Assembly: GCA_964488415.1 (NCBI GenBank)
Contig: CAZAUP010000001.1
Coordinates: 1-45,484, forward strand
DNA: 45,484 nucleotides
Direction: 5' to 3'
Source: an uncultured Lachnospiraceae bacterium
GTDB taxonomy: Bacteria > Bacillota > Clostridia > Lachnospirales > Lachnospiraceae
Shown here: one piece after another, positions 1-45,484 of the stretch
How positions within the stretch are numbered: position 1 is the first letter of the stretch
Layout of the letters: each line of letters opens with the position of its first letter
Notes under the pieces: model-generated
Database searches by the model: none
Seen by the model: the letters and a program-made list of their open reading frames with translations, nothing else
What the model was told of the DNA's origin: nothing
Translations under genes and position numbers: made by a program

Positions 1-118
1 AGAAGGCGAACGCACCCACGACTGAGCGACGAAGTCGCGAAGTGCGTGGGGAGCGTGGAGCGCGAAGCCTGCACGCAAAGGGAAGGGAGAGATGGACAGA
101 ATGAAGGAGGACATGAGT

Positions 119-1090
119 ATGAGAAAGACAATGAAAAGAGTGTTTGCTACAGCAGTAGCAACAGTGATGGTAGTGGGGATGACGGCATGTGGCAGTAAAA
201 ATGGAACGCCGGTAATCGGTATCAGCCAGTACGGCGAGCATGCTTCCCTGGATAATTGCCGCGAAGGCTTTTTACAGGGTCTTGCAGACGCAGGGCTTGT
301 AGAAGGAACTGATTTTACCGTGGATTACCAGAATGCAGGCTTTGATGACAATATCTGTACCCAGATCGGACAGAATTTTTCGGCAAAAAATGTGGATTTG
401 ATGTGCGGTATCGCAACCAATGCAGCCACGGCTTGCTTTGCGGCAGCAGAGGATAAGGATATTCCGGTGATTTTCACTGCAATTTCGGATCCGGTAAAGG
501 CAAAGCTGGACAGCGGTAATATTACCGGTACCTCTGATAAGCTTCCGGTAGCGGCACAGCTTGATTTGATTCGAAAGCTTCAGCCGGCGGCATCGACCAT
601 CGGTATTATTTATACTACCAGTGAGCCGAATTCCGTTTCTGCGGTAGAGGAATACCGGGAAAAGGCATCGGAGTACGGATTTTTTATTGAGGCACTGGGC
701 GTAACGGCGCAGGCTGAGGTGACGCAGGCAGCAGATACGTTAATAAGTAAGGGAGTTGACTGCTTTTCCAATTTGACGGACAATAATGTGGTAGGTGTGC
801 TTTCTTCTATTTTGGAAAAGACGAATGAGGCAGGGATTCCGGTGTACGGAAGTGAAGTTGAGCAGGTAACCATTGGTTGTGTGGCAGCGGCAGGAATCGA
901 TTATTTTGAGCTTGGTCGTCAGACCGGTGATATGGCAGCGAAGATATTGAAGGGGGAGGAAAAGGCTTCCGAGCTTCCGTATGAGACAATTGCGGAGTAT
1001 GGTATTTATATCAATTCGGCAGCACTTGCCGAGATGGGAATAACGATTCCGGCTGATATCGCCGAAAAGGCAATCGAGTCACGGAAATAA
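119..1090 (+). CDS. ABC transporter substrate-binding lipoprotein, ABC_sub_bind/COG2984 type (substrate unknown; family often labelled putative Trp/Tyr uptake)
   Basis: ORF 92..1090. Start moved to ATG 119: AAGGAGG lies at 104-110, and the paralog at 2990 begins with the same MRKTMKR. Signal peptide with lipobox VGMTAC. Cognate permease and ATPase genes follow. Confidence 0.8.
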   Translation: MRKTMKRVFATAVATVMVVGMTACGSKNGTPVIGISQYGEHASLDNCREGFLQGLADAGLVEGTDFTVDYQNAGFDDNICTQIGQNFSAKNVDLMCGIATNAATACFAAAEDKDIPVIFTAISDPVKAKLDSGNITGTSDKLPVAAQLDLIRKLQPAASTIGIIYTTSEPNSVSAVEEYREKASEYGFFIEALGVTAQAEVTQAADTLISKGVDCFSNLTDNNVVGVLSSILEKTNEAGIPVYGSEVEQVTIGCVAAAGIDYFELGRQTGDMAAKILKGEEKASELPYETIAEYGIYINSAALAEMGITIPADIAEKAIESRK

Positions 1091-1119
1091 TTTTACAGAA
1101 TAAAGATTGGAGCAGGAAT

Positions 1120-2007
1120 ATGCTTGATTTGATTATTAGTACAGTGACACAGGGGCTGATTTATGCCCTGCTGTCCTATGGTATTTATATTACCTATAAA
1201 ATTTTGGATTTTCCGGATTTGACAGTAGATGGAAGCTTTCCGCTGGGGGCAGCTGTTACGGCGGTATTGCTTGTGAAGGGAGTCAATCCTTATGTGACGC
1301 TGCCCGCGGCTATGGCAGTAGGGGCACTGGCCGGTTTGGTGACCGGTGTGATTCATGTATGCTTTAAAGTGCGCGATTTGCTCGCGGGTATTATTACCAT
1401 GACGGCGCTGTTTTCCATTAATTTGCAGATAGCAGGCTCTAACCTGGCCGTGGGCAGGGAGGTGGATACGATTTTTACCGCGGAGCCTGTGGTAATGCTG
1501 CTCGGCAGCTTTACCCTGTTACAAAGGAAGCTGATCGTTGCATTTTTGCTGGCAGTTATTTTTAAGCTTTTGCTGGACTTGTATTTTAAGACGAAGAACG
1601 GTCTTTTGCTTCGTGCAGTAGGTGACAATGATGTGCTTGTGACTTCTCTCGCAAAGGATAAGGGAAAGGTTAAAATTTTAGGCCTGGTGATTTCTAACGC
1701 ACTGGTAGCTCTTTGTGGCTGTGTGGTCTGCCATGAGCAGAGAAGCTTTTCTGCTACCATGGGTACGGGACAGATGGTCTTTGGTCTGGCAACAGTGATT
1801 ATCGGTACTACGATTTTTAAACGGGAAGGCGTTGTAAAAGGGACGACTGCAGTTGTGGCAGGCAGTATAATTTATAAGATTTGTATTCAGATTGCGATTA
1901 GTCTGGGGCTTCCGGCAAATTTGCTGAAGCTGGTGACGGCAGTTTTGTTCCTTGCGATTTTAGTGCTTGGAAATCGTCAGAAGGGAGGTGCAAGGAAGCA
2001 TGCTTGA
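1120..2007 (+). CDS. ABC transporter permease (COG4120-type, partner of COG2984 binding proteins)
   Basis: 295-aa polytopic hydrophobic protein. RBS GGAGCAGG lies upstream. Its stop overlaps the ATPase start (ATGCTTGA at 2000-2007). Confidence 0.8.
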   Translation: MLDLIISTVTQGLIYALLSYGIYITYKILDFPDLTVDGSFPLGAAVTAVLLVKGVNPYVTLPAAMAVGALAGLVTGVIHVCFKVRDLLAGIITMTALFSINLQIAGSNLAVGREVDTIFTAEPVVMLLGSFTLLQRKLIVAFLLAVIFKLLLDLYFKTKNGLLLRAVGDNDVLVTSLAKDKGKVKILGLVISNALVALCGCVVCHEQRSFSATMGTGQMVFGLATVIIGTTIFKREGVVKGTTAVVAGSIIYKICIQIAISLGLPANLLKLVTAVLFLAILVLGNRQKGGARKHA

Positions 2008-2773
2008 GATGAAACATATTTCTAAAATTTATAATGCGGGTACGGTAACGGAAATGTGCCTGTTTGACGACTTCAATCTGACGGTGAAGGATGGAGAGTT
2101 TGTGTCGGTGGTAGGCAGCAACGGAAGCGGTAAAACCTCCATGCTGAACATTATTTGCGGCAGTATTCCGGTGGATAAGGGGCAGGTGCTGATTAACGGG
2201 GAAAGTATTGACCGCAGGAAGGAGCATGAGAGGTATCGGAAAATGGGCCGTGTGTACCAGAATCCGGCACTGGGAACTTGTCCGCATATGACGATTCTTG
2301 AAAATATGTCGCTTGCCGACCATAAGGGAAAGCGGTTCGGTCTTTCATCCGGTGTGAACAGGGCAAGGGCTGATTATTATAAAGGGCAGCTTGCAGGTCT
2401 TGGTCTGGGGCTGGAGGATAAGATGCATGTAAAGCTTGGAGCATTGTCCGGTGGTCAGAGGCAGGCGGTTTCTCTTGTGATGGCGACCCTTACGCCGCTT
2501 GATTTTCTGATTCTGGACGAACATACGGCAGCATTGGACCCGCATACGGCAGAGACTATTATGCAGCTTACGGATAAGGTGGTAAAAGAAAAAAAGCTGA
2601 CTGCGATTATGGTGACCCACAATCTTCGGTACGCAGTGGAATATGGCAACCGCTTGCTTATGATGGATAAGGGACATATTGTTATGGATAAGTCTGGTGA
2701 AGAGAAAGCAAATATGGTAACGGATGATATTTTGCATGTATTCAACCAGATTAGTATTGAGTGCGGAAATTAG
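2000..2773 (+). CDS. ABC transporter ATP-binding protein (COG1101-type)
   Basis: Walker A GSNGSGKTS, signature LSGGQRQ, Walker B FLILDEHTAALD. Start set at ATG 2000 (MLEMKHISK) behind AAGGGAGG 1981-1988 rather than the upstream ORF start 1967. Confidence 0.9.
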   Translation: MLEMKHISKIYNAGTVTEMCLFDDFNLTVKDGEFVSVVGSNGSGKTSMLNIICGSIPVDKGQVLINGESIDRRKEHERYRKMGRVYQNPALGTCPHMTILENMSLADHKGKRFGLSSGVNRARADYYKGQLAGLGLGLEDKMHVKLGALSGGQRQAVSLVMATLTPLDFLILDEHTAALDPHTAETIMQLTDKVVKEKKLTAIMVTHNLRYAVEYGNRLLMMDKGHIVMDKSGEEKANMVTDDILHVFNQISIECGN

Positions 2774-2783
2774 GGATAGGCTA

Positions 2784-2812
2784 TTGACTTTTTCAGGTGA
2801 TAATGATACAAT
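2784..2812 (+). promoter_or_regulatory. sigma-A-like promoter TTGACT-17-TACAAT
   Basis: -35 at 2784-2789, 17-nt spacer, -10 at 2807-2812. Lies 11 nt after the ATPase stop and about 175 nt upstream of the second SBP gene. Confidence 0.5.
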
Positions 2813-2859
2813 CTTTTCAGTATAAAAGACAAGCCAGTGATTGAGATTGATAGCTTTAG

Positions 2860-2903
2860 TCCTGCCCCGTGTACTGGCATATAACACATGGGACAGGATT
2901 TTT
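2860..2903 (+). terminator. Intrinsic terminator-like hairpin plus T5, either the operon terminator or a leader attenuator
   Basis: Arm TCCTGCCCCGTGT (2860-2872) pairs with 2886-2898 (one mismatch, one G-U). TTTTT follows at 2899-2903. The ORF-track start ATG 2888 sits inside this hairpin. Confidence 0.55.
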
Positions 2904-2989
2904 GTCCGTATATATATAGACAGATAGACAGGTCTGTACAGGATTATGGGGAAGAATACATTGAGATTCAAAATCAGGAGGAAACAGAA

Positions 2990-4018
2990 ATGAGAAAGAC
3001 AATGAAAAGAATGCTTTGTGCGGCAATGACGATGACCATGGTAATCGGTGGGGCGGCATGTAATAACGGTTCGGGAAAGGATTTGTCAGCCACGGTAACA
3101 CCGCAGCCGGGCACAACACAGCAGCCGGCGGTAAAGAATATTGGCATTTGCCAATATGGAGAGCATACCTCCCTGAATCAGAGCCGCGAAGGCTTTTTAC
3201 AGGGATTAAAGGATGCCGGTATGACAGAAGGCACTGACTTTACCATAGATTACCAGAATGCGGACTTTGATACTGCAGCATGTGATACAATAGCAAAGGA
3301 GTTTGTTTCGAAAAAGGTTGATTTGATTTGCAGCATTGCAACAAATGCAGCCACGGCAAGTGTGGCGGCAACGGAAGGTACCGATATTCCGGTATTGTTT
3401 GCTGCGGTTACGGATCCGGAGGGTGCAGGTCTTGCGGAGGGAAATGTAACCGGTACCTCGGATGCATTGCCGATTGACGAGCAGCTCAAGCTGATTCGTG
3501 AGTTACAGCCGGGTGCAGATACCATCGGTATTGTGTATACTGTTTCCGAACCGAACTCTGTATCTGCGATTGGTGAGTATAGCTTATTAGGATTAGAGCA
3601 TGGCTTTACCATTCGCTCCATCGGAGTTTCCTCCCAGGAGGAGGTTACCCGTGCGGTGGATACGCTGATTACCTTGGGTGTGGACTGTTTTTCCAATGTA
3701 AGTGACAGCAATATTACCAATATTCTCCCGACTCTTTTGGAGCAGACCAATCAGTTTGGCATTCCGGTGTATGGCTGCGATAAAGCACAGGTAGAAAGCG
3801 GTTGTGTGGCAACGGTGGCAGTAGATTATTACGAGCTTGGTGTAGAAACCGGTAAGATGGCAGCAAAGCTGTTGAAGGGTGAAATCGCAGCGGCTTCTAC
3901 AGAGTATGTAACAATGTATAATTACAGTACCTACATTAACAGCGAGGCAATTTCCAATATCGCACTGTTCGTTCCGGAGAAGATTACAAACAGTGCAGTT
4001 GATGTGAAGAAGAATTAA
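2990..4018 (+). CDS. Second, paralogous COG2984-type ABC substrate-binding lipoprotein (orphan SBP)
   Basis: Start at ATG 2990 behind AGGAGG (2976-2981). Lipobox GGAAC. Long blocks shared with the first SBP (QYGEH.SL...REGFLQGL, TDF..DYQNA, ATNAATA, GTSD, QP...IGI.YT.SEPNSVSA, GVDCFSN, GIPVYG). Confidence 0.85.
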   Translation: MRKTMKRMLCAAMTMTMVIGGAACNNGSGKDLSATVTPQPGTTQQPAVKNIGICQYGEHTSLNQSREGFLQGLKDAGMTEGTDFTIDYQNADFDTAACDTIAKEFVSKKVDLICSIATNAATASVAATEGTDIPVLFAAVTDPEGAGLAEGNVTGTSDALPIDEQLKLIRELQPGADTIGIVYTVSEPNSVSAIGEYSLLGLEHGFTIRSIGVSSQEEVTRAVDTLITLGVDCFSNVSDSNITNILPTLLEQTNQFGIPVYGCDKAQVESGCVATVAVDYYELGVETGKMAAKLLKGEIAAASTEYVTMYNYSTYINSEAISNIALFVPEKITNSAVDVKKN

Positions 4019-4054
4019 AAGGGATGCAGGTTCCCTGTTAGGTATGGACGGATT

Positions 4055-4085
4055 CCTGCCCGGCATAGAGTCGGGCAGGTTTTTT
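4055..4085 (+). terminator. Rho-independent terminator
   Basis: CCTGCCCG (4055-4062) / CGGGCAGG (4072-4079), 9-nt loop, followed by T6 (4080-4085). Confidence 0.8.
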
Positions 4086-4129
4086 GTATTATAGGAAATT
4101 TTATTCCATGAAAGTAAAAGGAGAACAGA

Positions 4130-4612
4130 ATGAGTAAGCAAATTGAGGAACGGGTCGTGGAAATCTTACAGAAGCGGGGCATGAGGATTTCCTTTGCGGA
4201 ATCCTGCACGGGAGGGTTATGCTCGGCAAGACTGGTTGGGGTGGCAAATGCGTCCGCAGTGTTTGATGCCGGAGTGGTGACTTATGCAAACGAAGCAAAG
4301 ATTCGTTATCTCGGAGTGCGGCCGGAGACAATTGAAGGCTATGGAGTAGTCAGTGAGCCGGTGGCCTGTGAAATGGCAAGAGGGATTGCGTTGGCGCAGA
4401 ATGCGCAGGTGGGCGTTGGAGTTTCCGGAATTGCGGGACCTTCCGGCGGAAGCGCGGAAAAACCGGTAGGAACGGTTTGCTTTGGGTTTTATGTCAGCGG
4501 AAACGTGACTACTGTGACAAAGAATTTTGGAAGCATCGGAAGAAATGAAGTAAGAAATGCAGCGGTTGATTTTGTGTTTGAAATGCTGGAGAAGCTAATC
4601 GGCGAGGCATGA
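4130..4612 (+). CDS. pncC: CinA C-terminal-domain protein / nicotinamide-nucleotide amidohydrolase (PncC-like)
   Basis: 160 aa. FAESCTGG motif and GVSGIAGPSGG...KPVGTV motif, typical of the CinA_C family. RBS AAAGGAG. Confidence 0.8.
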   Translation: MSKQIEERVVEILQKRGMRISFAESCTGGLCSARLVGVANASAVFDAGVVTYANEAKIRYLGVRPETIEGYGVVSEPVACEMARGIALAQNAQVGVGVSGIAGPSGGSAEKPVGTVCFGFYVSGNVTTVTKNFGSIGRNEVRNAAVDFVFEMLEKLIGEA

Positions 4613-4661
4613 GCCGGTTTTTGAAACTAATCGGCGAGGTATTTTGTTACAGGTGTAGGGA

Positions 4662-4692
4662 GGGCTGCGCACAGTTATATATGCGACAGCCC
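4662..4692 (+). terminator. Terminator-like hairpin after the cinA-like gene (no clear U-tract)
   Basis: GGGCTGCGCA (4662-4671) pairs with TGCGACAGCCC (4682-4692) with one bulge. Confidence 0.3.
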
Positions 4693-5239
4693 CCGTTTAC
4701 TTTAGAGAGAAAAGACGCGTATGACTTACGCAGAGAAGATGCCGGTAAATGACATGAGAAATGCCATTGAAAATGAAACCCCGGTATGCGTACCCTTTGA
4801 TATAGTTGTATGATGAATGGTAACAGCGCATAATGGCAGGGTGGTTCCTGCAGGAGAGCGGTTCGTTCATAGAATATACAAATCATGGGAATTGCGATGA
4901 AGGTTCACCGGAAAGTAAGCGGCAGAAGATTAAGAAGAGAGTTTTGTGAGCCGCCTACAAAGGAAATTATAACAAAAAGCTTGCAAGTTTACAAGAACTA
5001 AGAAATTAGCACCGGGGGGAAATAGGGCAAAAGTCCTAGAAAATAAAGGGTTTTTCTAAGTAAAGACGAAAAAAGTTTGTGAAAATGTTACAAAAATAAA
5101 GATATGAAATTGGTTAGAATTTACAAAGAAAAGGAAAAATAAACAGCGAACATACGTTTTGAGGCGGCGACAGCCTGACGAAAACTGATAAAAATACAGA
5201 GATGCTTCATTTCTTTATATAGACCGTAATAATTAAAGA

Positions 5240-5268
5240 TTGCAAAATTTCGTAAGATAGGGTATACT
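5240..5268 (+). promoter_or_regulatory. sigma-A-like promoter TTGCAA-17-TATACT for the GH67 operon
   Basis: -35 at 5240-5245, 17-nt spacer, -10 at 5263-5268. Lies about 30 nt upstream of the RBS AGGAGG and ATG 5300. Confidence 0.6.
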
Positions 5269-5299
5269 AAATGCATCAATCACTAGGAGGTATGCCCCT

Positions 5300-7357
5300 A
5301 TGACAGAGTATACGTCAGCATGGCTGTCCTTTAAAATGAAAGCGCTTACAAATACATCTGTTTGGAGCAAGGTGACAGTTGTAACAGGTAAAAAGACCGA
5401 GGAAGTGCCGGAGACTGTACAGACGGCAGTGAAGGAGCTTGCCCGTGCGGCAAAGGAGCTGTTTGGAATTGATTTAAAGACGGAAGCGGTACAGGCGGAG
5501 TTCGGAACGGAGGAGCCAGAGGCAGAAAGCATCCGGAAGCGGACCGGACTGGAAGAGGGTCTTATATTGTTGTATATGCCGGAGCTGGAACGCGCTTATA
5601 AAGAGGGCTACCGCGTTATTTCGGAGGAGAAGGCAGTTTATCTTATCGGTGGAACCGGTCGGGGACTTTTGTATGGTGCATTTGATGTGATTCGTACAGA
5701 AGTAATTGAAGACGGCGTTGCAAGAGGGGATAAGAAAATTTTTCCGGATAATCCGCTTCGTATGATGAATCACTGGGATAATATGGATGGCAGCATTGAA
5801 CGGGGCTATTCCGGAAATTCTTTTTTCTTTGACGAAAATGAGGTTTTGGTAAACGAGCGTACCAGGGAGTATGCAAGACTGTGTGCCTCCGTTGGAATCA
5901 ATGCCACGGTGATTAATAATGTAAATGTGAAGAATGCGGCAACGTATTTAATTACGCCGCGCTATGAAAAAGAGCTGGCAGCAATGTCGGAGATTTTTGC
6001 AGAGTATGGTGTGGATCTTTATTTGTCCTTGAACTTTGCGGCTCCGATGGAGCTTGCGGAAATGCCGGTTTCCGACCCGTTAGATGAGAATGTCAGGGCA
6101 TGGTGGAAGAAAACAATGGAACAGGTATTTACTGCGATACCGCGTCTGGGGGGCTTTCTTGTAAAGGCGGATTCGGAAGGAAGACCGGGACCGCATACCT
6201 ACGGAAGAACGCAGGCGGAGGGTGCCAATATGCTGGCTGAGGCGGTAGCACCGTATGGCGGTATGATTATTTGGCGGTGCTTTGTATATAATTGTACGCA
6301 GGATTGGCGTGACAGAAAAACAGACCGCGCGCGTGCAGGCTATGATTATTTTAAACCGCTGGATGGTCAGTTTGCGGATAATGTGATACTTCAGATTAAA
6401 AACGGTCCGATGGATTTTCAGGTGAGAGAGCCGGTTTCTCCACTTTTCGGCGGTCTGGAAAAAACCAATCAGATGCTGGAGGTGCAGGCGGCGCAGGAGT
6501 ACACCGGACAGCAAAGGCATTTTTGCTATCTCGTTCCGATGTGGAAGGAAACGCTGGATTTTAAAACCTATTGCAAACCGGATCGTGATACCGTAGCGGA
6601 TATCGTCGGGGGCAGAACCTATTGTCAGAGTGCCTGCGGTATGGCGGCAGTGACGAACACCGGTAACGATGAAAACTGGACCGGTCATGATTTTGCAGGG
6701 CTGAACTGGTATGGCTTTGGAAGGCTTGCATTTACGACCTCTCTTTCTGCAAAGGAAATCGCGGAGGAGTGGATTAAGCTTGCCGTGACAAAGGAGCCTG
6801 CGGCAGTAAAGGCGTTAACCGAAATGGCTCTTTGCTCCAGAGAGGTATATGAGAAATATACATCACCGCTTGGTATCGGCTGGATGGTAAATCCGAGTCA
6901 TCATTACGGACCGAATGTGGACGGATATGAGTATGACCGCTGGGGGACCTATCATCGTGCGGATTTGCATGGACTCGGTGTGGACAGAACTACCAGGGGT
7001 ACGGGGTATACAACCCAGTACCGTGAGGAAAACTTTAAAATGTATGAGAATCCGGAAACCTGTCCGGAGGAGCTGCTGTTGTTTTTCCACTATATTCGTT
7101 ACGATTATGTGCTAAAGTCCGGCAAGACGCTGATACAGCACATTTACGATACTCATTTTGAGGGAGCCGAAAAGGCGGAGGAGTTTTTTGAAACAGTGAA
7201 AAGCTTAAAGAATGCCATTCCGGAGGAGATGTATCAGCGTGTAGTATCACGCTTTGAGCATCAGGCGGCTCATTCAAAGGAATGGAGAGATATTATTAAC
7301 TCGTACTTTTACCGTAAGTCCGGTATTCCGGATGCTTACGGCAGGGAGCTATATTAA
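5300..7357 (+). CDS. aguA: GH67 alpha-glucuronidase, cytoplasmic (no signal peptide)
   Basis: 685 aa. N-terminal YTSAWLSF, central GGFLVKADSEGRPGP and WRCFVY blocks characteristic of GH67. Xylan gene context. Confidence 0.85.
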   Translation: MTEYTSAWLSFKMKALTNTSVWSKVTVVTGKKTEEVPETVQTAVKELARAAKELFGIDLKTEAVQAEFGTEEPEAESIRKRTGLEEGLILLYMPELERAYKEGYRVISEEKAVYLIGGTGRGLLYGAFDVIRTEVIEDGVARGDKKIFPDNPLRMMNHWDNMDGSIERGYSGNSFFFDENEVLVNERTREYARLCASVGINATVINNVNVKNAATYLITPRYEKELAAMSEIFAEYGVDLYLSLNFAAPMELAEMPVSDPLDENVRAWWKKTMEQVFTAIPRLGGFLVKADSEGRPGPHTYGRTQAEGANMLAEAVAPYGGMIIWRCFVYNCTQDWRDRKTDRARAGYDYFKPLDGQFADNVILQIKNGPMDFQVREPVSPLFGGLEKTNQMLEVQAAQEYTGQQRHFCYLVPMWKETLDFKTYCKPDRDTVADIVGGRTYCQSACGMAAVTNTGNDENWTGHDFAGLNWYGFGRLAFTTSLSAKEIAEEWIKLAVTKEPAAVKALTEMALCSREVYEKYTSPLGIGWMVNPSHHYGPNVDGYEYDRWGTYHRADLHGLGVDRTTRGTGYTTQYREENFKMYENPETCPEELLLFFHYIRYDYVLKSGKTLIQHIYDTHFEGAEKAEEFFETVKSLKNAIPEEMYQRVVSRFEHQAAHSKEWRDIINSYFYRKSGIPDAYGRELY

Positions 7358-7403
7358 GAACCAAACAGCAAAAAGAAACTAATTTCATTTGGAGGTATTC
7401 ATT

Positions 7404-8477
7404 ATGGATATGACATTACGTTGGTATGGAAGTAAGAATGACAGTGTAACCTTGCAGCAGATTCGTCAGATTCCGGGGGTGACCGGTGTGATTTCTGCAT
7501 TGCACGATATCCCGGCGGGCGAGCCGTGGCCGTATGAGGAGGTTATGAGGCTGAAGGAAGAGGTAGAGGCAGCCGGGCTTAAGCTTGCAGGCGTGGAAAG
7601 TATCAATATTCATGAGGATATTAAGCTTGGGGCACCGACCAGGGACAAGCTGATTGATAACTATATTACTTCCCTGGAAAGCGTCGGCAAGGCTGGAATT
7701 AAGCTTGTATGCTATAATTTTATGCCGGTCTTTGACTGGACCAGAACGGACCTTGCAATGCCGCTTGCAGACGGTTCCACTGTACTTGCTTATGATGGTA
7801 AAATGATTGAGGGCATTGACCCGGATGAAATGTTTGAGAAAATTGAGAAGGAGAGCGGCGGGTTTGTAATGCCGGGCTGGGAGCCGAATCGTAAAGATGA
7901 GATTAAGGAGTTGTTCCGGAAGTATAAGGGCATGACGCATGAGCAGCTTTTGGAAAATTATGGTTATTTTATCGGGAGAATAATGCCAACCTGCGAGAAG
8001 TACGGTATTATGATGGCAGTGCATCCGGATGACCCGGCATGGGATATTTTCGGTCTGCCGCGTATTGTAACAAGTGAGGAGGCACTGCTTAAGGTGGCAG
8101 CACTTCATCCGAGTAAGCTTCACGGCTTTACGCTCTGTACCGGTTCTCTCGGCAGCAGTCGTAAGAATGATTTGGTAAAGATTATTCGTAATCCAAAGAT
8201 TGCGGAACGTATTCATTTTGCGCATATTCGTAATGTAAAGTTTGAGACGGAGGATGAGTTCCATGAGAGTGCGCATCTTTCTTCCGAGGGTAGCTTTGAT
8301 ATGTATGAAATTGTGAAAGCACTTCAGGAAATGGGATTTGACGGTGTAATTCGTCCGGATCACGGAAGAATGATTTGGGGCGAGCAGGCAAGACCGGGAT
8401 ACGGCCTGTATGATCGGGCACTGGGCGCGGTTTATATTGAGGGGCTTTGGGAGGCTGTCAGGAAGTCCGCAAAGTAA
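7404..8477 (+). CDS. uxuA: Mannonate dehydratase
   Basis: MDMTLRWYG...IRQIPGVTGV N-terminus matches the UxuA pattern (E. coli MEQTWRWYG...). Start at ATG 7404 behind GGAGG 7391-7395. The ORF-track start 7389 is a TTG. Confidence 0.9.
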   Translation: MDMTLRWYGSKNDSVTLQQIRQIPGVTGVISALHDIPAGEPWPYEEVMRLKEEVEAAGLKLAGVESINIHEDIKLGAPTRDKLIDNYITSLESVGKAGIKLVCYNFMPVFDWTRTDLAMPLADGSTVLAYDGKMIEGIDPDEMFEKIEKESGGFVMPGWEPNRKDEIKELFRKYKGMTHEQLLENYGYFIGRIMPTCEKYGIMMAVHPDDPAWDIFGLPRIVTSEEALLKVAALHPSKLHGFTLCTGSLGSSRKNDLVKIIRNPKIAERIHFAHIRNVKFETEDEFHESAHLSSEGSFDMYEIVKALQEMGFDGVIRPDHGRMIWGEQARPGYGLYDRALGAVYIEGLWEAVRKSAK

Positions 8478-8512
8478 AACAGAAGATACGGATTCGCGGG
8501 AAGGAAAAAGGT

Positions 8513-10072
8513 ATGAAGCGGAAATTAGTATTGGTAATGATGTGTGTGACACTTTGCCTTGCAGGCTGCGGGGAAGCGGAAGTTTCCGATGCGAAGCCGA
8601 CGGCATCCGTAAGGGAGGAGACTGCGAACACACCGGAAGCTGAGCCGACCGAAGCCGGAAAGCCTACAAAGCGTCCGGAGGGAGCGGGAAGTCCGCAGCT
8701 GTTGTCGGGGCAGTTAAAGCTTATGAAGGAACAATACAGCGATTTGGGTGATTATCAAAACGGTACAACGCTGCAGGCGGTATTTGATAAGGCAGATGCG
8801 CTGATTGCGAGAGGAGAGACGGAAATCGTTTCCCAGCAGGAATATAACGATATGCTGCAGGAGCTTCGGAGCACCGTTGCAGGCTTGTTAAACAGTGACG
8901 GATTGCCGGAGCCGTCTAAGTTTACGGAGGCAATCGGGATGCCGGATCCATATACGTTTTTGGACGGCACGAGGGTGACCACCGAGGAGGAGTTTGATAA
9001 GCGTCTGGAAGAGATTAAGAATATGTACGAGTACTATGTGTACGGACCGATGCCGGATGCTTCGGAAGAAGAGGTGACCTACACCATTACCGGAAATATT
9101 ATGCGCGTAACGGTAAACTGTAACGGAAGAAGTGCATCCTATAATGTTAGCTTGTCCCTGCCGACGAAGCAGGTATACGAAGAGGCACCGGTGCTGTTTG
9201 TATTCGGCGGCATTTTCCAGAATGCTTATGCCAACGAGCGTGGCTACGCAGTACTGTCCATCAATCCGACTGATCTGGCAGCGGATATGCAGATGCGTGT
9301 GGGTGCGTTTTATGATGTTCACCCTTACGGTGCAAAATGGACTGAGCAGACCGGCGCATTGACTGCTTGGGGATGGGGTATTTCCAAGGCAATCGACGCA
9401 CTGGAAAACGGTGCGGCAAAGGAACTTGGTCTTAGCACCACAGACTTTTTATTGACAGGTGTGTCTCGATACGGAAAAGCAACGGCTGTTACCGGAGCGT
9501 TAGAGGAGCGTATTAAGATTACGGCTCCGTCCTGTTCGGGTGCGGGCGGTTTGGCACTGTTCCGTTATAAGGGTGAGGACAAGGTTTATGATTACACCGA
9601 AGTGGGCAGAGGAGATTCCTACAGGTTTGGCACCAATGAGCCGTTATCCAGCATTCGCGGAAGCAGTGAGGGACATTGGTTTAATGATAATTTTCAGACC
9701 TTCAGGGATGAAACCGTAATGCCGTTTGAGCAGTATATGCTGGCAGCGGCCTGTGGCTCCAACGACCGCTATTTGTTTATCTCCGGTTCCTATTGTGATG
9801 AGGACTGGGTAAACGCGCCTTCCATGTGGATGTGCTATCTGGCGGCAAAGGACCTTTACGATTTCATGGGAAACTCTGATCATTTGGCAATTTGTCTGCA
9901 TGAGACCGGACACATGGTAACGGATCAGGATTTGGTGTATCTGCTGGATTATGCAGATTATCATCTCTATGGGAAAAAGGTTGAGTCTGATTTGAACGAC
10001 TTAACCACCAGCTTGTACGCACTGCCGCAGAATTCCGATCCGGAGTTTGAGGCAATGCTGAATTTCAGGTAA
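8513..10072 (+). CDS. CE15 glucuronoyl esterase-like lipoprotein with a roughly 190-aa N-terminal extension
   Basis: Start at ATG 8513 (MKRKLVLVMMCVTLCLAGCGE lipobox). GVSRYGKAT resembles the CE15 nucleophile motif G-C-S-R-x-G. Sits immediately downstream of GH67 and uxuA. Confidence 0.7.
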   Translation: MKRKLVLVMMCVTLCLAGCGEAEVSDAKPTASVREETANTPEAEPTEAGKPTKRPEGAGSPQLLSGQLKLMKEQYSDLGDYQNGTTLQAVFDKADALIARGETEIVSQQEYNDMLQELRSTVAGLLNSDGLPEPSKFTEAIGMPDPYTFLDGTRVTTEEEFDKRLEEIKNMYEYYVYGPMPDASEEEVTYTITGNIMRVTVNCNGRSASYNVSLSLPTKQVYEEAPVLFVFGGIFQNAYANERGYAVLSINPTDLAADMQMRVGAFYDVHPYGAKWTEQTGALTAWGWGISKAIDALENGAAKELGLSTTDFLLTGVSRYGKATAVTGALEERIKITAPSCSGAGGLALFRYKGEDKVYDYTEVGRGDSYRFGTNEPLSSIRGSSEGHWFNDNFQTFRDETVMPFEQYMLAAACGSNDRYLFISGSYCDEDWVNAPSMWMCYLAAKDLYDFMGNSDHLAICLHETGHMVTDQDLVYLLDYADYHLYGKKVESDLNDLTTSLYALPQNSDPEFEAMLNFR

Positions 10073-10088
10073 AAAAAGTGGATTGGTT

Positions 10089-10119
10089 ATCAGGGCGATG
10101 CGCAGCGCATCGCCCTGAT
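10089..10119 (+). terminator. Perfect palindromic hairpin after the CE15 gene
   Basis: ATCAGGGCGATGCGC / GCGCATCGCCCTGAT. No strong downstream T-run. An A7 run precedes it. Confidence 0.5.
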
Positions 10120-10177
10120 TGCATTACAAAGGGTAGTGTCTTTGTTCATTTTGTTACATTGTACGAACTAAATTATA

Positions 10178-10206
10178 TTGCGGTTTTACAGAAAATATGC
10201 TACACT
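10178..10206 (+). promoter_or_regulatory. Possible promoter TTGCGG-17-TACACT for the GH43 gene
   Basis: Hexamers at 10178-10183 and 10201-10206 with a 17-nt spacer. Confidence 0.3.
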
Positions 10207-10275
10207 TTGAATAGACTGAATAGAGCAAATTCAGTAAAAACTGTAGATTAAATTTATGATAAGGAGTGAAAAAGT

Positions 10276-11808
10276 ATGGAGATTAAGAATCCGATTTTGC
10301 CTGGCTTTTATCCGGATCCGTCCATTTGTGCCGTGGGCGATAAGTTTTATCTTGTAAATTCCAGTTTTTGCTATTTTCCGGGTGTTCCGATTTTTGAAAG
10401 CACAGATTTGAAGCATTGGCATCAGATTGGTAATATTTTGGACCGCAATTCTCAGGTTCCGTGCGGAAAAGACGGTATGTCCCATGGTATTTTTGCACCG
10501 ACCATCCGTTACCATGAGGGTATCTATTACATGATTACGACGAATGTAAGCCATGGCGGTAATTTTATTGTAACAGCGACCGACCCGGCGGGACCGTGGT
10601 CCGAGCCGCATTATTTGGCTGGAGCTGAGGGGATTGATCCGAGCCTGTTCTTTGATGAGGACGGAAAGTGCTATTACATTGGTACGAGACCGAATCCGAA
10701 GGGCGTGGGACATAATGGTGACTGGTACATCTACATTCAGGAGCTGGATTTGGAGAATTGGTGTTTACTGGGAGACTATAAGCTTGTTTGGAACGGTGCC
10801 ATGCGGAAGGCAGAGTGGCCGGAGGGACCGCATCTTTACAAGAAGGACGGCTGGTACTATATTATGCACGCAGAAGGCGGCACAGGACCTGCGCATGCCA
10901 TTTGTATTGCAAGAAGTAAGGAAATTTATGGTCCATATGAGGGAAATCTTATGAATCCGGTACTGACGCACCGGCATCTGGGCAGGGATTATCCGGTTCG
11001 TTATGTTGGACATGCGGATTTGGTGACGGATACTGACGGTAACTGGTATGCGGTAATGCTTGCTTCCAGACCGTGTGAAGGGCATACAAACATGGGGCGT
11101 GAGACGTTTCTTGCAAAGGTGACCTGGGAAGACGGCTGGCCGGTATTTAACGCAGGTATCGGAAAGCTTGAGGATGTGGTAACCGTACCGTTTGAGGATA
11201 ACGGGGGCGAGCCTGTAACCAGCGGTGTGGATAAGAAGGGCATTCCGTTTTCCATGGTAATGCTTCGTAACCCGTCAGAGGATACGGTAGTAAGAGATGG
11301 CAGCGGCTATCGTTTCAAGCTGCTTCCGTATACCCTTGCAGAGTGCGAACCGGCGGCATATTTAGGGCTTCGTCAGACCTCGTACTGTTTTACGGCAAAG
11401 ACGACACTTTCATTTTTGCCGGAGCAGGACGGTGAGACGGCGGGGCTTGCACTATTCCAGAGTGAAGAAGCATTCCTTGCCATTGTATATGGTAAGGCTG
11501 ACGGAAAGACACAGGTGTGTGTTATGGAAAAGGCAAAGGATACCGGAGTACAAATAAAGAAAATGGAAGAAGTATTGGCGGAACAAATTACATTTAAAAT
11601 TACGCAAAGGAAACAGGAGGCTACCTTTTCTTATGATACAGGAGCCGGAGAAAAGGTACTGGCTCGCGGTATTTCTGCGAAGATTTTAAGTACCGAGTCC
11701 GCAGGCGGCTTTGTGGGCTGTACCATTGGTATGTTTGCAACCGCAAATGGCAAGAAAAGCAGTAACACGGCATACTTTAGCGGAATAGACTATAAGGTAG
11801 AGGAATAG
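10276..11808 (+). CDS. GH43 beta-xylosidase / alpha-L-arabinofuranosidase (XynB-like, with C-terminal beta-sandwich domain), cytoplasmic
   Basis: N-terminus NPILPGFYPDPSICAVGDKFYLVNSSF.YFPGVPIFESTDLKHW is the classic GH43 start. 510 aa. No signal peptide. Confidence 0.85.
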   Translation: MEIKNPILPGFYPDPSICAVGDKFYLVNSSFCYFPGVPIFESTDLKHWHQIGNILDRNSQVPCGKDGMSHGIFAPTIRYHEGIYYMITTNVSHGGNFIVTATDPAGPWSEPHYLAGAEGIDPSLFFDEDGKCYYIGTRPNPKGVGHNGDWYIYIQELDLENWCLLGDYKLVWNGAMRKAEWPEGPHLYKKDGWYYIMHAEGGTGPAHAICIARSKEIYGPYEGNLMNPVLTHRHLGRDYPVRYVGHADLVTDTDGNWYAVMLASRPCEGHTNMGRETFLAKVTWEDGWPVFNAGIGKLEDVVTVPFEDNGGEPVTSGVDKKGIPFSMVMLRNPSEDTVVRDGSGYRFKLLPYTLAECEPAAYLGLRQTSYCFTAKTTLSFLPEQDGETAGLALFQSEEAFLAIVYGKADGKTQVCVMEKAKDTGVQIKKMEEVLAEQITFKITQRKQEATFSYDTGAGEKVLARGISAKILSTESAGGFVGCTIGMFATANGKKSSNTAYFSGIDYKVEE

Positions 11809-11824
11809 TCTGCCGGAGTATGGG

Positions 11825-11840
11825 TTGTGATTTTGCACAA
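11825..11840. promoter_or_regulatory. 16-bp palindrome TTGTGATTTTGCACAA upstream of adhE (candidate operator)
   Basis: TTGTG-N6-CACAA perfect inverted repeat, about 60 nt upstream of the predicted adhE -35. Confidence 0.25.
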
Positions 11841-11897
11841 AGACAGATTTGATTTCCTGTGGAAATATACAAGTTTTTCTGATTTTCTATTTAGCTA

Positions 11898-11926
11898 TTG
11901 ACAATGGATATAAAATGTGTTAATTT
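11898..11926 (+). promoter_or_regulatory. Possible adhE promoter TTGACA-17-TAATTT (TGT precedes the -10)
   Basis: Consensus -35 at 11898-11903, -10-like hexamer at 11921-11926. An approximately 100-nt leader with nested hairpins follows (CAGGAGAA...TTCTCCTG). Confidence 0.45.
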
Positions 11927-12025
11927 TTTAACAGACAGGAGAAGAGCATAGGCGGGAGTGTCCGCAAGGGGACGCGGCTTTTCCGTTCTCCTGCATAAGC
12001 AATGTGTTGGAATAGGAGGTCATAT

Positions 12026-14644
12026 ATGAAAACGAAGAAGTATGAAGTGGTAGACAGCGTGCAGGCTTTGGAAGCAGCAATTGTAAGAGTCAGAGAGGCA
12101 CAGAAGAAGTTTGCCGAGTATACACAGGAGCAGGTAGATAAGATTTTCCTCGCAGCAGCAACCGCTGCGGATAAAGCAAGAATTCCGCTTGCGAAAATGG
12201 CAGTGGAAGAGACCGGTATGGGTGTTGTGGAGGATAAGGTAATCAAGAACCACTATGCATCCGAATACATCTATAACGCTTACAAGAACACCAAAACCTG
12301 TGGTGTCATTGAAGAGGATAAGGCATACGGCATCAAAAAGGTGGCGGAGCCGATTGGTGTGGTTGCAGCAGTTATTCCGACCACGAACCCGACCTCTACG
12401 GCGATTTTTAAAACCCTGATTTGTCTAAAGACGAGAAATGGTATCATTATCAGTCCGCATCCGCGTGCAAAGAGCTCCACCATTGAGGCGGCTAAGGTTG
12501 TGCTGGAGGCGGCTGTGGAAGCAGGTGCACCGGAAGGAATTATTTCCTGGATTGACGTTCCGTCTCTTGAGATGACGAATACGGTAATGAAGGAAGCAGA
12601 TATTATTCTTGCAACCGGTGGTCCTGGTATGGTTAAGGCTGCCTATTCCAGCGGCAAGCCGGCACTTGGTGTAGGTGCAGGTAATACGCCGGCAATTATT
12701 GATGACACTGCGGACATTCTTCTGGCAGTGAACTCCATTATTCATTCCAAGACCTTTGATAACGGTATGATTTGTGCTTCCGAGCAGTCTGTGATTGTTC
12801 ATAAGAATGTATATGCTGCAGTAAAGGAAGAGTTTGCAACCAGAGGCTGCTATTTCTTAAAGGCGGATGAGATTGAAAAGGTGCGTAAGACGATTATCAT
12901 CAACGGTGCGTTAAATGCGAAGATTGTAGGTCAGAAGGCTGCAAAAATTGCAGAGCTTGCAGGCGTGACCGTGCCGGAGGGAACCAAGATTTTAATCGGT
13001 GAGGTTGAGAGCGTAGAGCTGTCCGAGGAATTTGCACACGAGAAGCTTTCACCGGTGCTTGCCATGTATCAGGCAAAGGATATTCAGGATGCATTTGAGA
13101 AGGCAGAGCACTTAATCGCAGACGGCGGTTACGGACATACCTCCTCCATTTATCTTAATGCAGTTACCGAGAAGGAAAAGCTGGCAGAGTTTGCGGAGCG
13201 TATGAAGACCTGCCGTATTCTTGTAAATACCCCGTCCTCTCAGGGAGGTATCGGAGATCTTTATAACTTTAAGCTGGCACCGTCGTTAACCCTTGGCTGC
13301 GGTTCCTGGGGCGGCAACTCCGTATCCGAAAACGTAGGTGTAAAGCACCTGATTAACATTAAGACTGTAGCCGAGAGGAGAGAAAATATGCTTTGGTTCA
13401 GAGCACCGGAAAAGGTTTATATGAAGAAGGGATGTCTCCCGGTAGCACTTGATGAGTTAAAGAATGTGATGGGAAAGAAGAGAGCGTTTCTTGTAACGGA
13501 CAGCTTCCTGTACCAGAACGGCAATACAAAGCCGATTACGGATAAATTAGACGAAATGGGAATCCAGCATACAACCTTCTTTGATGTTGCGCCGGACCCA
13601 ACCCTTGCCTGTGCAAAGGCAGGAGCAGAGCAGATGAACTCCTTCAAGCCGGATGTCATTATTGCACTCGGTGGCGGTTCTGCCATGGACGCAGCAAAGA
13701 TTATGTGGGTTCTCTATGAGCATCCGGAAGCAGATTTCATGGATATGGCAATGCGCTTCGTGGATATCCGTAAGAGAATTTACACCTTCCCGAAGATGGG
13801 AGAGAAGGCATACTTTATCGCAATCCCGACCTCTGCAGGTACGGGCTCGGAGGTAACCCCGTTTGCGGTTATTACAGATGAGAAGAGCGGCGTAAAGTAC
13901 CCGCTTGCAGACTATGAGCTGCTTCCGGACATGGCAATTATCGATGCGGATTTCCACATGACCGCACCGAAGGGCTTAACCGCAGCTTCCGGTATTGATG
14001 CGGTGACACATGCACTGGAGGCATATGCTTCCGTGATGGCGACGGATTATACCGATGGTCTGGCACTGCGCGCATTAAAGATTATTTTCGAGTATCTGCC
14101 GAGAGCGTATGAGAACGGTCTGAAGGATGTAGAGGCGAGAGAGAAGATGGCAAATGCAGCAACGCTTGCCGGAATGGCATTTGCGAATGCATTCCTCGGA
14201 GTATGCCATTCCATGGCGCATAAGCTTGGTGCCTTCCACCATCTGCCGCACGGTGTAGCAAACGCACTGATGATAGATGAGGTGCTTCGATTCAATGCAG
14301 CAGAGACTCCGGCGAAGATGGGAACCTTCTCCCAGTATGACCACCCGCATACCCTGGCACGCTATGCAGAGGTTGCTGATTACCTTGGAATCAAGGGAAA
14401 GAGCGACAGCGAGAAGCTGGAGAATTTAATTAAGGCAATTGATGAGCTGAAGGCAAGAGTAGGAATTAAGTCCACCATTCAGGAGTATGTAGCGGATGAG
14501 AAGGATTTCCTTGCAAGACTGGATGAGATGACGGAGCAGGCATTTGACGACCAGTGTACCGGTGCAAATCCGAGATATCCGTTAATGAGCGAGATTAAGC
14601 AGATGTACCTGAACGCATACTACGGAAAGCACGAAACGGTGTAA
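12026..14644 (+). CDS. adhE: Bifunctional acetaldehyde-CoA / alcohol dehydrogenase
   Basis: 872 aa. N-terminal ALDH domain (Cys in FDNGMICASEQS) plus C-terminal iron-ADH domain (GGGSAMDAAK, His-rich HSMAHKLG...HLPHG). Start at ATG 12026 behind AGGAGG. Confidence 0.95.
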   Translation: MKTKKYEVVDSVQALEAAIVRVREAQKKFAEYTQEQVDKIFLAAATAADKARIPLAKMAVEETGMGVVEDKVIKNHYASEYIYNAYKNTKTCGVIEEDKAYGIKKVAEPIGVVAAVIPTTNPTSTAIFKTLICLKTRNGIIISPHPRAKSSTIEAAKVVLEAAVEAGAPEGIISWIDVPSLEMTNTVMKEADIILATGGPGMVKAAYSSGKPALGVGAGNTPAIIDDTADILLAVNSIIHSKTFDNGMICASEQSVIVHKNVYAAVKEEFATRGCYFLKADEIEKVRKTIIINGALNAKIVGQKAAKIAELAGVTVPEGTKILIGEVESVELSEEFAHEKLSPVLAMYQAKDIQDAFEKAEHLIADGGYGHTSSIYLNAVTEKEKLAEFAERMKTCRILVNTPSSQGGIGDLYNFKLAPSLTLGCGSWGGNSVSENVGVKHLINIKTVAERRENMLWFRAPEKVYMKKGCLPVALDELKNVMGKKRAFLVTDSFLYQNGNTKPITDKLDEMGIQHTTFFDVAPDPTLACAKAGAEQMNSFKPDVIIALGGGSAMDAAKIMWVLYEHPEADFMDMAMRFVDIRKRIYTFPKMGEKAYFIAIPTSAGTGSEVTPFAVITDEKSGVKYPLADYELLPDMAIIDADFHMTAPKGLTAASGIDAVTHALEAYASVMATDYTDGLALRALKIIFEYLPRAYENGLKDVEAREKMANAATLAGMAFANAFLGVCHSMAHKLGAFHHLPHGVANALMIDEVLRFNAAETPAKMGTFSQYDHPHTLARYAEVADYLGIKGKSDSEKLENLIKAIDELKARVGIKSTIQEYVADEKDFLARLDEMTEQAFDDQCTGANPRYPLMSEIKQMYLNAYYGKHETV

Positions 14645-14659
14645 AGGAGGGTAAACACA

Positions 14660-15412
14660 ATGAAACTGGATAAGACAATTGCAGTAAGAGCAGCAAAGAC
14701 CGTTTATCAGGACGGTGACCGGGTAATTAAGGTGTTTAATGAGGATTATTCCAAGGCGGATGTCTTAAACGAGGCACTGAATCAGGCGCGTGTAGAGGAG
14801 ACCGGACTTTGTATTCCAAAGGTTTTAGAGGTTACAAAGCTTGACGGTAAGTGGGCGATTGTATCTGAGTATATCAAGGGTAAAACGCTGGCACAGCTGA
14901 TGCAGGAAAATCCGGAGAAGAAGGAGGAGTATCTGAAGCAGTTCGTTGAGCTTCAGATGCAGGTGCATGAAAAGCGTGCACCGGGCCTTAATAAGCTAAA
15001 GGATAAGATGAATCGCAAGATTTCTGAGGCAGAGCTGGACGCTACCACCCGTTATGAGCTGCATACCCGTTTGGAGGGTATGCCAAAGCATAATAAGGTA
15101 TGCCACGGAGATTTTAATCCGTCTAATATCATCATTTCCGATACGGACGGCAAGGCGTACATCATTGACTGGGCCCATGCAACGCAGGGGAATGCTTCTG
15201 CAGATGCGGCAAGAACCTATCTGCTGTTCTGGCTGGCAGGAGATACTGAGGGTGCAAAGAAGTATATGGAGCTGTTCTGCAAAATGAGCGATACTGCAAG
15301 ACAGTATATCGAGCGCTGGCTTCCGATTGTAGCTGCTTCGCAGTCTGTGAAGGGTAAGCCGGAAGAAAGACAGCTTCTGCTTTCATGGACGAATGTAGTA
15401 GATTACGAATAG
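14660..15412 (+). CDS. APH/choline-kinase-like phosphotransferase family protein
   Basis: 250 aa. Catalytic-loop motif HGDFNPSNIII and metal-binding IIDW. Only 15 nt after the adhE stop, with its own AAGGAGG. Confidence 0.7.
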   Translation: MKLDKTIAVRAAKTVYQDGDRVIKVFNEDYSKADVLNEALNQARVEETGLCIPKVLEVTKLDGKWAIVSEYIKGKTLAQLMQENPEKKEEYLKQFVELQMQVHEKRAPGLNKLKDKMNRKISEAELDATTRYELHTRLEGMPKHNKVCHGDFNPSNIIISDTDGKAYIIDWAHATQGNASADAARTYLLFWLAGDTEGAKKYMELFCKMSDTARQYIERWLPIVAASQSVKGKPEERQLLLSWTNVVDYE

Positions 15413-15492
15413 AAGGGTTCAATGATAAGTATGGCTGCCGAAGTCATGGTTATTATTGGCTCCGTTGATTTGCCTCATCACAATCAGATTAT

Positions 15493-15530
15493 AAAAAATC
15501 GCTGAAGTCTTACGGCTTCAGCGATTTTTT
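15493..15530. terminator. Bidirectional rho-independent terminator between convergent genes
   Basis: ATCGCTGAAG (15498-15507) / CTTCAGCGAT (15516-15525), flanked by an A-run upstream and a T-run downstream. Confidence 0.8.
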
Positions 15531-15567
15531 CGTAGAGAGCTTTTTACAGCCTCTTGAATCTGTATTC

Positions 15568-16719
15568 TTATTCTACGGTAACGGTAACGTCATCAATGTA
15601 GAAGGATGCGGTATCAGTTGCCTCGAAGTAGAGAATGCCTGCTACCGTGGTATCCAAAACCGTGTAGGTGCCGGTGTATTCTACCCATTCACCCGGAGCA
15701 ACGGTTTCTTCCTCGGTGCAGCCTGCAATGGTTGCGTAGGTAGACTGGGTGCCGTCCTTTTCCTCTAAGGAAGCCTTGATGGCAATCGGAGCAGCCTCGT
15801 CGTGCTTTGCCTTGAAGCTTACGGAAATGTTCTTTCCAGCGAGGTCGTAAGCGGTGAAGTCTGCCTGTGCGCCATTCCAGTTGGCGGTACGACCGGTTAC
15901 ATACATAGCACCGTCTACAACGGACGGAGTAGCATCGCCTCTTGCACCGAATACGCCTGTGGTTCCATCAGAGAAGTCGGTGGTGAAATTCTCGAACGGA
16001 AGCTTTTCAGCCGGCTCGTAATCCGGATTCGGATCAACGGAGCTTGCCGGGTTGTAGGAAACAATAACATTGTCCAGATAGAAATCAGCCTTGGCATTGT
16101 CTGGGGACTCAAAGTTCAGGGATGGAGCAAGTGCGTTTGCATAGACCGGAATGATGCCCTCCAAATGGGTCCACTCGCCACTCGGAATCTCTTCGCTGAC
16201 ACGCTCCGGCCAGCCCTGAGAGCCGTCCGGCTTGTTTACCTGTAAGGTACAGGAAATGGTCATTGGTGCGCCGCTTTCCTGATATACATCAAAAGAAACG
16301 AAAACCTCCTTGCCGGTTACGTCGTGGGCGGTGTAGGTGGCATCTGTGAAGGAAAGGGAAACACCGTGCCAGGTATCACCACGGCTGGTAACCTGTACAC
16401 TGCCTTCACTGTCCTTGCCGAAGGTGTTAGCCCAGAATGCAACACCGCTGCCTCTGGAACCAAAGTATAAGGTGTCTCTCTTTTTTTCTGCGGCAATGTT
16501 GTGAATGATCACCGGCTCGCTGCTTGGTGCTTCCGTCGGGGTTGGCTCTAAGGTCGGCTCGGCAGTCGGCTCAATAGTCGGCTCAGCCGGTACGTCGGTA
16601 GCGGTCGGCTCCGGAGTAACAGACGGCTTATCGCCGCCCTGCTTGTTACATGCTGTCATGGAAAACAGCATAGCAGTCATAGCGGAAACAGCAAGTAAGC
16701 TTTTCCATGTCTTTTTCAT
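15568..16719 (-). CDS. Surface lipoprotein with a Pro/Thr/Glu linker and two tandem CBM_4_9 (CBM22-like) carbohydrate-binding modules, no catalytic domain
   Basis: Start at 16719 (MKKTWKSLLAVSAMTAMLFSMTAC lipobox, GGAGGG RBS). Two roughly 150-aa repeats end in FYLDNVIVSY and FYIDDVTVTV, with conserved W/G positions typical of xylanase-associated CBMs. Confidence 0.65.
   Translation of the reverse strand: MKKTWKSLLAVSAMTAMLFSMTACNKQGGDKPSVTPEPTATDVPAEPTIEPTAEPTLEPTPTEAPSSEPVIIHNIAAEKKRDTLYFGSRGSGVAFWANTFGKDSEGSVQVTSRGDTWHGVSLSFTDATYTAHDVTGKEVFVSFDVYQESGAPMTISCTLQVNKPDGSQGWPERVSEEIPSGEWTHLEGIIPVYANALAPSLNFESPDNAKADFYLDNVIVSYNPASSVDPNPDYEPAEKLPFENFTTDFSDGTTGVFGARGDATPSVVDGAMYVTGRTANWNGAQADFTAYDLAGKNISVSFKAKHDEAAPIAIKASLEEKDGTQSTYATIAGCTEEETVAPGEWVEYTGTYTVLDTTVAGILYFEATDTASFYIDDVTVTVE
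16541..16611 (-). repeat. Coding 12-nt-period tandem repeat (G/A)GTCGGCTC encoding an EPTx linker
   Basis: Five copies on the + strand between 16541 and 16611. Translates on the minus strand as PAEPTIEPTAEPTLEPTPTEAP. Confidence 0.85.
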
Positions 16720-16750
16720 TTTAATACCCTCCAAATATGTAAAATAAAGT

Positions 16751-16777
16751 GTCGAATCTGCGATATACAAATTCGAC
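16751..16777. promoter_or_regulatory. Inverted repeat GTCGAAT-N13-ATTCGAC at the predicted transcription start of the CBM lipoprotein gene
   Basis: Perfect 7-bp arms at 16751-16757 and 16771-16777, a few nt downstream (minus-strand sense) of the TATAAT box. Confidence 0.35.
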
Positions 16778-16780
16778 CTC

Positions 16781-16809
16781 ATTATATCATTTCAAATGGA
16801 AAAGGTCAA
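16781..16809 (-). promoter_or_regulatory. sigma-A promoter TTGACC-17-TATAAT (minus strand) for the CBM lipoprotein gene
   Basis: The reverse complement of 16804-16809 is TTGACC and of 16781-16786 is TATAAT. The spacer is 17 nt. Confidence 0.6.
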
Positions 16810-16893
16810 GAAAAAGCAGTGAAAACCAACAGGAAAGGCGGAAAAGGATGCAGCTGTGCAAAAAGGAGGAAGCTAATACGGCAAATCAGAGGT

Positions 16894-17871
16894 TTAGGGA
16901 GAGGCAGTTGGTTTCCGGTTGTTTTCTTTGTAAAACTCTTTGAACTCTGTCGGGGTACATTCTTTAAACTTTTTAAATACCCGGTTGAAGGTGGAAATAC
17001 TGGAAAAGCCGGACTGAAGTGCAACCTCCGTAATGGGAAGGGAGGGATCCAGCAGTAAAATTTCCGCAGCCTTTAGTCTGCGAAGGCAAAGGTAATCATA
17101 AAAGGAGGTATCCGTAAACTGGCGAAAGAGTCTGGAAAAGTGGAATTTGGAAAAGCCTATTTGAGCGGCTGCGGTTTCCAGGGTAATATCTTCCATATAA
17201 TAATGTTCAATGTAATCAAATACTACGTTAAATTTTTCTACATATTTCCGCTGTTTGTTAGATGGTATGGCTGGCAGGGAGGAGGACGGAGCATCCTGAC
17301 TGTTGCGGGCAAGCAACACGAAAAACTGAATCAGCAGTGCAATACCGGAGGGCTCACCAAGAGAATCGTTACTTGTGTATTCCTCTGCGACCTGCAGAAG
17401 CAGTTCCTTTTCTTTCTTGTGGATTTCCGGCATGGTTTCCGGTGTAATCAGACAGGAGAGGGAGAGCAGGGAGAACAGTCTGGTGAATCCCCGGAACTTA
17501 TTTAAGGAGGATAGGTTAAACAAAAGAATCAGACGTGTTCCGTGCTTAGGAGCAGTGAGCTCGTGAAGCTCTCCCGGCGGGATGATGAATATGTCGTTCT
17601 CTCTCAGTTCATAGGTAGTGTGGTTCATGGTAACGGTATAGCCGTTTTCTAGCGGCATAATAATCTCTACCGTGGAGTGCCAGTGTAACGGAAAGCCTGT
17701 GGCTTCACGGTTAATCCAAAGAAAAATGGAGGAATCGTCCTCTGTATAGCTGACTCTTTCAAATGTACCGTTTACATTTCTGTGGCGGAAATTGTAATTC
17801 CGTTCACAGGATTTTTTTCGCAGTTCAATCCAATGTGAAATTTCTGCCGATGAGGTATTGTTATTTTGCAT
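16894..17871 (-). CDS. AraC/XylS-family transcriptional regulator (N-terminal cupin sensor plus C-terminal double HTH)
   Basis: Start at 17871 (MQNNNTSS, AGGAGGA RBS). Cupin-like HWHSTVEII...PPGELH. C-terminal HTH_18 region with FSKFHFSRLFRQ and GFSSISTFNRVFKK. Divergent from the 13-kb operon. Confidence 0.85.
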   Translation of the reverse strand: MQNNNTSSAEISHWIELRKKSCERNYNFRHRNVNGTFERVSYTEDDSSIFLWINREATGFPLHWHSTVEIIMPLENGYTVTMNHTTYELRENDIFIIPPGELHELTAPKHGTRLILLFNLSSLNKFRGFTRLFSLLSLSCLITPETMPEIHKKEKELLLQVAEEYTSNDSLGEPSGIALLIQFFVLLARNSQDAPSSSLPAIPSNKQRKYVEKFNVVFDYIEHYYMEDITLETAAAQIGFSKFHFSRLFRQFTDTSFYDYLCLRRLKAAEILLLDPSLPITEVALQSGFSSISTFNRVFKKFKECTPTEFKEFYKENNRKPTASP

Positions 17872-18009
17872 AATAGGAATCCTCCTTGTGTTATTGTGAA
17901 ATTTGACGAAAAACTTTGCACTGGTGCGACAATAAAAAACAAAAAGCGTCAATAAATCAAAAATTGCTATTTTTACACACCGGAAGGGGCGGGATAAAGT
18001 GCATAAAAA

Positions 18010-18027
18010 AACTTTACAGAAACTTTA
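18010..18027 (+). promoter_or_regulatory. Direct repeat AACTTTA x2 with 11-bp period abutting the -35 (candidate AraC-type activator site)
   Basis: AACTTTA at 18010-18016 and 18021-18027. A related AACTTTG lies at 17912-17918, nearer the araC-like gene start. Confidence 0.3.
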
Positions 18028-18035
18028 TTTTATAC

Positions 18036-18064
18036 TTGAAATTATACAAATATCATAATATAAT
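18036..18064 (+). promoter_or_regulatory. Strong sigma-A promoter TTGAAA-17-TATAAT for the nine-gene operon
   Basis: -35 at 18036-18041, 17-nt spacer, consensus -10 at 18059-18064. This leaves an approximately 350-nt leader before ATG 18418. Confidence 0.65.
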
Positions 18065-18417
18065 TAGTGTAGGTTGTAAAGAGCCGTTTTCTAATTTGTC
18101 GAATTCCGCCAAGGTGTCTTCGAGGGGCGCAACAGATGCGGATAGGAAAAGCAATATTTGATAGGCGCGATTCCGAAAAAAAGACTATAATGGCACTGTA
18201 CGATACAAAAAAAGCTTTTTCCGACCCTGCCTTTTTTGGTGAAACTGTACAAAGGTCGGGAAGAGAAAACCTTTGGTAATATTTATCAAAGGAAGAAAGC
18301 CGATACGCATTTTACAAAGAGCTGTTTCGACAGCTTTTAGAGAGGTGCGCGCCGGCTTTGGTTTGTCGTTACGGCAAACCGTGTGCGAAGGGAATATGCA
18401 CAGGAAAGGAGCAGACT

Positions 18418-21342
18418 ATGTCAAAAGGAAAGAAAATATTCCTTTCTGTAGCGGCTGTTGTTGCGGTTGCAGTGATTGTACTTATCATTGTATTCGGTAA
18501 CAAGGACACCAGCTTCAGAGAAAAGTATGAAGGGACAAATCTTGAAGTGACTGAAGGGGAGTTCGGACGAAGCGATACCTATGCTTTGTATCTGGATGCC
18601 CATGCAGATGCGGCAAGACCTCAGGCAGAAGAAATTGTAGTGGATTTGACCGCATATAATACGGCAAATGCAAAAAAGACTGAGGTAAAAAACAATTATG
18701 AAGGGGAAGATAAGGTTCTTTATCAGGAGGACAGCGGTTATACCGAGTGGCAGGTAAGTGTGCCGGAAAGCGGTATGTACCGTGTATATATTGAGTATTA
18801 TCCGGTAGAGTCCCGAGGGGTTAGCATGGAGCGCGCTTTCTATATTAATGGAGAGCTTCCGTTTTCGGGTTCCGATGCGTTGACATTCACGAGACGTTGG
18901 GCTGACGGCAGCGAGGTAAAGACCGACAATCAGGGAAATGATCGCCGGCCGACACAGGTGGAGGCACCGGATTGGTGTTCGGCATATTTCATGGACTACA
19001 TGGGATATTTTGCTGATCCGTATGAATATTATTTTGAAGCTGGAACCAGTACCATTGCTTTGGAGAGCGTGAACGAGCCGATGGCAATTCGTAAGCTTGC
19101 ATTGCGCCCTGTAACCGAAGTACAGACTTACGAGGAGTATCGTGCATCCCAGCCGAATGTAACCGGTGGCGTGGATTACATAAAGAAGTTCCAGGGTGAG
19201 AATTCGACGGTTCGTTCCGAGGCATCTCTCTATGCCCGTTCCGACCATTCCTCTCCGAATACGGAGCCATATAGTGTTACCGCGCAGAAGCTGAATTACG
19301 GCGGCGGCAGCAGCTGGAAAATTGCAGGTCAGTGGATTGAATGGGAAATTGAAGTGCCGGAGGACGGTTACTATAACATCAGTCTCAAGGCACGTCAGAA
19401 TGCCAGCCGTGGTGTTGTTTCCAACCGTATCATTTACATTGACGGCGAGGTTCCGTTTGAGGAGATGTCTGTTGTTTCGTTTAAATTCAGCAGCAACTGG
19501 GAAAACGTGGATCTGGCAGATGCGGAAGGCAATCCGTATGAGTTTTATCTGACTGCGGGTAAGCATACGCTTCGTATGGAGGTTACCTTAGGTGAGATGG
19601 GTACCATCTTAAATGACTTACAGGATTCCATGACGCGTTTAAATGAGATGTATCGTACCATTCTTGTATTAACCGGTGCATCTCCGGATAAGTACCGTGA
19701 TTACAAGATTGCAGAGATATATCCGGAGGTTATGGAAGGTCTGGAGTTAGAATACAAGCGTCTGTATGCACTGATTGATGAATCGGTAGAATATTCCGGT
19801 CAGCAGTCCGCATATCTTGCGGCAGTGCAGACCTTGGCAAAACAGATTGAGAAGTTTGTAAAAAATCCGGACAAGATTACAAAGCAGTTCGAAACCTTTA
19901 AGACGAATATCAGTGCACTTGGTACTTCTATTAATTCTCTTGCAGAGGGACCGCTTGACATTGATTACATTACCGTAACCGGTACAAATCAGGAGCCGGA
20001 GGAGGTAAAGAGCTCTATCTGGGCAAAGATTGCACATGAGGTTCGCTATTTCATTGCTTCCTTCACCGTTGACTATAATTCACTTGGTGATGTGTACGCA
20101 GGAGATGACTCGGAGGTAATCAATGTATGGATTCTGACCGGTCGTGACCAGAGCTCTGTGCTCAAGTCTCTTATCGATGAAATGTTTACACCGGAGACCG
20201 GTATTCCGGTTAACGTAAAGCTGGTACAGCAGCAGATGGTATTGAGTGCGACAATCGCAGGAACCGGTCCGGATATTGCGATTTCCATGCCGCAGAATGA
20301 GCCGGTAAACTACGCACTTCGTAATGCGGTAGAGGATTTGACCCAGTTTGAGGGCTGGGAAGAGCTGGTAGCCCAGTACAGCGACAGCTCTACGGCACCG
20401 TACTGGTTCGAGGGCGGCTTGTATGCGATGCCGGAGACACAGATTTTTAATGTAATGTTCTATCGTACCGATATTATGGAAGAGCTTGGCTTGGAGGTTC
20501 CGGAAACATGGGATGATTTAATTGATATGCTTCCGACCATCCAGCAGAACAACCTGGAGGTGGCAATTCCGTCTACGGAGCGTAAGTTTGGTAATATGGC
20601 TTCTCCGGACTTGTCTGCATTCATGGCTCTTTTGTATCAGAATGGAGGTTCCTTATATAATGAAGGAAACACCATGACAACGATTGACAGTGAAGCAGGT
20701 ATTAAGGCATTTGAAACCTACACGAGATTCTATTCTCACTATGGTCTGCCGACCACCTACGACTTTGCAACGCGTTTCCGTTCCGGTCAGATGCCAATTG
20801 GTATTCAGGACTATAACATTTACAACACATTAGCGGTTTCCGCACCGGAAATCAGAGGCTTGTGGGAGTTTGCATTGGTTCCGGGTATTGAGCAGGAGGA
20901 CGGCACGGTAGATCATTCCTGTTCTTCATGGGGCGTATGTACGATGCTGATGAAGAATGAGGAGCATTCGGAAGAGTTCAAGCAGAAGTGCTGGGAGTTC
21001 ATTAAGTGGTGGGCAAATTCCGAAACGCAGACCCGTTACGGTCGTGAGATGGAAGCAGTACTTGGTTCTTCCGCAAGACATACCACTGCAAACACGATTA
21101 CCTTTGATCAGCTTCCGTGGAATTCCAAGGAGATGGCTGTATTGAAGGAACAGTGGAGCTACACCGTAAAGATTCCGGAGGTAGCAGGTGGTTATTACAC
21201 AACCAGACATATTACGAATGCAGCACGTAAGGTTTATAACGACAAGGAAGACCCGCGTGAAACCCTGCGTGACTATGCAAAGACCATAAACGACGAGATC
21301 GAGAAGAAACGCCTTGAATTCGGTCTGCCGGTAGAGGAATAG
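18418..21342 (+). CDS. 974-aa membrane-anchored fusion protein: N-terminal TM helix, two CBM-like beta-sandwich repeats, a helical region, and a C-terminal extracellular solute-binding (CUT1 SBP) domain
   Basis: Start at ATG 18418 (MSKGKKIFLSVAAVVAVAVIVLIIVFG) behind AGGAAAGGAG. Internal repeat WQVSVPESGMYRVYIEYYP..SRGV...FYINGELPF...PYEYYFEAG versus WEIEVPEDGYYNISLKAR..SRGV...IYIDGEVPF...PYEFYLTAG. The C-terminal approximately 420 aa look like an SBP_bac_1-type binding protein. Two permease genes follow. Confidence 0.7.
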   Translation: MSKGKKIFLSVAAVVAVAVIVLIIVFGNKDTSFREKYEGTNLEVTEGEFGRSDTYALYLDAHADAARPQAEEIVVDLTAYNTANAKKTEVKNNYEGEDKVLYQEDSGYTEWQVSVPESGMYRVYIEYYPVESRGVSMERAFYINGELPFSGSDALTFTRRWADGSEVKTDNQGNDRRPTQVEAPDWCSAYFMDYMGYFADPYEYYFEAGTSTIALESVNEPMAIRKLALRPVTEVQTYEEYRASQPNVTGGVDYIKKFQGENSTVRSEASLYARSDHSSPNTEPYSVTAQKLNYGGGSSWKIAGQWIEWEIEVPEDGYYNISLKARQNASRGVVSNRIIYIDGEVPFEEMSVVSFKFSSNWENVDLADAEGNPYEFYLTAGKHTLRMEVTLGEMGTILNDLQDSMTRLNEMYRTILVLTGASPDKYRDYKIAEIYPEVMEGLELEYKRLYALIDESVEYSGQQSAYLAAVQTLAKQIEKFVKNPDKITKQFETFKTNISALGTSINSLAEGPLDIDYITVTGTNQEPEEVKSSIWAKIAHEVRYFIASFTVDYNSLGDVYAGDDSEVINVWILTGRDQSSVLKSLIDEMFTPETGIPVNVKLVQQQMVLSATIAGTGPDIAISMPQNEPVNYALRNAVEDLTQFEGWEELVAQYSDSSTAPYWFEGGLYAMPETQIFNVMFYRTDIMEELGLEVPETWDDLIDMLPTIQQNNLEVAIPSTERKFGNMASPDLSAFMALLYQNGGSLYNEGNTMTTIDSEAGIKAFETYTRFYSHYGLPTTYDFATRFRSGQMPIGIQDYNIYNTLAVSAPEIRGLWEFALVPGIEQEDGTVDHSCSSWGVCTMLMKNEEHSEEFKQKCWEFIKWWANSETQTRYGREMEAVLGSSARHTTANTITFDQLPWNSKEMAVLKEQWSYTVKIPEVAGGYYTTRHITNAARKVYNDKEDPRETLRDYAKTINDEIEKKRLEFGLPVEE

Positions 21343-21355
21343 AAAGGAGGATGAC

Positions 21356-22291
21356 ATGGGCAGTATTTTATCGCTGTATTTCAGCAAAAAGAAAAGAGAT
21401 TTCCGTGTAGCTTGGAAGAAGGCTAAGATGGCGAAGAGTTGTTACTTGTTCGTTCTTCCTTATGCTGTGTTGTTTACTTTGGTTATTGTAGTGCCGATTA
21501 TCATGTCTCTGGTACTCAGCTTCACCTACTATAACGTATTGGAGATACCGAAATTTGTAGGTCTGCAGAACTACATTAACCTTATCCTGGCGGATGATGT
21601 ATTCTTAACCGCAGTAAAGAATACACTTGTTTTGGCAGTTATTATCGGACCGGGCGGTTATATTGCATCGTTCCTGTTCGCATGGCTGATTAACGAGCTG
21701 CCGCGTTATTTAAAGGCGGTTGCGATTGTGTGCTTCTATGCACCGTCTATTTCAGGTCAGGCGTATACGATTTGGCAATTGATTTTCAGTAACGATGCTT
21801 ACGGTTGGGCGAACTCCCTGCTTGCGGAGTTCGGTCAGGAACCAATCCTTTGGCTTTCCAATCCGGATTATATGCTGACCGTTGTAGTTGTTGTTTCCTT
21901 ATGGATGAGCTTGGGTAATGGTTTCCTTGGCTTCGTAGCAGGTTTGCAGGGCGTTGACCGTTCCCAGTACGAGGCAGCCTATGTGGATGGCATTAAGAAC
22001 CGTTGGCAGGAGCTTTGGTATATCACGCTTCCGAGTATGAAGCCGATGCTGCTCTTTGGTGCAATCAACTCCATTACCACCGCATTTGGTGTATCCGATA
22101 TCCCGGAAGCACTTTGCGGTATGCCGAGTACGGACTATGCGGTACACACCATGGTAACGCACCTGAAGGATTATGGTCAGTTACGTTACGAAATGGGTTA
22201 TGCGTCCGCAGTAGCAACCATTCTCTTCCTTATCATGCTTCTTTGTAATAAATTTATTCAGGGTCTGTTAAACAGAGTCGGAACAAACTAA
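21356..22291 (+). CDS. CUT1 sugar ABC transporter permease (MalF/UgpA-like), set A
   Basis: 311 aa, 6 TM. EAA loop EAAYVDGIKNRWQELWYITLPSMKP. Confidence 0.9.
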   Translation: MGSILSLYFSKKKRDFRVAWKKAKMAKSCYLFVLPYAVLFTLVIVVPIIMSLVLSFTYYNVLEIPKFVGLQNYINLILADDVFLTAVKNTLVLAVIIGPGGYIASFLFAWLINELPRYLKAVAIVCFYAPSISGQAYTIWQLIFSNDAYGWANSLLAEFGQEPILWLSNPDYMLTVVVVVSLWMSLGNGFLGFVAGLQGVDRSQYEAAYVDGIKNRWQELWYITLPSMKPMLLFGAINSITTAFGVSDIPEALCGMPSTDYAVHTMVTHLKDYGQLRYEMGYASAVATILFLIMLLCNKFIQGLLNRVGTN

Positions 22292-22348
22292 GAAGCAAAG
22301 AGCAAAGGGTACGTCCAAAAGGGCGAAGTATAGAAAAGGAGAGAAACA

Positions 22349-23209
22349 ATGGCAAAGATAAAAAAGAAAAAGCGTCAAAATCGGTCCCTGGGGGGCGATA
22401 TCGCAGTTTATTTGGTATTGATTTTGTTCGGCGCATTCATGGTAATTCCGCTGATATACGCCGCATGTCTGGCGTTTAAGCCGTTGGACGAGGTGTTGAA
22501 GAATCCGCCGGACATTTTGGTAAAGAACCCGACGTTAGATAACTTCTCTGACCTGTTTATTGTAATGGGTCAGAACTGGGTGCCGTTTACCAGATATCTG
22601 TTTAACACACTGTTCATTACTGCGGCAGGTACGGCAGGACAGCTGCTTGTGGCATCCATGGGTGCGTATGTGCTTGCGAAGTTTGATTTTCCGGGCGGAA
22701 AGAAATTCTTCAAAATGGTTACTACCGCAATCATGTTCAACGGTTACATTACACAGATTCCGTTGTATCTGGTTATGGCAAAGTTTGGCTGGGTGGATAC
22801 CTATATTGCACCGATTATTCCGGCAATTGCTGCTCCGATGGGTCTCTTCCTGATGAAGCAGTTCATGGAGGGTATTCCGGATTCCCTGATTGAAGCTGCA
22901 AAGATTGACGGTGCGAAGGAATGGGGGATTTTTACAAAAATTGTCATGCCGAATGTTAAGCCGGCATGGCTGACCCTCATTATCTTTTCGGTGCAGTCAC
23001 TGTGGAGTAATCAGCAGTCTACCTACATTTACTCTGAGGAGTTAAAGACACTGCCGTATGCGTTGTCTCAGGTGCAGGCCGGCGGTATTGCACGTGCCGG
23101 TGCAGGTGCAGCGGTATCTCTGGTTATGATGATTGTGCCGATTGGCGTATTCATTTTCTCTGAGAGTAACATTCTGGAGACTATGGCAAGCTCCGGTATT
23201 AAAGAATAG
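22349..23209 (+). CDS. CUT1 sugar ABC transporter permease (MalG/UgpE-like), set A
   Basis: 286 aa. EAA loop EAAKIDGAKEWGIFTKIVMPNVKP. Confidence 0.9.
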   Translation: MAKIKKKKRQNRSLGGDIAVYLVLILFGAFMVIPLIYAACLAFKPLDEVLKNPPDILVKNPTLDNFSDLFIVMGQNWVPFTRYLFNTLFITAAGTAGQLLVASMGAYVLAKFDFPGGKKFFKMVTTAIMFNGYITQIPLYLVMAKFGWVDTYIAPIIPAIAAPMGLFLMKQFMEGIPDSLIEAAKIDGAKEWGIFTKIVMPNVKPAWLTLIIFSVQSLWSNQQSTYIYSEELKTLPYALSQVQAGGIARAGAGAAVSLVMMIVPIGVFIFSESNILETMASSGIKE

Positions 23210-23225
23210 CAAGGAGGAGAGACGT

Positions 23226-24758
23226 ATGAAATTAAGAAAGAAAATTGTAGCAGCTCTCCTTGGTGCGGTGACAGTGCTCAGCATTTGTCCGACCGGAGTT
23301 GCACAGGCAACCGAAGTGAACACATATACATACAATTACGATTTCTGGGGAATCGAGTATGAGTCTCCGGATGCATACAAGGCAACCACCTTTGTTACGG
23401 GAGAGAGTCTTGGTACGACGGAGCTTAAAGCACCGCAGGGTATGTATATTCGTGATGACAGGGTGTATATCGCAGATACCGGTAACAGCCGTATTCTTGA
23501 GCTTCAGGTAAACGGAGCAGAGCTTACGCTGGTACGTGAAATCAAGGAGTTTAAGGGAGATGCGGAGGTAACGACCTTTAATTTGCCGCAGGATGTATTT
23601 GTAACGGCAGATGGAGAGCTCTTTATTGCAGATACCGAGAATCAGAGAGTGGTTCATTTGGATAATGACTTAAATCTGATAAAGTTTATTACCCAGCCGG
23701 TGGATGATCCGACGGTAGACGTGACACTTTCCTTCCTTCCGACGAAGGTGGTGGCAGACCGTGCAGGCCGTGCGTTTGTACTGGTAAAGAGTGTTAATAA
23801 GGGCTTTATGGAGTTTGAGGCAAATGGTGAGTTTATCGCATATGTAGGCGCAAATGAGGTAGTGTTCAATATGGCGGATTACATCAAGAAGGTGTTCTCT
23901 ACCAAGGAACAGCGTGCGCAGATGGAGAGCTTTACGCCGACGGAGTACAATAACCTCTATATTGATGGCAATGGTTTCGTTTATTGTACCACATCGGTAT
24001 TCGATGTGGGTGCGTTGAAATCTGACGCGGCAAAGCCGATTCGTAAGCTTAATTCGCTCGGAAAGGATATTTTAATCAAAAATGCAGAGTATCCGCCGAT
24101 TGGTGATTTACAGTGGGATAATGTAGCCGGTATGGACGGACCGTCCCGTCTTGTAGACATTACGGCATTCGAGAATGAAATGTATTTTGCAATTGACCGT
24201 GTCAGAGGCCGTATTTTCGGTTATGACGAGCAGGGAAATCTGCTGTATGCATTCGGCGGCCCGGGCAACAAGCTCGGATACTTCCAGAATCCGGTGGCGA
24301 TTGACCATATGGGAACGGATTTGTTTGTATTAGACTCCACCTCCGGCGGTCTGACCAGATTCCAGTTAACCGAATTCGGACAGTTAATCTACAATGGTCT
24401 GGAGCAGTATGACATCGGTGAGTATGAAAAGTCTGCGGAGTACTGGACTGAGGTTCTGGAGTTAAACGGGAACTACGACCTTGCGTATATCGGTATCGGC
24501 AGAGCACTTCTCGGACAGGGAAAGTACGAAGAAGCGATGCAGTACTTTGAAGTAAAGCGCGATGATGATAATTATTCTCGTGCATGGAAGTATTACCGTA
24601 AGGAGTGGATTGAGGAAAACTTAGGATATGTTATTATTGTCCTTGCAGTCCTTATTTTAGTACCGGGTGTAATTAAGCTGGTGAAGAAAATCAAGAAGGA
24701 GGCGCGAGAAGAGTATGAATTTCAAATTGAATTGGTACGACGTAATAAACAAATCTAA
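23226..24758 (+). CDS. Secreted NHL-repeat beta-propeller protein with TPR-like repeats and a C-terminal TM anchor
   Basis: Start at ATG 23226 (MKLRKKIVAALLGAVTVLSICPTGVAQA signal peptide, AGGAGG RBS). NHL-like blades (VYIADTGNSRILEL, LFIADTENQRVVHL, LFVLDSTSGGLTRF). TPR-like EYEKSAEYWTEVLELNGNYDLAYIGIGRALLGQGKYEEAMQYF. TM helix GYVIIVLAVLILVPGVI followed by a basic tail. Confidence 0.65.
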   Translation: MKLRKKIVAALLGAVTVLSICPTGVAQATEVNTYTYNYDFWGIEYESPDAYKATTFVTGESLGTTELKAPQGMYIRDDRVYIADTGNSRILELQVNGAELTLVREIKEFKGDAEVTTFNLPQDVFVTADGELFIADTENQRVVHLDNDLNLIKFITQPVDDPTVDVTLSFLPTKVVADRAGRAFVLVKSVNKGFMEFEANGEFIAYVGANEVVFNMADYIKKVFSTKEQRAQMESFTPTEYNNLYIDGNGFVYCTTSVFDVGALKSDAAKPIRKLNSLGKDILIKNAEYPPIGDLQWDNVAGMDGPSRLVDITAFENEMYFAIDRVRGRIFGYDEQGNLLYAFGGPGNKLGYFQNPVAIDHMGTDLFVLDSTSGGLTRFQLTEFGQLIYNGLEQYDIGEYEKSAEYWTEVLELNGNYDLAYIGIGRALLGQGKYEEAMQYFEVKRDDDNYSRAWKYYRKEWIEENLGYVIIVLAVLILVPGVIKLVKKIKKEAREEYEFQIELVRRNKQI

Positions 24759-25389
24759 AGGAAGAAAATTCTTAGACTCCCTCCGCTATGCGCTGTATGT
24801 AATTACACATCCGTTCGACGGCTTTTGGGATTTGACGCATGAAAAAAGAGGTACTGTTGCATCTGCACATGTATTAGTATTTTTATTCTTTATGACAAAC
24901 CTTTGGAGTATGCGTTATTCAAACTTTATGTTTAACAATGTGCTTTGGGAAAAGGTTAACATTTGGATGCAGATTGCGGGCAGCATTGCTCCGATAGTAA
25001 TTTACTGCGCGGCGAACTGGTGTCTGACCACGCTGTTTGACGGTAAAGGACGGTTCTCGGATGTATATATCGGAACGGCGTATGCGTTGACTCCGTATAT
25101 TATTCTGACTAATATTGCTACCATTGTCAGCAATTTTGTAACCGTGGAAGAAGGAGCATTCATCACCATTTTCAACGGATTTGCATTAATCTGGTGCGGT
25201 TTCCTGATTCTGGTTTCCGTTATGCAGATTCATGACTATTCTCTTGGAAAGGCTGTGCTTGCGATTATCGCTTCTGTAGCGGGCATGATGATTATCGTAT
25301 TCTTGTTGCTGCTGTTTTTCAGCTTAATCAGTGACGGTATTGCATTCTTTGTATCGATATACAAGGAAATCATGTTCCGCGTGTACTAA
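24715..25389 (+). CDS. Yip1-domain-like 5-TM membrane protein
   Basis: 224 aa. THPFDGFWDL N-terminal motif followed by five hydrophobic helices. The start overlaps the upstream gene by 44 nt. Confidence 0.6.
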   Translation: MNFKLNWYDVINKSKGRKFLDSLRYALYVITHPFDGFWDLTHEKRGTVASAHVLVFLFFMTNLWSMRYSNFMFNNVLWEKVNIWMQIAGSIAPIVIYCAANWCLTTLFDGKGRFSDVYIGTAYALTPYIILTNIATIVSNFVTVEEGAFITIFNGFALIWCGFLILVSVMQIHDYSLGKAVLAIIASVAGMMIIVFLLLLFFSLISDGIAFFVSIYKEIMFRVY

Positions 25390-25408
25390 CCGAAAGGAGG
25401 ATATATAA

Positions 25409-27949
25409 GTGAAACGAATTGGTAAAATGTTAGTATTCCTTCTTTTGGCAGGAAGCCTGTGTGCCTGTGGTGAGGACGAAGTAGAAAAGGAAATTGTGAT
25501 TCGCTCTTACGATGAGGAAGTACACGGTGCAGAGGAATATAAACTGGAGAATGATGATTTGATTTTTGAGCTGGATCCTTCCACCACCTATTTTACGGTA
25601 ACGCAGAAGTCTACCGGCAAGGTATGGCGTTCCAATCCGGAGGATGGTGCAAACGATCCGAATGCGGATGCTGCAGGTAAAAAGTATTTACAGTCAACAC
25701 TTTTAATTGAGTACAATACTGAGAATGGCGTAAATACGATTTTGAACAATTACGAGTTCAGTATTGCCAACGGCATTTACGAGCTGGAGAAGACGGAGGA
25801 TGAAATCCGCGTATTATACACAATCGGTAAGGTTACAAAAACCTTCTATGTGCCGCCGGCAGTTCCGGAATCCCGTATGATGGAGTTCTACGAGAAGATG
25901 GAGCGTTCGCAGCAGAAGAAGATTGATACCTACTATCGCCGCTATGACATTAACAATCTGTTTGCAACTGATGATAAGTCAGAGCTTTTAGAAACTTATC
26001 CGGATCTTGCAAACGAGCGTGTTTATGTAGTCCGCGAGGGTACGAAGGAGTACCTGATGCGTCAGATGGAGGACATTTTCGCATCAGTAGGCTATACGGC
26101 TGATGATTATGCGGAGGATAAGGCTCGTTACAATGTTTCCACGCAGGAGAATAAAGCAATTATTAACCTGACCTTGGTTTATCGTATCGAGGACAATAAG
26201 CTTGTGGTAGAGATTCCGCATGATGAAATCGAGTACAAGTCGGATTATCCGCTGACAAAAATATCCCTGCTTCCGTACTTCGGTGCAGGCAGCATGGAGG
26301 ATGAAGGCTACATTCTTGTTCCGGAAGGCTCCGGCGCAGTTATTAACTTCAACAATGGTAAGTCCGAACAGTCCGCATATTACGCAGATGTATACGGCTG
26401 GGATTATGACCAGAAGCGAGAGGCAATCGTAGACGAAACAAGAGTGGCAATTCCGGTATACGGAATTGCAAACGGGGACAGCTCTTTTGTGGCAATCATG
26501 GAAGAGTACAGTACCATCGCTACGATTCAGGCAGACGTGAGTGGTCGCCGTCACAGCTTCAATTCTGCATATGCCACCTACGAAATTGTTCACGGTGATA
26601 CCATGGATATTTCCGCAAAGTCCGACCGTACCATTATGGCGTTTGAAAAGAATGTTCCGGAGGGCAGTACGGTACAGACCTATACCTTTATTGAGGGCAC
26701 GGATTATGTAGATATGGCTGAGGTATATCGTGAATACTTACAGGAAAAGTATCCGGAGCTTACGAAGGTAGAGGAAACAGAGCTTCCGGTTGCAGTGGAG
26801 TTTATTGGTGCGATTGACCGTATCAAGCAGATTCTTGGTATGCCGATTAAGCGTCCGGAGGTGCTGACCTCGTTTGCAGATGCAAAGACAATTTTAGAGG
26901 ATATGCTGGCAACCGGCTATGAGAACATTTCCGTGCGTTATAGCGGCTGGATGAACGGCGGTGTGACCCACTCCATTCCGAAGGACATTGATTTGACCAG
27001 CGGCATGGGCGGTAAAAAGGCACTGAACGCATTGATGGATTATGCAAACAGCAATGATATCGATATTTATTTAAACGGTCGTGTGCAGTTTGAGTACGAT
27101 AGTGATTTGCTTGACGGCTTTATTCGCTCCAGAGATGCGGCAAAGTACATCAGCCGTGAGATTACGGAGCTGTACGCATACTCCAACATTACATTTGGTG
27201 AGCTGTCCACAGATCGTCAGGAAACGTACCATCTGCTCCGTCCTAGTGTTTGCGTGAAGCTGATGGACAATTTGGCAGAGGCGGCTGAAAAGTATAAGGC
27301 AGGTGTTTCCTTCGAGGAAGTAGGCTATCTTCTCAGTGCAGATTATAATCCGAGAAGAACCGTGACCCGTGAGGAATCTATGAAGATGCAGATGGAGACG
27401 TTGGCTGAAATCAAGGCAAAGGGTACTCCGATTATGCTTTCTGCAGGTAATGAATATGCACTTGCCTATGCAGATATTATTGTAAACGTAGATTTAGAAG
27501 GAAAGGATTATCAGCTTCTTGACTATAAGGTTCCGTTCTATGAAATTGCAGTGCATGGTTTGATTAATTACACCGGCGATGCCATCAACCTTGCAGATGA
27601 TGCGTTGGATATTGTGCTTAAGTCTGCTGAGTCGGGTGCCGGTCTTTCCTTCACATTTATGAGCGAATCGTCGGATATATTGCAGAATACCGAGTACATG
27701 GAGTATTTTGCTGCCGATTATACGCAGTGGAAGGAAAGAGCAGCCGGTTATTATGTCCGTTATAAAGAAGAAATGGCGGGCTTAAACAACCAGTTTATCG
27801 TAGACCATGATGTGCTTGCAGCGGGAGTTACGGCAACTACCTATGAGGACGGTACCGTAGTATACGTAAACTACAATACAACAGCTTACGAGGACGGTGC
27901 TTTATCCGTTCCGGCAAGAGATTATCTGGTAGAAAGGAGCGGGAACTAA
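25409..27949 (+). CDS. 846-aa lipoprotein of unknown function (from memory it resembles the family catalogued as DUF5696; unverified)
   Basis: GTG start behind AAAGGAGGA. Lipobox LLAGSLCAC. No motif I can assign to a known GH/PL/CE family. The stop codon directly abuts the next permease start. Confidence 0.6.
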   Translation: MKRIGKMLVFLLLAGSLCACGEDEVEKEIVIRSYDEEVHGAEEYKLENDDLIFELDPSTTYFTVTQKSTGKVWRSNPEDGANDPNADAAGKKYLQSTLLIEYNTENGVNTILNNYEFSIANGIYELEKTEDEIRVLYTIGKVTKTFYVPPAVPESRMMEFYEKMERSQQKKIDTYYRRYDINNLFATDDKSELLETYPDLANERVYVVREGTKEYLMRQMEDIFASVGYTADDYAEDKARYNVSTQENKAIINLTLVYRIEDNKLVVEIPHDEIEYKSDYPLTKISLLPYFGAGSMEDEGYILVPEGSGAVINFNNGKSEQSAYYADVYGWDYDQKREAIVDETRVAIPVYGIANGDSSFVAIMEEYSTIATIQADVSGRRHSFNSAYATYEIVHGDTMDISAKSDRTIMAFEKNVPEGSTVQTYTFIEGTDYVDMAEVYREYLQEKYPELTKVEETELPVAVEFIGAIDRIKQILGMPIKRPEVLTSFADAKTILEDMLATGYENISVRYSGWMNGGVTHSIPKDIDLTSGMGGKKALNALMDYANSNDIDIYLNGRVQFEYDSDLLDGFIRSRDAAKYISREITELYAYSNITFGELSTDRQETYHLLRPSVCVKLMDNLAEAAEKYKAGVSFEEVGYLLSADYNPRRTVTREESMKMQMETLAEIKAKGTPIMLSAGNEYALAYADIIVNVDLEGKDYQLLDYKVPFYEIAVHGLINYTGDAINLADDALDIVLKSAESGAGLSFTFMSESSDILQNTEYMEYFAADYTQWKERAAGYYVRYKEEMAGLNNQFIVDHDVLAAGVTATTYEDGTVVYVNYNTTAYEDGALSVPARDYLVERSGN

Positions 27950-28876
27950 GTGAAAGCAAGAGCAAAGAAACCTAGAAATTTACGCAGACGCAATGCGATT
28001 GCGGGATATCTTTTCATCAGTCCTTTCATTATCGGATTTGTGGCATTTATGTTAAAGCCGATGTTTGAATCCTTCCGGATGAGCCTTAGCCGTGTTACGG
28101 TAAATGCTTCCGGAAGCGGAGAGCCGTTTGTAATGGATTTTATTACAAACTTTAAGGAATCGAATTACTTTTATGCATTCTTACGAGACCCGGAATTTAA
28201 GAACCTCTTAGTCGAGACGCTAAAGGATATGGCAATTCAGGTTCCATCCATTTTGGTGTTCAGCTTCTTTATAGCGTTGCTGTTAAATCAGAATTTCAAG
28301 GGAAGAGGCTTTGTAAGAGCAGTATTCTTCCTGCCGGTAATTTTGGCATCTGGTATTTTAGTCGGTCTGGAAACCGATAATGTGTTAATGTCGGGTATGA
28401 AGGATGTTATTTCTGAATCGTCCGGCGCTACCATTACCGCTACACTGGAGGAAATTTTGAAAACGTCCGGTGTCGGGGGAAAGATTTTGGACCCGGTATT
28501 TACGATTATTGATTCGGTATATGATATTGCACTTGCTTCCGGTATTCAGATTATTATCTTTATTTCCGGTTTGCAGACGGTGTCGCCGAGCATGTACGAG
28601 GCAGCAAAGATTGAGGGCTGCAGCGCATGGGAAAGCTTCTGGAAGATTACCTTCCCGATGGTAAGCTCCATGATTCTCGTAAATTTGATTTACTCTGTAG
28701 TTGACTTCTTTATGCGAACAGATAATGAAGCCATGGAATTGATTACCGAAAAGATTAACCCGGAAATGAACTACGGTTTGGGTTCCGCAATGGCGTGGAG
28801 CTACTTCGGCATTGTAGTGGTAGTCTTAGGTATTCTTGTAGCGATTATTTCGAAGAAGGTGTACTATTATGAGTAA
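27950..28876 (+). CDS. CUT1 sugar ABC transporter permease (MalF-like), set B
   Basis: GTG start immediately after the upstream TAA (GGAG 10 nt upstream). EAA loop EAAKIEGCSAWESFWKITFPMVSS. Confidence 0.85.
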   Translation: MKARAKKPRNLRRRNAIAGYLFISPFIIGFVAFMLKPMFESFRMSLSRVTVNASGSGEPFVMDFITNFKESNYFYAFLRDPEFKNLLVETLKDMAIQVPSILVFSFFIALLLNQNFKGRGFVRAVFFLPVILASGILVGLETDNVLMSGMKDVISESSGATITATLEEILKTSGVGGKILDPVFTIIDSVYDIALASGIQIIIFISGLQTVSPSMYEAAKIEGCSAWESFWKITFPMVSSMILVNLIYSVVDFFMRTDNEAMELITEKINPEMNYGLGSAMAWSYFGIVVVVLGILVAIISKKVYYYE

Positions 28877-29867
28877 AGCGAAAGTAGTGAAAAGAAAAGA
28901 CTTCTGGGAGCGGAATAAAAAGACACACGGCTATCTTTTAAAGAAGAAAATCGGTGAGTATTCTTTCCGTGTGATTAGGGCATTGCTTCTGTTCGGCTTA
29001 TGCTTTTTGATTCTGCAACCGCTTATTAACAAGTTATCCGTCAGCTTTATGGAGCAGGAGGACTTGTATGATGCAACTGTTATTTCCATTCCGCGTAACT
29101 TTACCCTTGGGAACTACAGGCTGGTAGATTACCTGATTGGTTACTGGGAGTGTATGTGGAATTCCTTATGGGTGTCCTTTGTGGTTGCGGTGCTTCAGGT
29201 GATTGCTTGTACCCTTGTAGGCTACGGCTTTGCAAGATTTAAGTTTCCGTTTAAAAGCTTTTGGTTCGGTTGCGTAATTCTTGTTATTATCGTGCCGCCG
29301 CAGACGATTATGAGCTCCCTGTACTTAAACTTCCGTTATTTTGATGTATTCGGCATTATTAAGCTGATTACGGGACATACGCTGAACCTTCAGTCCTCCA
29401 TGGCACCGTACCTGATGATGTGTGCTACCTGTATGGGTCTGAAGTGCGGTCTGTACATTTATATGCTCCGTCAGTTCTTCCGTGGTATTCCGAAGGAGCT
29501 GGAGGAGGCAGCTTATGTGGATGGCTGCGGTACGCTTGCAACCTTCTTCCGTATCATGCTTCCGGATGCAAAGTCCATGATTACATCCTGCTTCCTGTTT
29601 GCCTTTGTATGGCAGTGGACAGATTCCTTCTATACGAAGATGTTCCTCGGAAACATGGAGGTATTGACCAAGGGTCTGAACTCTATTGCAGGTCGTCTGG
29701 ATAATTATGTGGAGCAGATGGGTATGGGTACACTTGCAAGTGAAGCATTCCTTCAGCAGACCATTTCAACCGGTATTTTAATGGCAATAGCACCGTTGCT
29801 TATCTTATATCTCTTCGCTCAGAAGGGTTTTGTAGAGAGCTTGAGCCAGACCGGTATTAAAATGTAA
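28869..29867 (+). CDS. CUT1 sugar ABC transporter permease (MalG-like), set B
   Basis: The start overlaps the upstream stop (ATGAGTAA). EAA loop EAAYVDGCGTLATFFRIMLPDAKS. Confidence 0.85.
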   Translation: MSKAKVVKRKDFWERNKKTHGYLLKKKIGEYSFRVIRALLLFGLCFLILQPLINKLSVSFMEQEDLYDATVISIPRNFTLGNYRLVDYLIGYWECMWNSLWVSFVVAVLQVIACTLVGYGFARFKFPFKSFWFGCVILVIIVPPQTIMSSLYLNFRYFDVFGIIKLITGHTLNLQSSMAPYLMMCATCMGLKCGLYIYMLRQFFRGIPKELEEAAYVDGCGTLATFFRIMLPDAKSMITSCFLFAFVWQWTDSFYTKMFLGNMEVLTKGLNSIAGRLDNYVEQMGMGTLASEAFLQQTISTGILMAIAPLLILYLFAQKGFVESLSQTGIKM

Positions 29868-29897
29868 CAAGAAATTATTAAATATTGCAGAAAAAAC

Positions 29898-29926
29898 TAG
29901 CAATTTTTAATGAGGTATGTTATAAT
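29898..29926 (+). promoter_or_regulatory. Possible internal promoter with extended -10 (TAGCAA-17-TGtTATAAT) ahead of the second SBP gene
   Basis: TATAAT at 29921-29926 preceded by TGT. Weak -35 at 29898-29903. Confidence 0.4.
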
Positions 29927-30028
29927 ACATCTAGATAGTTGATGCAGAGGCATTCGCTATACAAAGAGGAGTCGACATTTAAGTCGAATGGGACGCCAAA
30001 CCCAAATTAAAAAAGGAGGAATTTTGGT

Positions 30029-31444
30029 ATGAGAATTAAGAAGTATGCTGCAGCGTTTCTTGCTGCAACCACTGTACTTGGCAGCATGGCTGCTTGTGGC
30101 GGTGACAAAGATGTAGCTGCAACTCCGGCACCGACCAAGGGCGCAGATCAGGACAATGACAAGGATAATGATACCGACCCGACCCCGACGGATGAGCCGG
30201 CAAGAGATCTTGGCGGTATGGAAATTATCATCGGTGACCACTGGTCTCCGGAAGAGCCGAACCCGCCGGCAAGTGCTCAGGAAGAGGCTACCTTGGCTTA
30301 CCGTAACGAGATTATGGCTAAGTACAATTTCACCATGAAGCAGGTTGCTGTAGCAGGCTGGGGTGAGATGACCGATACCTGTACGAACTCTATCCTTGCT
30401 GGAGATCCGGCAGCAGAAGTATTCGTACTTGATTCCAGCTTTGTTTCTAAGCCGATGAGCAATGGTTTGTTCTATGACTTAGCTACCTTGGAAGAGTTTG
30501 ATTTCACTGAAGATAAGTGGAATAAGGAAGCAATCAGCCTGATGACCATTGGCGATTCCATCTATGGTATGGTTTCCGGCAGCCGTCCGGAGGCTAGACT
30601 TGGTCTTTTCTGGAACAAGAGACTGTTCGAGGAAGCTGGTCTTGATCCGGATCTTCCGTATGAATTACAGAAGAGCGGCGAGTGGACCTGGTCCAAGTTC
30701 AAGGAAATCTGTGCACAGCTGACCCGTGATACCAATGCAGACGGTGTGGTTGACACCTACGCTATGGGTAACTTTGGTCCGGATATCTGTAAGGCACTTA
30801 TCAACTCCACCGGTACCGAGCTTATTACTGTAGAGAATGGTCAGTTTGTAAACAACTCCGGTTCCCAGAATGTTCTTGATGCATTGAACTTTGCTAAGGA
30901 GCTTGGTGATGCAGGCTATGAGATGCCGCAGCCGGATGGTTCCCAGTGGGATTGGTACAAGGCAGCATTCTCTGATGGTTGGTTCGCAATGCAGTTCAAC
31001 GAGACCTACATGGCTAACCAGACTTGGGCTGACATGGAAGATGACTTTGGTTTTGTATGCTGCCCGAAGCCGGATGGCGCTGATACCTATCACACCATCT
31101 TCAACGAGAATATCGTAATTATTCCGTCTTGCTTTGATGCAGCTACTGCTTCTAACATCGCTTTCGCATATAACCTTTGGACGAATCCGACCCCGGGTTA
31201 TGAAGAGGACGATGACTGGAAGGATACCTATTACACCAGATTCCGTGATGAGAGAGCAGTTGATGAAACTCTTGAAATCTTCTTCTCTGAAGGTGTTGGT
31301 AGCTTCGAGCACTTAGCACTTGTATACGGCGTAAGCTACGGCGATATCTGCTATTCTTATCCGTTTGCTTCCCAGACTCCGGCTGAGAAGATCGAGGAGA
31401 TTAAGAATACTTGGGATTCTGCAATCGCAGAGGCTAATAAGTAA
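30029..31444 (+). CDS. CUT1 extracellular solute-binding lipoprotein, set B
   Basis: Lipobox LGSMAACGG, Asp/Pro/Thr-rich linker, 471 aa with a typical sugar-SBP size. Strong RBS AAGGAGG. Confidence 0.85.
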   Translation: MRIKKYAAAFLAATTVLGSMAACGGDKDVAATPAPTKGADQDNDKDNDTDPTPTDEPARDLGGMEIIIGDHWSPEEPNPPASAQEEATLAYRNEIMAKYNFTMKQVAVAGWGEMTDTCTNSILAGDPAAEVFVLDSSFVSKPMSNGLFYDLATLEEFDFTEDKWNKEAISLMTIGDSIYGMVSGSRPEARLGLFWNKRLFEEAGLDPDLPYELQKSGEWTWSKFKEICAQLTRDTNADGVVDTYAMGNFGPDICKALINSTGTELITVENGQFVNNSGSQNVLDALNFAKELGDAGYEMPQPDGSQWDWYKAAFSDGWFAMQFNETYMANQTWADMEDDFGFVCCPKPDGADTYHTIFNENIVIIPSCFDAATASNIAFAYNLWTNPTPGYEEDDDWKDTYYTRFRDERAVDETLEIFFSEGVGSFEHLALVYGVSYGDICYSYPFASQTPAEKIEEIKNTWDSAIAEANK

Positions 31445-31475
31445 TATGACACGGCTTTACATAGGCGTGTAAATG

Positions 31476-31499
31476 AAGGGGCGGTTTTACCGCCCCTTT
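31476..31499 (+). terminator. Rho-independent terminator ending the nine-gene operon
   Basis: AAGGGGCGG (31476-31484) / CCGCCCCTT (31490-31498), loop TTTTA. Confidence 0.65.
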
Positions 31500-31557
31500 A
31501 TGTAAATAAAGGGATGTATAATTGTGGAACGGATGCGGTGTGAAAGGAGAGGTGCGT

Positions 31558-32925
31558 ATGAGAAAGAGTGTATTAGTTGGAGTGTTATCTGTAGCGACAT
31601 TACTTGGATTAGGTGGGTGTGCGAGTACAATTGAAATCGGGCCGGTACCGTCAATTACACCGAAGCCGTCGGTCACGCCGACTCCTTCTCCGATACCGAC
31701 GGAGCTTCCGGATGACCCGAACCGGTTGAATTTTAAAGCGCAATATGAAGAAAACGGTGTGTTAAAGTCGCTGGCAGAGCGTTATGATGGATACTTTACG
31801 ATGGGTGTTGCTGTATCCAGGGATGAAATTGAAGATGAAACAAAACGGGCGTTGATTACACAGCAGTTCGATACGATTACATGCTTGAATGAGCTTACGC
31901 CCGCTTATATATTTGATCAGGAGGCTACCTTGGCGAGCGGAGATAGGGAGAGAGTAGTAATTGACTTCTCCGGTGCCGATGTGATTTTAAAGTATGCAAA
32001 GGAAAACGGAAAAACAGTACGGGGATCTGCGCTGGTGTCTTATAACCGGACACCGGACTGGTTTTTTACACCGGACTTTGAAATTACAGACATGACACTG
32101 GTTAGAGATACAGACGGCGACGGTATCATGGACGAGCCGGATTATCCGCTTGCTTCTGCAGAGGTTATGGAGAAGCGTCTTGAAAATCTGATTAAGGATG
32201 TCATGGAATATTGTAATACCAATTATCCGGGTGTTATTGTTTCCTGGGATCTGGTGGAAGAGGTTATTGCACCGACGGACGGTCATCCGCAGAAGTACCG
32301 CATGGCGACCTCCGATTGGTATCGTACCATGGGAGATGAATATATTTTTAAAGCATTTGAGTTCGGCAGACAGTATGCGGCGGAGGGGCAGAAGCTCTTT
32401 TACAGTGAATATCAGATATATGAGTCGGTGCGGCGTACTCCGACGGTGGATTTAGTAAAGCTTTTAGTTGAGAAAGACCTGATTGACGGTATGGCGATTC
32501 AGGGTCACTGGACATACCAGTCTCCGAATATGATGGATATTGAAGAAGTGTTCAAGCCGTTTGCAAACCTTGGTATTGAAATCCAGGTTTCCGAACTGGA
32601 TATCAATATGGAAAATACCGATTCGGATGATGCGGAACGAACACAGGATGAGATTTTGGCACAGGTAGCAAAGCGTTATAAGAATGTATTTAATTGGTTT
32701 ACCAAAATGGAGAATGAAGGGAAATATGATTTTGCCGGAATTACGATTTATGGTTTGACAGATGACGCTTCCTGGTACAATCAGCCGAAGGAGGGCGTAG
32801 ACGCAGAAGGCAATCCGACGATTACGATTCCGGAGCCGAACTATCCGCTGCTTTTTGACGGAGAGTTAAAGCCGAAGGATGCATTCTTTGGTGCTCTTTT
32901 GGATGAAAGCATTAAGCTATACTAA
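31558..32925 (+). CDS. GH10 endo-1,4-beta-xylanase, lipoprotein (cell-surface)
   Basis: Start at ATG 31558 (MRKSVLVGVLSVATLLGLGGCAS). Ser/Pro/Thr-rich linker. GH10 acid/base block WDLVEEV and nucleophile block QVSELDI. Confidence 0.8.
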   Translation: MRKSVLVGVLSVATLLGLGGCASTIEIGPVPSITPKPSVTPTPSPIPTELPDDPNRLNFKAQYEENGVLKSLAERYDGYFTMGVAVSRDEIEDETKRALITQQFDTITCLNELTPAYIFDQEATLASGDRERVVIDFSGADVILKYAKENGKTVRGSALVSYNRTPDWFFTPDFEITDMTLVRDTDGDGIMDEPDYPLASAEVMEKRLENLIKDVMEYCNTNYPGVIVSWDLVEEVIAPTDGHPQKYRMATSDWYRTMGDEYIFKAFEFGRQYAAEGQKLFYSEYQIYESVRRTPTVDLVKLLVEKDLIDGMAIQGHWTYQSPNMMDIEEVFKPFANLGIEIQVSELDINMENTDSDDAERTQDEILAQVAKRYKNVFNWFTKMENEGKYDFAGITIYGLTDDASWYNQPKEGVDAEGNPTITIPEPNYPLLFDGELKPKDAFFGALLDESIKLY

Positions 32926-32947
32926 ATGGGAAGAACGAGGGAAGGTA

Positions 32948-33913
32948 ATGCAGGCAGAGAGTTTAAAAGAAAGGTATGCACCGTATTTTAAAATCGGTGC
33001 AGCAGTCAGTCCGCGTGATATTGCACAGTGCGGAGATATAATAAAACAGCATTTTAACAGTATAACCTGTGACAATGCCATGAAGTATTCAAGTTTAACA
33101 AGAACGCCGGGTGAGTTTTTTACCGAGCCGGCGGATAAGGTGGTGGCGTTTGCAAAGGAAAATGGAATGGCTTTGCATGGGCACACACTTGTGTGGCATA
33201 ATCAGACACCGGATTTTATCTTTGAAAATGCAACACCGGAGAAGCTGCTTTCCACCCTGAGGGAGCATGTACGGCGCGTTCGGGAACATTTCGGAGAACT
33301 GCCATCTTTTGATGCCGTAAACGAGGCTGTAGAGGATAAGAGTAATTCGTTTTTGCGTGATACAAAGTGGAAAGCAATTCTCGGAGAGGATTATATTCGG
33401 AAGGTATTTCGGGTTATTAAAGAGGAGCTTCCGAATACGAAGCTGTTTTACAATGATTACAACGAGTTTATTCCGGAAAAGAGGGAGAAGATTGTACGTT
33501 TGTTGCAGTCTCTGCAGGCAGAGGGACTGGTGGACGGCATGGGAATGCAGTTCCATTGCAGCGTGTTTCGTCCGCCGGTTGATTTGATTAAGCGCACAAT
33601 AGAGCAGTATGCATCACTCGGTCTGTCACTTCGTGTTTCCGAGATGGATGTATCGTTGTACAGGGACAATGATGAAAAGCAGTTTGTGGTGCCTGCGCCG
33701 GAGCGTTTGAAAATGCAGGCGGATTTTTATGAGCAGTGCTTTAAGGTGTTCCGCGAATATCATAAGCATATTGAGGCGGTGACACTTTGGGGTGTAGCGG
33801 ATGATGCAACGTGGCTTAATAATTTTCCTGTTGTCGGAAGAAAAAATTGGCCGTTGCTGTTTGATGATAAGCATGAGCCGAAGGAAGCGTTCTATCGGAT
33901 TATGAGCTTTTAA
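32948..33913 (+). CDS. GH10 endo-1,4-beta-xylanase, cytoplasmic (no signal peptide)
   Basis: Start at ATG 32948 (MQAESLKERYAPYFKIGAAV). HGHTLVWHNQTP, FDAVNEAV, FYNDYN and VSEMDV are canonical GH10 blocks. Confidence 0.9.
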   Translation: MQAESLKERYAPYFKIGAAVSPRDIAQCGDIIKQHFNSITCDNAMKYSSLTRTPGEFFTEPADKVVAFAKENGMALHGHTLVWHNQTPDFIFENATPEKLLSTLREHVRRVREHFGELPSFDAVNEAVEDKSNSFLRDTKWKAILGEDYIRKVFRVIKEELPNTKLFYNDYNEFIPEKREKIVRLLQSLQAEGLVDGMGMQFHCSVFRPPVDLIKRTIEQYASLGLSLRVSEMDVSLYRDNDEKQFVVPAPERLKMQADFYEQCFKVFREYHKHIEAVTLWGVADDATWLNNFPVVGRKNWPLLFDDKHEPKEAFYRIMSF

Positions 33914-34068
33914 TGAAACATGGAATAAGCAGTATATTCTAAATTAGTTTCATTTGATAATTACGAAGGGTTGGATTTTGGGCGATTTTGCATTCAGAAT
34001 TCGACCTTTTGTTTTAAAAAAAGGTTGCAGGCAGTCGGAAGAGGACTTGCAAAAGAAAGGAGTTTATA

Positions 34069-36225
34069 GTGAAAGTATATCAGGATGAAAAGCGTTCCTT
34101 TAAGGAAAGAGCGAAAGCGCTGGTAGCAGAGATGACATTGGAGGAAAAGGTATTTCAGACCTTACATGGGGCAAAGGCCATCGAGCGGTTGGGGATTAAA
34201 GCATATAACTGGTGGAATGAGGCACTGCATGGTGTGGCAAGAGCCGGTGTGGCAACTGTGTTTCCGCAGGCAATCGGACTGGCGGCTGCATTTGATGAGG
34301 ACATGATGGAAGAAATCGGGGATCACATATCCACAGAGGGCCGTGCAAAATTTAATATGCAACAGAAGTACGGAGATACCGATATCTATAAGGGACTGAC
34401 GTTCTGGGCTCCGAATGTAAATATTTTTCGTGATCCGCGCTGGGGAAGAGGTCATGAGACCTACGGAGAGGACCCATATTTAACCTCTCGTCTTGGAGTA
34501 CGTTTTATTGAGGGCATGCAGGGCAGACACGAAAAATATTTAAAGACAGCCGCCTGTGCGAAGCATTTTGCGGTACATTCCGGTCCGGAGGATGTGCGCC
34601 ACAGCTTTAATGCGGAGGTGAGTAAGCAGGATTTATACGAAACCTATTTGCCGGCGTTCAAGGCATGTGTACAGGAGGCAAAGGTGGAGACTGTAATGGG
34701 AGCCTACAACCGGACGAATGGAGAGGCGTGCTGCGGAAGTAAAACACTGCTTCAGGATATTTTGCGTGATGACTGGGGGTTTGACGGACATGTAACAAGT
34801 GATTGCTGGGCAATTAAGGATTTTCATGAGGGACATGGTTTAACCTCTTCCCCTGTGGAATCGGTTGCCCTTGCCATGAATAACGGCTGTGATTTGAACT
34901 GCGGCAGTATCTATGTGAATTTGCTGCAGGCGGTAAAAGAAGGGCTGGTATCGGAAGAAACACTGACAAGGGCAGTAGAACGGCTGTATGTGTCGAAGAT
35001 GCGTCTCGGCTTGTTTGATGCTCCGGAGAAGGTGCCGTACAATACAATTGATTATTCACAGGTGGATACGAAAGAGCAGAAGGCGTTTAACCTTGCAGTG
35101 GCAAAACGGACTCTTTGCCTGTTAAAAAATGACAGTAACCTGCTTCCGCTGGATAAAAGTAAAGTAAAAACCGTCGGTGTTATTGGCCCGAATGCGAATA
35201 ACCGTAAAGCCTTAATCGGAAATTACGAGGGGACGGCATCGGAATATGTTACAGTTTTGGAGGGTATTCAGGAATATCTTGGTGATGATGTGAGAGTGCG
35301 TTACTCAGAGGGCTGTCATTTGTTTAAGGATAAGGTATCCGGTCTCGGAATTACGAACGACCGAATTGCGGAGGTACGTGCAGTGTGTGATGAGTCTGAT
35401 GTAGTGATTGCCGTGATGGGGCTGGACTCCGGTCTGGAAGGAGAGGAAGGTGACCAGGGGAATGAGTTTGCCAGCGGGGATAAGCCAAACCTTGCACTTC
35501 CGGGCTTGCAGGAGCTTGTATTAAAGGAAATTTATGACAGTGGAAAGCCGATGGTGCTGGTACTGCTTTCCGGTAGCGCATTGGCGTTCCCATGGGCGGA
35601 GGAGCATGTTCCTGCAATTGTACAGGCATGGTATCCGGGCGCACAGGGCGGACGTGCTGTGGCGCAGCTTCTCTTTGGCGAGTATTCGCCGGAAGGAAAG
35701 CTGCCGGTGACTTTTTACCGCACAACGGAGGAGCTGCCGGCATTCACCGATTACAGCATGAAAGGGAGAACCTATCGTTATATGGAGAAGGAAGCGTTAT
35801 ATCCGTTCGGCTACGGGTTGAGCTACTCAGAGTTTACAGTCAGTGAGGTCTCTCTTTCTTCTGGTGAAATTACAAAGGGAGGCAGCATTACGGTAAAGGC
35901 GACTGTTACGAATTCCGGTTCCTATGACGGCGCAGAGACGCTGCAGGTATATGTAAAAGCAAAGGATGTAGCAGGAGCGCCGAACGTTCAGTTGAAGGGC
36001 TTAAAGAAGCTGAGACTGAAAAAGGGAGAGCGCAAGAGCGTGGAAATTGTATTGAAGGATGAGGCGTTTGCTCTTTATGATATGGAGGCGAACAATATGT
36101 TAAATGCGGGTTCATATGAGGTATTTGTAGGAACATCGCAGCCGGACGACAGAAGTATCAGCCTGACAGGGAAGAAACCGGAATGTATTCCGGTCATCTG
36201 TGCAAAAACCGAGAAGCTTTCCTAA
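34069..36225 (+). CDS. GH3 beta-xylosidase / beta-glucosidase, cytoplasmic
   Basis: GTG start behind AAAGGAG. GH3 blocks RDPRWGRGHETYGEDP, KHFAVHSGPE, nucleophile region GHVTSDCWA. C-terminal FnIII-like domain. Confidence 0.85.
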   Translation: MKVYQDEKRSFKERAKALVAEMTLEEKVFQTLHGAKAIERLGIKAYNWWNEALHGVARAGVATVFPQAIGLAAAFDEDMMEEIGDHISTEGRAKFNMQQKYGDTDIYKGLTFWAPNVNIFRDPRWGRGHETYGEDPYLTSRLGVRFIEGMQGRHEKYLKTAACAKHFAVHSGPEDVRHSFNAEVSKQDLYETYLPAFKACVQEAKVETVMGAYNRTNGEACCGSKTLLQDILRDDWGFDGHVTSDCWAIKDFHEGHGLTSSPVESVALAMNNGCDLNCGSIYVNLLQAVKEGLVSEETLTRAVERLYVSKMRLGLFDAPEKVPYNTIDYSQVDTKEQKAFNLAVAKRTLCLLKNDSNLLPLDKSKVKTVGVIGPNANNRKALIGNYEGTASEYVTVLEGIQEYLGDDVRVRYSEGCHLFKDKVSGLGITNDRIAEVRAVCDESDVVIAVMGLDSGLEGEEGDQGNEFASGDKPNLALPGLQELVLKEIYDSGKPMVLVLLSGSALAFPWAEEHVPAIVQAWYPGAQGGRAVAQLLFGEYSPEGKLPVTFYRTTEELPAFTDYSMKGRTYRYMEKEALYPFGYGLSYSEFTVSEVSLSSGEITKGGSITVKATVTNSGSYDGAETLQVYVKAKDVAGAPNVQLKGLKKLRLKKGERKSVEIVLKDEAFALYDMEANNMLNAGSYEVFVGTSQPDDRSISLTGKKPECIPVICAKTEKLS

Positions 36226-36260
36226 AGCAGGAAATGGAAATAAGGAAAGAAAACAAGAGA

Positions 36261-36286
36261 GCCTCCGGAAAGAATATTCCGGAGGC
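36261..36286. terminator. Bidirectional terminator hairpin between the GH3 gene and mecA
   Basis: GCCTCCGGAA (36261-36270) / TTCCGGAGGC (36277-36286), 6-nt loop. Confidence 0.7.
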
Positions 36287-36302
36287 CCTTGTGTGAAAAA
36301 GG

Positions 36303-37046
36303 TTAATTTAGCTTTGCAAGAGTTTCTAAAATTCTGGCACCTGCTACCGGAGTAAAATGCTCCTGGTAATATAAGAGTGCGGCGTTGTTTGCGGAAACGG
36401 AGTGACCGTATTCCGAAGCAATATTACAAAGCTTGTTAAACTCCTCTGCGGTATGTCCATACATATCCAAAAGAAGATAGTAAGTATCCGTACCCATGTC
36501 CTTATAAAGCTTTGCGGCTCCGTGATAGTAGGAGACAATCACAGCTGCAAAACGGCTGACAGTCTGTAAGGAATCAAAGATATATACTTTTTTTAAGGAA
36601 GCAGCTGCATCTGCCTGAGCTTCGCCAGAGTTTATTTCTTCTTTGGAAAGTTCGCCTGCCTTTTGGCTCAACAGCTCCTTAAACTGCGAAAAATAGTTTA
36701 AAATCTCATCTGCAAGTGCCGGAAGTACCGGCTTTTCGGTGTGACTTTGCTTCTCAGGATTCGGAGTAAAATTAGAAAATCTGGAATCTAATTCTTCAGA
36801 ATCCTCTACCTTTGTTACAACCAGAACGAGACAGTCCGCGTCCACCGGGATTGCTTCAATCATAAGCGGTAAATCTTCCGTTTCAAAACCACATTCATAG
36901 GATGCCATCTGCATTAAGTCACGAAATAACTCTTTTACTTTTTCGCTACCGTAAAATAATTCACTCAGCTGTAACTGACGCTCCTGTAAATCCTGCTTAT
37001 TCAGTGTACAGCGAATTTGTGTATCACTTAAGCGTTCGATTGTCAT
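36303..37046 (-). CDS. mecA: Adaptor protein MecA
   Basis: Start at 37046 (MTIERLSDTQIRCTLNKQDLQERQLQLSEL, characteristic MecA N-terminus). 247 aa. RBS AAGGGGG. Confidence 0.8.
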   Translation of the reverse strand: MTIERLSDTQIRCTLNKQDLQERQLQLSELFYGSEKVKELFRDLMQMASYECGFETEDLPLMIEAIPVDADCLVLVVTKVEDSEELDSRFSNFTPNPEKQSHTEKPVLPALADEILNYFSQFKELLSQKAGELSKEEINSGEAQADAAASLKKVYIFDSLQTVSRFAAVIVSYYHGAAKLYKDMGTDTYYLLLDMYGHTAEEFNKLCNIASEYGHSVSANNAALLYYQEHFTPVAGARILETLAKLN

Positions 37047-37222
37047 AGAGTATGCACCCCCTTTACTATGTATACAAAGTATATAGTAAAATTTCACGAA
37101 AGTCAATAACATAAATTGTGAAACTTGTATAAAAAAAGCAAGGGAAAATAAGGGTTTTGGTCTTGTTAGGAGTATACAAATACAGTGCTGAAGATTTGTG
37201 AAAAACAGAGAGGAAAAAAAGC

Positions 37223-37252
37223 TTGCCAGAGGGCGGATGCCGGGTTTATAAT
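37223..37252 (+). promoter_or_regulatory. Promoter TTGCCA-18-TATAAT for the kinase gene
   Basis: Hexamers at 37223-37228 and 37247-37252. Confidence 0.45.
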
Positions 37253-37332
37253 AAAGACAGGTGAGAAATCACCGGCAATCCGACAGACAAAAGGGACAAA
37301 TCAGTCCGCACAGGACGGACAGAAAGGAGAAA

Positions 37333-38628
37333 ATGAAGGAAGAGTTATTGTTCGGGAAATACAAAATTCTTCGTATCCTTGCAAATGGCAGCGGAGGAGA
37401 GGTATTTCTCGCGGAACACACGGTACTTGGGGAACGGCGCATTGTGAAGCGTTTGTACAAGAACCGGCCGTTTTACAAAGAACGGTTGAGAGAAGCACAC
37501 ATTCTAAAAAAACTGCATCATGCAGCAATTCCCTGCATTTATGATATCGAGGAGGATGCTGTCGCATCCTATATCATAGAAGAAGATATGGGCGGGGAGC
37601 CTCTGAATGAAGTTCTAAGCAGGCAGAAATGCCTTCCGACATCTTTTATTTCGCATTATTCCATTCAGCTTTGTGAGATTATCGATTACTTACACAAGGA
37701 AGGGGTTCTTTACCTTGATGTTAAGCCCGAAAATTTAATGATAAGCGGTGACAGGCTTTCCCTGATTGATTTCGGCGGAGCTATGAAAAAGGAGGGAGAA
37801 CAAAGAGTTCTGTTCGGAACAGACGGGTATGCGGCACCGGAACAGTATCTGGGATATGGGTCAGAACGTTCGGATGTGTATGGAATCGGGCGTGTAATCG
37901 GGGTTATGCTGGAGCAGGGAAATAAAAAGGAAAAAGAGTTGCTTAAAATCTATGAAAAATGTGTGCAGTCATTGCCGGAAAAAAGATACAGAAGCGTTTC
38001 GGAGCTGAAAGAGGCGCTGGAGCGTCTGTGCTGCGGGAAAAGGCGAAAAACGAAGCCGCAGCTGCGGCAATGCCCTCGTTATATCGGTGTGGCAGGGGTG
38101 CATGAGGGCGTGGATACCGCTGCAATCAGCACTTTACTTGCGGGACATTTCAAAGAACATGAAAAAGGAAGGATTGCCTGTATTGATATGTCGGGCCGCA
38201 AGGTATTTCAAAAACTGTACGAGAGTCTGTACGGAAAGAGAGCGGCTGTACCGGATGAGTTTTCTCTGAGGGGAATCTGTTATATAACAGGAAGTGAGCC
38301 GTCCGTCATCGGAGCCTGTGCGGTAAAGGATTTTACCGTAATGGTAATCAATTTTGGCACATTTTCTGCAAGCTGTCGCGGTGAATTTTTTCGATGCGAC
38401 AGGCGGTTTGCAGTCGGAGACTTATATCCGTGGAGACATTCGGAATGGAAAGTGTTCGGGGAAGATATCCCGGAAGAGGTACTGCAGCATGGTATCACGG
38501 CATTGATCGGAGGCGGGGAAGCGGAGACGATGCCCCTTGGAATGGGGCAGGTATACTATCTTCCCCGGTTGCGGGATGTGTTGTATGCAGACCGGAAAGC
38601 AGAGAGCTTTTTTCACAGGCTTTTATAG
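37333..38628 (+). CDS. Hanks-type Ser/Thr protein kinase (non-RD) with a C-terminal degenerate P-loop NTPase-like domain, no TM segment
   Basis: Start at ATG 37333 behind AAAGGAG. Gly-loop GSGGEV, Lys in RRIVKRL, catalytic loop YLDVKPEN (HRD replaced by YLD), DFG, APE. The C-terminal 170 aa begin with IGVAGVHEGVDTAAISTLLA...GRIACIDMS. Confidence 0.75.
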   Translation: MKEELLFGKYKILRILANGSGGEVFLAEHTVLGERRIVKRLYKNRPFYKERLREAHILKKLHHAAIPCIYDIEEDAVASYIIEEDMGGEPLNEVLSRQKCLPTSFISHYSIQLCEIIDYLHKEGVLYLDVKPENLMISGDRLSLIDFGGAMKKEGEQRVLFGTDGYAAPEQYLGYGSERSDVYGIGRVIGVMLEQGNKKEKELLKIYEKCVQSLPEKRYRSVSELKEALERLCCGKRRKTKPQLRQCPRYIGVAGVHEGVDTAAISTLLAGHFKEHEKGRIACIDMSGRKVFQKLYESLYGKRAAVPDEFSLRGICYITGSEPSVIGACAVKDFTVMVINFGTFSASCRGEFFRCDRRFAVGDLYPWRHSEWKVFGEDIPEEVLQHGITALIGGGEAETMPLGMGQVYYLPRLRDVLYADRKAESFFHRLL

Positions 38629-38903
38629 TATATGCCCGTCACGGCACGAAAGCTATGTCCGTCATTCGGCGGTGAATGCCGCCACCGGAGGAGTGTTTTG
38701 CATATTACGGGTTTTACCTCCGATGAGAAATTTTTTTATGGCCGCAGTAAAACAGATGGATGCGTTTTATCTGCGGATGCACCAAATGACGGCGGCTTGT
38801 GTAAAAAGCGAGCTCCTAATTGCCAGCCTTTCCTTATGGAAGGCGGCGACCTGTTCTCTCATACAAGGAAACGGCAAAAGAAGGGAAGGCGGCAAAAGGG
38901 GGG

Positions 38904-38932
38904 TTGATTATTTTTTGCTTCTTGTATATACT
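38904..38932 (+). promoter_or_regulatory. Promoter TTGATT-17-TATACT upstream of the GH18-like gene
   Basis: Hexamers at 38904-38909 and 38927-38932. Confidence 0.4.
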
Positions 38933-39026
38933 AAAAAAAGAGTTTGCTGTTTGAACGGCGGGCGTTCGGCAGGGGTAGAAGAAACGGGTATAAGAAGTTG
39001 CAGGATAAAGAAAAGAGGAACCGGAA

Positions 39027-40751
39027 GTGAAAAAAAAGACAGGAGTTACAGTAATCGGAGCATTTGTGGCACTGGTGCTGATTGCAGTAGTGCTGGGGGC
39101 AGCATTGGTTGAAAAATATACACCGGGCGAGGAACGGGTTTCCTATGAAGTGCTTTATCCGGTAGCGGAAGATGAAGCGCATATTATGCTTTGGCAGGAA
39201 GATTATGAGAAGAATGCACTGCTCTCAGATGGTGGAATATATCTGGATTTGATGACAGTGCTTGATGATATTAATGACGTTTTTTATTATGACGGAGAAG
39301 AAAAGGTGCTGTCGTATACAACCCCGACAGAGATTGTCCGTGCATATTTGGGAGAAGCGGCATTTTACAGCAATGGGGAGAGGACAGAACTACAAAGCCC
39401 GGCAGTGAAGGAAGCAGCGGACGAGGTTTATATCTCGTTGGAGTTTGCAGCGTTGTTTTCAGATGTGACATATACGTTTTTGGAACACCCGAACAGGGTG
39501 CTTCTCCGCACCGGAGCAAAGGATGTGCTTTCGCTGGATACGAAAAAAGCAGCGGTGGTACGGGAAACGCCGGATATTAAGAGCCGGATTATTTGTGATT
39601 TGGAAGAAAACAGCAGAGTATGGTATGTGGATGCCGGCAGCACCGGAAATGATAAATTTGTAAAAATAATGACAGAAGACGGTGTATACGGCTTTGTGAG
39701 AAAAAAGGATCTGAGTGAAACGTATTATGCTTCGTACTGCTCGGACTATGAAGTACCGGTATATACTCATATGCAATCAGAGGAGAAGGTGGTGCTTGGC
39801 TGGCATCAGGTGACAAACAAGCAGGCAAATTCCGGTTTGGATAATATCCTGAAAGACAATACACGGCTGACGGTGATTTCACCGACCTGGTTCCGTCTTG
39901 TGGATGCGGAAGGAACCCTTTCCTCGCTGGCAGACGAAGCTTATGTGCAAAAGGCAAAGGAATACGGTCTGGAGGTCTGGGGACTGGTAGATAATTTCAG
40001 TACAGCGGGTGTGGAAGACCCGACGGCAAATTCTTACGAGGTGCTTTCCTCCACTGCTGCAAGAGAGCGTCTGACGGAGGCGTTGATACAGGCGGCACTG
40101 GAGTTTGAACTGGATGGATTAAATATTGATTTCGAGATGCTTTCTTTGGCAACCGGACCGCATTATATTCAGTTTTTGCGGGAGCTGTCCGTGAAGTGTC
40201 GTACCAACGGCATTGTTCTTTCCGTGGACAATTATGTTCCGTCTGCCCATGCCGCCTACTATGATTGGGCGGCACAGGGAGAGGTGGTAGACTATGTGGT
40301 GATTATGGCGTATGATGAACACTATGCAGGCTCTGAAAATGCAGGCTCTGTAGCATCTTACGGTTATCTTACCGAGGCGGTGGATAATATTCTCATGATG
40401 GTCCCGAAGGAGCAGGTAATTATGGCAGTGCCGTTCTATACCCGCCTGTGGATGGAAAGTGAGGAAAACGGTGCAGCAAAGCTGACATCGGAAGCCCTTG
40501 GAATGGCAACGGCAGAGGCAGAGCTGAAAAGAAATGATGTTGCTTTGGAATGGGATGAAACGACGCGGCAGTATTATGCGGAATATAAAAAGGGCGGAGT
40601 CACCTATAAGATATGGATGGAGGAGGCGGCTTCCCTCCGGGAGAAGCTGTTGTATATTAAGGGAGCAGATTTGGCAGGAACAGCTGTGTGGCGGTTAGGC
40701 TTTGAAACGCCGGATATCTGGGACTTATTTGACTGGGAGGTTCTTGAATAA
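39027..40751 (+). CDS. Membrane-anchored GH18-family protein with an SH3-like domain (YaaH/YdhD-like spore peptidoglycan hydrolase type)
   Basis: GTG start. N-terminal TM VIGAFVALVLIAVVLGAAL. SH3-like VWYVDAG...FVKIMTEDGVYGFVRKKDL. GH18 catalytic motif LDGLNIDFE. Confidence 0.75.
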   Translation: MKKKTGVTVIGAFVALVLIAVVLGAALVEKYTPGEERVSYEVLYPVAEDEAHIMLWQEDYEKNALLSDGGIYLDLMTVLDDINDVFYYDGEEKVLSYTTPTEIVRAYLGEAAFYSNGERTELQSPAVKEAADEVYISLEFAALFSDVTYTFLEHPNRVLLRTGAKDVLSLDTKKAAVVRETPDIKSRIICDLEENSRVWYVDAGSTGNDKFVKIMTEDGVYGFVRKKDLSETYYASYCSDYEVPVYTHMQSEEKVVLGWHQVTNKQANSGLDNILKDNTRLTVISPTWFRLVDAEGTLSSLADEAYVQKAKEYGLEVWGLVDNFSTAGVEDPTANSYEVLSSTAARERLTEALIQAALEFELDGLNIDFEMLSLATGPHYIQFLRELSVKCRTNGIVLSVDNYVPSAHAAYYDWAAQGEVVDYVVIMAYDEHYAGSENAGSVASYGYLTEAVDNILMMVPKEQVIMAVPFYTRLWMESEENGAAKLTSEALGMATAEAELKRNDVALEWDETTRQYYAEYKKGGVTYKIWMEEAASLREKLLYIKGADLAGTAVWRLGFETPDIWDLFDWEVLE

Positions 40752-40799
40752 AGGCGCATTGCATATATTTCTTGTGAAAGCGGGAGTATAGGATGCAAT

Positions 40800-41546
40800 A
40801 TGGAAAATAAAAAAAGGGTTGCCGCAAGGAGCCTGGCAGGGCTGAAGCGTTACCGGTACATTGTACTGCTGGTGCTTTTTTGTGTATTTTATGCAGTGGT
40901 AAACGGTGACGCAGGAGAGCATCCGGCAGCAGTGTTTTTCGGAAAAGGCAATGAGAAGGAAACCGTGGTTGTGCTGGATGCCGGTCACGGAGGCGTGGAT
41001 CCGGGCAAGGTGGGAAGTGCCGGCAGTCTGGAAAAGGAGATTAATCTTGCGGTGGCTCTGGAATTGAAATCATTGCTGGAGGCGGACGGCATCCGGGTTG
41101 TAATGACAAGAGAAACAGATACCGGACTTTATTCTGAGAATACTGAGAATAAAAAGCGGGAAGATATGGAGGAGCGTGTCCGTGTAATTGCAGAGGCTGC
41201 TCCGGTCCTTGCAGTCAGCATTCATCAGAACAGCTATCCGACGGCGGAGTGTAAGGGCGCACAGGTATTTTATTATAAAGATTCCGTAACCGGGAAGTCA
41301 CTTGCAGAAACCATGCAGCAAGCGTTTCTTAACGTACTTGCGGACGGAAATAAAAGACAGGCAAAGGCGAATGGGGACTATTATTTGCTTCGGAAGGCAC
41401 CGTGTACGATGGTAATTGCGGAATGCGGTTTTCTTTCCAATCCGGCCGAGGAGACACTGCTTGTGACGGCAGAGTATCAAAAGAAGGTAGCAGAGGCGTT
41501 GCATCAGGGGATTTTGGCTTACTTAGAGAAGATGGTGCTATCGTAA
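40800..41546 (+). CDS. cwlD: N-acetylmuramoyl-L-alanine amidase (Amidase_3, CwlD-like)
   Basis: N-terminal TM. VVLDAGHGGVDPGKVG, VVMTRETD, SIHQNS and GFLSNP motifs. Confidence 0.8.
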   Translation: MENKKRVAARSLAGLKRYRYIVLLVLFCVFYAVVNGDAGEHPAAVFFGKGNEKETVVVLDAGHGGVDPGKVGSAGSLEKEINLAVALELKSLLEADGIRVVMTRETDTGLYSENTENKKREDMEERVRVIAEAAPVLAVSIHQNSYPTAECKGAQVFYYKDSVTGKSLAETMQQAFLNVLADGNKRQAKANGDYYLLRKAPCTMVIAECGFLSNPAEETLLVTAEYQKKVAEALHQGILAYLEKMVLS

Positions 41547-41584
41547 TGGCGGAAGGGGCAACGAAAGGAAGGTTTGGAAACCGG

Positions 41585-42664
41585 ATGAATACAGAAATTA
41601 TAAAAGTAAATCGTGAGCAGTTTTCAGAGGAAGAGCTTATTCGTGCAGCGGAGTTTCTTCGTCAGGGAAGGCTGGTGGCATTTCCGACAGAGACTGTATA
41701 TGGTCTTGGCGGAAATGCCTTTGACGAGACGGCGGCCGCACGGATTTATGCAGCAAAGGGACGGCCTTCGGATAATCCGCTGATTGTGCATATTGCAGAG
41801 GTGGGGGCTCTTACAGAGCTTGCCGCAGAGGTGCCGGAAACGGCGTATTTACTGGCAGAGGCTTTTTGGCCGGGACCGCTGACCATGATTTTGAAAAAGA
41901 GCAGCAAGGTGCCAAAGGCGACCACTGGTGGTCTTGACACCGTAGCAATTCGTATGCCGTCAGATGAGATTGCACATACCCTGATCCGGCTGTCCGGGGT
42001 TTATGTGGCAGCACCGAGTGCGAATGCTTCCGGCAGACCAAGCACCACAAAGGCAGAGCACGTAATTGAGGATTTGAACGGGAAAATCGATATGATTCTT
42101 GACGGTGGGGCTTCGGAAATCGGTCTGGAGTCTACAATTGTTGATTTGACAGGAGAGGTGCCGCTTATTTTGCGGCCCGGCTATATTACTGCAGAGCAGC
42201 TGGCAGAGGTGCTGGGAGAGGTTCGGTTCGATGAAGCGGTGTTAAAGCGCAGCCCTTCGGAAAATATTGTGGCCAAGGCACCGGGGATGAAGTATCGTCA
42301 TTATGCGCCGAAGGCACCTCTTTATATTGTAGAAGGCAGGAGTGAAGAGGTCATTCGTTACATCAATACCGAAGCGGTTAAAAATGCTGCCGAAGGAAAG
42401 CTTACCGGTATTCTTGCGACGGAGGAGACGAAGAAGAATTATACCGGCGGAATGGTGTTTTCCGTGGGCATGAGGGAAAACGCAGAAACCATTGCAGCGG
42501 GGCTGTTCGATACCCTGCGCAGCTTTGATGAAACCGGAGTCGGTGTGATTTATTCGGAAAGCTTTGCGGATAACCCGCTGGGAACGGCGATTATGAATCG
42601 ACTGTTAAAGGCAGCGGGATACCATATGATTCATCTTGAAAAGGATGGAGAACACTTACTTTAA
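41585..42664 (+). CDS. tsaC: L-threonylcarbamoyladenylate synthase, long Sua5/YwlC form
   Basis: Start chosen at ATG 41585 (MNTEIIKV, GAAAGGAAGG RBS); ATG 41546, which overlaps the cwlD stop, is an alternative. Motifs FPTETVYGLGGNA, KGRPSDNPLIVH, APSAN.SGRPS, plus the Sua5 C-terminal domain. Confidence 0.85.
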   Translation: MNTEIIKVNREQFSEEELIRAAEFLRQGRLVAFPTETVYGLGGNAFDETAAARIYAAKGRPSDNPLIVHIAEVGALTELAAEVPETAYLLAEAFWPGPLTMILKKSSKVPKATTGGLDTVAIRMPSDEIAHTLIRLSGVYVAAPSANASGRPSTTKAEHVIEDLNGKIDMILDGGASEIGLESTIVDLTGEVPLILRPGYITAEQLAEVLGEVRFDEAVLKRSPSENIVAKAPGMKYRHYAPKAPLYIVEGRSEEVIRYINTEAVKNAAEGKLTGILATEETKKNYTGGMVFSVGMRENAETIAAGLFDTLRSFDETGVGVIYSESFADNPLGTAIMNRLLKAAGYHMIHLEKDGEHLL

Positions 42665-42683
42665 TTCCAAGGAGGAAAAGACG

Positions 42684-43118
42684 ATGATAGCTTTAGGTTG
42701 TGACCAGGGCGGCTATGAGTTAATGCAGGAGGTGAAAAAGCATTTAGAGGCAAGAGGGATGGAGTACAAGGATTTTGGCACGTATTCTTCTGCATCGGTG
42801 GATTATCCGATTTACGGCAAGAAGGTGGCACATGCGGTAGCAGACGGCGAGTGCGAGAGGGGGATTTTAATCTGCGGTACGGGAATTGGCATTTCGATTA
42901 CCGCAAACAAGGTTAAAGGGATTCGTGCGGCGCTTTGCCATGATGTGTTCAGTGCGGAAGCAACCAGACTTCATAATGATGCAAACATTCTTGCCATGGG
43001 TGGCAGAGTTGTAGGACCGGGGCTGGCAATGATGATTGTGGACAAGTTTCTGGACACACCATTCTCGAACGAAGAGCGTCATGCAAGACGTATCGGAATG
43101 ATGGAAGAATGTGAGTAA
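42684..43118 (+). CDS. rpiB: Ribose-5-phosphate isomerase B (RpiB/LacAB family)
   Basis: Start at ATG 42684 behind GGAGGAAAAG. MIALGCDQGG..., ILICGTGIGISITANK, NILAMGGRV. Confidence 0.9.
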   Translation: MIALGCDQGGYELMQEVKKHLEARGMEYKDFGTYSSASVDYPIYGKKVAHAVADGECERGILICGTGIGISITANKVKGIRAALCHDVFSAEATRLHNDANILAMGGRVVGPGLAMMIVDKFLDTPFSNEERHARRIGMMEECE

Positions 43119-43128
43119 AATACGAAAG

Positions 43129-43160
43129 CTGCTTTGAGGAAAGAAAATACAGCAAAGCAG
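43129..43160 (+). terminator. Hairpin after rpiB
   Basis: CTGCTTTG (43129-43136) / CAAAGCAG (43153-43160). No clear T-run. Confidence 0.35.
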
Positions 43161-43168
43161 AAGAAAAC

Positions 43169-43208
43169 AGGGCGTTTCGTGAGTTGGGAAAAAGCTACGA
43201 AACGCCCT
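43169..43208 (-). terminator. Terminator of the minus-strand DUF402-like gene (stem overlaps its stop codon)
   Basis: 11-bp stem AGGGCGTTTCG / CGAAACGCCCT. On the minus-strand transcript it is followed by GTTTTCTTC. Confidence 0.55.
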
Positions 43209-43707
43209 TGGTGTAATTCTCAAGCGTCTTTTGATATGCGGCAAAGCCACCGCCTTCAATCAGCTTTAACAGCTCGTCCGCGGTCCGTAGGGCGAGGACC
43301 AGCTGTTTACCTGTAATCAGTCCTTTTTCAAAGGCTTCCGCGGCCTCCTCCAAATCTAAAATCCGTACCGTACCGTCTGCCTCCACGGTGATGTCGATTA
43401 ATAAATCCTCCATGGTGTAGGAAACGGTATTCGTCTGTGTATCTTTATCGATATACATATTCATAATATCACAGTACCAGTGAAAAAGGCTTCCGTCCGC
43501 CCTGGCAACCCTGGTAATTTTCCAATGCTTTTTAAAATCAAAGAATGAAATGCCGGAGGCAAAGTCGTTCCGGGGCTTTAGGGTGCGCCAGCGGGTGATG
43601 AGGCTTGCTTCGTCCAAATACAGGATTTCATCATCGGAAAGAAGGATTTTTTCTTCCGGAATGTGTCGGACACGGTATAATTGAATGGAAGTACACGAAT
43701 CGTTCAT
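43195..43707 (-). CDS. DUF402-domain protein (nucleoside tri/diphosphatase-like)
   Basis: Start at 43707 (MNDSCTSIQLYRV, GAAAGGAG RBS). HWYCDI motif and size typical of DUF402/FomD-like proteins. Confidence 0.55.
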   Translation of the reverse strand: MNDSCTSIQLYRVRHIPEEKILLSDDEILYLDEASLITRWRTLKPRNDFASGISFFDFKKHWKITRVARADGSLFHWYCDIMNMYIDKDTQTNTVSYTMEDLLIDITVEADGTVRILDLEEAAEAFEKGLITGKQLVLALRTADELLKLIEGGGFAAYQKTLENYTKGVS

Positions 43708-43899
43708 AAGAGCTCCTTTCGTTGCATAAACGCGGGCAGGCGTGTGTCTGATGTGAGCTTTAGTATACCACGTATGAGGGAGTATTGCAATACTAACCAG
43801 GAAGGAAGACAAGCATTCAAATGGAAATAAGGTATGTGATTTTTTTCACAAAAAAGGAGAGCCTGTCATAAAATTAATTGTGAAATCTGCATAAAAAAC

Positions 43900-43928
43900 T
43901 ATACATAAATTGAAAATTATGGTACAAT
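43900..43928 (+). promoter_or_regulatory. atp operon promoter with extended -10 (TATACA-17-TGgTACAAT)
   Basis: TACAAT at 43923-43928 preceded by TGG. -35-like hexamer at 43900-43905. Confidence 0.4.
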
Positions 43929-43970
43929 ATCTTTGTCGGTTTTTGTCTGATTGGATTGACCGCGAAGTGA

Positions 43971-44288
43971 ATGGGAGGCGTGAAAGTGAGAAACAATAAA
44001 GTACTGAAAGCGTTGATGCTGGTGTCCCAGCTGGGAATCAGCATGATGGTTCCGATTTTTCTTTGTGTTTTTGCCGGGAGTTTTTTTGATAAAAGGGCAG
44101 GAACCGGCTGCTTTTTTCCGCTTTTTTTGCTTCTCGGTATAGCAGCAGCCTTTCGAAACGTATACTATCTCTTAAAACCGTTTTATGCAAAGGATAAGGC
44201 GCGTGAGGATGCAGAGCTTGCCTATATCGAGCGGTTAAAGGAGGAAGGCAGAAGGATGGCGGAGCAGAAAAGGTCAGGGAAACAGTAA
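43971..44288 (+). CDS. atpZ: AtpZ/ATPase_gene1-family small membrane protein
   Basis: Two TM helices (LMLVSQLGISMMVPIFLCVFAG, FFPLFLLLGIAAAF) and a position at the head of the atp operon. The start is uncertain (GTG 43986 is also possible). Confidence 0.6.
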   Translation: MGGVKVRNNKVLKALMLVSQLGISMMVPIFLCVFAGSFFDKRAGTGCFFPLFLLLGIAAAFRNVYYLLKPFYAKDKAREDAELAYIERLKEEGRRMAEQKRSGKQ

Positions 44289-44300
44289 GGAGTCTTTGGG

Positions 44301-44816
44301 ATGAAAGAAGAGATGAAGGAGCATACCACAGGCTGGCAGTATGATTTTGATGAGGAGTATGGGGAAAACAATGAATTTGTGGAAGAAACGCCGGTGCTCA
44401 CAAGACAGGAGCAGGAGGCACAGGTGAAGCAGACCCTGCAGGAGCTCTATATAGGGATTGTGTGCAGTACGGTGCTGCTGCTGGGAATCGGGAATTTTAT
44501 TTTGGGCGGCAGTTTTTTCTTTACCCTGGGTGTGCTGGCGGGTGCTATAACGGCAGTGTGTCTTGCGGGTTATATGTATCATTCTGTACTGGTTGCTACA
44601 GAGTATCCTGAAAAGCAGGCAGCGGGTTATATGAAGCGTGCGTCTGCGATACGATTGGTAATTATGATTGCGGTCATTGGCTTGTCCATATGTTTTTTTC
44701 AATTGTATGGTTTCTTTGGGACAGTTTTAGGCATACTTACCTTAAAGCTGTCTGCATTAGCGTGGCCGGTCGTTCATAAATACAACCCGTTTAAGGGAAA
44801 AAGTAAAGCGCGCTGA
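44301..44816 (+). CDS. atpI: ATP synthase protein I-like membrane protein
   Basis: 171 aa, acidic N-terminus then four hydrophobic helices. Located directly upstream of atpB. Confidence 0.55.
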   Translation: MKEEMKEHTTGWQYDFDEEYGENNEFVEETPVLTRQEQEAQVKQTLQELYIGIVCSTVLLLGIGNFILGGSFFFTLGVLAGAITAVCLAGYMYHSVLVATEYPEKQAAGYMKRASAIRLVIMIAVIGLSICFFQLYGFFGTVLGILTLKLSALAWPVVHKYNPFKGKSKAR

Positions 44817-44849
44817 AAAGCGTAGAATAAAGGAAAGGAGTGTGATAAC

Positions 44850-45484
44850 GTGGGAACTGGAATAGCAGCTCGGAGCGTGTTTCTTTCTCAGGATGTGGAT
44901 ATCGGGATCACCGGTTATTTCCATTTTGATATTGGCGGACAGACGCTTTGGATTACGACGACTCATGTGAGCCTTTTGCTTGTTGTGATTGCGCTGACTA
45001 TTTTTGCACTATTTGCGAATCGTGCGATAAAAAAGGCAAATCCGGAGGATGTGCCGGGACCGTTTCTGAATGTGCTGGAATTGCTTGTCGAGTCGGTTGA
45101 CAATCTGACAAAATCCAACATGGGAAAGCGCGGCATCAGGTTTTCAAACTATATTGGTACGCTGTTTATTGTTGTGATAGTCTGCAATATCAGCGGCTTG
45201 TTCGGACTGCGGCCGCCGACGGCTGACTATGGTGTAACCCTGCCGCTCGCCCTGATTACCTTTGTACTCATTCATTACAATGGTTTTAAGTATGAAAAGG
45301 CCGGTCATGTGACGAAGCTGTTCAGTCCGATTGTGCTTACCCCGATTAACATTATCGGTGAGATTGCTACCCCGATTTCAATGTCTCTTCGTCTGTTCGG
45401 TAATATTTTATCCGGTACAGTTATGATGGGCTTGATTTACGGTCTGGTACCAAAGCTCATTCAGGCATTTATCTGGCCGCTGCT
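44850..45484 (+). CDS. atpB: F0F1 ATP synthase subunit a (partial, runs off the window end)
   Basis: Not in the ORF track because it is open-ended. GTG 44850 behind AAAGGAAAGGAG. My translation of this frame ends with ...PISMSLRLFGNILSG, the subunit-a signature with the essential Arg. Confidence 0.85.
   Translation, partial: MGTGIAARSVFLSQDVDIGITGYFHFDIGGQTLWITTTHVSLLLVVIALTIFALFANRAIKKANPEDVPGPFLNVLELLVESVDNLTKSNMGKRGIRFSNYIGTLFIVVIVCNISGLFGLRPPTADYGVTLPLALITFVLIHYNGFKYEKAGHVTKLFSPIVLTPINIIGEIATPISMSLRLFGNILSGTVMMGLIYGLVPKLIQAFIWPL

What the first reader, a model, noticed from the sequence alone, without database searches (positions are those of the whole stretch)
18418..31444. Nine-gene envelope operon: two complete CUT1 ABC importers bracket a three-gene module of unknown function, with no ATPase gene
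Seen in sequence:
- One strong promoter (18036-18064) and one terminator (31476-31499) frame nine same-strand genes.
- The junctions, in order, are a 13-nt gap, 57-nt gap, 16-nt gap, 44-nt overlap, 19-nt gap, 0-nt gap, 8-nt overlap and 161-nt gap.
- The gene order is SBP(974 aa), permease, permease, NHL/TPR protein, Yip1-like protein, 846-aa lipoprotein, permease, permease, SBP(471 aa).
- All four permeases carry EAA loops, so there are two full membrane translocators with two different binding proteins.
- No nucleotide-binding subunit is encoded anywhere in the operon.

Established knowledge: Gram-positive CUT1 importers commonly borrow a shared MsmK-type ATPase.

Inference: embedding three extracytoplasmic or membrane non-transporter proteins between two importers, under translational coupling, is not the standard CUT1 layout. 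It suggests a stoichiometric surface capture, processing and import machine, functionally analogous to a Gram-negative Sus/PUL outer-membrane complex. The flanking GH10, GH3, GH43, GH67 and CE15 genes and the divergent AraC regulator suggest xylan-derived substrates.
Basis: partly seen in the sequence, partly recalled or inferred. Interest (0 to 1): 0.85.

Follow-up and report, generated by a model that had tools for sequence, protein, structure and literature searches.

The report
Conserved dual sugar-importer cassette with accessory triad
This is a real nine-gene xylan-uptake operon whose two sugar importers always travel with three uncharacterised surface/membrane proteins in many gut and plant-degrading Firmicutes; the same layout has been listed, but never studied, in Caldicellulosiruptor.

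Summary
Nine same-strand genes (18418-31444) encode:
- a 974-aa anchored binding protein
- two permeases
- an NHL/TPR protein
- a Yip1 protein
- an 846-aa DUF5696 lipoprotein
- two more permeases
- a 471-aa binding lipoprotein

Every junction length is as stated, all four permeases carry EAA loops, and there is no ATPase gene.

New findings:
1. The nine-gene order is identical in 60 of 81 related loci; 20 more are only cut by contig ends.
2. In distant Bacillota the same gene set is reordered, and NHL and Yip1 are fused into one protein (at least 120 clusters).
3. The invariant core is NHL-Yip1, DUF5696 and the second permease pair. The first pair is dispensable.
4. DUF5696 has a GH129/GH101-like glycosidase fold.
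5. Flanking enzymes vary (xylan, mannan, GH30, GH4, sulfatases), so the cassette is not tied to one substrate.
6. A conserved internal promoter precedes the last gene.
7. C. bescii's xylan-induced XDL operon is annotated with the same layout (xloEFG-NHL-GH129-axoFGE).

I file the locus as a new member of a catalogued, mechanistically uncharacterised operon type.

The parts
16894..17952 (-). Divergent AraC-family regulator (cupin sensor plus HTH_18); the likely local regulator of the operon.
   Evidence: Pfam HTH_18, HTH_AraC and AraC_binding. An AraC homologue sits upstream of the cassette in many related loci.
18036..18064 (+). Main sigma-70-type promoter, TTGAAA-17-TATAAT.
   Evidence: Best + strand match, 11 of 12. 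Invariant in 13 relatives.
18070..18417 (+). About 350-nt conserved 5' leader with several conserved hairpins; a possible regulatory RNA or operator array.
   Evidence: Length and sequence blocks are conserved in 13 relatives. RNAalifold predicts 58 pairs, 9 with compensatory changes. No Rfam match.
18418..21342 (+). SBP974: N-terminal transmembrane anchor, two homologous CBM6/35-like modules, a helical region and a C-terminal CUT1 solute-binding domain.
   Evidence: Pfam SBP_bac_1 at residues 581-871. PDB sugar-binding proteins and CBM35 hits. Sub-threshold CBM_35/CBM_6 hits in homologues. Internal repeat E 1e-12. Transmembrane segment 7-25.
21356..22291 (+). PermA1, CUT1 permease (MalF/UgpA-like).
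   Evidence: BPD_transp_1, 61.9 bits. EAAYVDG motif.
22349..23209 (+). PermA2, CUT1 permease (MalG/UgpE-like).
   Evidence: BPD_transp_1, 44.6 bits. EAAKIDG motif.
23226..24758 (+). Secreted six-bladed NHL beta-propeller plus TPR, with a C-terminal transmembrane helix.
   Evidence: Pfam NHL and TPR. PDB NHL and TPR hits. 36% identity to residues 18-491 of the fused protein P0402. AlphaFold2 and Foldseek of the fused homologue.
24715..25389 (+). Yip1-family polytopic membrane protein. Its gene overlaps the NHL gene by 44 nt, and it is fused to the NHL protein in other lineages.
   Evidence: Pfam Yip1, 46.6 bits. 42% identity to residues 536-741 of P0402. Fusion seen in L086. At least 120 fused clusters.
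25409..27949 (+). DUF5696 lipoprotein with a GH129/GH101-like fold: beta-sandwich, (beta/alpha)8 barrel, beta-sandwich. A candidate surface glycosidase.
   Evidence: Pfam PF18952, 642 bits. AlphaFold2 pLDDT 77.5. Foldseek 5opq E 5e-29. Profile against GH129 PDB sequences E 9.5e-11. Conserved D645, D705 and E741. Conserved Cys20 lipobox.
27950..28876 (+). PermB1, a divergent CUT1 permease. Its start abuts the DUF5696 stop codon.
   Evidence: BPD_transp_1, 26.2 bits against a 26.4 cut-off. EAAKIEG motif and six hydrophobic segments. Always directly follows DUF5696.
28869..29867 (+). PermB2, CUT1 permease. Overlaps PermB1 by 8 nt.
   Evidence: BPD_transp_1, 40.9 bits. EAAYVDG motif.
29897..29926 (+). 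Probable internal promoter (CTAGCA-N17-TATAAT with a TG-extended -10) for the distal binding-protein gene.
   Evidence: Conserved in 11 relatives; sequence. Consistent with the AxoE read counts in C. bescii.
30029..31444 (+). SBP471, a lipoprotein CUT1 solute-binding protein with a Pro/Thr/Asp-rich linker.
   Evidence: SBP_bac_1, 45.2 bits. Lipobox MAAC.
31473..31501 (+). Intrinsic-terminator-like hairpin with a 13-bp stem.
   Evidence: dG -22.3 kcal/mol, z -4.78.
31558..32925 (+). GH10 xylanase lipoprotein. The likely surface enzyme that makes the oligosaccharides the cassette imports.
   Evidence: Pfam GH10. Lipobox LGGC at the N-terminus. A GH10 gene follows the cassette in most related loci.

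Best explanation
The nine genes form one conserved glycan-uptake cassette, here wired into a xylan regulon.

Shown:
- Two type-I (CUT1) ABC translocators with their own binding proteins are encoded without an ATPase.
- The second translocator (PermB1/PermB2 plus SBP471) is always accompanied by a membrane-anchored NHL-propeller/TPR protein joined to, or fused with, a Yip1 membrane domain.
- It is also always accompanied by a surface lipoprotein with a GH129-like fold.
- A roughly 1000-aa membrane-anchored binding protein with two CBM6/35-like modules is usually present.

Inferred:
- Surface lipoproteins (GH10 xylanase, CE15 esterase, CBM4_9 protein) cut xylan near the membrane.
- The CBM-bearing SBP974 and SBP471 capture the products.
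- The GH129-like lipoprotein trims or hands over oligosaccharides at the mouth of the B translocator.
- NHL-Yip1 acts as a membrane scaffold that holds the extracellular parts at the permeases, in the way YknW (Yip1 family) organises the YknXYZ ABC complex.
- An unlinked MsmK-type ATPase powers both translocators.
- Cytoplasmic GH10, GH43, GH3 and GH67 enzymes finish degradation.
For: Components:
- Gene content, domains and EAA loops.
- All extracytoplasmic parts are anchored. SBP974 has a transmembrane helix, the NHL protein has a signal peptide plus a C-terminal transmembrane helix, and DUF5696 and SBP471 have lipoboxes.

Conservation:
- Identical order in 60 full and 20 truncated loci, with no violations.
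- The same set appears in reordered form in L087-L089 and in window order with a fused NHL-Yip1 in L090.
- NHL-Yip1 fusion.
- Conserved tight or overlapping junctions.

DUF5696:
- GH129/GH101/GH36/GH31-like fold.
- Acidic residues conserved in at least 90% of 136 diverse sequences.

Energy supply:
- No ATPase next to the cassette anywhere.
- C. bescii uses a separately encoded, xylan-responsive msmK (PMC8579813).

Expression and pathway:
- In C. bescii the genes annotated with the same layout, including the NHL (Athe_0177) and 'GH129' (Athe_0178) genes, are induced on xylan.
- Surface versus cytoplasmic sorting of the flanking enzymes.

Precedent:
- A Yip1 protein acts as an ABC-complex assembly factor in YknWXYZ (PMC4887032).
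Against: - No direct evidence of physical contact between any of the parts.
- Catalytic residues of DUF5696 could not be mapped onto GH129 by superposition.
- The window protein has Glu where 23 of 24 close relatives have Asp at position 637.
- The cassette sits beside very different enzymes (xylan, mannan, GH4, sulfatases). That is awkward for a side-chain-specific glycosidase role.
- The A permease pair is absent in L091 and L092, so the two translocators need not act together.
- A conserved internal promoter argues against strict stoichiometric co-expression of SBP471.
- The link to C. bescii rests on published annotation. I could not fetch those sequences.
Confidence: 0.5

Rival explanations
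1. Co-regulation only. The operon holds two independent oligosaccharide importers, for example one for linear and one for substituted xylo-oligosaccharides as annotated in C. bescii. It also holds an unrelated surface enzyme and a membrane protein. These are kept together by selection for joint expression, not by physical interaction.
For: - Two CUT1 importers in one xylan regulon is ordinary. The C. bescii annotation reads XloEFG = xylo-oligosaccharide and AxoEFG = arabinoxylo-oligosaccharide.
- The internal promoter before SBP471 suggests separable expression.
- The A pair is absent in L091 and L092.
Against: - The NHL-Yip1 / DUF5696 / PermB1 / PermB2 adjacency survives gene reordering and changes of substrate context across classes of Bacillota.
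- DUF5696|PermB1 and NHL|Yip1 junctions overlap or abut in nearly all loci.
- A gene kept only for xylan co-expression should not follow the cassette into mannan, GH4 or sulfatase loci.
Confidence: 0.3
2. DUF5696 is a non-catalytic docking or glycan-binding lid. The GH129-like lipoprotein has lost, or never had, hydrolase activity. It acts with the NHL propeller as an extracellular receptor platform that feeds long glycans to the B translocator.
For: - The cassette's independence from any one substrate fits a generic structural role better than one linkage specificity.
- No hit to any curated GH family model in Pfam or NCBIfam.
- E637 in the window versus Asp in relatives.
Against: - Polar and acidic residues D332, E365, D645, R654, D705, N727 and E741 are conserved in at least 90% of 136 diverse sequences.
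- These residues lie after successive barrel strands, as in active (beta/alpha)8 glycosidases.
- The nearest structures are all active retaining glycosidases.
Confidence: 0.15
3. The anchored giant binding protein, the NHL propeller and the Yip1 protein form a surface sensor that reports polysaccharide availability, rather than a transport accessory.
For: - NHL propellers serve as extracellular sensor domains, for example in PknD.
- Binding-protein domains are used as sensors in some systems (general knowledge).
Against: - None of the nine proteins has a kinase, HTH, GGDEF or other output domain.
- The local regulator is a cytoplasmic AraC/cupin protein.
- The giant binding protein is normally followed directly by two permeases.
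Confidence: 0.05

Closest known systems
Xylan degradation locus (XDL) operon of Caldicellulosiruptor/Anaerocellum bescii: xloEFG - Athe_0177 (NHL) - Athe_0178 ('GH129') - axoFGE (PMC8579813, PMC12285236)
   Same: - By published annotation the order is the same: binding protein, two permeases, NHL-repeat protein, GH129-like protein, two permeases, binding protein, followed by xylanases.
- It is xylan-induced.
- The ATPase (msmK) is encoded elsewhere.
   Different: - The regulators are LacI-type XynR plus AraR, rather than a divergent AraC.
- Only one gene number lies between the permeases and the 'GH129' gene, so NHL and Yip1 are probably fused there (inference).
- The triad has never been characterised.
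- I could not compare sequences directly.
Standard CUT1 (TCDB 3.A.1.1) oligosaccharide ABC importers of Gram-positive bacteria that share an MsmK/MsmX ATPase
   Same: - Binding protein plus two BPD_transp_1 permeases with EAA loops.
- No linked ATPase.
   Different: - Three extra conserved membrane or surface proteins.
- A roughly 1000-aa membrane-anchored binding protein with two CBM-like modules.
- Two translocators in one unit.
GH129 glycoside hydrolases (ZgGH129 3,6-anhydro-D-galactosidase, PDB 5opq/8rzk; NagBb alpha-N-acetylgalactosaminidase, 5wzp)
   Same: - Three-domain fold (Foldseek E 5e-29 and 2e-19).
- Weak profile similarity in the N-terminal sandwich and the start of the barrel (E 9.5e-11).
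   Different: - 11-14% identity.
- A separate Pfam family (DUF5696).
- About 200 extra residues.
- Catalytic residues not mapped and no known activity.
- Always encoded directly upstream of an ABC permease.
YknWXYZ of Bacillus (Yip1-family YknW as accessory of an ABC transporter; PMC4887032)
   Same: A bacterial Yip1-family membrane protein is encoded with an ABC transporter. There it is reported to modulate complex assembly.
   Different: - YknYZ is a MacB-type exporter with a membrane fusion protein.
- Here the partners are type-I importers, and the Yip1 domain is linked to an extracellular NHL propeller.
Bacteroidota Sus-like polysaccharide utilisation loci
   Same: - One locus combines surface glycan binding, surface enzymes, transport and a regulator.
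- The cassette is reused for different glycans.
   Different: - No SusC (TonB-dependent transporter) or SusD.
- No outer membrane.
- Transport is by ABC importers.
- This is a functional analogy only.

Membership tests
CUT1 ABC importer (system A: SBP974, PermA1, PermA2) | Extracytoplasmic binding protein of the SBP_bac_1/SBP_bac_8 type. | tested here: met
   PF01547 79.4 bits and PF13416 73.5 bits in residues 581-874. PDB sugar-binding proteins such as 5ysb, E 9.5e-15.
CUT1 ABC importer (system A: SBP974, PermA1, PermA2) | Two BPD_transp_1 permeases, each with an EAA loop. | tested here: met
   61.9 and 44.6 bits. EAAYVDG and EAAKIDG motifs.
CUT1 ABC importer (system B: PermB1, PermB2, SBP471) | Binding protein plus two BPD_transp_1 permeases with EAA loops. 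| tested here: met
   - SBP471: PF01547, 45.2 bits.
- PermB2: 40.9 bits.
- PermB1: 26.2 bits, just under the 26.4 cut-off, but with an EAAKIEG motif and six hydrophobic segments.
CUT1 ABC importer (both systems) | A cognate ATP-binding subunit (MsmK/MsmX/MalK type). | tested here: not met
   - No ABC_tran domain in the nine genes; the window's only one belongs to another system.
- Only two weak, unrelated nucleotide-binding-domain hits in 1.69 Mb of 89 related loci.
- A shared ATPase encoded elsewhere is expected but cannot be seen from this window.
Glycoside hydrolase family GH129 | Three-domain fold with a central (beta/alpha)8 barrel. | tested here: met
   AlphaFold2 model with pLDDT 77.5. 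Foldseek 5opq E 4.8e-29, TM-score (target) 0.69; 5wzp E 1.9e-19.
Glycoside hydrolase family GH129 | Significant full-length sequence similarity to family members. | tested here: inconclusive
   - The profile of 24 homologues hits ZgGH129 at E 9.5e-11, but only over residues 44-111 and 412-550.
- Pfam assigns only DUF5696.
- The C. bescii counterpart is labelled 'GH129' in PMC8579813.
Glycoside hydrolase family GH129 | Catalytic nucleophile and acid/base carboxylates after barrel strands 4 and 6. | tested here: inconclusive
   - D645 and D705 are conserved in at least 90% of 136 diverse sequences.
- They lie after predicted strands 632-635 and about 700.
- No structural superposition was possible and no activity data exist.
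Caldicellulosiruptor XDL transporter cassette | Gene order: binding protein, two permeases, NHL, GH129-like, two permeases, binding protein, in a xylan-induced operon. | not testable with these tools
   The order matches the published annotation and RNA-seq table. The Caldicellulosiruptor sequences could not be fetched for direct comparison.
Yip1 family (PF04893) | Pfam match above the gathering score, and a polytopic membrane protein. | tested here: met
   46.6 bits against a 28.6 cut-off, covering residues 28-197. Five-helix bundle in the AlphaFold2 model of the fused homologue.
Sus-like PUL (Bacteroidota) | An adjacent SusC-like TonB-dependent transporter and SusD-like lipoprotein. | tested here: not met
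   No such Pfam families in any of the 29 window proteins scanned.

The most novel reading that the evidence does not exclude
NHL-Yip1, the GH129-like DUF5696 lipoprotein and the B-type CUT1 permease pair, usually with the roughly 1000-aa anchored CBM-bearing binding protein, would form a physical supercomplex. This would be an unrecognised, substrate-independent class of glycan capture-and-import apparatus. It would be widespread in Bacillota, where DUF5696 alone has 3478 clusters at E <= 1e-30. It would amount to a Gram-positive counterpart of the SusCD principle, built on an ABC importer.
Probability: 0.3. Interest if true: 0.85.

Novelty: new member of a known kind. Interest (0 to 1): 0.58.

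Why it matters
How Gram-positive fibre degraders of the gut and rumen take up large, decorated oligosaccharides is much less understood than the Sus paradigm of Bacteroidota.

This cassette occurs in many Lachnospiraceae, Oscillospiraceae, Herbinix, Eubacterium xylanophilum, Halanaerobiia and Caldicellulosiruptor. It is reused for several glycans.

If its three accessory proteins are true subunits, they would define a new type of ABC importer accessory. They would also give a function to two large families of unknown role: DUF5696 and the bacterial NHL-Yip1 proteins. DUF5696 could also prove to be a new glycosidase activity of use in biomass conversion. The question can be tested directly in the genetically tractable C. 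bescii.

Tried and rejected
- **Papers mentioning DUF5696:** none found.
- **Papers combining Yip1, xylan and ABC transporter; NHL repeat with xylan; or Eubacterium xylanophilum with binding proteins:** nothing relevant.
- **PDB code 8RZG in papers:** only chance matches.
- **Rfam on the whole window:** no family at gathering score, so no known riboswitch explains the long leader.
- **NCBIfam:** no informative model for the Yip1, DUF5696 or SBP471 proteins.
- **Fetching a Caldicellulosiruptor homologue:** I picked AT-rich-looking representatives and NCBI-sourced fused proteins and listed their cluster members. No organism names were returned.
- **DUF5696 as a xylan-specific alpha-glucuronidase:** considered because SBP974's first CBM-like module weakly resembles uronic-acid-binding CBM35s. 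Set aside because the cassette also sits in mannan, GH4, GH42 and sulfatase contexts.
- **Programmed frameshifting to fuse NHL and Yip1 in the window:** considered because the two genes always overlap in different frames. Ordinary start/stop-overlap coupling explains this, and I found no evidence for frameshifting.
- **Pfam on the unusually long DUF5696 proteins (P0273, P0267):** no extra known domains.
- **Second structure job:** a single-sequence prediction of SBP974 was not attempted.

Full report
**1. The observation**

Pfam confirms each assignment:
- SBP_bac_1/SBP_bac_8 in the C-terminal 300 residues of the 974-aa protein.
- BPD_transp_1 in all four permeases. PermB1 scores 26.2 bits against a 26.4 cut-off.
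- NHL and TPR in gene 4.
- Yip1 in gene 5 (46.6 bits).
- DUF5696 in gene 6 (642 bits).
- SBP_bac_1 in gene 9.

All four permeases carry an EAAxxxG loop. None of the nine proteins has an ABC ATPase domain. The single ABC_tran gene in the window (1967-2773) sits with BPD_transp_2 and ABC_sub_bind genes of another transporter class.

The promoter-like site at 18036-18064 is the best + strand match in the region. The terminator is a 13-bp hairpin at 31473-31501 with dG -22.3 kcal/mol and z -4.8.

The flanks are a xylan regulon: GH67, UxuA, CE15, GH43, a divergent AraC, two GH10 and GH3.

**2. Where the proteins sit**

| Protein | Anchor or signal |
|---|---|
| SBP974 | One N-terminal transmembrane helix, no lipobox |
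| NHL/TPR protein | Cleavable signal peptide, C-terminal transmembrane helix, short basic tail |
| DUF5696 | Lipobox (conserved Cys20) |
| SBP471 | Lipobox |

Outside the cassette, GH10a (true start 31558), CE15 and the CBM4_9 protein are also lipoproteins. GH10b, GH3, GH43 and GH67 have no signal peptide. This is the usual Gram-positive split between surface depolymerisation and cytoplasmic finishing.

The 560-residue N-terminal extension of SBP974 has these features:
- Two homologous modules of about 140 residues (27% identity, E 1e-12).
- Weak similarity to CBM35 structures.
- Sub-threshold CBM_35/CBM_6 hits in the window protein's homologues.

**3. Conservation of the order**

A scan of one genome per species found 382 species genomes that encode DUF5696 relatives. 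The best 80 were fetched. I searched them with the nine window proteins and the flanking enzymes. Three further loci came from exact look-ups; L001, L003 and L004 are duplicates of scan loci and were excluded, leaving 81 non-duplicate loci:
- 60 carry all nine genes in the window's order.
- 20 are cut by contig ends but are consistent with that order.
- 1 has PermB2 split in two.
- None breaks the order.

Hosts include Lachnospiraceae, Herbinix, Mobilitalea, Anaerocolumna, Anaerotaenia torta, Eubacterium xylanophilum, Oscillospiraceae and one Treponema bin. DUF5696 identity falls as low as 37%.

Junction spacing is also conserved:

| Junction | Median (nt) |
|---|---|
| PermA2 / NHL | +12 |
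| NHL / Yip1 | -16 (always an overlap) |
| DUF5696 / PermB1 | -3 |
| PermB1 / PermB2 | -8 |
| PermB2 / SBP471 | +103 |

**4. Beyond the close clade**

DUF5696 is a large family: 5859 clusters (at 50% identity) at E <= 0.001 and 3478 at E <= 1e-30.

| Locus | Content |
|---|---|
| L085 (27% identity) | Same order, with two GH30 genes inserted before the last binding protein |
| L086 | NHL and Yip1 lie in one reading frame |
| L087-L089 (Halanaerobiia-type bins, Natronospora cellulosivora) | Same set, reordered: NHL-Yip1, DUF5696, PermB1, PermB2, small binding protein (upstream of NHL-Yip1 in L089), then giant binding protein, PermA1 and, where the locus reaches that far (L089), PermA2 |
| L090 | Window order, with NHL-Yip1 fused |
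| L091 | Only NHL-Yip1, DUF5696, the B pair and a small binding protein |
| L092 | Giant binding protein, NHL-Yip1, DUF5696 and only the B pair |

A search with the fused L086 protein returned at least 120 clusters of 700-750-aa proteins that carry both the NHL and Yip1 Pfam domains. The window's two proteins align to the two halves of one such protein, P0402: 36% identity (E 2e-99) and 42% identity (E 2e-43).

So the invariant core is NHL-Yip1 plus DUF5696 plus the B-type permease pair. The giant binding protein is usual. The A permease pair is frequent but dispensable.

**5. Substrate context**

Most close relatives sit among GH10, GH43, GH3, GH67 and UxuA genes. Other contexts also occur:

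| Locus | Neighbouring genes |
|---|---|
| L074 (Treponema bin) | GH5 and GH130 (mannan) |
| L085 | GH30 |
| L087 | GH1 |
| L088 | PL14 |
| L090 | GH4 and tagatose-pathway genes |
| L091 | GH42/35 |
| L092 | GH4 and two sulfatases |
| L023 (Anaerocolumna) | Only an AraC regulator |

The cassette is therefore a portable unit that is not tied to one substrate. In this window it serves xylan.

**6. What the triad looks like**

*DUF5696*
- An AlphaFold2 model built on 24 homologues has pLDDT 77.5 and pTM 0.76. It shows an N-terminal beta-sandwich, a (beta/alpha)8 barrel and a C-terminal beta-sandwich.
- The best PDB matches are the GH129 enzymes ZgGH129 (E 4.8e-29) and NagBb (E 1.9e-19). GH101, GH36 and GH31 follow.
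- A sequence profile reaches ZgGH129 at E 9.5e-11.
- Across 136 diverse family members, D332, E365, N385, D645, R654, D705, N727, E741, H800 and N821 are at least 90% conserved.
- D645 and D705 follow successive barrel strands. Related retaining glycosidases place their nucleophile and acid/base there. This is an inference; no superposition was possible.

*NHL-Yip1*
- The fused protein models well (pLDDT 87.9). It forms a six-bladed propeller, TPR-like helices, one long helix and a five-helix Yip1 bundle.
- Only the propeller has PDB neighbours, and they are ligand-binding NHL domains such as TRIM71 and PknD.

**7. Prior knowledge**

No paper mentions DUF5696. However, Rodionov et al. 2021 (PMC8579813) list the C. 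bescii XDL operon as xloEFG-X-GH129-axoFGE-xynFED-xyn10A-xynXB:

| Gene(s) | Annotation |
|---|---|
| Athe_0174-0176 | Predicted xylo-oligosaccharide importer |
[quoted passage not shown] | Athe_0179-0181 | Predicted arabinoxylo-oligosaccharide importer |

All these genes are induced on xylan, and msmK is encoded elsewhere. XynR binding to the XDL operator was later shown (PMC12285236).

The layout is thus catalogued, but the triad has not been studied. I could not obtain the Caldicellulosiruptor sequences, so this parallel rests on annotation. A Yip1-family protein, YknW, is reported to modulate assembly of the YknXYZ ABC complex (PMC4887032). That gives a precedent for the scaffold idea.

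**8. Regulation**

*The leader*
- The main promoter and a leader of about 350 nt are conserved in 13 relatives.
- The leader contains invariant blocks and several hairpins. Nine predicted pairs show compensatory changes.
- No Rfam family matches.
- More distant cassettes have unrelated leaders.

*The gap before SBP471*
- The 161-nt gap holds a conserved CTAGCA-N17-TATAAT element, followed by conserved hairpins.
- The distal binding protein gene probably has its own promoter.
- This fits the much higher AxoE read counts relative to AxoFG in some C. bescii conditions.

**9. Verdict**

- The cassette is a real, strongly conserved functional unit with a non-standard composition.
- Comparative data (order conservation, reordering with the set retained, the NHL-Yip1 fusion, coupled junctions) favour joint function.
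- A physical complex, a catalytic role for DUF5696 and the Sus analogy remain inference.
- The unit is centred on the second translocator rather than on "two importers".
- The cassette is not xylan-specific.
- An operon annotated with the same layout has already been listed in Caldicellulosiruptor.

I therefore file it as a new member of a catalogued but mechanistically uncharacterised operon type, of moderate-to-good interest.

Noticed in passing
window 18070-18417: The roughly 350-nt 5' leader is conserved in length and in sequence blocks in 13 relatives.
- It has several hairpins with compensatory changes, including a stem followed by a T-run (AGCTGTTTCGACAGCTTTT).
- It has no Rfam match.
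- It could be an attenuator, a regulatory RNA or an operator array.
- It is restricted to the window's clade.
   Followed up: partly
window 29868-30028: The gap before SBP471 holds a conserved promoter-like CTAGCA-N17-TATAAT (TATAAT at 29921-29926) and conserved downstream hairpins, seen in 11 relatives. This suggests separate or boosted expression of the distal binding protein.
   Followed up: partly
L003 14462-14842: In this relative the same intergenic region carries a tandem duplication of about 200 nt that includes the TATAAT element.
   Followed up: no
L074 (Treponema sp. MAG) 3177-15895: A complete nine-gene cassette sits in a spirochaete bin, flanked by GH5 and GH130 (mannan) genes. 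This is either horizontal transfer into a diderm or a binning error.
   Followed up: partly
P0273 (2431 aa), P0267 (1622 aa): These are giant DUF5696 proteins.
- They have an N-terminal transmembrane anchor.
- They carry an acidic helical insert.
- They have many C-terminal repeats resembling the family's last beta-domain ('..G..VYVNYTD..').
- No Pfam family other than DUF5696 was found.
   Followed up: partly
window 27317-27319 (DUF5696 residue 637): The window protein has Glu where 23 of 24 close homologues have Asp, at a position just after a barrel strand. The significance is unknown.
   Followed up: no
window 15568-16782 (- strand), 8447-10072: A lipoprotein with two CBM_4_9 domains and a lipoprotein CE15 glucuronoyl esterase flank the operon. 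Both are likely additional surface components of the xylan system.
   Followed up: partly
window 12002-15412: An AdhE-type bifunctional aldehyde/alcohol dehydrogenase and an APH-family kinase lie between the GH43 gene and the cassette. The kinase gene is also kept next to the cassette in several relatives (L007, L011, L013, L036).
   Followed up: no
L088 and L089 (Natronospora cellulosivora): One genome carries at least two copies of the cassette in different enzyme contexts: PL14 in one, and GH67/GH3/UxuA in the other.
   Followed up: no

Follow-up and report, generated by a model that had tools for sequence, protein, structure and literature searches.

The window analyzed here, a 45,484-nucleotide stretch of DNA from an uncultured Lachnospiraceae bacterium, contains a glucuronoxylan locus with genes for an AraC regulator, GH67, CE15, GH43, two GH10, GH3, and ABC importers. 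Within this locus lies a nine-gene cassette in the order large receptor, two permeases, NHL/TPR propeller, Yip1 protein, GH129-like DUF5696 protein, two permeases, and small receptor (Table 1). The first gene, encoding a 974-residue solute-binding protein (giant SBP), runs from an ATG at 18418 to a stop codon at 21342, with AGGAG 8 nt upstream of the ATG; a longer form starting at a TTG at 18358 is unlikely, because homologues start at MSKGKK and the ribosome-binding site precedes 18418. The promoter-like site between the AraC and giant-SBP genes lies in a region where the total count of such sites is no higher than in shuffles.

Table 1. Positions in the window of the cassette genes, of the parts of the giant SBP, and of the upstream features
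Feature	Position	Strand	Basis
AraC-family regulator, cupin sensor + HTH_18, divergent	16894..17952	-	Pfam; orthologue in same position in 38/83 loci
Promoter-like site TTGAAA-17-TATAAT, 11/12	18036..18064	+	AraC/giant-SBP intergenic; consensus match only
Giant SBP gene (974 aa)	18418..21342	+	ORF, Pfam, AlphaFold2, Foldseek
Signal-anchor transmembrane helix (aa 3-26), no lipobox	18424..18495	+	Sequence; AlphaFold2 helix 3-26; homologues
Repeat 1, CBM6/35-like beta-sandwich (aa ~72-231)	about 18631..19110	+	BLASTP, profile-profile, Foldseek
Repeat 2 main part, CBM6/35-like beta-sandwich (aa ~255-391)	about 19180..19590	+	Profiles, Pfam
Bundle of four helices inserted in repeat 2 (aa ~392-508); its loop motif PDxxRDY (aa 423-429) is conserved	19591..19941	+	AlphaFold2, deletion test
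Last beta-strand of repeat 2 (aa 512-522, PLDIDYITVTG)	19951..19983	+	Aligns with CBM35 'INLDSLTL' strand
CUT1 solute-binding domain (aa ~565-974; also delimited as ~565-967)	20110..21339	+	Pfam, phmmer, Foldseek
ABC permease 1 (MalF/UgpA-like, EAA motif)	21356..22291	+	BPD_transp_1
ABC permease 2 (MalG/UgpE-like, EAA motif)	22349..23209	+	BPD_transp_1
Secreted NHL beta-propeller + TPR protein, C-terminal membrane anchor, 510 aa from ATG of MKLRKK	23226..24758	+	
Yip1-family multipass membrane protein; start overlaps NHL/TPR gene by 44 nt	24715..25389	+	
DUF5696 lipoprotein, distant GH129-type glycosidase relative	25409..27949	+	Profile comparison
ABC permease 3 (divergent, EAA motif)	27950..28876	+	
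ABC permease 4 (divergent, EAA motif)	28869..29867	+	
SBP2, ordinary 471-aa lipoprotein SBP, fastest-diverging cassette member	30029..31444	+	

At its N-terminus, the giant SBP has MSKGKK and then a run of 21 hydrophobic, uncharged residues. An earlier, sequence-only reading of this DNA had noted that the protein, unlike other SBPs of the window, has no lipobox and has an N-terminal transmembrane helix that looks uncleaved. The absence of a lipobox is confirmed: the hydrophobic run contains no Cys, a lipobox-like motif is absent in 72 of 73 homologues, and lipoboxes are present in the small SBP at 30029 and in the SBP at 92. The transmembrane helix is likewise predicted, at residues 3–26; that it stays uncleaved is less certain, since signal peptidase I may cleave after VFG. 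Approximately 2–6 residues ahead of the helix are cytoplasmic, with no output domain. On its other side, residues 27–33 (about 7 residues) are modelled with low confidence by AlphaFold2 (pLDDT < 50 over residues 22–29), the first predicted structured element is a helix at residues 34–37, and the first beta-sandwich starts near residue 86. The size (400–550 residues) and lipoprotein anchoring typical of CUT1 SBPs are not found in this 974-residue, signal-anchored protein; both are usual traits of CUT1 SBPs, not strictly defining ones.

The C-terminal ~410 residues are a CUT1 solute-binding domain, as the sequence-only reading had held. Residues 581–874 match SBP_bac_1 (79.4 bits; cutoff 26; E 6e-22) and SBP_bac_8 (73.5 bits; cutoff 27) in Pfam, well above the family thresholds; phmmer on the PDB matches the domain to Lin1841 (E 1e-14); and Foldseek matches it to the CUT1 SBPs 5ysb, 3uor, and 5ci5 (TM 0.72–0.82; E ~1e-19). 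The modelled fold is thus the two-lobe alpha/beta fold of an SBP. The first two permeases match BPD_transp_1 and carry the EAA motifs EAAYVDG and EAAKIDG; the first starts 13 nt after the giant-SBP gene, and two EAA-motif permeases directly follow the giant SBP in all examined loci that extend beyond the gene. With CUT1 SBPs (TC 3.A.1.1; for example, CbpB of Clostridium thermocellum, 7x0l, and Lin1841 of Listeria innocua, PDB 5ysb), the domain shares its two-lobe fold, its Pfam families, and an adjoining pair of MalF/MalG-type permeases. In contrast to ordinary CUT1 SBPs, which are lipoproteins or periplasmic, the giant SBP adds a rigid 530-residue N-terminal module and a signal-anchor helix, and its cassette of nine genes also encodes a second importer.

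The N-terminal module contains an internal duplication. The two repeats had been correctly delimited (residues 72–230, nt 18631–19107, and residues 255–392, nt 19180–19593), and all motifs of the signature attributed to them are present in both copies. The repeats align at 27% identity in BLASTP (E 6e-13) and at 98.8% probability in a profile-profile comparison with hhalign (E 1e-16); repeat 1 contains an additional conserved insert of ~25 residues, DNQGNDxRPTQVE, at residues ~160–186. Profile searches match the repeats to CBM35 structures (E 1e-9 to 3e-4), and Foldseek matches them to the isolated CBM modules 2w1w, 2vzp, 2w47, and 5fui (TM 0.73, 0.74, 0.70, and 0.71, respectively), these matches coming from a model of residues 30–562, with the full-length model giving SBPs only. 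The results show a jelly-roll fold of CBM6/CBM35 type, in agreement with the proposal that the repeats are CBM-like. Both repeats stay below the Pfam gathering scores of CBM_6 and CBM_35 (CBM_6 cutoff 28.9), and repeat 1 gives no Pfam match to either. In a member-by-member Pfam scan of 21 divergent chimeras with the insert deleted, just 2–3 give a CBM match at E <= 0.01; the CBM assignment at family level thus comes from comparing profiles and structures and not from Pfam thresholds. Matches of repeat 1 to Golvesin_C and DUF2135 (E 0.0025–0.006) fall far below the cutoffs.

The sequence-only reading had placed a helical segment after the repeats and an SBP-like domain after that; both parts are confirmed. 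In the AlphaFold2 model, four long helices occupy residues 392–508 and are followed by a strand at residues 513–522 and a helix at residues 534–550. Deletion of residues 392–508 raises the CBM_6 score of repeat 2 from 20.9 to 28.3 bits, extending profile coverage from positions 14–109 to positions 14–124 of 125, and improves the match to CBM35 (5x7g) from E 5e-6 to E 1e-9, with the alignment now extending through the last strand. Because removal of the helical bundle restores a full-length CBM_6/CBM35 match, we conclude from these comparisons that the bundle sits inside repeat 2, before its last strand. A profile of residues 390–562 finds no sequence match in the PDB (best E 0.08, to designed coiled coils), and Foldseek finds nothing specific for this region; weak matches to BLOC1_2, CENP-Q, ATG17_like, and xenorhabdolysin in the full-length Pfam scan were dismissed as coiled-coil noise. 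The model has pLDDT 88.5 and pTM 0.83 over the full length, and a second model has pLDDT 90.2 and pTM 0.87 over residues 30–562. The ectodomain is predicted to be a single rigid body, not beads on a string or flexibly tethered CBMs.

At the loop site of CBM6/35 modules, ligand is contacted by a conserved Asn that belongs to an N-x-D motif of the last strand. When 'QPLxxDY' of repeat 2 is aligned with 'AINLDSL' of 5x7g, the canonical Asn position falls on Leu513, which is at least 90% conserved across the family; repeat 1 has N219, a possible counterpart, which close homologues share but the wider family does not. CBM6/35 folds are also able to bind ligand on the concave face, and a repeat that lacks the loop-site Asn may therefore still bind, and the loops of repeat 2 carry conserved Trp, Asn, Asp, and Arg residues, including D276, N293, W300, and W309. 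Many residues of the N-terminal module stay the same between cassettes that are linked to different glycans, the module being similarly conserved beside xylanase, mannanase, alpha-mannosidase, and hexosaminidase genes. Such conservation fits a structural or protein-protein role no less well than it fits the binding of glycan.

The repeats share their jelly-roll fold, and the framework motifs G-x-W-x-x-x-x-V-x-x-x-G-x-Y and, in the last strand, x-L-D-x-[IL], with known CBM35 and CBM6 modules (5x7g and 3wnp, of cycloisomaltooligosaccharide glucanotransferase; 2w47 and 2w1w, of C. thermocellum; and 2vzp, of CsxA). They differ from these modules in that repeat 2 is split by a 117-residue helical bundle and has Leu in place of Asn, and in that repeat 1 has the conserved 25-residue insert. 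The CBM35 and CBM6 modules known so far occur as appendages of enzymes; we know of no characterised CBM35 or CBM6 fused to a transporter receptor, and a literature search, Lachnospiraceae included, found no CBM35/CBM-SBP fusion. The architecture, which the sequence-only reading had called unusual, is nevertheless far from rare. The family gives at least 575 matches in GTDB species-representative genomes, and 964 clusters (50% identity) match the N-terminal module alone at E <= 1e-30. The SBP domain is present in all 138 representatives of at least 900 residues, and the N-terminal module was never found free.

The cassette is strictly conserved. The nine genes occur in identical order in every one of ~60 Lachnospiraceae loci having 10 kb of downstream sequence, and cassettes also occur in Anaerocolumna, Anaerotaenia, Spirochaetales, Halanaerobiales, and three unclassified metagenome lineages; the cassette is present in hundreds of gut and environmental bacteria. 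The genes around it vary: among 83 related loci, GH43 flanks 38, GH10 13, and AraC 38, and distant cassettes are flanked by GH26, GH38, or GH20. The Halanaerobiales and Spirochaetales relatives of the giant SBP have a cleavable-looking signal peptide or a lipobox, and both lineages have an outer membrane; these relatives are therefore probably periplasmic, beyond reach of insoluble polymer.

Among the other cassette members, the NHL/TPR and Yip1 proteins are encoded by a single fused gene in a Halanaerobiales relative. The DUF5696 profile matches GH129-type structures in three collinear stretches (8rzk and 5opq; E 2.5e-14 to 5.5e-14), but the match is weak at the catalytic barrel (E ~0.02) and to NagBb (5wzn/5wzq; E ~0.1); we take 5opq, a 3,6-anhydro-D-galactosidase, and 5wzn, an alpha-N-acetylgalactosaminidase, to be GH129. 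DUF5696 has invariant Asp and Glu residues, among them D645, D705, and E741. The nine genes include neither an ATPase gene nor a gene for a histidine kinase or anti-sigma factor. NCBIfam has no curated model for the giant SBP, Yip1, DUF5696, or SBP2, and the literature searched yielded nothing relevant on DUF5696, on the combination of NHL, Yip1, and ABC proteins, or on PDB code 8RZG.

Gram-positive polysaccharide utilisation loci, as in Roseburia and Eubacterium, combine a regulator, an ABC transporter, and glycoside hydrolases. The window locus resembles them in its AraC regulator, ABC importers, GH10, GH43, GH67, GH3, and CE15, whereas its nine-gene core (giant SBP, NHL/TPR, Yip1, DUF5696, and second importer) matches no described locus type that we found in the literature. 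New here are the insertion of the bundle in repeat 2, the predicted rigidity of the ectodomain, the commonness of the family, and the conserved cassette. Sus-like systems of Bacteroidota combine SusC/D, surface glycan-binding proteins, and a surface glycosidase, with a TonB-dependent outer-membrane transporter. The logic that we propose below (surface glycan-binding modules, tethered glycosidase, and transporter) is similar, as a functional analogy only and for a hypothetical complex; the proteins are unrelated, and the cassette uses ABC importers instead of a TonB-dependent transporter. In the Bacillus YknWXYZ system, as in the cassette, a Yip1-family protein is encoded with ABC components, and this protein, YknW, assists the ABC transporter and modulates complex assembly (PMC4887032); YknYZ, however, is a MacB-type exporter with a membrane-fusion protein, whereas the cassette encodes type I importers with SBPs.

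According to our preferred reading, to which we assign a probability of roughly 0.6, the giant SBP is the membrane-tethered receptor of a CUT1-type oligosaccharide importer (permeases 21356–23209) and heads a nine-gene operon with a second importer. The N-terminal ~530 residues are a family-specific rigid accessory module, through which the receptor would either gain binding surface for oligosaccharides that are long, decorated, and soluble or be docked to its cassette partners; the C-terminal ~410 residues are a conventional two-lobe SBP domain. In this window, the cassette would be plugged into the glucuronoxylan locus, and its substrates would be xylan-derived. As a mechanism, we propose that the cassette forms a membrane-associated unit in which glycan would be captured, trimmed by DUF5696 (a candidate membrane-tethered GH129-like glycosidase) while bound, and taken up as trimmed products by the two importers, the second being divergent and having its own small lipoprotein receptor; an ATPase encoded elsewhere would power both. 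Tentatively, and at distinctly less than even odds, we extend this reading to a previously unrecognised machine of the cytoplasmic membrane whose parts are physically assembled to capture, trim, and import glycan, a Sus-like counterpart comprising the giant receptor, the NHL/TPR protein joined to Yip1, a tethered GH129-related glycosidase of a new family, and two ABC importers. That the cassette proteins may associate physically is suggested by synteny and by one gene fusion.

The sequence-only reading had instead cast the repeats as polymer-binding modules by which the receptor docks on insoluble or polymeric substrate and hands products to the permeases. Applied to this locus, the repeats would be working CBMs that hold the cell on xylan, with released oligosaccharides passing straight to the fused SBP domain and the permeases. 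The CBM6/35-like fold on which that proposal was built stands, the locus is xylan-degrading (GH10, GH43, GH67, and CE15), the conserved residues D276, N293, W300, and W309 could form a sugar site, and, Lachnospiraceae being single-membraned, a protein on a membrane anchor would be surface-exposed. The docking function itself we consider improbable. The predicted ectodomain is rigid and compact, with the bundle inside repeat 2; it has little reach, because only ~7 low-confidence residues lie between the anchor and helix 34–37 and the sandwich begins at about residue 86; the canonical Asn is Leu in repeat 2; the Halanaerobiales and Spirochaetales relatives would be periplasmic; and the N-terminal module is conserved alike whether the neighbouring enzyme is a xylanase, mannanase, alpha-mannosidase, or hexosaminidase. 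Several of these observations would also suit a module that binds no carbohydrate at all, a protein scaffold that fixes the SBP to NHL/TPR-Yip1, DUF5696, and the permeases and in which the CBM fold is a relic. We regard this as unlikely, yet a serious candidate: CBM6/35 concave faces can bind ligand even without the loop-site Asn, and the conserved aromatic and polar loop residues suit a sugar site just as well. In its favour, the module is always fused to an SBP and never free, it keeps strict synteny with NHL/TPR, Yip1, and DUF5696 in different phyla, its residues (including the PDxxRDY loop motif) are conserved whatever glycosidase family adjoins, repeat 2 has lost the canonical Asn, the predicted architecture is rigid, and the Yip1 protein YknW provides a precedent for modulation of ABC complex assembly (PMC4887032).

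A sensor role, in which the SBP-like domain would detect extracellular glycan and signal to regulate the locus, we rejected as highly improbable because the giant SBP has no cytoplasmic domain, its ~2–6 cytoplasmic residues leaving no place for output. The divergent AraC regulator gene upstream might suggest such a role, but AraC regulators respond to intracellular ligands, two EAA-motif permeases lie directly downstream in all examined loci, and the cassette is without a histidine kinase or anti-sigma gene. SBP-fold sensors are known in Clostridia, for example CuaD of Ruminiclostridium cellulolyticum (PMC10384115).

On the preferred reading, of the giant SBP as an importer receptor, the defined cassette offers a concrete unit for studying oligosaccharide uptake in Firmicutes, and DUF5696 a candidate new glycosidase family. 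In gut and rumen, Lachnospiraceae are among the main degraders of fibre and producers of butyrate, yet their capture and import of complex hemicellulose fragments is far less understood than that of Bacteroidota. If the assembled machine is real, it would be a functional counterpart of Sus-like complexes that is widespread in gut Lachnospiraceae and found also in Halanaerobiales and Spirochaetales. The cassette could further serve to mark glycan-utilisation loci when metagenomes are annotated; the database label of giant-SBP family members is at present solely "extracellular solute-binding protein".

The big SBP is encoded by a real + strand open reading frame of 974 aa, with AGGAG 8 nt 5' of its ATG, and it probably differs from other SBPs of the window in how it is held at the membrane. 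Its N-terminus consists of MSKGKK followed by an uncharged hydrophobic run of 21 residues and contains no Cys, a lipobox-like motif is absent from 72 of 73 full-length homologues in the alignment, and residues 3-26 form a helix in the AlphaFold2 model. Lipoboxes are present in the small SBP (gene at 30029) and in an unrelated SBP (gene at 92). The sequence-only reading, which had proposed an N-terminal transmembrane helix and no lipobox, is thus borne out. The protein may be cleaved after VFG; the missing Cys, the homologues without lipobox and the predicted helix make a signal-anchor the likeliest assignment. The type of anchor differs by cell envelope: a signal-anchor in Lachnospiraceae, a lipobox-like FVSSC in the Spirochaetales protein, and a cleavable-looking signal peptide in the Halanaerobiales protein. 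The C-terminal domain is equally as proposed, scoring 79 bits against SBP_bac_1 (cutoff 26), showing sequence similarity to CUT1 binding proteins of solved structure (Lin1841, E 1e-14), and grouping with CUT1 SBPs in Foldseek (target TM-scores 0.72-0.82).

Two internal repeats had been proposed at residues of about 72-230 and 255-392, and both are found there, with all of the signature motifs in each. The repeats are 27% identical (BLASTP E 6e-13) and align profile to profile with 98.8% probability (E 1e-16); repeat 1 only has an extra conserved insert of ~25 residues, DNQGNDxRPTQVE. The profile of repeat 1 matches a C. thermocellum CBM35 (E 3e-4) and that of repeat 2 a glucanotransferase CBM35 (E 5e-6), in agreement with the structure-based fold assignment: in Foldseek, the N-terminal model (aa 30-562) matches CBM-type beta-sandwiches only, namely the tandem CBM22 structure 4xup, the CBM35 domain of cycloisomaltooligosaccharide glucanotransferases, and isolated CBM35 and CBM6 modules (TM-scores 0.70-0.74). 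The repeats, which had been proposed as CBM-like, thus have a CBM6/35-like fold. No solved structure similar to the whole N-terminal arrangement was found in Foldseek (query TM-score <=0.2), and profile search detected no relative of the helical region.

The helical region comprises four helices (392-508) followed by a long strand, PLDIDYITVTG (512-522), that resembles the final strand of CBM6/35 modules. Joining residues 245-391 to 509-527 raises the Pfam CBM_6 score from 20.9 to 28.3 bits, extends coverage of the 125-position profile from 14-109 to 14-124, and causes a CBM_35 match to appear. With a profile of 21 insert-deleted chimeras of divergent relatives, the match to the CBM35 structure 5x7g improves from E 5e-6 to E 1.1e-9, and the alignment reaches the last strand ('qpLelDyilv' vs. 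'gaINLDSLTL'). We conclude that the helical bundle sits inside repeat 2 and separates the last strand of the second beta-sandwich from the rest of it. In CBM6 and CBM35 modules the Asn of an N-x-D motif contacts ligand at the loop site; in the 5x7g alignment, the corresponding residue of repeat 2 is Leu513, which is conserved at >=90% across the big-SBP family. Both AlphaFold2 models, that of the whole protein (from 73 homologues; pLDDT 88.5, pTM 0.83) and that of residues 30-562 (pLDDT 90.2, pTM 0.87), indicate that the predicted protein is a defined multi-domain body, not a set of loosely linked modules.

The architecture had been called unusual, and this stands among characterised SBPs but not in nature, where it is common. 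When each GTDB species is represented by one genome, at least 575 encoded relatives are found, the best 80 of which are all full length, 51-87% identical, and nearly all from Lachnospiraceae (Acetatifactor, Butyrivibrio, Eisenbergiella, Lachnoclostridium, Anaerocolumna, Anaerotaenia, Mobilitalea). The N-terminal module alone (aa 62-562), searched against 1.84 billion cluster representatives, yields 2142 matches with E <= 1e-3, of which 964 reach E <= 1e-30, mostly proteins of 930-1000 aa with the module at the same position. Among the matches listed, all 138 representatives of >=900 aa also contain an SBP domain, which makes the module an accessory dedicated to SBPs. Spirochaetales and Halanaerobiales proteins are among the named members, all of which are labelled just "extracellular solute-binding protein".

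The big SBP gene heads nine closely packed + strand genes, separated by -44 to 57 nt save for 161 nt before the ninth, with no ATPase gene within the nine-gene cassette. The profile of DUF5696 orthologues, which are lipoproteins or membrane-anchored proteins, matches the GH129-type structures 8rzk and 5opq (E ~3e-14) in three collinear stretches, and DUF5696 may be an undescribed glycosidase family distantly related to GH129. Downstream of the cassette, no terminator is convincing except the hairpin that follows GH3, and the transcription unit may therefore extend from 18418 to ~36225. For membrane components of the CUT1 type, permeases 3 and 4 diverge unusually far (Pfam BPD_transp_1, E 8e-6 and 2e-10); one of their orthologues, in Halanaerobiales, has no Pfam match on record.

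Features of the window, with coordinates and strand
Feature	Coordinates	Strand	Remarks
Separate ABC system	92-4018	+	BPD_transp_2 permease and ATPase between two ABC_sub_bind-family binding proteins
CE15 glucuronoyl-esterase homologue	8447-10072	+	GCE_fung domain aa 221-475; long N-terminal extension (~200 aa); listed TTG ORF overlaps uxuA end
AdhE-type aldehyde/alcohol dehydrogenase and APH-family kinase	12002-15412	+	Bifunctional, 880 aa; 250 aa
Protein with two CBM_4_9 domains	15568-16782	-	404 aa; between APH-like kinase and AraC genes
Promoter-like site	18036-18064		Strong; consensus match only
Cassette gene 1, big SBP	18418-21342	+	ATG at 18418, stop at 21342
Cassette genes 2 and 3, permeases 1 and 2		+	EAA motifs (in 4/4 cassette permeases)
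Cassette gene 4, secreted NHL-propeller/TPR protein		+	C-terminal membrane anchor; 44-nt overlap with gene 5 (24715-24758)
Cassette gene 5, Yip1 multipass membrane protein		+	
Cassette gene 6, DUF5696 lipoprotein	25409-27949	+	846 aa
Cassette genes 7 and 8, permeases 3 and 4	27950-29867	+	Divergent; EAA motifs
Cassette gene 9, lipoprotein SBP (small SBP)	30029-31444	+	471 aa; 28-53% identical where big SBP is 52-58%
Two tandem GH10 xylanase genes	31522-33913	+	Listed ORFs overlap (31522-32925, 32879-33913); 82-aa N-terminal extension ahead of first catalytic domain
GC-rich hairpin	36258-36289		Strong, 13 bp; between convergent GH3 and mecA genes; resembles bidirectional terminator; consensus match only

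Tblastn of the nine cassette proteins against 83 related loci shows that, wherever a locus extends 10 kb downstream, none of the nine genes is missing and their order and strand are unchanged. Cultured carriers are Anaerocolumna cellulosilytica, Anaerotaenia torta, Butyrivibrio sp. INlla16, and Clostridium sp. KNHs205. The small SBP is the fastest-diverging member (28-80% identity) and may carry the cassette's substrate specificity. Flanking genes in Lachnospiraceae include GH43 (38/83 loci), a divergent AraC gene (38/83), and GH10 (13/83). The cassette also occurs in distant relatives, with N-terminal modules ~32-40% identical to that of the window: in the Spirochaetales locus the small SBP is relocated upstream and a GH26 gene lies nearby, in Halanaerobiales a GH38 gene lies upstream, and in two of three unclassified metagenome lineages the cassette adjoins GH20, GHL10, and PIG-L genes. 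In a Halanaerobiales relative the NHL and Yip1 genes are fused in one continuous 715-aa ORF (related locus L085, 14878-17025), in the order signal peptide, propeller, TPR-like region, membrane helix, Yip1. In hexosaminidase-linked cassettes (related loci L086, 16240-19488, and L087, 16082-18442) a far larger propeller protein (786-1082 aa) with RCC1/WD40-like repeats is accompanied by an enlarged big SBP (1152-1275 aa) and an enlarged DUF5696 (1050-1093 aa); cassette components appear to expand in step.

It is secure that the big SBP is a CUT1 ABC importer receptor with a rigid CBM6/35-derived accessory module, in a conserved uptake cassette that fits different glycan loci; what we say of function beyond fold and synteny, we infer. 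According to the sequence-only reading, tethered CBMs would dock the receptor on insoluble polymer. The CBM6/35-like fold is in keeping with that mechanism, but the docking itself is weakened: a rigid ectodomain is predicted, joined to the membrane by a short linker, the bundle interrupts repeat 2, in which the canonical Asn is also lost, and many N-terminal residues are conserved whatever the neighbouring glycosidase family (PDxxRDY in the helical loop; D276, N293, W300, and W309 in repeat 2). Moreover, Spirochaetales and Halanaerobiales have an outer membrane, so the protein there would be periplasmic and would meet soluble oligosaccharides only. We therefore favour a role in which the accessory module holds long soluble oligosaccharides beside the binding cleft or docks to cassette partners.

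We infer that the cassette proteins may assemble as a complex because their synteny is strict, NHL and Yip1 are fused in one relative, and a precedent exists in YknW, a Yip1 protein that modulates ABC transporter assembly (PMC4887032). If the cassette is a physical machine, the big SBP may be more than a variant ABC-importer receptor. A literature search found no paper on DUF5696, on the nine-gene combination, or on an SBP fused to CBM35-like domains, and the cassette-specific proteins have no curated NCBIfam model. The fusion of SBP and CBM-like domains is confirmed; it is widespread and uncharacterised. With the cassette, gut bacteria of ecological importance offer a concrete system that can be put to the test.

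Because GH67, UxuA, CE15, GH43, the CBM_4_9 protein, AraC, two GH10, and GH3 occur together around the cassette, its surroundings in the window are a glucuronoxylan locus. The CBM_4_9 protein may bind xylan at the surface, as a separate protein of the locus. In the four loci most closely related to this one (L004, L005, L011, and L039), its orthologues are found at the same place. The AdhE and APH genes, between the GH43 gene and the cassette, break up the carbohydrate genes. The ABC system at the start of the window has no relationship to the CUT1 cassette, and the sugar importers are unlikely to depend on its ATPase.

Follow-up and report, generated by a model that had tools for sequence, protein, structure and literature searches.

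The three tightly coupled genes at positions 23226 to 27949 of the window (the whole stretch of DNA analysed, 45,484 nt from an uncultured Lachnospiraceae bacterium) look like an undescribed accessory module. Their products are an NHL propeller/TPR/TM protein, a Yip1-family membrane protein and a DUF5696 lipoprotein. The reading favoured here, by some way short of certainty, is that they form the accessory part of an unusual multi-subunit CUT1-type ABC sugar importer, in which a Yip1/propeller scaffold would keep a glycosidase-like protein at the pump. The importer cassette is set in Gram-positive glycan-utilisation loci, and the module probably couples surface breakdown or capture of plant sugars to import. 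No mention of an NHL/Yip1/DUF5696 accessory module was found in the literature.

Organisation of the operon

The genes belong to a plus-strand operon, the features of which are as follows.

16894..17952, minus strand: AraC-family regulator, divergent from the operon (Pfam HTH_18/AraC_binding)
18036..18064, plus strand: promoter-like site TTGAAA-17-TATAAT (11/12 consensus positions)
18418..21342, plus strand: SBPbig, large membrane-anchored binding protein (SBP_bac_1, E 6.7e-22)
21356..22291, plus strand: ABC permease A1, MalF/UgpA-like (BPD_transp_1, E 8.6e-17)
22349..23209, plus strand: ABC permease A2, MalG/UgpE-like (BPD_transp_1, E 1.7e-11)
23226..24758, plus strand: gene 1, NHL propeller/TPR/TM protein (Pfam NHL, E 1.4e-10)
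24715..25389, plus strand: gene 2, 5-TM Yip1-family membrane protein (Pfam Yip1, E 4.6e-12)
25409..27949, plus strand: gene 3, DUF5696 lipoprotein (PF18952, E 1e-192)
27950..28876, plus strand: ABC permease B1, divergent MalF-like (BPD_transp_1, 26.2 bits vs 26.4 cutoff)
28869..29867, plus strand: ABC permease B2, MalG-like (BPD_transp_1, E 2.3e-10)
30029..31444, plus strand: SBPsmall, lipoprotein solute-binding protein (SBP_bac_1, E 1.6e-11)
31522..32925, plus strand: GH10 xylanase, extracellular, N-terminal hydrophobic anchor/signal (Glyco_hydro_10, E 9e-62)
32879..33913, plus strand: GH10 xylanase, intracellular, without signal peptide (Glyco_hydro_10, E 1.3e-86)
34069..36225, plus strand: GH3 beta-xylosidase/glucosidase-type enzyme, final operon gene (Glyco_hydro_3 N- and C-terminal domains, Fn3-like)
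36258..36289, minus strand: strong hairpin between the converging GH3 and MecA genes (13-bp stem, 8 GC pairs)

The promoter-like site, a consensus match only, is the top-scoring site of the region in the promoter scan. It is also the one strong promoter-like site of the operon, lying upstream, and the scan detected no strong internal terminator. The leader of ~350 nt downstream of this site has a folding z of -2.5 and gave 0 matches against Rfam. The distal hairpin was called on the minus strand by the terminator scan and likely marks the operon end, where it would serve as terminator for the plus strand. A homologue of the AraC-family regulator occurs in 36 of the 80 related loci, and in most of these it lies close to the upstream boundary, on the opposite strand. 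In distant loci LacI-type regulators replace it, and the regulator is therefore placed outside the core.

Overlaps or gaps of 0-19 nt join genes 1 to 3, and every gene has a ribosome-binding site of its own. Gene 1 (510 aa) begins at ATG 23226 with GGAGGAG ahead and stops at 24758. Gene 2 (224 aa) begins 44 nt inside it at ATG 24715, with AGGAGG 12 nt upstream, and gene 3 (846 aa) at GTG 25409, 19 nt past the gene 2 stop, with AGGAGG 8 nt upstream. The TAA of gene 3 ends at 27949, and the GTG of permease B1 abuts it in frame at 27950. The 44-nt overlap, the 19-nt gap, the lengths of genes 2 and 3 and the in-frame TAA-GTG junction had been given by the sequence-only reading, and all its coordinates hold base for base.

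Conservation across genomes

Strict synteny is directly observed. The sample comprised the best 80 related loci, each from a different species genome, 84 metagenome loci and two plasmids from cultured strains. Throughout it the order NHL, Yip1, DUF5696, B1, B2, usually with an SBP gene next, is kept wherever the contig allows, the sole exception being locus L140, with an internal deletion. The order is fixed in more than 160 loci, with identities of 27-83% and GC contents of 31-62%, from Clostridia and Bacilli. All of the best 80 loci, with DUF5696 identities as low as 42%, carry SBPbig, A1, A2, NHL, Yip1, DUF5696, B1, B2 and SBPsmall in that order on a single strand. Among 71 loci of a distant DUF5696 subfamily, whose members are about 27-30% identical to the window protein, Yip1 adjoins DUF5696 in 70; this figure includes L118, where the distance filter missed a fused NHL-Yip1 ORF. 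NHL lies upstream of Yip1 in 63/63 of the distant loci with enough flank, and B1 and B2 follow DUF5696 in all those with room. Co-occurrence of the three genes far exceeds chance.

The tight coupling is likewise not peculiar to the window and is typical of the 80 related genomes, where NHL and Yip1 most often overlap by 4 nt and a median of 19 nt separates Yip1 from DUF5696; in 24 of 79 loci the permease follows DUF5696 with a gap of 0 nt. The 8-nt overlap of B2 with B1 recurs in 67/76 loci. Treatment of the three genes as a unit, as first proposed, stands as regards co-occurrence, but the unit is larger, taking in an obligate downstream permease pair and usually a lipoprotein SBP.

Enzyme neighbours vary, with GH10, GH3 or GH43 at some loci and GH130, GH26, alpha-galactosidase, GH78 or WbsX at others, and two cassettes (L100 and L131) share one contig. 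Because the neighbouring enzymes differ by locus (xylan, mannan, others), the cassette is generic. The genes could nonetheless be co-regulated neighbours only, DUF5696 acting as a free-standing membrane-tethered exo-glycosidase and NHL-Yip1 as a separate surface protein, with a common substrate pool and not one machine. Firmicutes glycan operons routinely combine enzymes and transporters, as GH10 and GH3 do here, DUF5696 evolves faster than the membrane parts, and its contact with the NHL/Yip1 unit or the permeases is putative. Such an arrangement is considered unlikely, though of some weight, as the ordinary enzyme genes GH10, GH3 and GH43 occur only in some loci whereas the cassette order is fixed, the cassette junctions frequently overlap or abut, and B1/B2 form a separate lineage.

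The NHL propeller/TPR and Yip1 proteins

The signal peptide, NHL blades, TPR, C-terminal TM and basic tail previously read in gene 1 were all recovered, by Pfam, hydropathy and AlphaFold2. The Pfam TPR_1 match scores 28.3 bits vs a cutoff of 27.8. Following the signal peptide/hydrophobic N-terminus, the AlphaFold2 model contains a six-bladed propeller (~residues 50-380), TPR-like helices (383-464) and a long TM helix; the single TM (residues 468-486) precedes the basic tail, which is predicted to be cytoplasmic. The signal peptide and C-terminal TM are kept in every locus checked, and an aromatic N-terminal peptide, YTYNYDFWG, is conserved and invariant. The PDB sequence matches include extracytoplasmic NHL propellers, six-bladed like gene 1 (the PknD sensor domain of M. 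tuberculosis, 1rwi; TRIM-NHL; Pizza designs), and fold matches reach E about 1e-14 with a TM-score of 0.75 normalised to target. Unlike these, gene 1 has TPR helices, a C-terminal TM or Yip1 fusion and the invariant aromatic peptide. The NHL/TPR protein is without known family function; enzyme families such as SGL/gluconolactonase gave Pfam matches below threshold only.

Gene 2 exceeds the gathering score of Pfam Yip1 and displays five hydropathy peaks and an HPFDGFWDL motif, in accord with its initial description as a five-TM, Yip1-like protein. Of 63 distant loci, 42 have NHL, TPR, TM and Yip1 in one ORF, as has Paenibacillus cellulosilyticus (WP_174812422, 719 aa); this protein and the examples L083 (766 aa) and L081 were confirmed with Pfam. 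The N-terminus of gene 2 is predicted to be inside, a topology supported by this fusion and by the 8 Lys/Arg of its N-terminal segment. The conserved motifs HPxDGFWDLxHEKRG, LTTLFDGKG and IH..S.GK are predicted to lie on the cytoplasmic face. This suggests an intracellular partner, and a simple outer-face scaffold leaves the motifs unexplained. The earlier expectation that all three products meet at the outer face would thus apply to the tethered extracellular parts but not to the most conserved portions of Yip1.

To our knowledge, bacterial Yip1 proteins are, as was first remarked, essentially without assigned function, YknW apart. In Bacillus subtilis/amyloliquefaciens the YknXYZ ABC transporter needs YknW as an accessory for its activity, and YknW modulates how the transporter assembles (PMC4887032); as in the cassette, the gene of a Yip1-family protein lies within the operon of an ABC transporter. 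The systems differ in that YknYZ is MacB-type with a membrane-fusion protein and is described as an efflux pump, whereas the cassette specifies a binding-protein-dependent type I importer. YknW is also without a propeller partner or fusion, and YknWXYZ without a glycosidase-like subunit.

The DUF5696 lipoprotein

Structure and HMM searches did not assign the three proteins to unrelated, well-known functions. Gene 3, with lipobox L-C-A-C, is DUF5696, and tethering by a lipobox or N-terminal TM anchor is universal in the loci checked. Its model (pLDDT 81.6) comprises an N-terminal beta-sandwich, a (beta/alpha)8 barrel and a C-terminal beta-sandwich. This three-part architecture is common to GH129 (the Zobellia galactanivorans 3,6-anhydro-D-galactosidase, 5opq/8rzk; the Bifidobacterium bifidum alpha-N-acetylgalactosaminidase NagBb, 5wzn) and to the GH101 endo-alpha-N-acetylgalactosaminidases. 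Foldseek matches were ZgGH129 (5opq) at E 1.9e-32 with a TM-score of 0.69 normalised to target, NagBb at E 1.4e-23 and GH101 at ~1e-14. Against PDB sequences, the profile of gene 3 matched ZgGH129 (E 2.3e-11) in three colinear segments, N-terminal, barrel and C-terminal. As modelled, DUF5696 has the GH129/GH101 glycosidase fold, which suits the enzyme role suggested for one member of the triad. Identity to GH129/GH101 is 11-15% only, and the HMM alignment to GH129 leaves the catalytic strands uncovered. DUF5696 further departs from these families in a helical insertion of roughly 90 residues, a low-confidence loop (565-607), its lipoprotein/TM anchor, natural Asp-to-Asn variants and obligate operon partners (Yip1, NHL, ABC permeases). 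It occurs in xylan, mannan and other loci vs mucin or carrageenan loci for GH129/GH101. No fused CBM or other known domain was found in the long DUF5696 proteins checked.

D645, R654 and D705 are invariant across 60 diverse representatives and fall in stretches after barrel strands 4 and 6 by model secondary structure; D645 and D705 are the candidate catalytic residues. In the distant subfamily Asn occupies 645 in ~9% of sequences and 705 in ~8%, in different sequences and separate subclades that retain the whole cassette, and the Paenibacillus protein aligns Thr at 705. Positions 637 and 682, the expected GH13/GH101-style catalytic pair, are not conserved, and in distant members 682 is mostly Ala. 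Of 87 sequences, 38 fit the eight-position consensus pattern exactly, and most others deviate at non-acidic positions only. Because Asp-to-Asn variants exist at the best-conserved acidic residues, catalysis is unproven. DUF5696 might instead be chiefly a non-catalytic glycan-binding or receptor subunit with a re-used glycosidase fold, presenting oligosaccharides to the SBP and permeases, with NHL/TPR-Yip1 as membrane dock. The Asn subclades with intact cassettes, the unconserved 637 and 682 and the presence of one family at loci for chemically different glycans are in its favour. It is judged quite unlikely, given that the window protein has both Asp, most sequences keep the full acidic set and the nearest folds all belong to active retaining glycosidases.

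To act in xylan, mannan and other loci alike, a single glycosidase family would have had to change broadly in specificity, a point against the favoured reading. DUF5696 and SBPsmall are the two fastest-evolving proteins of the block, as expected if both contact substrate, and the permeases are the slowest.

Transporters and proposed mechanism

B1 and B2 are, by sequence, a permease lineage distinct from A1/A2. B1 orthologues score ~255-300 bits on the permB1 model vs ~70-77 on the permA models, and B1 adjoins DUF5696 downstream in every locus with room. SBPsmall has the lipobox LGSMAAC. SBPbig, the true start of which is the ATG at 18418 preceded by GGAAAGGAG, has an N-terminal TM anchor (ORF residues 27-45, or ~7-25 counted from that ATG), two CBM35/CBM6-like modules (weak matches, E 9e-4), a helical linker and a C-terminal SBP_bac_1 domain. 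It is present in all close loci, and in distant loci it moves or is missing, the upstream transporter set (SBPbig with A1/A2) shifting or dropping out. Overall, the initial interpretation of the triad as a membrane-organised accessory complex for the flanking importers is supported; it holds for the downstream importer, but the upstream one is optional.

In Firmicutes, ABC sugar importers of the maltose type (CUT1) draw on a shared MsmX/MsmK-type ATPase. Like them, the cassette has two BPD_transp_1 permeases and a lipoprotein SBP_bac_1, and no ATPase gene was found inside the block. We know of no canonical CUT1 system with further membrane or surface subunits. The cassette differs in its three extra genes, placed between two transporter sets and inseparable from the B pair, and in the divergent B1, just under the Pfam threshold.

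The lack of an ATPase gene would also fit NHL/TPR-Yip1 as a transmembrane importer regulator, whose propeller senses substrate or loaded partners outside while the cytoplasmic face of Yip1 governs how the shared ATPase is assembled with, or recruited to, B1/B2, with DUF5696 independent. The three predicted cytoplasmic motifs, the N-in topology, the capacity of NHL propellers to be extracellular sensor domains (PknD being among the PDB matches) and the effect of YknW on assembly of its own transporter (PMC4887032) are consistent with this. NHL/TPR-Yip1, however, is without a signalling domain, and the constant position of DUF5696 as the next gene is left unexplained, making this reading highly improbable. 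A UgpC-type ATPase gene adjoins the cassette in Paenibacillus, an observation neutral for a regulatory role.

For the accessory-module reading, we infer that the NHL/Yip1 unit associates physically with DUF5696 and the permeases. Since Yip1 and gene 1 are one polypeptide in most distant relatives, Yip1 and the gene 1 TM helix may form one membrane unit that displays the propeller/TPR on the outer face and would keep tethered DUF5696 beside B1/B2. DUF5696 would bind, and in most lineages probably trim, oligosaccharides freed by secreted enzymes, here the anchored GH10 xylanase. The lipoprotein binding protein would hand the product to B1/B2, presumably energised by a shared MsmX/UgpC-type ATPase subunit whose gene lies elsewhere. 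The CBM-bearing binding protein and A1/A2 would be a second, optional importer added upstream here.

Bacteroidota Sus-like systems comprise SusCD 'utilisomes' with surface glycan-binding proteins and surface glycosidases. The likeness is in concept only: a generic, paralogously multiplied uptake core, lipid-anchored glycan binders/cleavers and substrate-specific enzyme loci. There is no homology, the cassette complex is the putative one, and a cytoplasmic-membrane ABC importer stands in place of an outer-membrane TonB-dependent transporter.

The whole operon may be devoted to glucuronoxylan. Its extracellular GH10 xylanase has a TM at residues 16-34 and is found downstream of the cassette in closer relatives only.

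Organization of the triad and its operon

Re-reading of the window sequence placed the three open reading frames of the triad at exactly the positions that the sequence-only reading had assigned to them. They are listed here with the parts of the locus that lie upstream.

Features of the triad and of the region upstream (position, strand where assigned, description)
5300-11808 and 15568-16782 (together with the CBM4_9 gene of the next row); upstream; remaining glucuronoxylan toolkit: GH67 alpha-glucuronidase, UxuA mannonate dehydratase, CE15-like glucuronoyl esterase, GH43 beta-xylosidase
upstream toolkit region; -; 404-aa protein with two CBM4_9 modules
upstream of the operon; -; AraC regulator
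start at ATG 18418 (with ribosome-binding site); +; SBPbig, large binding protein, 974 aa, with TM anchor, two weak CBM35/CBM6-like modules and SBP domain
23226-24758; +; gene 1, NHL-propeller/TPR/TM protein, 510 aa, ATG at 23226 preceded by GGAGGAG
24715-25389; +; gene 2, Yip1 protein, 224 aa, AGGAGG 12 nt upstream of the start
25409-27949; +; gene 3, DUF5696 lipoprotein, 846 aa, GTG start, AGGAGG 8 nt upstream

The tight coupling that had been described for the three genes also held: gene 2 starts 44 nt within gene 1, the GTG of gene 3 lies 19 nt past the stop of gene 2, and the TAA of gene 3 abuts, in the same frame, the GTG of the next permease. Hydropathy agreed with the earlier prediction of a signal peptide and a single C-terminal TM helix in gene 1 and, by five peaks, with that of five TM helices in gene 2, and gene 3 carries the lipobox signal ascribed to it.

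On the plus strand the operon reads SBPbig, A1 and A2 (the permease pair upstream of the triad), the triad, B1 and B2 (the downstream pair), a lipoprotein binding protein (SBPsmall), two GH10 genes and GH3. A near-consensus promoter-like site is found at 18036-18064, a strong hairpin follows GH3, and no strong terminator lies between them. The region is a glucuronoxylan-utilisation locus. The window stems from a relative of the Lachnospiraceae, and the closest homologues are found in Lachnospiraceae MAGs. The CE15-like esterase is a 541-aa ORF with a TTG start that overlaps uxuA; AdhE and a small kinase are also encoded upstream of the operon.

Conservation in close and distant relatives

A scan with a DUF5696 profile, using one genome per species, gave at least 500 confirmed stretches, the best 80 of which (42-83% identity) were analysed. 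These 80 come from Lachnospiraceae, Herbinix, Acetatifactor, Roseburia, Anaerocolumna, Lachnotalea, Vallitaleaceae and others. The expectation that the triad would co-occur beyond its source genome was confirmed, as the same nine genes, in the same order and on the same strand, are present in every one of these loci with enough flank. Most junctions within the block are tight in close relatives.

Gene junctions in close relatives
NHL / Yip1; 4-nt overlap (mode)
Yip1 / DUF5696; median gap 19 nt
DUF5696 / B1; 0 nt in 24/79 loci
B1 / B2; 8-nt overlap in 67/76 loci

Conservation across the nine genes of the block is highest in the permeases and lowest in DUF5696 and SBPsmall; the low conservation of the latter two fits a predicted contact with substrate. 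A lipobox was recognised by regular expression in 32 of the 80 DUF5696 proteins, and among 20 inspected N-termini those lacking one have an N-terminal TM anchor.

A distant DUF5696 subfamily was reached through cluster representatives and a metagenome scan, and 84 loci were searched with HMMs derived from the close relatives. The gene immediately before DUF5696 is Yip1 in 70/71 distant loci, counting L118, whose fused ORF had been missed by a distance filter; the sole true exception, L140, carries an internal deletion. NHL is upstream in all 63 of 63 loci, and permeases of the B1 and B2 types follow DUF5696 directly wherever there is room. SBPbig with A1/A2 is variously upstream, downstream or absent. 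Orthologues of B1/B2 score ~255-300 bits on their own models vs ~70-77 bits on the A models, and B1/B2 thus form a separate lineage. As read from these sequences, the core of NHL/TPR/TM protein, Yip1, DUF5696, B1 and B2, in most cases with a binding protein after it, is established as a co-inherited and, by prediction, co-transcribed unit, here called the cassette.

In 42 of the 63 distant loci, NHL propeller, TPR, TM and Yip1 form a single ORF. The fusion was read directly in one locus (L081) and confirmed with Pfam in L083 (766 aa) and in Paenibacillus cellulosilyticus WP_174812422 (719 aa). It sets the topology, with the propeller outside, then the TM helix, and the Yip1 N-terminus inside.

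Carriers range over Clostridia and Bacilli, and the GC content of cassette loci runs from 31 to 62%. Cultured carriers include Butyrivibrio fibrisolvens D1, Paenibacillus cellulosilyticus KACC 14175, Anaerocolumna species, Lachnotalea glycerini and Anaerotaenia torta, so that a model of the cassette is directly testable. By NCBI annotation, plasmid pNP243 of B. fibrisolvens D1 has the complete nine-gene block, and a P. cellulosilyticus plasmid has the fused form adjoining a UgpC-type ATPase gene. The genes of interest carry the locus tags WAA20_RS20520-20530 in B. fibrisolvens D1 and HUB94_RS00500-00505 in P. cellulosilyticus.

The enzymes beside the cassette are GH10, GH3 and GH43 in closer relatives, and GH130, GH26, alpha-galactosidase, GH78, GH1, WbsX-like and DUF4434 proteins, with LacI regulators, in distant loci. 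Because these neighbours vary by locus, the cassette is a generic module placed in loci for different glycans. A dedicated signalling system is unlikely, since the type of regulator also varies (AraC here, LacI elsewhere). Two complete cassettes, L100 and L131, lie ~30 kb apart on one metagenome contig (ERZ773359 NODE-250), which suggests that the module has been multiplied paralogously within genomes, like the Sus-like loci of Bacteroidota.

The propeller protein

Gene 1 matches Pfam NHL (PF01436) with an E-value of 1.4e-10 and scores slightly above threshold for TPR_1. Its AlphaFold2 model (pLDDT 76) has three parts: a propeller of six four-stranded blades at residues ~50-380, TPR-like helices at 383-464, and a long membrane-crossing helix. 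The best fold matches by Foldseek are TRIM-NHL (TRIM71), Thin, Brat and the 'Pizza' propellers (E ~1e-14), and by both HMM and fold gene 1 is an NHL-repeat six-bladed beta-propeller. Some databases label such a protein gluconolactonase. Against a cutoff of 26.3 bits the SGL profile reaches 23.0, over a stretch of just 87 residues. The first 50 fold matches of the model include no SGL, PON or lactonase structure, and no enzyme family leads those matches; the label is not supported.

An invariant aromatic peptide, TYTYNYDFWG...SPDAY, is found at the mature N-terminus (23310-23380, residues ~29-52). Its invariant pattern is YTYxYDxWG...P.AY, and the model covers it with low confidence. Many distant fused relatives carry a version of it, PY..Y.YD.WG...P.P.AY. 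Possible roles are those of an interaction peptide or of a strand closing the propeller.

The Yip1 protein

Gene 2 matches Pfam Yip1 (PF04893) over residues 28-197 (E 4.6e-12, 46.6 bits vs a cutoff of 28.6), and this match, with a basic N-terminal segment and the five hydropathy peaks, places it in that family. The best-conserved Yip1 motifs, HPxDGFWDLxHEKRG, LTTLFDGKG and IH..S.GK, are predicted to be cytoplasmic. They may therefore have a partner inside the cell, possibly the ATPase or the permeases' coupling helices.

For bacterial Yip1 proteins there is a single functional precedent, YknW, which the YknXYZ ABC transporter requires and which modulates the assembly of that transporter (PMC4887032). 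Systems of the YknW type combine a MacB-type ABC transporter with a membrane-fusion protein, whereas the neighbours of gene 2 are BPD_transp_1 importer permeases and binding proteins. Neither a MacB/FtsX-type permease nor a membrane-fusion protein was found in the window operon; gene 2 is therefore not part of a YknW-type system, and its resemblance to YknW is functional only.

The glycosidase-like DUF5696 protein

Gene 3 covers profile positions 2-612 of 612 of Pfam DUF5696 (PF18952) at an E-value of 1e-192 (642.4 bits vs a cutoff of 25.6). The family is large, with 5,838 clusters at 50% identity (E <= 1e-3). No known domains were found in its long members of 1,622 and 2,431 aa, which were searched for a clue to the substrate.

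A sequence search of PDB chains with gene 3 returned Zobellia ZgGH129, a 3,6-anhydro-D-galactosidase, at E 2.5e-6. Against PDB sequences a 36-sequence DUF5696 profile returned ZgGH129 at E 2.3e-11, and a profile of 60 sequences also recovered Bifidobacterium NagBb (GH129), at E 1.4e-6. The profile alignment with GH129 has colinear segments in the N-terminal domain, the early barrel (to ~residue 550) and the C-terminal domain, and leaves the remaining barrel, including positions 645 and 705, unaligned. The AlphaFold2 model of gene 3 (pLDDT 81.6, pTM 0.79) gave the following fold matches.

Foldseek matches of the gene 3 model
ZgGH129 (5opq); GH129; E 1.9e-32, TM-score 0.69 normalised to target
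NagBb (5wzr); GH129; E 1.4e-23
EngBF, SpGH101; GH101; E ~1e-14
various; GH31, GH36, GH97; weaker

The modelled architecture is the beta-sandwich / (beta/alpha)8 / beta-sandwich of those retaining glycosidases that mainly act on alpha linkages. By Foldseek, gene 3 has the fold of CAZy GH129 / GH101, at 11-15% identity to the matches in those families. With sequence similarity only partial, the protein is described from its model as GH129/GH101-like in fold and is not filed as a member of either family.

Three charged residues, D645, R654 and D705, are invariant across 60 diverse DUF5696 representatives (27-42% identity), and D237, D332, E365 and E741 are almost invariant. In the secondary structure of the model D645 and D705 follow barrel strands 4 and 6; the stretches after barrel strands form the usual catalytic face. 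The window protein retains both Asp, which makes hydrolysis plausible for it.

In a distant DUF5696 subfamily Asn occupies position 645 in ~9% and position 705 in ~8% of the proteins, in different sequences and ~17% together, and these variants form separate subclades in which the whole cassette is retained. Hydrolysis is therefore not the sole conserved role of the family, and the Asn variants may be natural, catalytically inactive forms that only bind. Asn at 645 is seen in L110, L113, L115, L121, L139, L149 and L160, and Asn at 705 in L091, L093, L099, L105, L109, L132 and L141, all distant metagenome loci.

By analogy with GH13/GH101, a catalytic pair D637/E682 at the ends of barrel strands 4 and 5 was also considered and rejected: D637 is present in only 22/60 representatives, and 682 is mostly Ala. 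At 637 the window protein has Glu, with Asp in 35/36 close homologues and 69/80 genome relatives; the position is unconserved family-wide.

Transporter components

The Pfam scores are 40.9 bits for B2 and 45.2 bits for SBPsmall. B1 has NCBIfam similarity to UgpA/CysW-type permeases and reaches 26.2 bits on BPD_transp_1 (cutoff 26.4). With B1 thus marginally below cutoff, B1/B2 and SBPsmall supply the two BPD_transp_1 permeases and the SBP_bac_1 protein of a type I CUT1-like importer. No ATPase gene is present in the window operon, and none within the block in the 80 related loci; the ATPase matches seen in 9/80 are without exception outside it, close to the ends of the loci. In Firmicutes, importers that draw on a shared ATPase from another locus are established.

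SBPbig looks like a binding protein that carries its own carbohydrate-binding modules, to judge from sequence comparison. Two internal repeats at 18418-20199, approximately YxVxIEYYPVESRG...FYINGELPF and YNISLKARQNASRG...IYIDGEVPF, match CBM35 (2w47, 2w1w) weakly (E ~1e-3) and also CBM6 weakly, and are followed by a helical region and the SBP domain. The automatic ORF call had put the start of SBPbig at TTG 18358; that start is probably wrong, as the ribosome-binding site precedes ATG 18418.

Proposed role of the cassette

In Gram-positive gut and rumen Firmicutes the coupling of extracellular polysaccharide breakdown to uptake is far less understood than in the Sus paradigm of Bacteroidota. 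The transporter of the cassette belongs with the CUT1-like type I importers and has three accessory genes without precedent, and all extracellular parts of the system are predicted, firmly, to be membrane-tethered. Because genes 1 and 2 occur as a natural fusion, they would act as one protein. The resulting NHL/TPR-Yip1 unit would dock DUF5696 at the B1/B2 importer. DUF5696 would bind oligosaccharides and, in most lineages, trim them, here xylan fragments released by the anchored GH10; the lipoprotein binding protein would deliver the oligosaccharides to B1/B2, and the shared ATPase would power uptake.

Taken to its full extent, a tentative reading, which we consider somewhat doubtful, is that the cassette is a Gram-positive counterpart of the utilisome: a stoichiometric super-complex of the cytoplasmic membrane in which the Yip1 protein, often fused to an extracellular NHL/TPR arm, would link a dedicated ABC importer with a GH129-like glycosidase or receptor that is lipid-anchored, so that glycan capture or cleavage outside the cell would be mechanically coupled to uptake. 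Under the same tentative reading it would be a generic, paralogously multiplied glycan-foraging unit of Lachnospiraceae, other Clostridia and Paenibacillus, with the first import role of a bacterial Yip1 protein and a new glycoside hydrolase family. The likeness to the Sus utilisome of Bacteroidota is conceptual, without homology.

Full-text literature searches turned up no mention of DUF5696 or PF18952, and nothing that links a bacterial Yip1 protein to NHL repeats or to sugar ABC importers. What is new here is the accessory module of an ABC sugar importer; the cassette is widespread and rigidly organised, within loci for xylan, mannan and other fibres. If the proposed role is true, the cassette would represent a new ABC importer architecture with three accessory subunits, an import function for bacterial Yip1 proteins, and a probable new family of glycoside hydrolases or glycosidase-derived receptors. 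It would also serve as a genomic marker of glycan-uptake loci in Firmicutes.

Additional features of the locus

No Rfam families or tRNAs were found in the window. The ~350-nt leader at 18065-18417, from the best promoter-like site to the first gene of the operon, has moderate structure (z = -2.5), matches no Rfam family and may have a regulatory function. The 161-nt gap before the SBPsmall gene (29868-30028) holds stable hairpins (z = -3.5) and TGTTATAAT, an extended -10-like element. A long gap is kept at this place in relatives (median 148 nt), in which all other junctions are tight. Either an internal promoter or an mRNA-stabilising/processing element, acting to boost expression of the binding protein, could account for it.

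Two GH10 genes are adjacent at 31522-33913. The product of the first carries a hydrophobic anchor at its N-terminus and is presumably extracellular; that of the second lacks a signal peptide and is presumably cytoplasmic, and the second ORF overlaps the first by 47 nt. Farther downstream, and unrelated to the triad, are MecA (36303-37112, minus strand) and, at 37261-42664, a Ser/Thr protein kinase, a GH18 protein with Cu_amine_oxidN1 and SH3, an Amidase_3 cell-wall amidase and Sua5.

Follow-up and report, generated by a model that had tools for sequence, protein, structure and literature searches.

A surface-anchored DUF5696 lipoprotein, probable representative of a new glycoside hydrolase-like family within a conserved cassette for surface capture and import in Clostridia

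The window studied here (the whole stretch of DNA that was analysed, 45,484 nucleotides from an uncultured Lachnospiraceae bacterium) contains a gene for a large lipoprotein between two ABC importers, surrounded by xylan genes. Is this protein an enzyme, and what would it do at the cell surface? A first-pass annotation made from the sequence had called it an unclassified, carbohydrate-enzyme-like surface lipoprotein, possibly a depolymerase or debranching enzyme of a xylan island. The protein, its family and the related loci were analysed with profile searches, structure prediction and alignment to remote homologues. The results indicate that DUF5696, the family to which it belongs, is probably a new glycoside hydrolase-like family that is part of a conserved surface capture and import cassette.

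The lipoprotein gene and its family

The 846-aa lipoprotein gene was recovered at exactly the position annotated before, as an open reading frame with a GTG start and a TAA stop codon. The GTG start is supported because homologues share the same initial Met. The features at the 5' end are as follows:

25396..25401, + strand: Shine-Dalgarno sequence GGAGG, 7-8 nt 5' of the GTG start (from the sequence)
25409..27949, + strand: DUF5696 lipoprotein gene, 846 aa, span including the stop codon (ORF; PF18952, E=1e-192)
25409..25468, + strand: signal peptide and lipobox, residues 1-20, with Cys20 as the predicted lipidated residue (from the sequence)

The N-terminus of the protein is MKRIGKMLVFLLLAGSLCAC, with a basic n-region, a hydrophobic core and a lipobox of the type L-x-[GA]-C. 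As in a lipoprotein, it reads MKRIGK, hydrophobic core, L-C-A-C20; the hydrophobic segment comprises residues 3-22, and Cys20 was kept in at least 90% of the close homologues. By its signal peptide and lipobox, the protein is predicted to be lipid-anchored at the cell surface. Disorder in the AlphaFold model was confined to residues 17-26, which indicates a short acidic tether and agrees with the earlier remark that a low-complexity linker is lacking.

A search of Pfam with HMMER, proposed together with the first-pass annotation, assigned the protein to PF18952 (DUF5696), the family that had been named there. The match (642 bits, gathering cutoff 25.6) covered profile positions 2-612 of 612, corresponding to residues 232-839; residues 40-230 lie outside the model, yet are part of the same N-terminal domain. 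No GH, PL or CE model of Pfam matched any of 40 members of the family even at E<10, and the NCBIfam scan of the protein gave no match, in line with the earlier failure to recognise such a block by eye. A characterised non-carbohydrate family was not found among the matches obtained.

Homologue searches returned 416 to 1326 sequences, all of them PF18952. The family comprises 4815 clusters at 50% identity (E<=1e-3), and in the scan of species-representative genomes at least 520 stretches contained relatives, mostly from Lachnospiraceae and other fibre-degrading Clostridia. Members of 900-2431 aa occur; additional domains were looked for in these, and none was recognised. In the literature library searched, no paper mentioning the family was found, nor anything relevant that links Yip1, NHL and xylan.

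The nine-gene cassette and its neighbourhood

The lipoprotein gene is the sixth of nine genes that follow each other on the same strand (18418..31444), in the order large solute-binding protein (SBP), two permeases, NHL/TPR protein, Yip1-family protein, DUF5696 lipoprotein, two permeases and SBP. Besides the gene itself, the following features were assigned:

16894..17952, - strand: divergent AraC-family regulator, in the same arrangement upstream of many related cassettes
18036..18064, + strand: promoter-like site TTGAAA-17-TATAAT 5' of the cassette, 11/12 consensus matches (a consensus match only)
18418..21342, + strand: gene 1, membrane-anchored SBP of 974 aa (SBP_bac_1, E=7e-22; TM segment; ATG with ribosome-binding site)
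21356..23209, + strand: genes 2-3, two ABC permeases (BPD_transp_1)
23226..24758, + strand: gene 4, NHL beta-propeller and TPR protein; signal or TM segment at the N-terminus, TM segment at the C-terminus
24715..25389, + strand: gene 5, Yip1-family membrane protein (PF04893, E=4.6e-12)
27950..29867, + strand: genes 7-8, two ABC permeases, of which the first is divergent; gene 7 starts directly after the DUF5696 stop codon
30029..31444, + strand: gene 9, solute-binding lipoprotein (SBP_bac_1; lipobox AACG)

The Yip1-family neighbour had already been noticed in the first-pass annotation. In the large SBP, two CBM35/CBM6-like repeats are located N-terminal to the SBP domain, with a weak CBM35 match to 2w47 (E=9e-4).

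Related loci were compared with this arrangement. All nine genes were present in the order of the window in 54 of 84 loci, and the remaining 30 agreed with it: 29 are truncated at contig ends, and in one (L011) a gene is split into two hits. No violation of the order was found among the 84 loci. The cassette persists at 28-29% identity, also around the family member of 2431 aa, and its carriers among gut and rumen Clostridia number in the hundreds. Far from being coincidental, the placement of DUF5696 between the importers reflects fixed membership in a cassette of nine genes. The fastest-diverging members are DUF5696 (median identity 44.5%) and the second SBP (41.6%), as would be expected for substrate-contacting parts; median identities for permeases 1 and 2 are 64-66%.

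The neighbouring enzymes of the window that had been recognised by eye were verified as GH67, GH43, GH10 (two copies), GH3 and GH18. The cassette in this clade adjoins xylan genes of GH10, GH43 and GH3, and 100 open reading frames just downstream of related cassettes included 28 GH10, 14 GH43, 10 GH3 and 6 GDSL esterases. Cassettes of distant relatives adjoin GH78 or GH95 instead, so that the xylan island alone does not make DUF5696 a xylan depolymerase or debranching enzyme.

Predicted fold and candidate active site

The structure was predicted with AlphaFold from an alignment of 113 sequences (pLDDT 89.5, pTM 0.85). The model consists of an N-terminal beta-sandwich, a (beta/alpha)8 barrel and a C-terminal beta-sandwich, the layout of GH129-like, GH129, GH101, GH36 and GH31 alpha-glycosidases. 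The fold search suggested with the first-pass annotation was done with Foldseek. The top matches were DagB (ZGAL_3152; ZgGH129), the 'GH129-like' exo-alpha-1,3-(3,6-anhydro)-D-galactosidase of Zobellia galactanivorans (PDB 5opq, 8rzg-8rzk; E=3e-32, TM 0.72 on target), and NagBb, the GH129 alpha-N-acetylgalactosaminidase of Bifidobacterium bifidum (PDB 5wzn; E=2e-24, TM 0.73 on target). GH101 followed at E=1e-17, and GH36 and GH31 at E about 1e-11.

Sequence profiles gave the same two relatives. A HMMER profile of DUF5696 run against PDB sequences matched DagB (5opq, 8rzg-k) at E=1e-11 and, at the start of the barrel, NagBb at E=5e-7. Alignment with hhalign to a DagB-family alignment reached a probability of 99.3% (E=4e-20) over 499 columns, and 635 columns were aligned in a more permissive run. 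The DagB homologues were taken from marine metagenome contigs; a protein-database search with a DagB fragment gave no match. No PDB glycosidase was retrieved with a profile restricted to the catalytic half of the barrel (residues 600-770). Homology of DUF5696 to retaining alpha-glycosidases is statistically solid, extending over the full length in the case of DagB, and the designation as a carbohydrate-enzyme-like protein outside the known classes is supported. The domains were delimited as follows:

25526..26698, + strand: N-terminal beta-sandwich, about residues 40-430 (AlphaFold; HMMER and hhalign to the DagB N-domain; conservation)
25790..26158, + strand: mostly helical insertion of ~120 residues (128-250), opposite a gap in DagB (hhalign), with model helices at 154-240
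26705..27778, + strand: (beta/alpha)8 barrel, about residues 433-790 (strands alternate with helices in the model; alignment with the DagB barrel)
27797..27934, + strand: C-terminal beta-sandwich, about residues 797-842 (model; aligns to the Ig-like domain of DagB)

The N-terminal domain carries the motifs P305-[DE]306-G-x-G309, N315-N316, Y329-G330-x-D332 and E365. The insertion holds the conserved D233 and D237, and the C-terminal sandwich bears H800 and the invariant N821. The four aromatic and acidic segments singled out earlier as possible parts of a sugar-binding cleft are all present and coincide with the motifs best conserved across the family: ILVPEGSGAVINFNNG (residues 302-317), YGWDYDQ (329-335), VRYSGWMNGGVTHSIP (509-524) and NEYALAYADII (681-691).

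Conservation was counted over 75 family representatives at 27-51% identity. D332, D645 and D705 were each kept in 93-95% of these, and D306, D332, E365, D645, D705 and N727 are retained down to 27% identity, in loops matching the DagB active site. Codons of the main positions are:

26402..26404, + strand: D332, Asp in 71/75 representatives, adjoining DagB Asp202 in the alignment
27317..27319, + strand: E637, the position closest after strand 632-635
27341..27343, + strand: D645, candidate nucleophile, Asp in 70/75 representatives, motif L-x-S-D-[FY]-N
27521..27523, + strand: D705, candidate acid/base, Asp in 70/75 representatives, motif I-x-D-E-x-V-P-F-Y

The family-wide motifs of DUF5696 coincide with the DagB segments bearing active-site residues. 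Y329 and D332 align with DagB C198 and D201/D202; in the hhalign alignment, D332 is opposite D201, and D202 is opposite the next, variable column. Y607 aligns with W455, N681 is next to E517, and loop 689-705 aligns with E531 and L536, with D705 at the end of this loop. D645 belongs to the loop that follows the counterpart of the D486 strand in the alignment, five residues downstream of the D486 column, and could be a shifted equivalent. The barrel of DagB comprises Tyr300-Lys620, and its activity needs Asp486, Glu517 and Glu531 according to mutagenesis (PMC5698469). None of these three acids was matched by a conserved acid in the hhalign alignment: D486 is opposite Y640, E517 opposite S678 (a variable column with D, N, S or E) and E531 opposite V692. 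With conserved acids of its own, no Pfam GH match and the DagB acids unmatched, DUF5696 is regarded as a separate family.

From their placement, D645 may serve as nucleophile and D705 as acid/base. D645 is replaced by N or A in 5/75 representatives and D705 by S, N or Y in 5/75, a variation that exceeds what is usual for strictly catalytic residues. Position 637 had also been considered as nucleophile. It is Asp in 39/40 close homologues, with Glu only in the protein of the window and a 98%-identical relative (P0001), and was dropped since the column is variable family-wide (D 23, T 16, S 15 of 75). E741 was rejected as a catalytic residue because the model has it at the end of the helix preceding beta8, on the face opposite the catalytic one. 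E741 and H800 are lost together, which suggests a structural pair.

Proposed function, alternatives and relation to known systems

The alpha-glycosidase fold together with the fixed place in the cassette makes DUF5696 a good candidate for a new enzyme family. The explanation preferred here, with slightly better than even confidence, is a surface lipoprotein on a very distant branch of the GH129-like, GH129 and GH101 enzymes which most likely is an active glycosidase in a xylan-serving cassette. Catalysis would take place outside the cell, presumably with retention of configuration and possibly as transglycosylation; its target would be a decoration in alpha linkage or the non-reducing end of an oligosaccharide. 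The pocket would be formed by barrel loops, with D645 after beta4, N681 and Y683 after beta5, D705 after beta6 and N727 after beta7, and would be completed by the N-domain loop Y329-G-x-D332. The membrane-anchored GH10 would cut the xylan polymer, the DUF5696 enzyme would trim or release something from the xylan fragments at the surface, and the two ABC importers would bring the products to cytoplasmic GH67, GH43, GH10 and GH3. Depolymerisation of the beta-1,4-xylan backbone by DUF5696 is unlikely, since the relatives are exo- or endo-acting alpha-glycosidases. Of the role suggested in the first-pass annotation, the xylan neighbourhood is confirmed; the island as a sufficient basis and a backbone depolymerase are not supported.

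A more far-reaching version is put forward tentatively. It describes a new GH family with a GH129/GH101-like fold and its own pair D645/D705 plus the N-domain Asp, which would be the catalytic module of an undescribed nine-gene surface machine of Clostridia, functionally analogous to Sus-type systems but in Gram-positive bacteria. The CBM-bearing SBP, the NHL/TPR protein and Yip1 might then couple extracellular trimming of plant glycans to the two ABC importers; this part is equally tentative.

A rather unlikely alternative is a pseudo-enzyme, i.e. a non-catalytic glycan-binding or scaffold lipoprotein with a glycosidase fold. Its task would be to retain oligosaccharides at the membrane, or to act as organiser of the two ABC importers, the NHL/TPR protein and Yip1, as a Gram-positive counterpart of surface glycan-binding proteins. 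The lack of conservation of the acids required in DagB at the aligned columns fits such a role, as does the variation of the candidate acids in about 7% of the representatives. The same applies to a nine-gene architecture that stays constant next to varying CAZymes (xylan genes, GH78, GH95), and to the membrane tethering of all cassette partners. However, acidic and polar residues are conserved down to 27% identity in the loops of the DagB active site, binding is already covered in the cassette by two dedicated proteins, of which one carries CBM-like modules, and DUF5696 diverges as fast as the specificity-bearing second SBP.

Two further assignments were considered less probable. A debranching enzyme of xylan side chains, in line with the first-pass annotation and for example a retaining alpha-glucuronidase, alpha-xylosidase or alpha-galactosidase on glucurono(arabino)xylan, would suit the embedding of the cassette in xylan genes in this clade, the cleavage of alpha-linked pyranosides by all structural relatives and the weak likeness of the large SBP modules to uronic-acid-binding CBM35. 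It is considered improbable, as GH78 and GH95 stand beside the same cassette in distant clades, a GH67 for glucuronic acid removal is already encoded at the locus and no specificity-defining residue could be identified; it is a narrower version of the preferred explanation that no additional evidence singles out. Very improbable is an ordinary CAZy GH129 member overlooked by sequence models. The top structural and profile matches would agree with it, but identity is only 11-18%, the 40 members are without a Pfam GH match and the residues DagB requires are not conserved. In addition, the residues of the NagBb quadruple mutant (H and D of HLDGW) align to R510 and S512, and the helical insertion is an extra element.

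If the preferred explanation holds and the protein is active, a missing extracellular step would be added to the use of xylan and plant glycans by Gram-positive bacteria, and a new CAZy family with catalytic residues unlike those of its nearest relatives would be obtained. The invariant cassette provides testable partners for the Yip1 and NHL/TPR membrane proteins, which have no known role in glycan uptake. It could also be used as a marker to find glycan-uptake loci in gut Firmicutes, in which they are less easily recognised than in Bacteroidota.

Among known proteins, DagB is the closest. It has the same three-domain architecture, about 500-635 columns can be aligned, and the conserved motifs of DUF5696 fall on its active-site segments, including the 'W-D-D' loop of the N-domain. 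DagB is also predicted to be surface-anchored (PMC5698469). Identity is only 13-18%, and D486, E517 and E531 are without conserved-acid counterparts in DUF5696. DagB lacks the helical insertion, and the DUF5696 protein is about 150 residues longer. DagB further belongs to marine Bacteroidota and carrageenan, in contrast to Clostridia and plant glycans, and stands outside any ABC-importer cassette.

NagBb shares the three-domain fold with a (beta/alpha)8 catalytic domain, but differs by an identity of 11% and by the lack of a GH129 Pfam match in DUF5696; its catalytic D435 and E478 fall outside the stretch aligned in the profile search. GH101 (EngBF 2zxq, SpGH101 5a55), GH36 and GH31 have the same layout of N-domain, barrel and C-domain, whereas sequence similarity to DUF5696 is undetectable and TM-scores are 0.3-0.5. 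GH36 and GH31 are counted among the clan GH-D alpha-glycosidases. D645 and D705 are 60 residues apart and follow the predicted beta4 and beta6, an arrangement that presumably resembles the placement of nucleophile and acid/base in GH27, GH31 and GH36.

At the level of the locus, the nearest counterparts are two-transporter xylan systems of Gram-positive bacteria, such as the one with xynEFG and aguEFG in Geobacillus stearothermophilus and the xylan loci known from Roseburia and Paenibacillus. These systems are not known to place DUF5696, NHL/TPR or Yip1 genes in a fixed position between the transporters, nor to have an SBP with fused CBM-like modules. What they share with the locus described here is a GH10 at the surface, oligosaccharide uptake through separate ABC importers, an AraC regulator and, in the cytoplasm, GH67, GH43, GH10 and GH3.

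Family, anchoring and fold of the DUF5696 protein

The protein under study is encoded by the following gene.

25409..27949, + strand: DUF5696 lipoprotein gene, GTG start, 846 aa, TAA stop

A GGAGG ribosome-binding site is present in the sequence 7-8 nt 5' of the GTG start, and the start residue is shared with homologues in the alignment. The N-terminus, MKRIGKMLVFLLLAGSLCAC, is a signal peptide closing with an L-x-[GA]-C lipobox, and at least 90% of the close homologues keep Cys20. Disorder in the AlphaFold model is limited to residues 17-26, so the mature protein is predicted to sit on a short acidic tether. These features bear out the first-pass annotation, which had described a lipid-anchored protein without a low-complexity linker. 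Its DUF5696 assignment was likewise right (PF18952, full model, E=1e-192), the Yip1 neighbour gene is real, and the four conserved-looking segments it had quoted were all found in the protein, where they overlap the motifs with the highest conservation in the family. It had recognised no enzyme block; no enzyme family of Pfam or NCBIfam matched the protein, and none was matched even at E<10 across 40 family members. PF18952 spans residues 232-839 only, and its boundary consequently falls inside the first domain.

The DUF5696 family is large and unstudied. Relatives form 4815 clusters (50% identity) at E<=1e-3, or 2658 with the stricter limit of E<=1e-30, and are encoded in at least 520 stretches of a species-representative genome collection; the hosts of the listed relatives are nearly all Lachnospiraceae and other Clostridia. 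Neither 'DUF5696' nor 'PF18952' was mentioned in the literature searched. Giant members of 2431 aa (locus L084, 8001-15296) and 1622 aa (protein P0212) contain no extra domains recognised by Pfam; the larger still lies inside the same nine-gene cassette.

A single-sequence PDB search gave weak matches to 5opq and 8rzg-k (E=2.5e-6), which improved to E=1e-10 and 1e-11 with profiles from close and broad DUF5696 alignments. The same profiles also picked up the GH129 enzyme NagBb of Bifidobacterium bifidum (E=5e-7). The 5opq and 8rz* entries represent ZgGH129/DagB of Zobellia galactanivorans, an exo-alpha-1,3-(3,6-anhydro)-D-galactosidase in which a beta-sandwich is combined with a TIM barrel and an Ig-like domain (PMC5698469). 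The DagB family was represented by 14 homologues collected from marine metagenome contigs; its profile-profile alignment with DUF5696 extended over 499 columns (probability 99.3%, E=4e-20), and over 635 columns with more permissive settings. The AlphaFold model, with 113 homologues as input, reached a pLDDT of 89.5 and a pTM of 0.85. Structure prediction and fold search, as the first-pass annotation had proposed, yielded a (beta/alpha)8/TIM-barrel glycosidase fold. DagB was the best PDB match (E=3e-32, TM 0.72 on target), followed by NagBb (E=2e-24, TM 0.73), the GH101 enzymes EngBF and SpGH101 (E=1e-17 to 1e-14), and GH36 and GH31 alpha-glycosidases (E about 1e-11). DUF5696 and the retaining alpha-glycosidases are remote homologues.

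Domains of the DUF5696 protein, from model and alignment
about residues 40-430: N-terminal beta-sandwich
residues 128-250, within the N-terminal beta-sandwich domain: mostly helical insertion of ~120 residues, absent from DagB
about residues 433-790: barrel
about residues 797-842: C-terminal beta-sandwich

Candidate active site

The catalytic machinery is the weak point of the glycosidase reading. DagB activity depends on D486, E517 and E531 and on D202, which comes from the partner subunit (PMC5698469). D486 is mutated in the Michaelis complex 8rzk. In the profile alignment, the columns of D486, E517 and E531 are occupied by Y640, S678 (variable in DUF5696) and V692; the D201 column holds D332, and D202 is offset by one column.

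As judged by conservation among 75 representatives (27-51% identity), DUF5696 does have acids of its own in the active-site loops of DagB. Asp was found at position 332 in 71 representatives, and in 70 each at D645 (motif L-x-S-D-[FY]-N), five residues past the D486 column, and at D705 (motif I-x-D-E-x-VPFY), which closes the loop bearing DagB E531 and L536. Conserved N681 and Y683 adjoin the E517 column, and N727, after beta7, is invariant. In the strand order of the model D645 follows beta4 and D705 follows beta6, with a spacing of 60 residues. Because this placement resembles that in GH27, GH31 and GH36, D645 is proposed by analogy as candidate nucleophile and D705 as candidate acid/base. 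D645 is replaced by N or A in 5 of the 75 representatives and D705 by S, N or Y in another 5, and a profile of the D645/D705 half of the barrel alone matched no glycosidase in the PDB. E741 probably has a structural role, since it is lost together with H800.

Residue 637 (27317-27319) is Glu in this protein and in the 98%-identical P0001; 39 of 40 close homologues carry Asp. It directly follows strand 632-635, which aligns with the nucleophile strand of DagB. Family-wide this column is not conserved, and Glu637 was therefore read as a peculiarity of the lineage rather than as loss of function; it could modify or fine-tune activity there.

Nine-gene cassette and xylan island

The first-pass annotation had placed the gene between two importers. 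This is true, but it is not a mere location: DUF5696 keeps a fixed place in a nine-gene order found in every related locus (large SBP, permease, permease, NHL/TPR, Yip1, DUF5696, permease, permease, SBP). All nine genes were present in 54 of 84 loci; contig ends truncate the remaining 30, with the exception of L011, in which one gene appears as two separate matches. No violation of the order was found among the 84 loci, and it holds at 28-29% identity and around the 2431-aa member. Neighbouring genes touch or overlap, and the cassette is preceded by a promoter-like site at 18036-18064. No ATPase gene was found in the cassette with Pfam, as is usual for Firmicutes sugar importers sharing an MsmX-type ATPase. 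No earlier description of this conserved cassette was found in the literature searched.

Cassette and flanking genes
8447-10072, + strand: CE15-like esterase, 541 aa; 'fungal' glucuronoyl esterase model PF22244, E=7e-36
12002-14644, + strand: bifunctional aldehyde/alcohol dehydrogenase, AdhE-type, 880 aa; interrupts the xylan gene island
14660-15412: small APH/RIO-like kinase gene; interrupts the xylan gene island
15568-16782, - strand: 404-aa protein with two CBM_4_9 matches, between AraC regulator and kinase-like gene
18418-21342, + strand: large SBP, cassette gene 1, 974 aa; N-terminal TM anchor, two ~200-aa repeats, coiled region, SBP domain
23226-24758, + strand: NHL beta-propeller and TPR protein; N-terminal signal or TM segment, C-terminal TM segment
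27950-28876, + strand: third permease of the cassette, divergent; BPD_transp_1 26.2 bits, just below the 26.4 cutoff
31522-32925, + strand: GH10, first of tandem pair; N-terminal hydrophobic anchor, residues 15-37
32879-33913, + strand: GH10, second of tandem pair; hydrophobic N-terminal segment not found in the same scan

Every non-permease cassette member is predicted to be membrane-tethered and extracytoplasmic, DUF5696 and the second SBP (SBP2) as lipoproteins. These two diverge fastest (median identity to the window proteins 44.5% and 41.6%; permeases 1 and 2 reach 64-66%), which fits substrate-contacting roles. The repeats of the large SBP show weak similarity to CBM35/CBM6 modules (2w47, E=9e-4; 2y8k; 2vzp), suggesting fusion of a binding protein with modules that capture polysaccharide. 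The NHL/TPR protein, kept in every cassette, showed repeat-level similarity only to solved structures. In the distant cassettes L083 and L101 the third-permease homologue has no recorded Pfam match.

The carbohydrate-gene surroundings noted earlier were confirmed: the island comprises GH67, UxuA, the CE15-like esterase, GH43, an AraC regulator, two GH10 and GH3. The esterase gene adjoins GH67 and UxuA in this Clostridial xylan island. No catalytic domain was recognised in the 404-aa CBM_4_9 protein; a similar protein lies upstream of the cassette in L003. The first GH10 is presumably extracellular, and the second is presumed to be cytoplasmic. Since the two ORFs as listed share 47 nt, translation of the second probably begins further downstream.

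Directly downstream of related cassettes, 100 ORFs included 28 GH10, 14 GH43, 10 GH3, 7 with CBM6 and 6 GDSL esterases; AraC regulators are common upstream. In the window clade the cassette is tied to xylan. Distant cassettes (28-29% identity) adjoin a GH78 rhamnosidase and esterases (L099), GH95 (L101) or CBM6/CBM35-rich proteins (L083). These neighbours suggest that one chassis is reused for other plant glycans. The cassette therefore appears to be a general chassis with xylan as a local application.

Proposed function and relation to known families

We consider it somewhat more likely than not that the protein is a surface-anchored, probably retaining, alpha-glycosidase-like enzyme trimming GH10-made fragments for the two importers. 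The membrane-anchored GH10 (31522..32925) would make xylan fragments, from which DUF5696 would trim an alpha-linked substituent or non-reducing-end residue; the products would enter via both importers and be finished by cytoplasmic GH67, GH43, GH10 and GH3. A non-catalytic binding or scaffold protein keeping the glycosidase fold is a less probable but serious alternative: DUF5696 does not keep the DagB acids in the aligned columns, and the family's own conserved acids weigh on the other side. The narrower reading, a debranching enzyme specific for xylan, agrees with the neighbours in the window clade and sits poorly with those of the distant cassettes; it is rather unlikely. An ordinary GH129 member overlooked by sequence models is very improbable.

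DUF5696 is homologous to GH129-like, GH129 and GH101 enzymes and is read as working like them, but it matches none of their family models, does not preserve the acids of DagB at the corresponding positions, shares 11-18% identity and carries an extra insertion. Giving a DUF a glycosidase fold through structure prediction is common; DUF5696 is a worthwhile target for its family size, its divergent predicted catalytic centre and its invariant cassette with Yip1 and NHL/TPR partners. With the alpha-glycosidase-like enzyme as the preferred reading, DUF5696 is best described as an uncharacterised sister family within the GH129/GH101 fold group.
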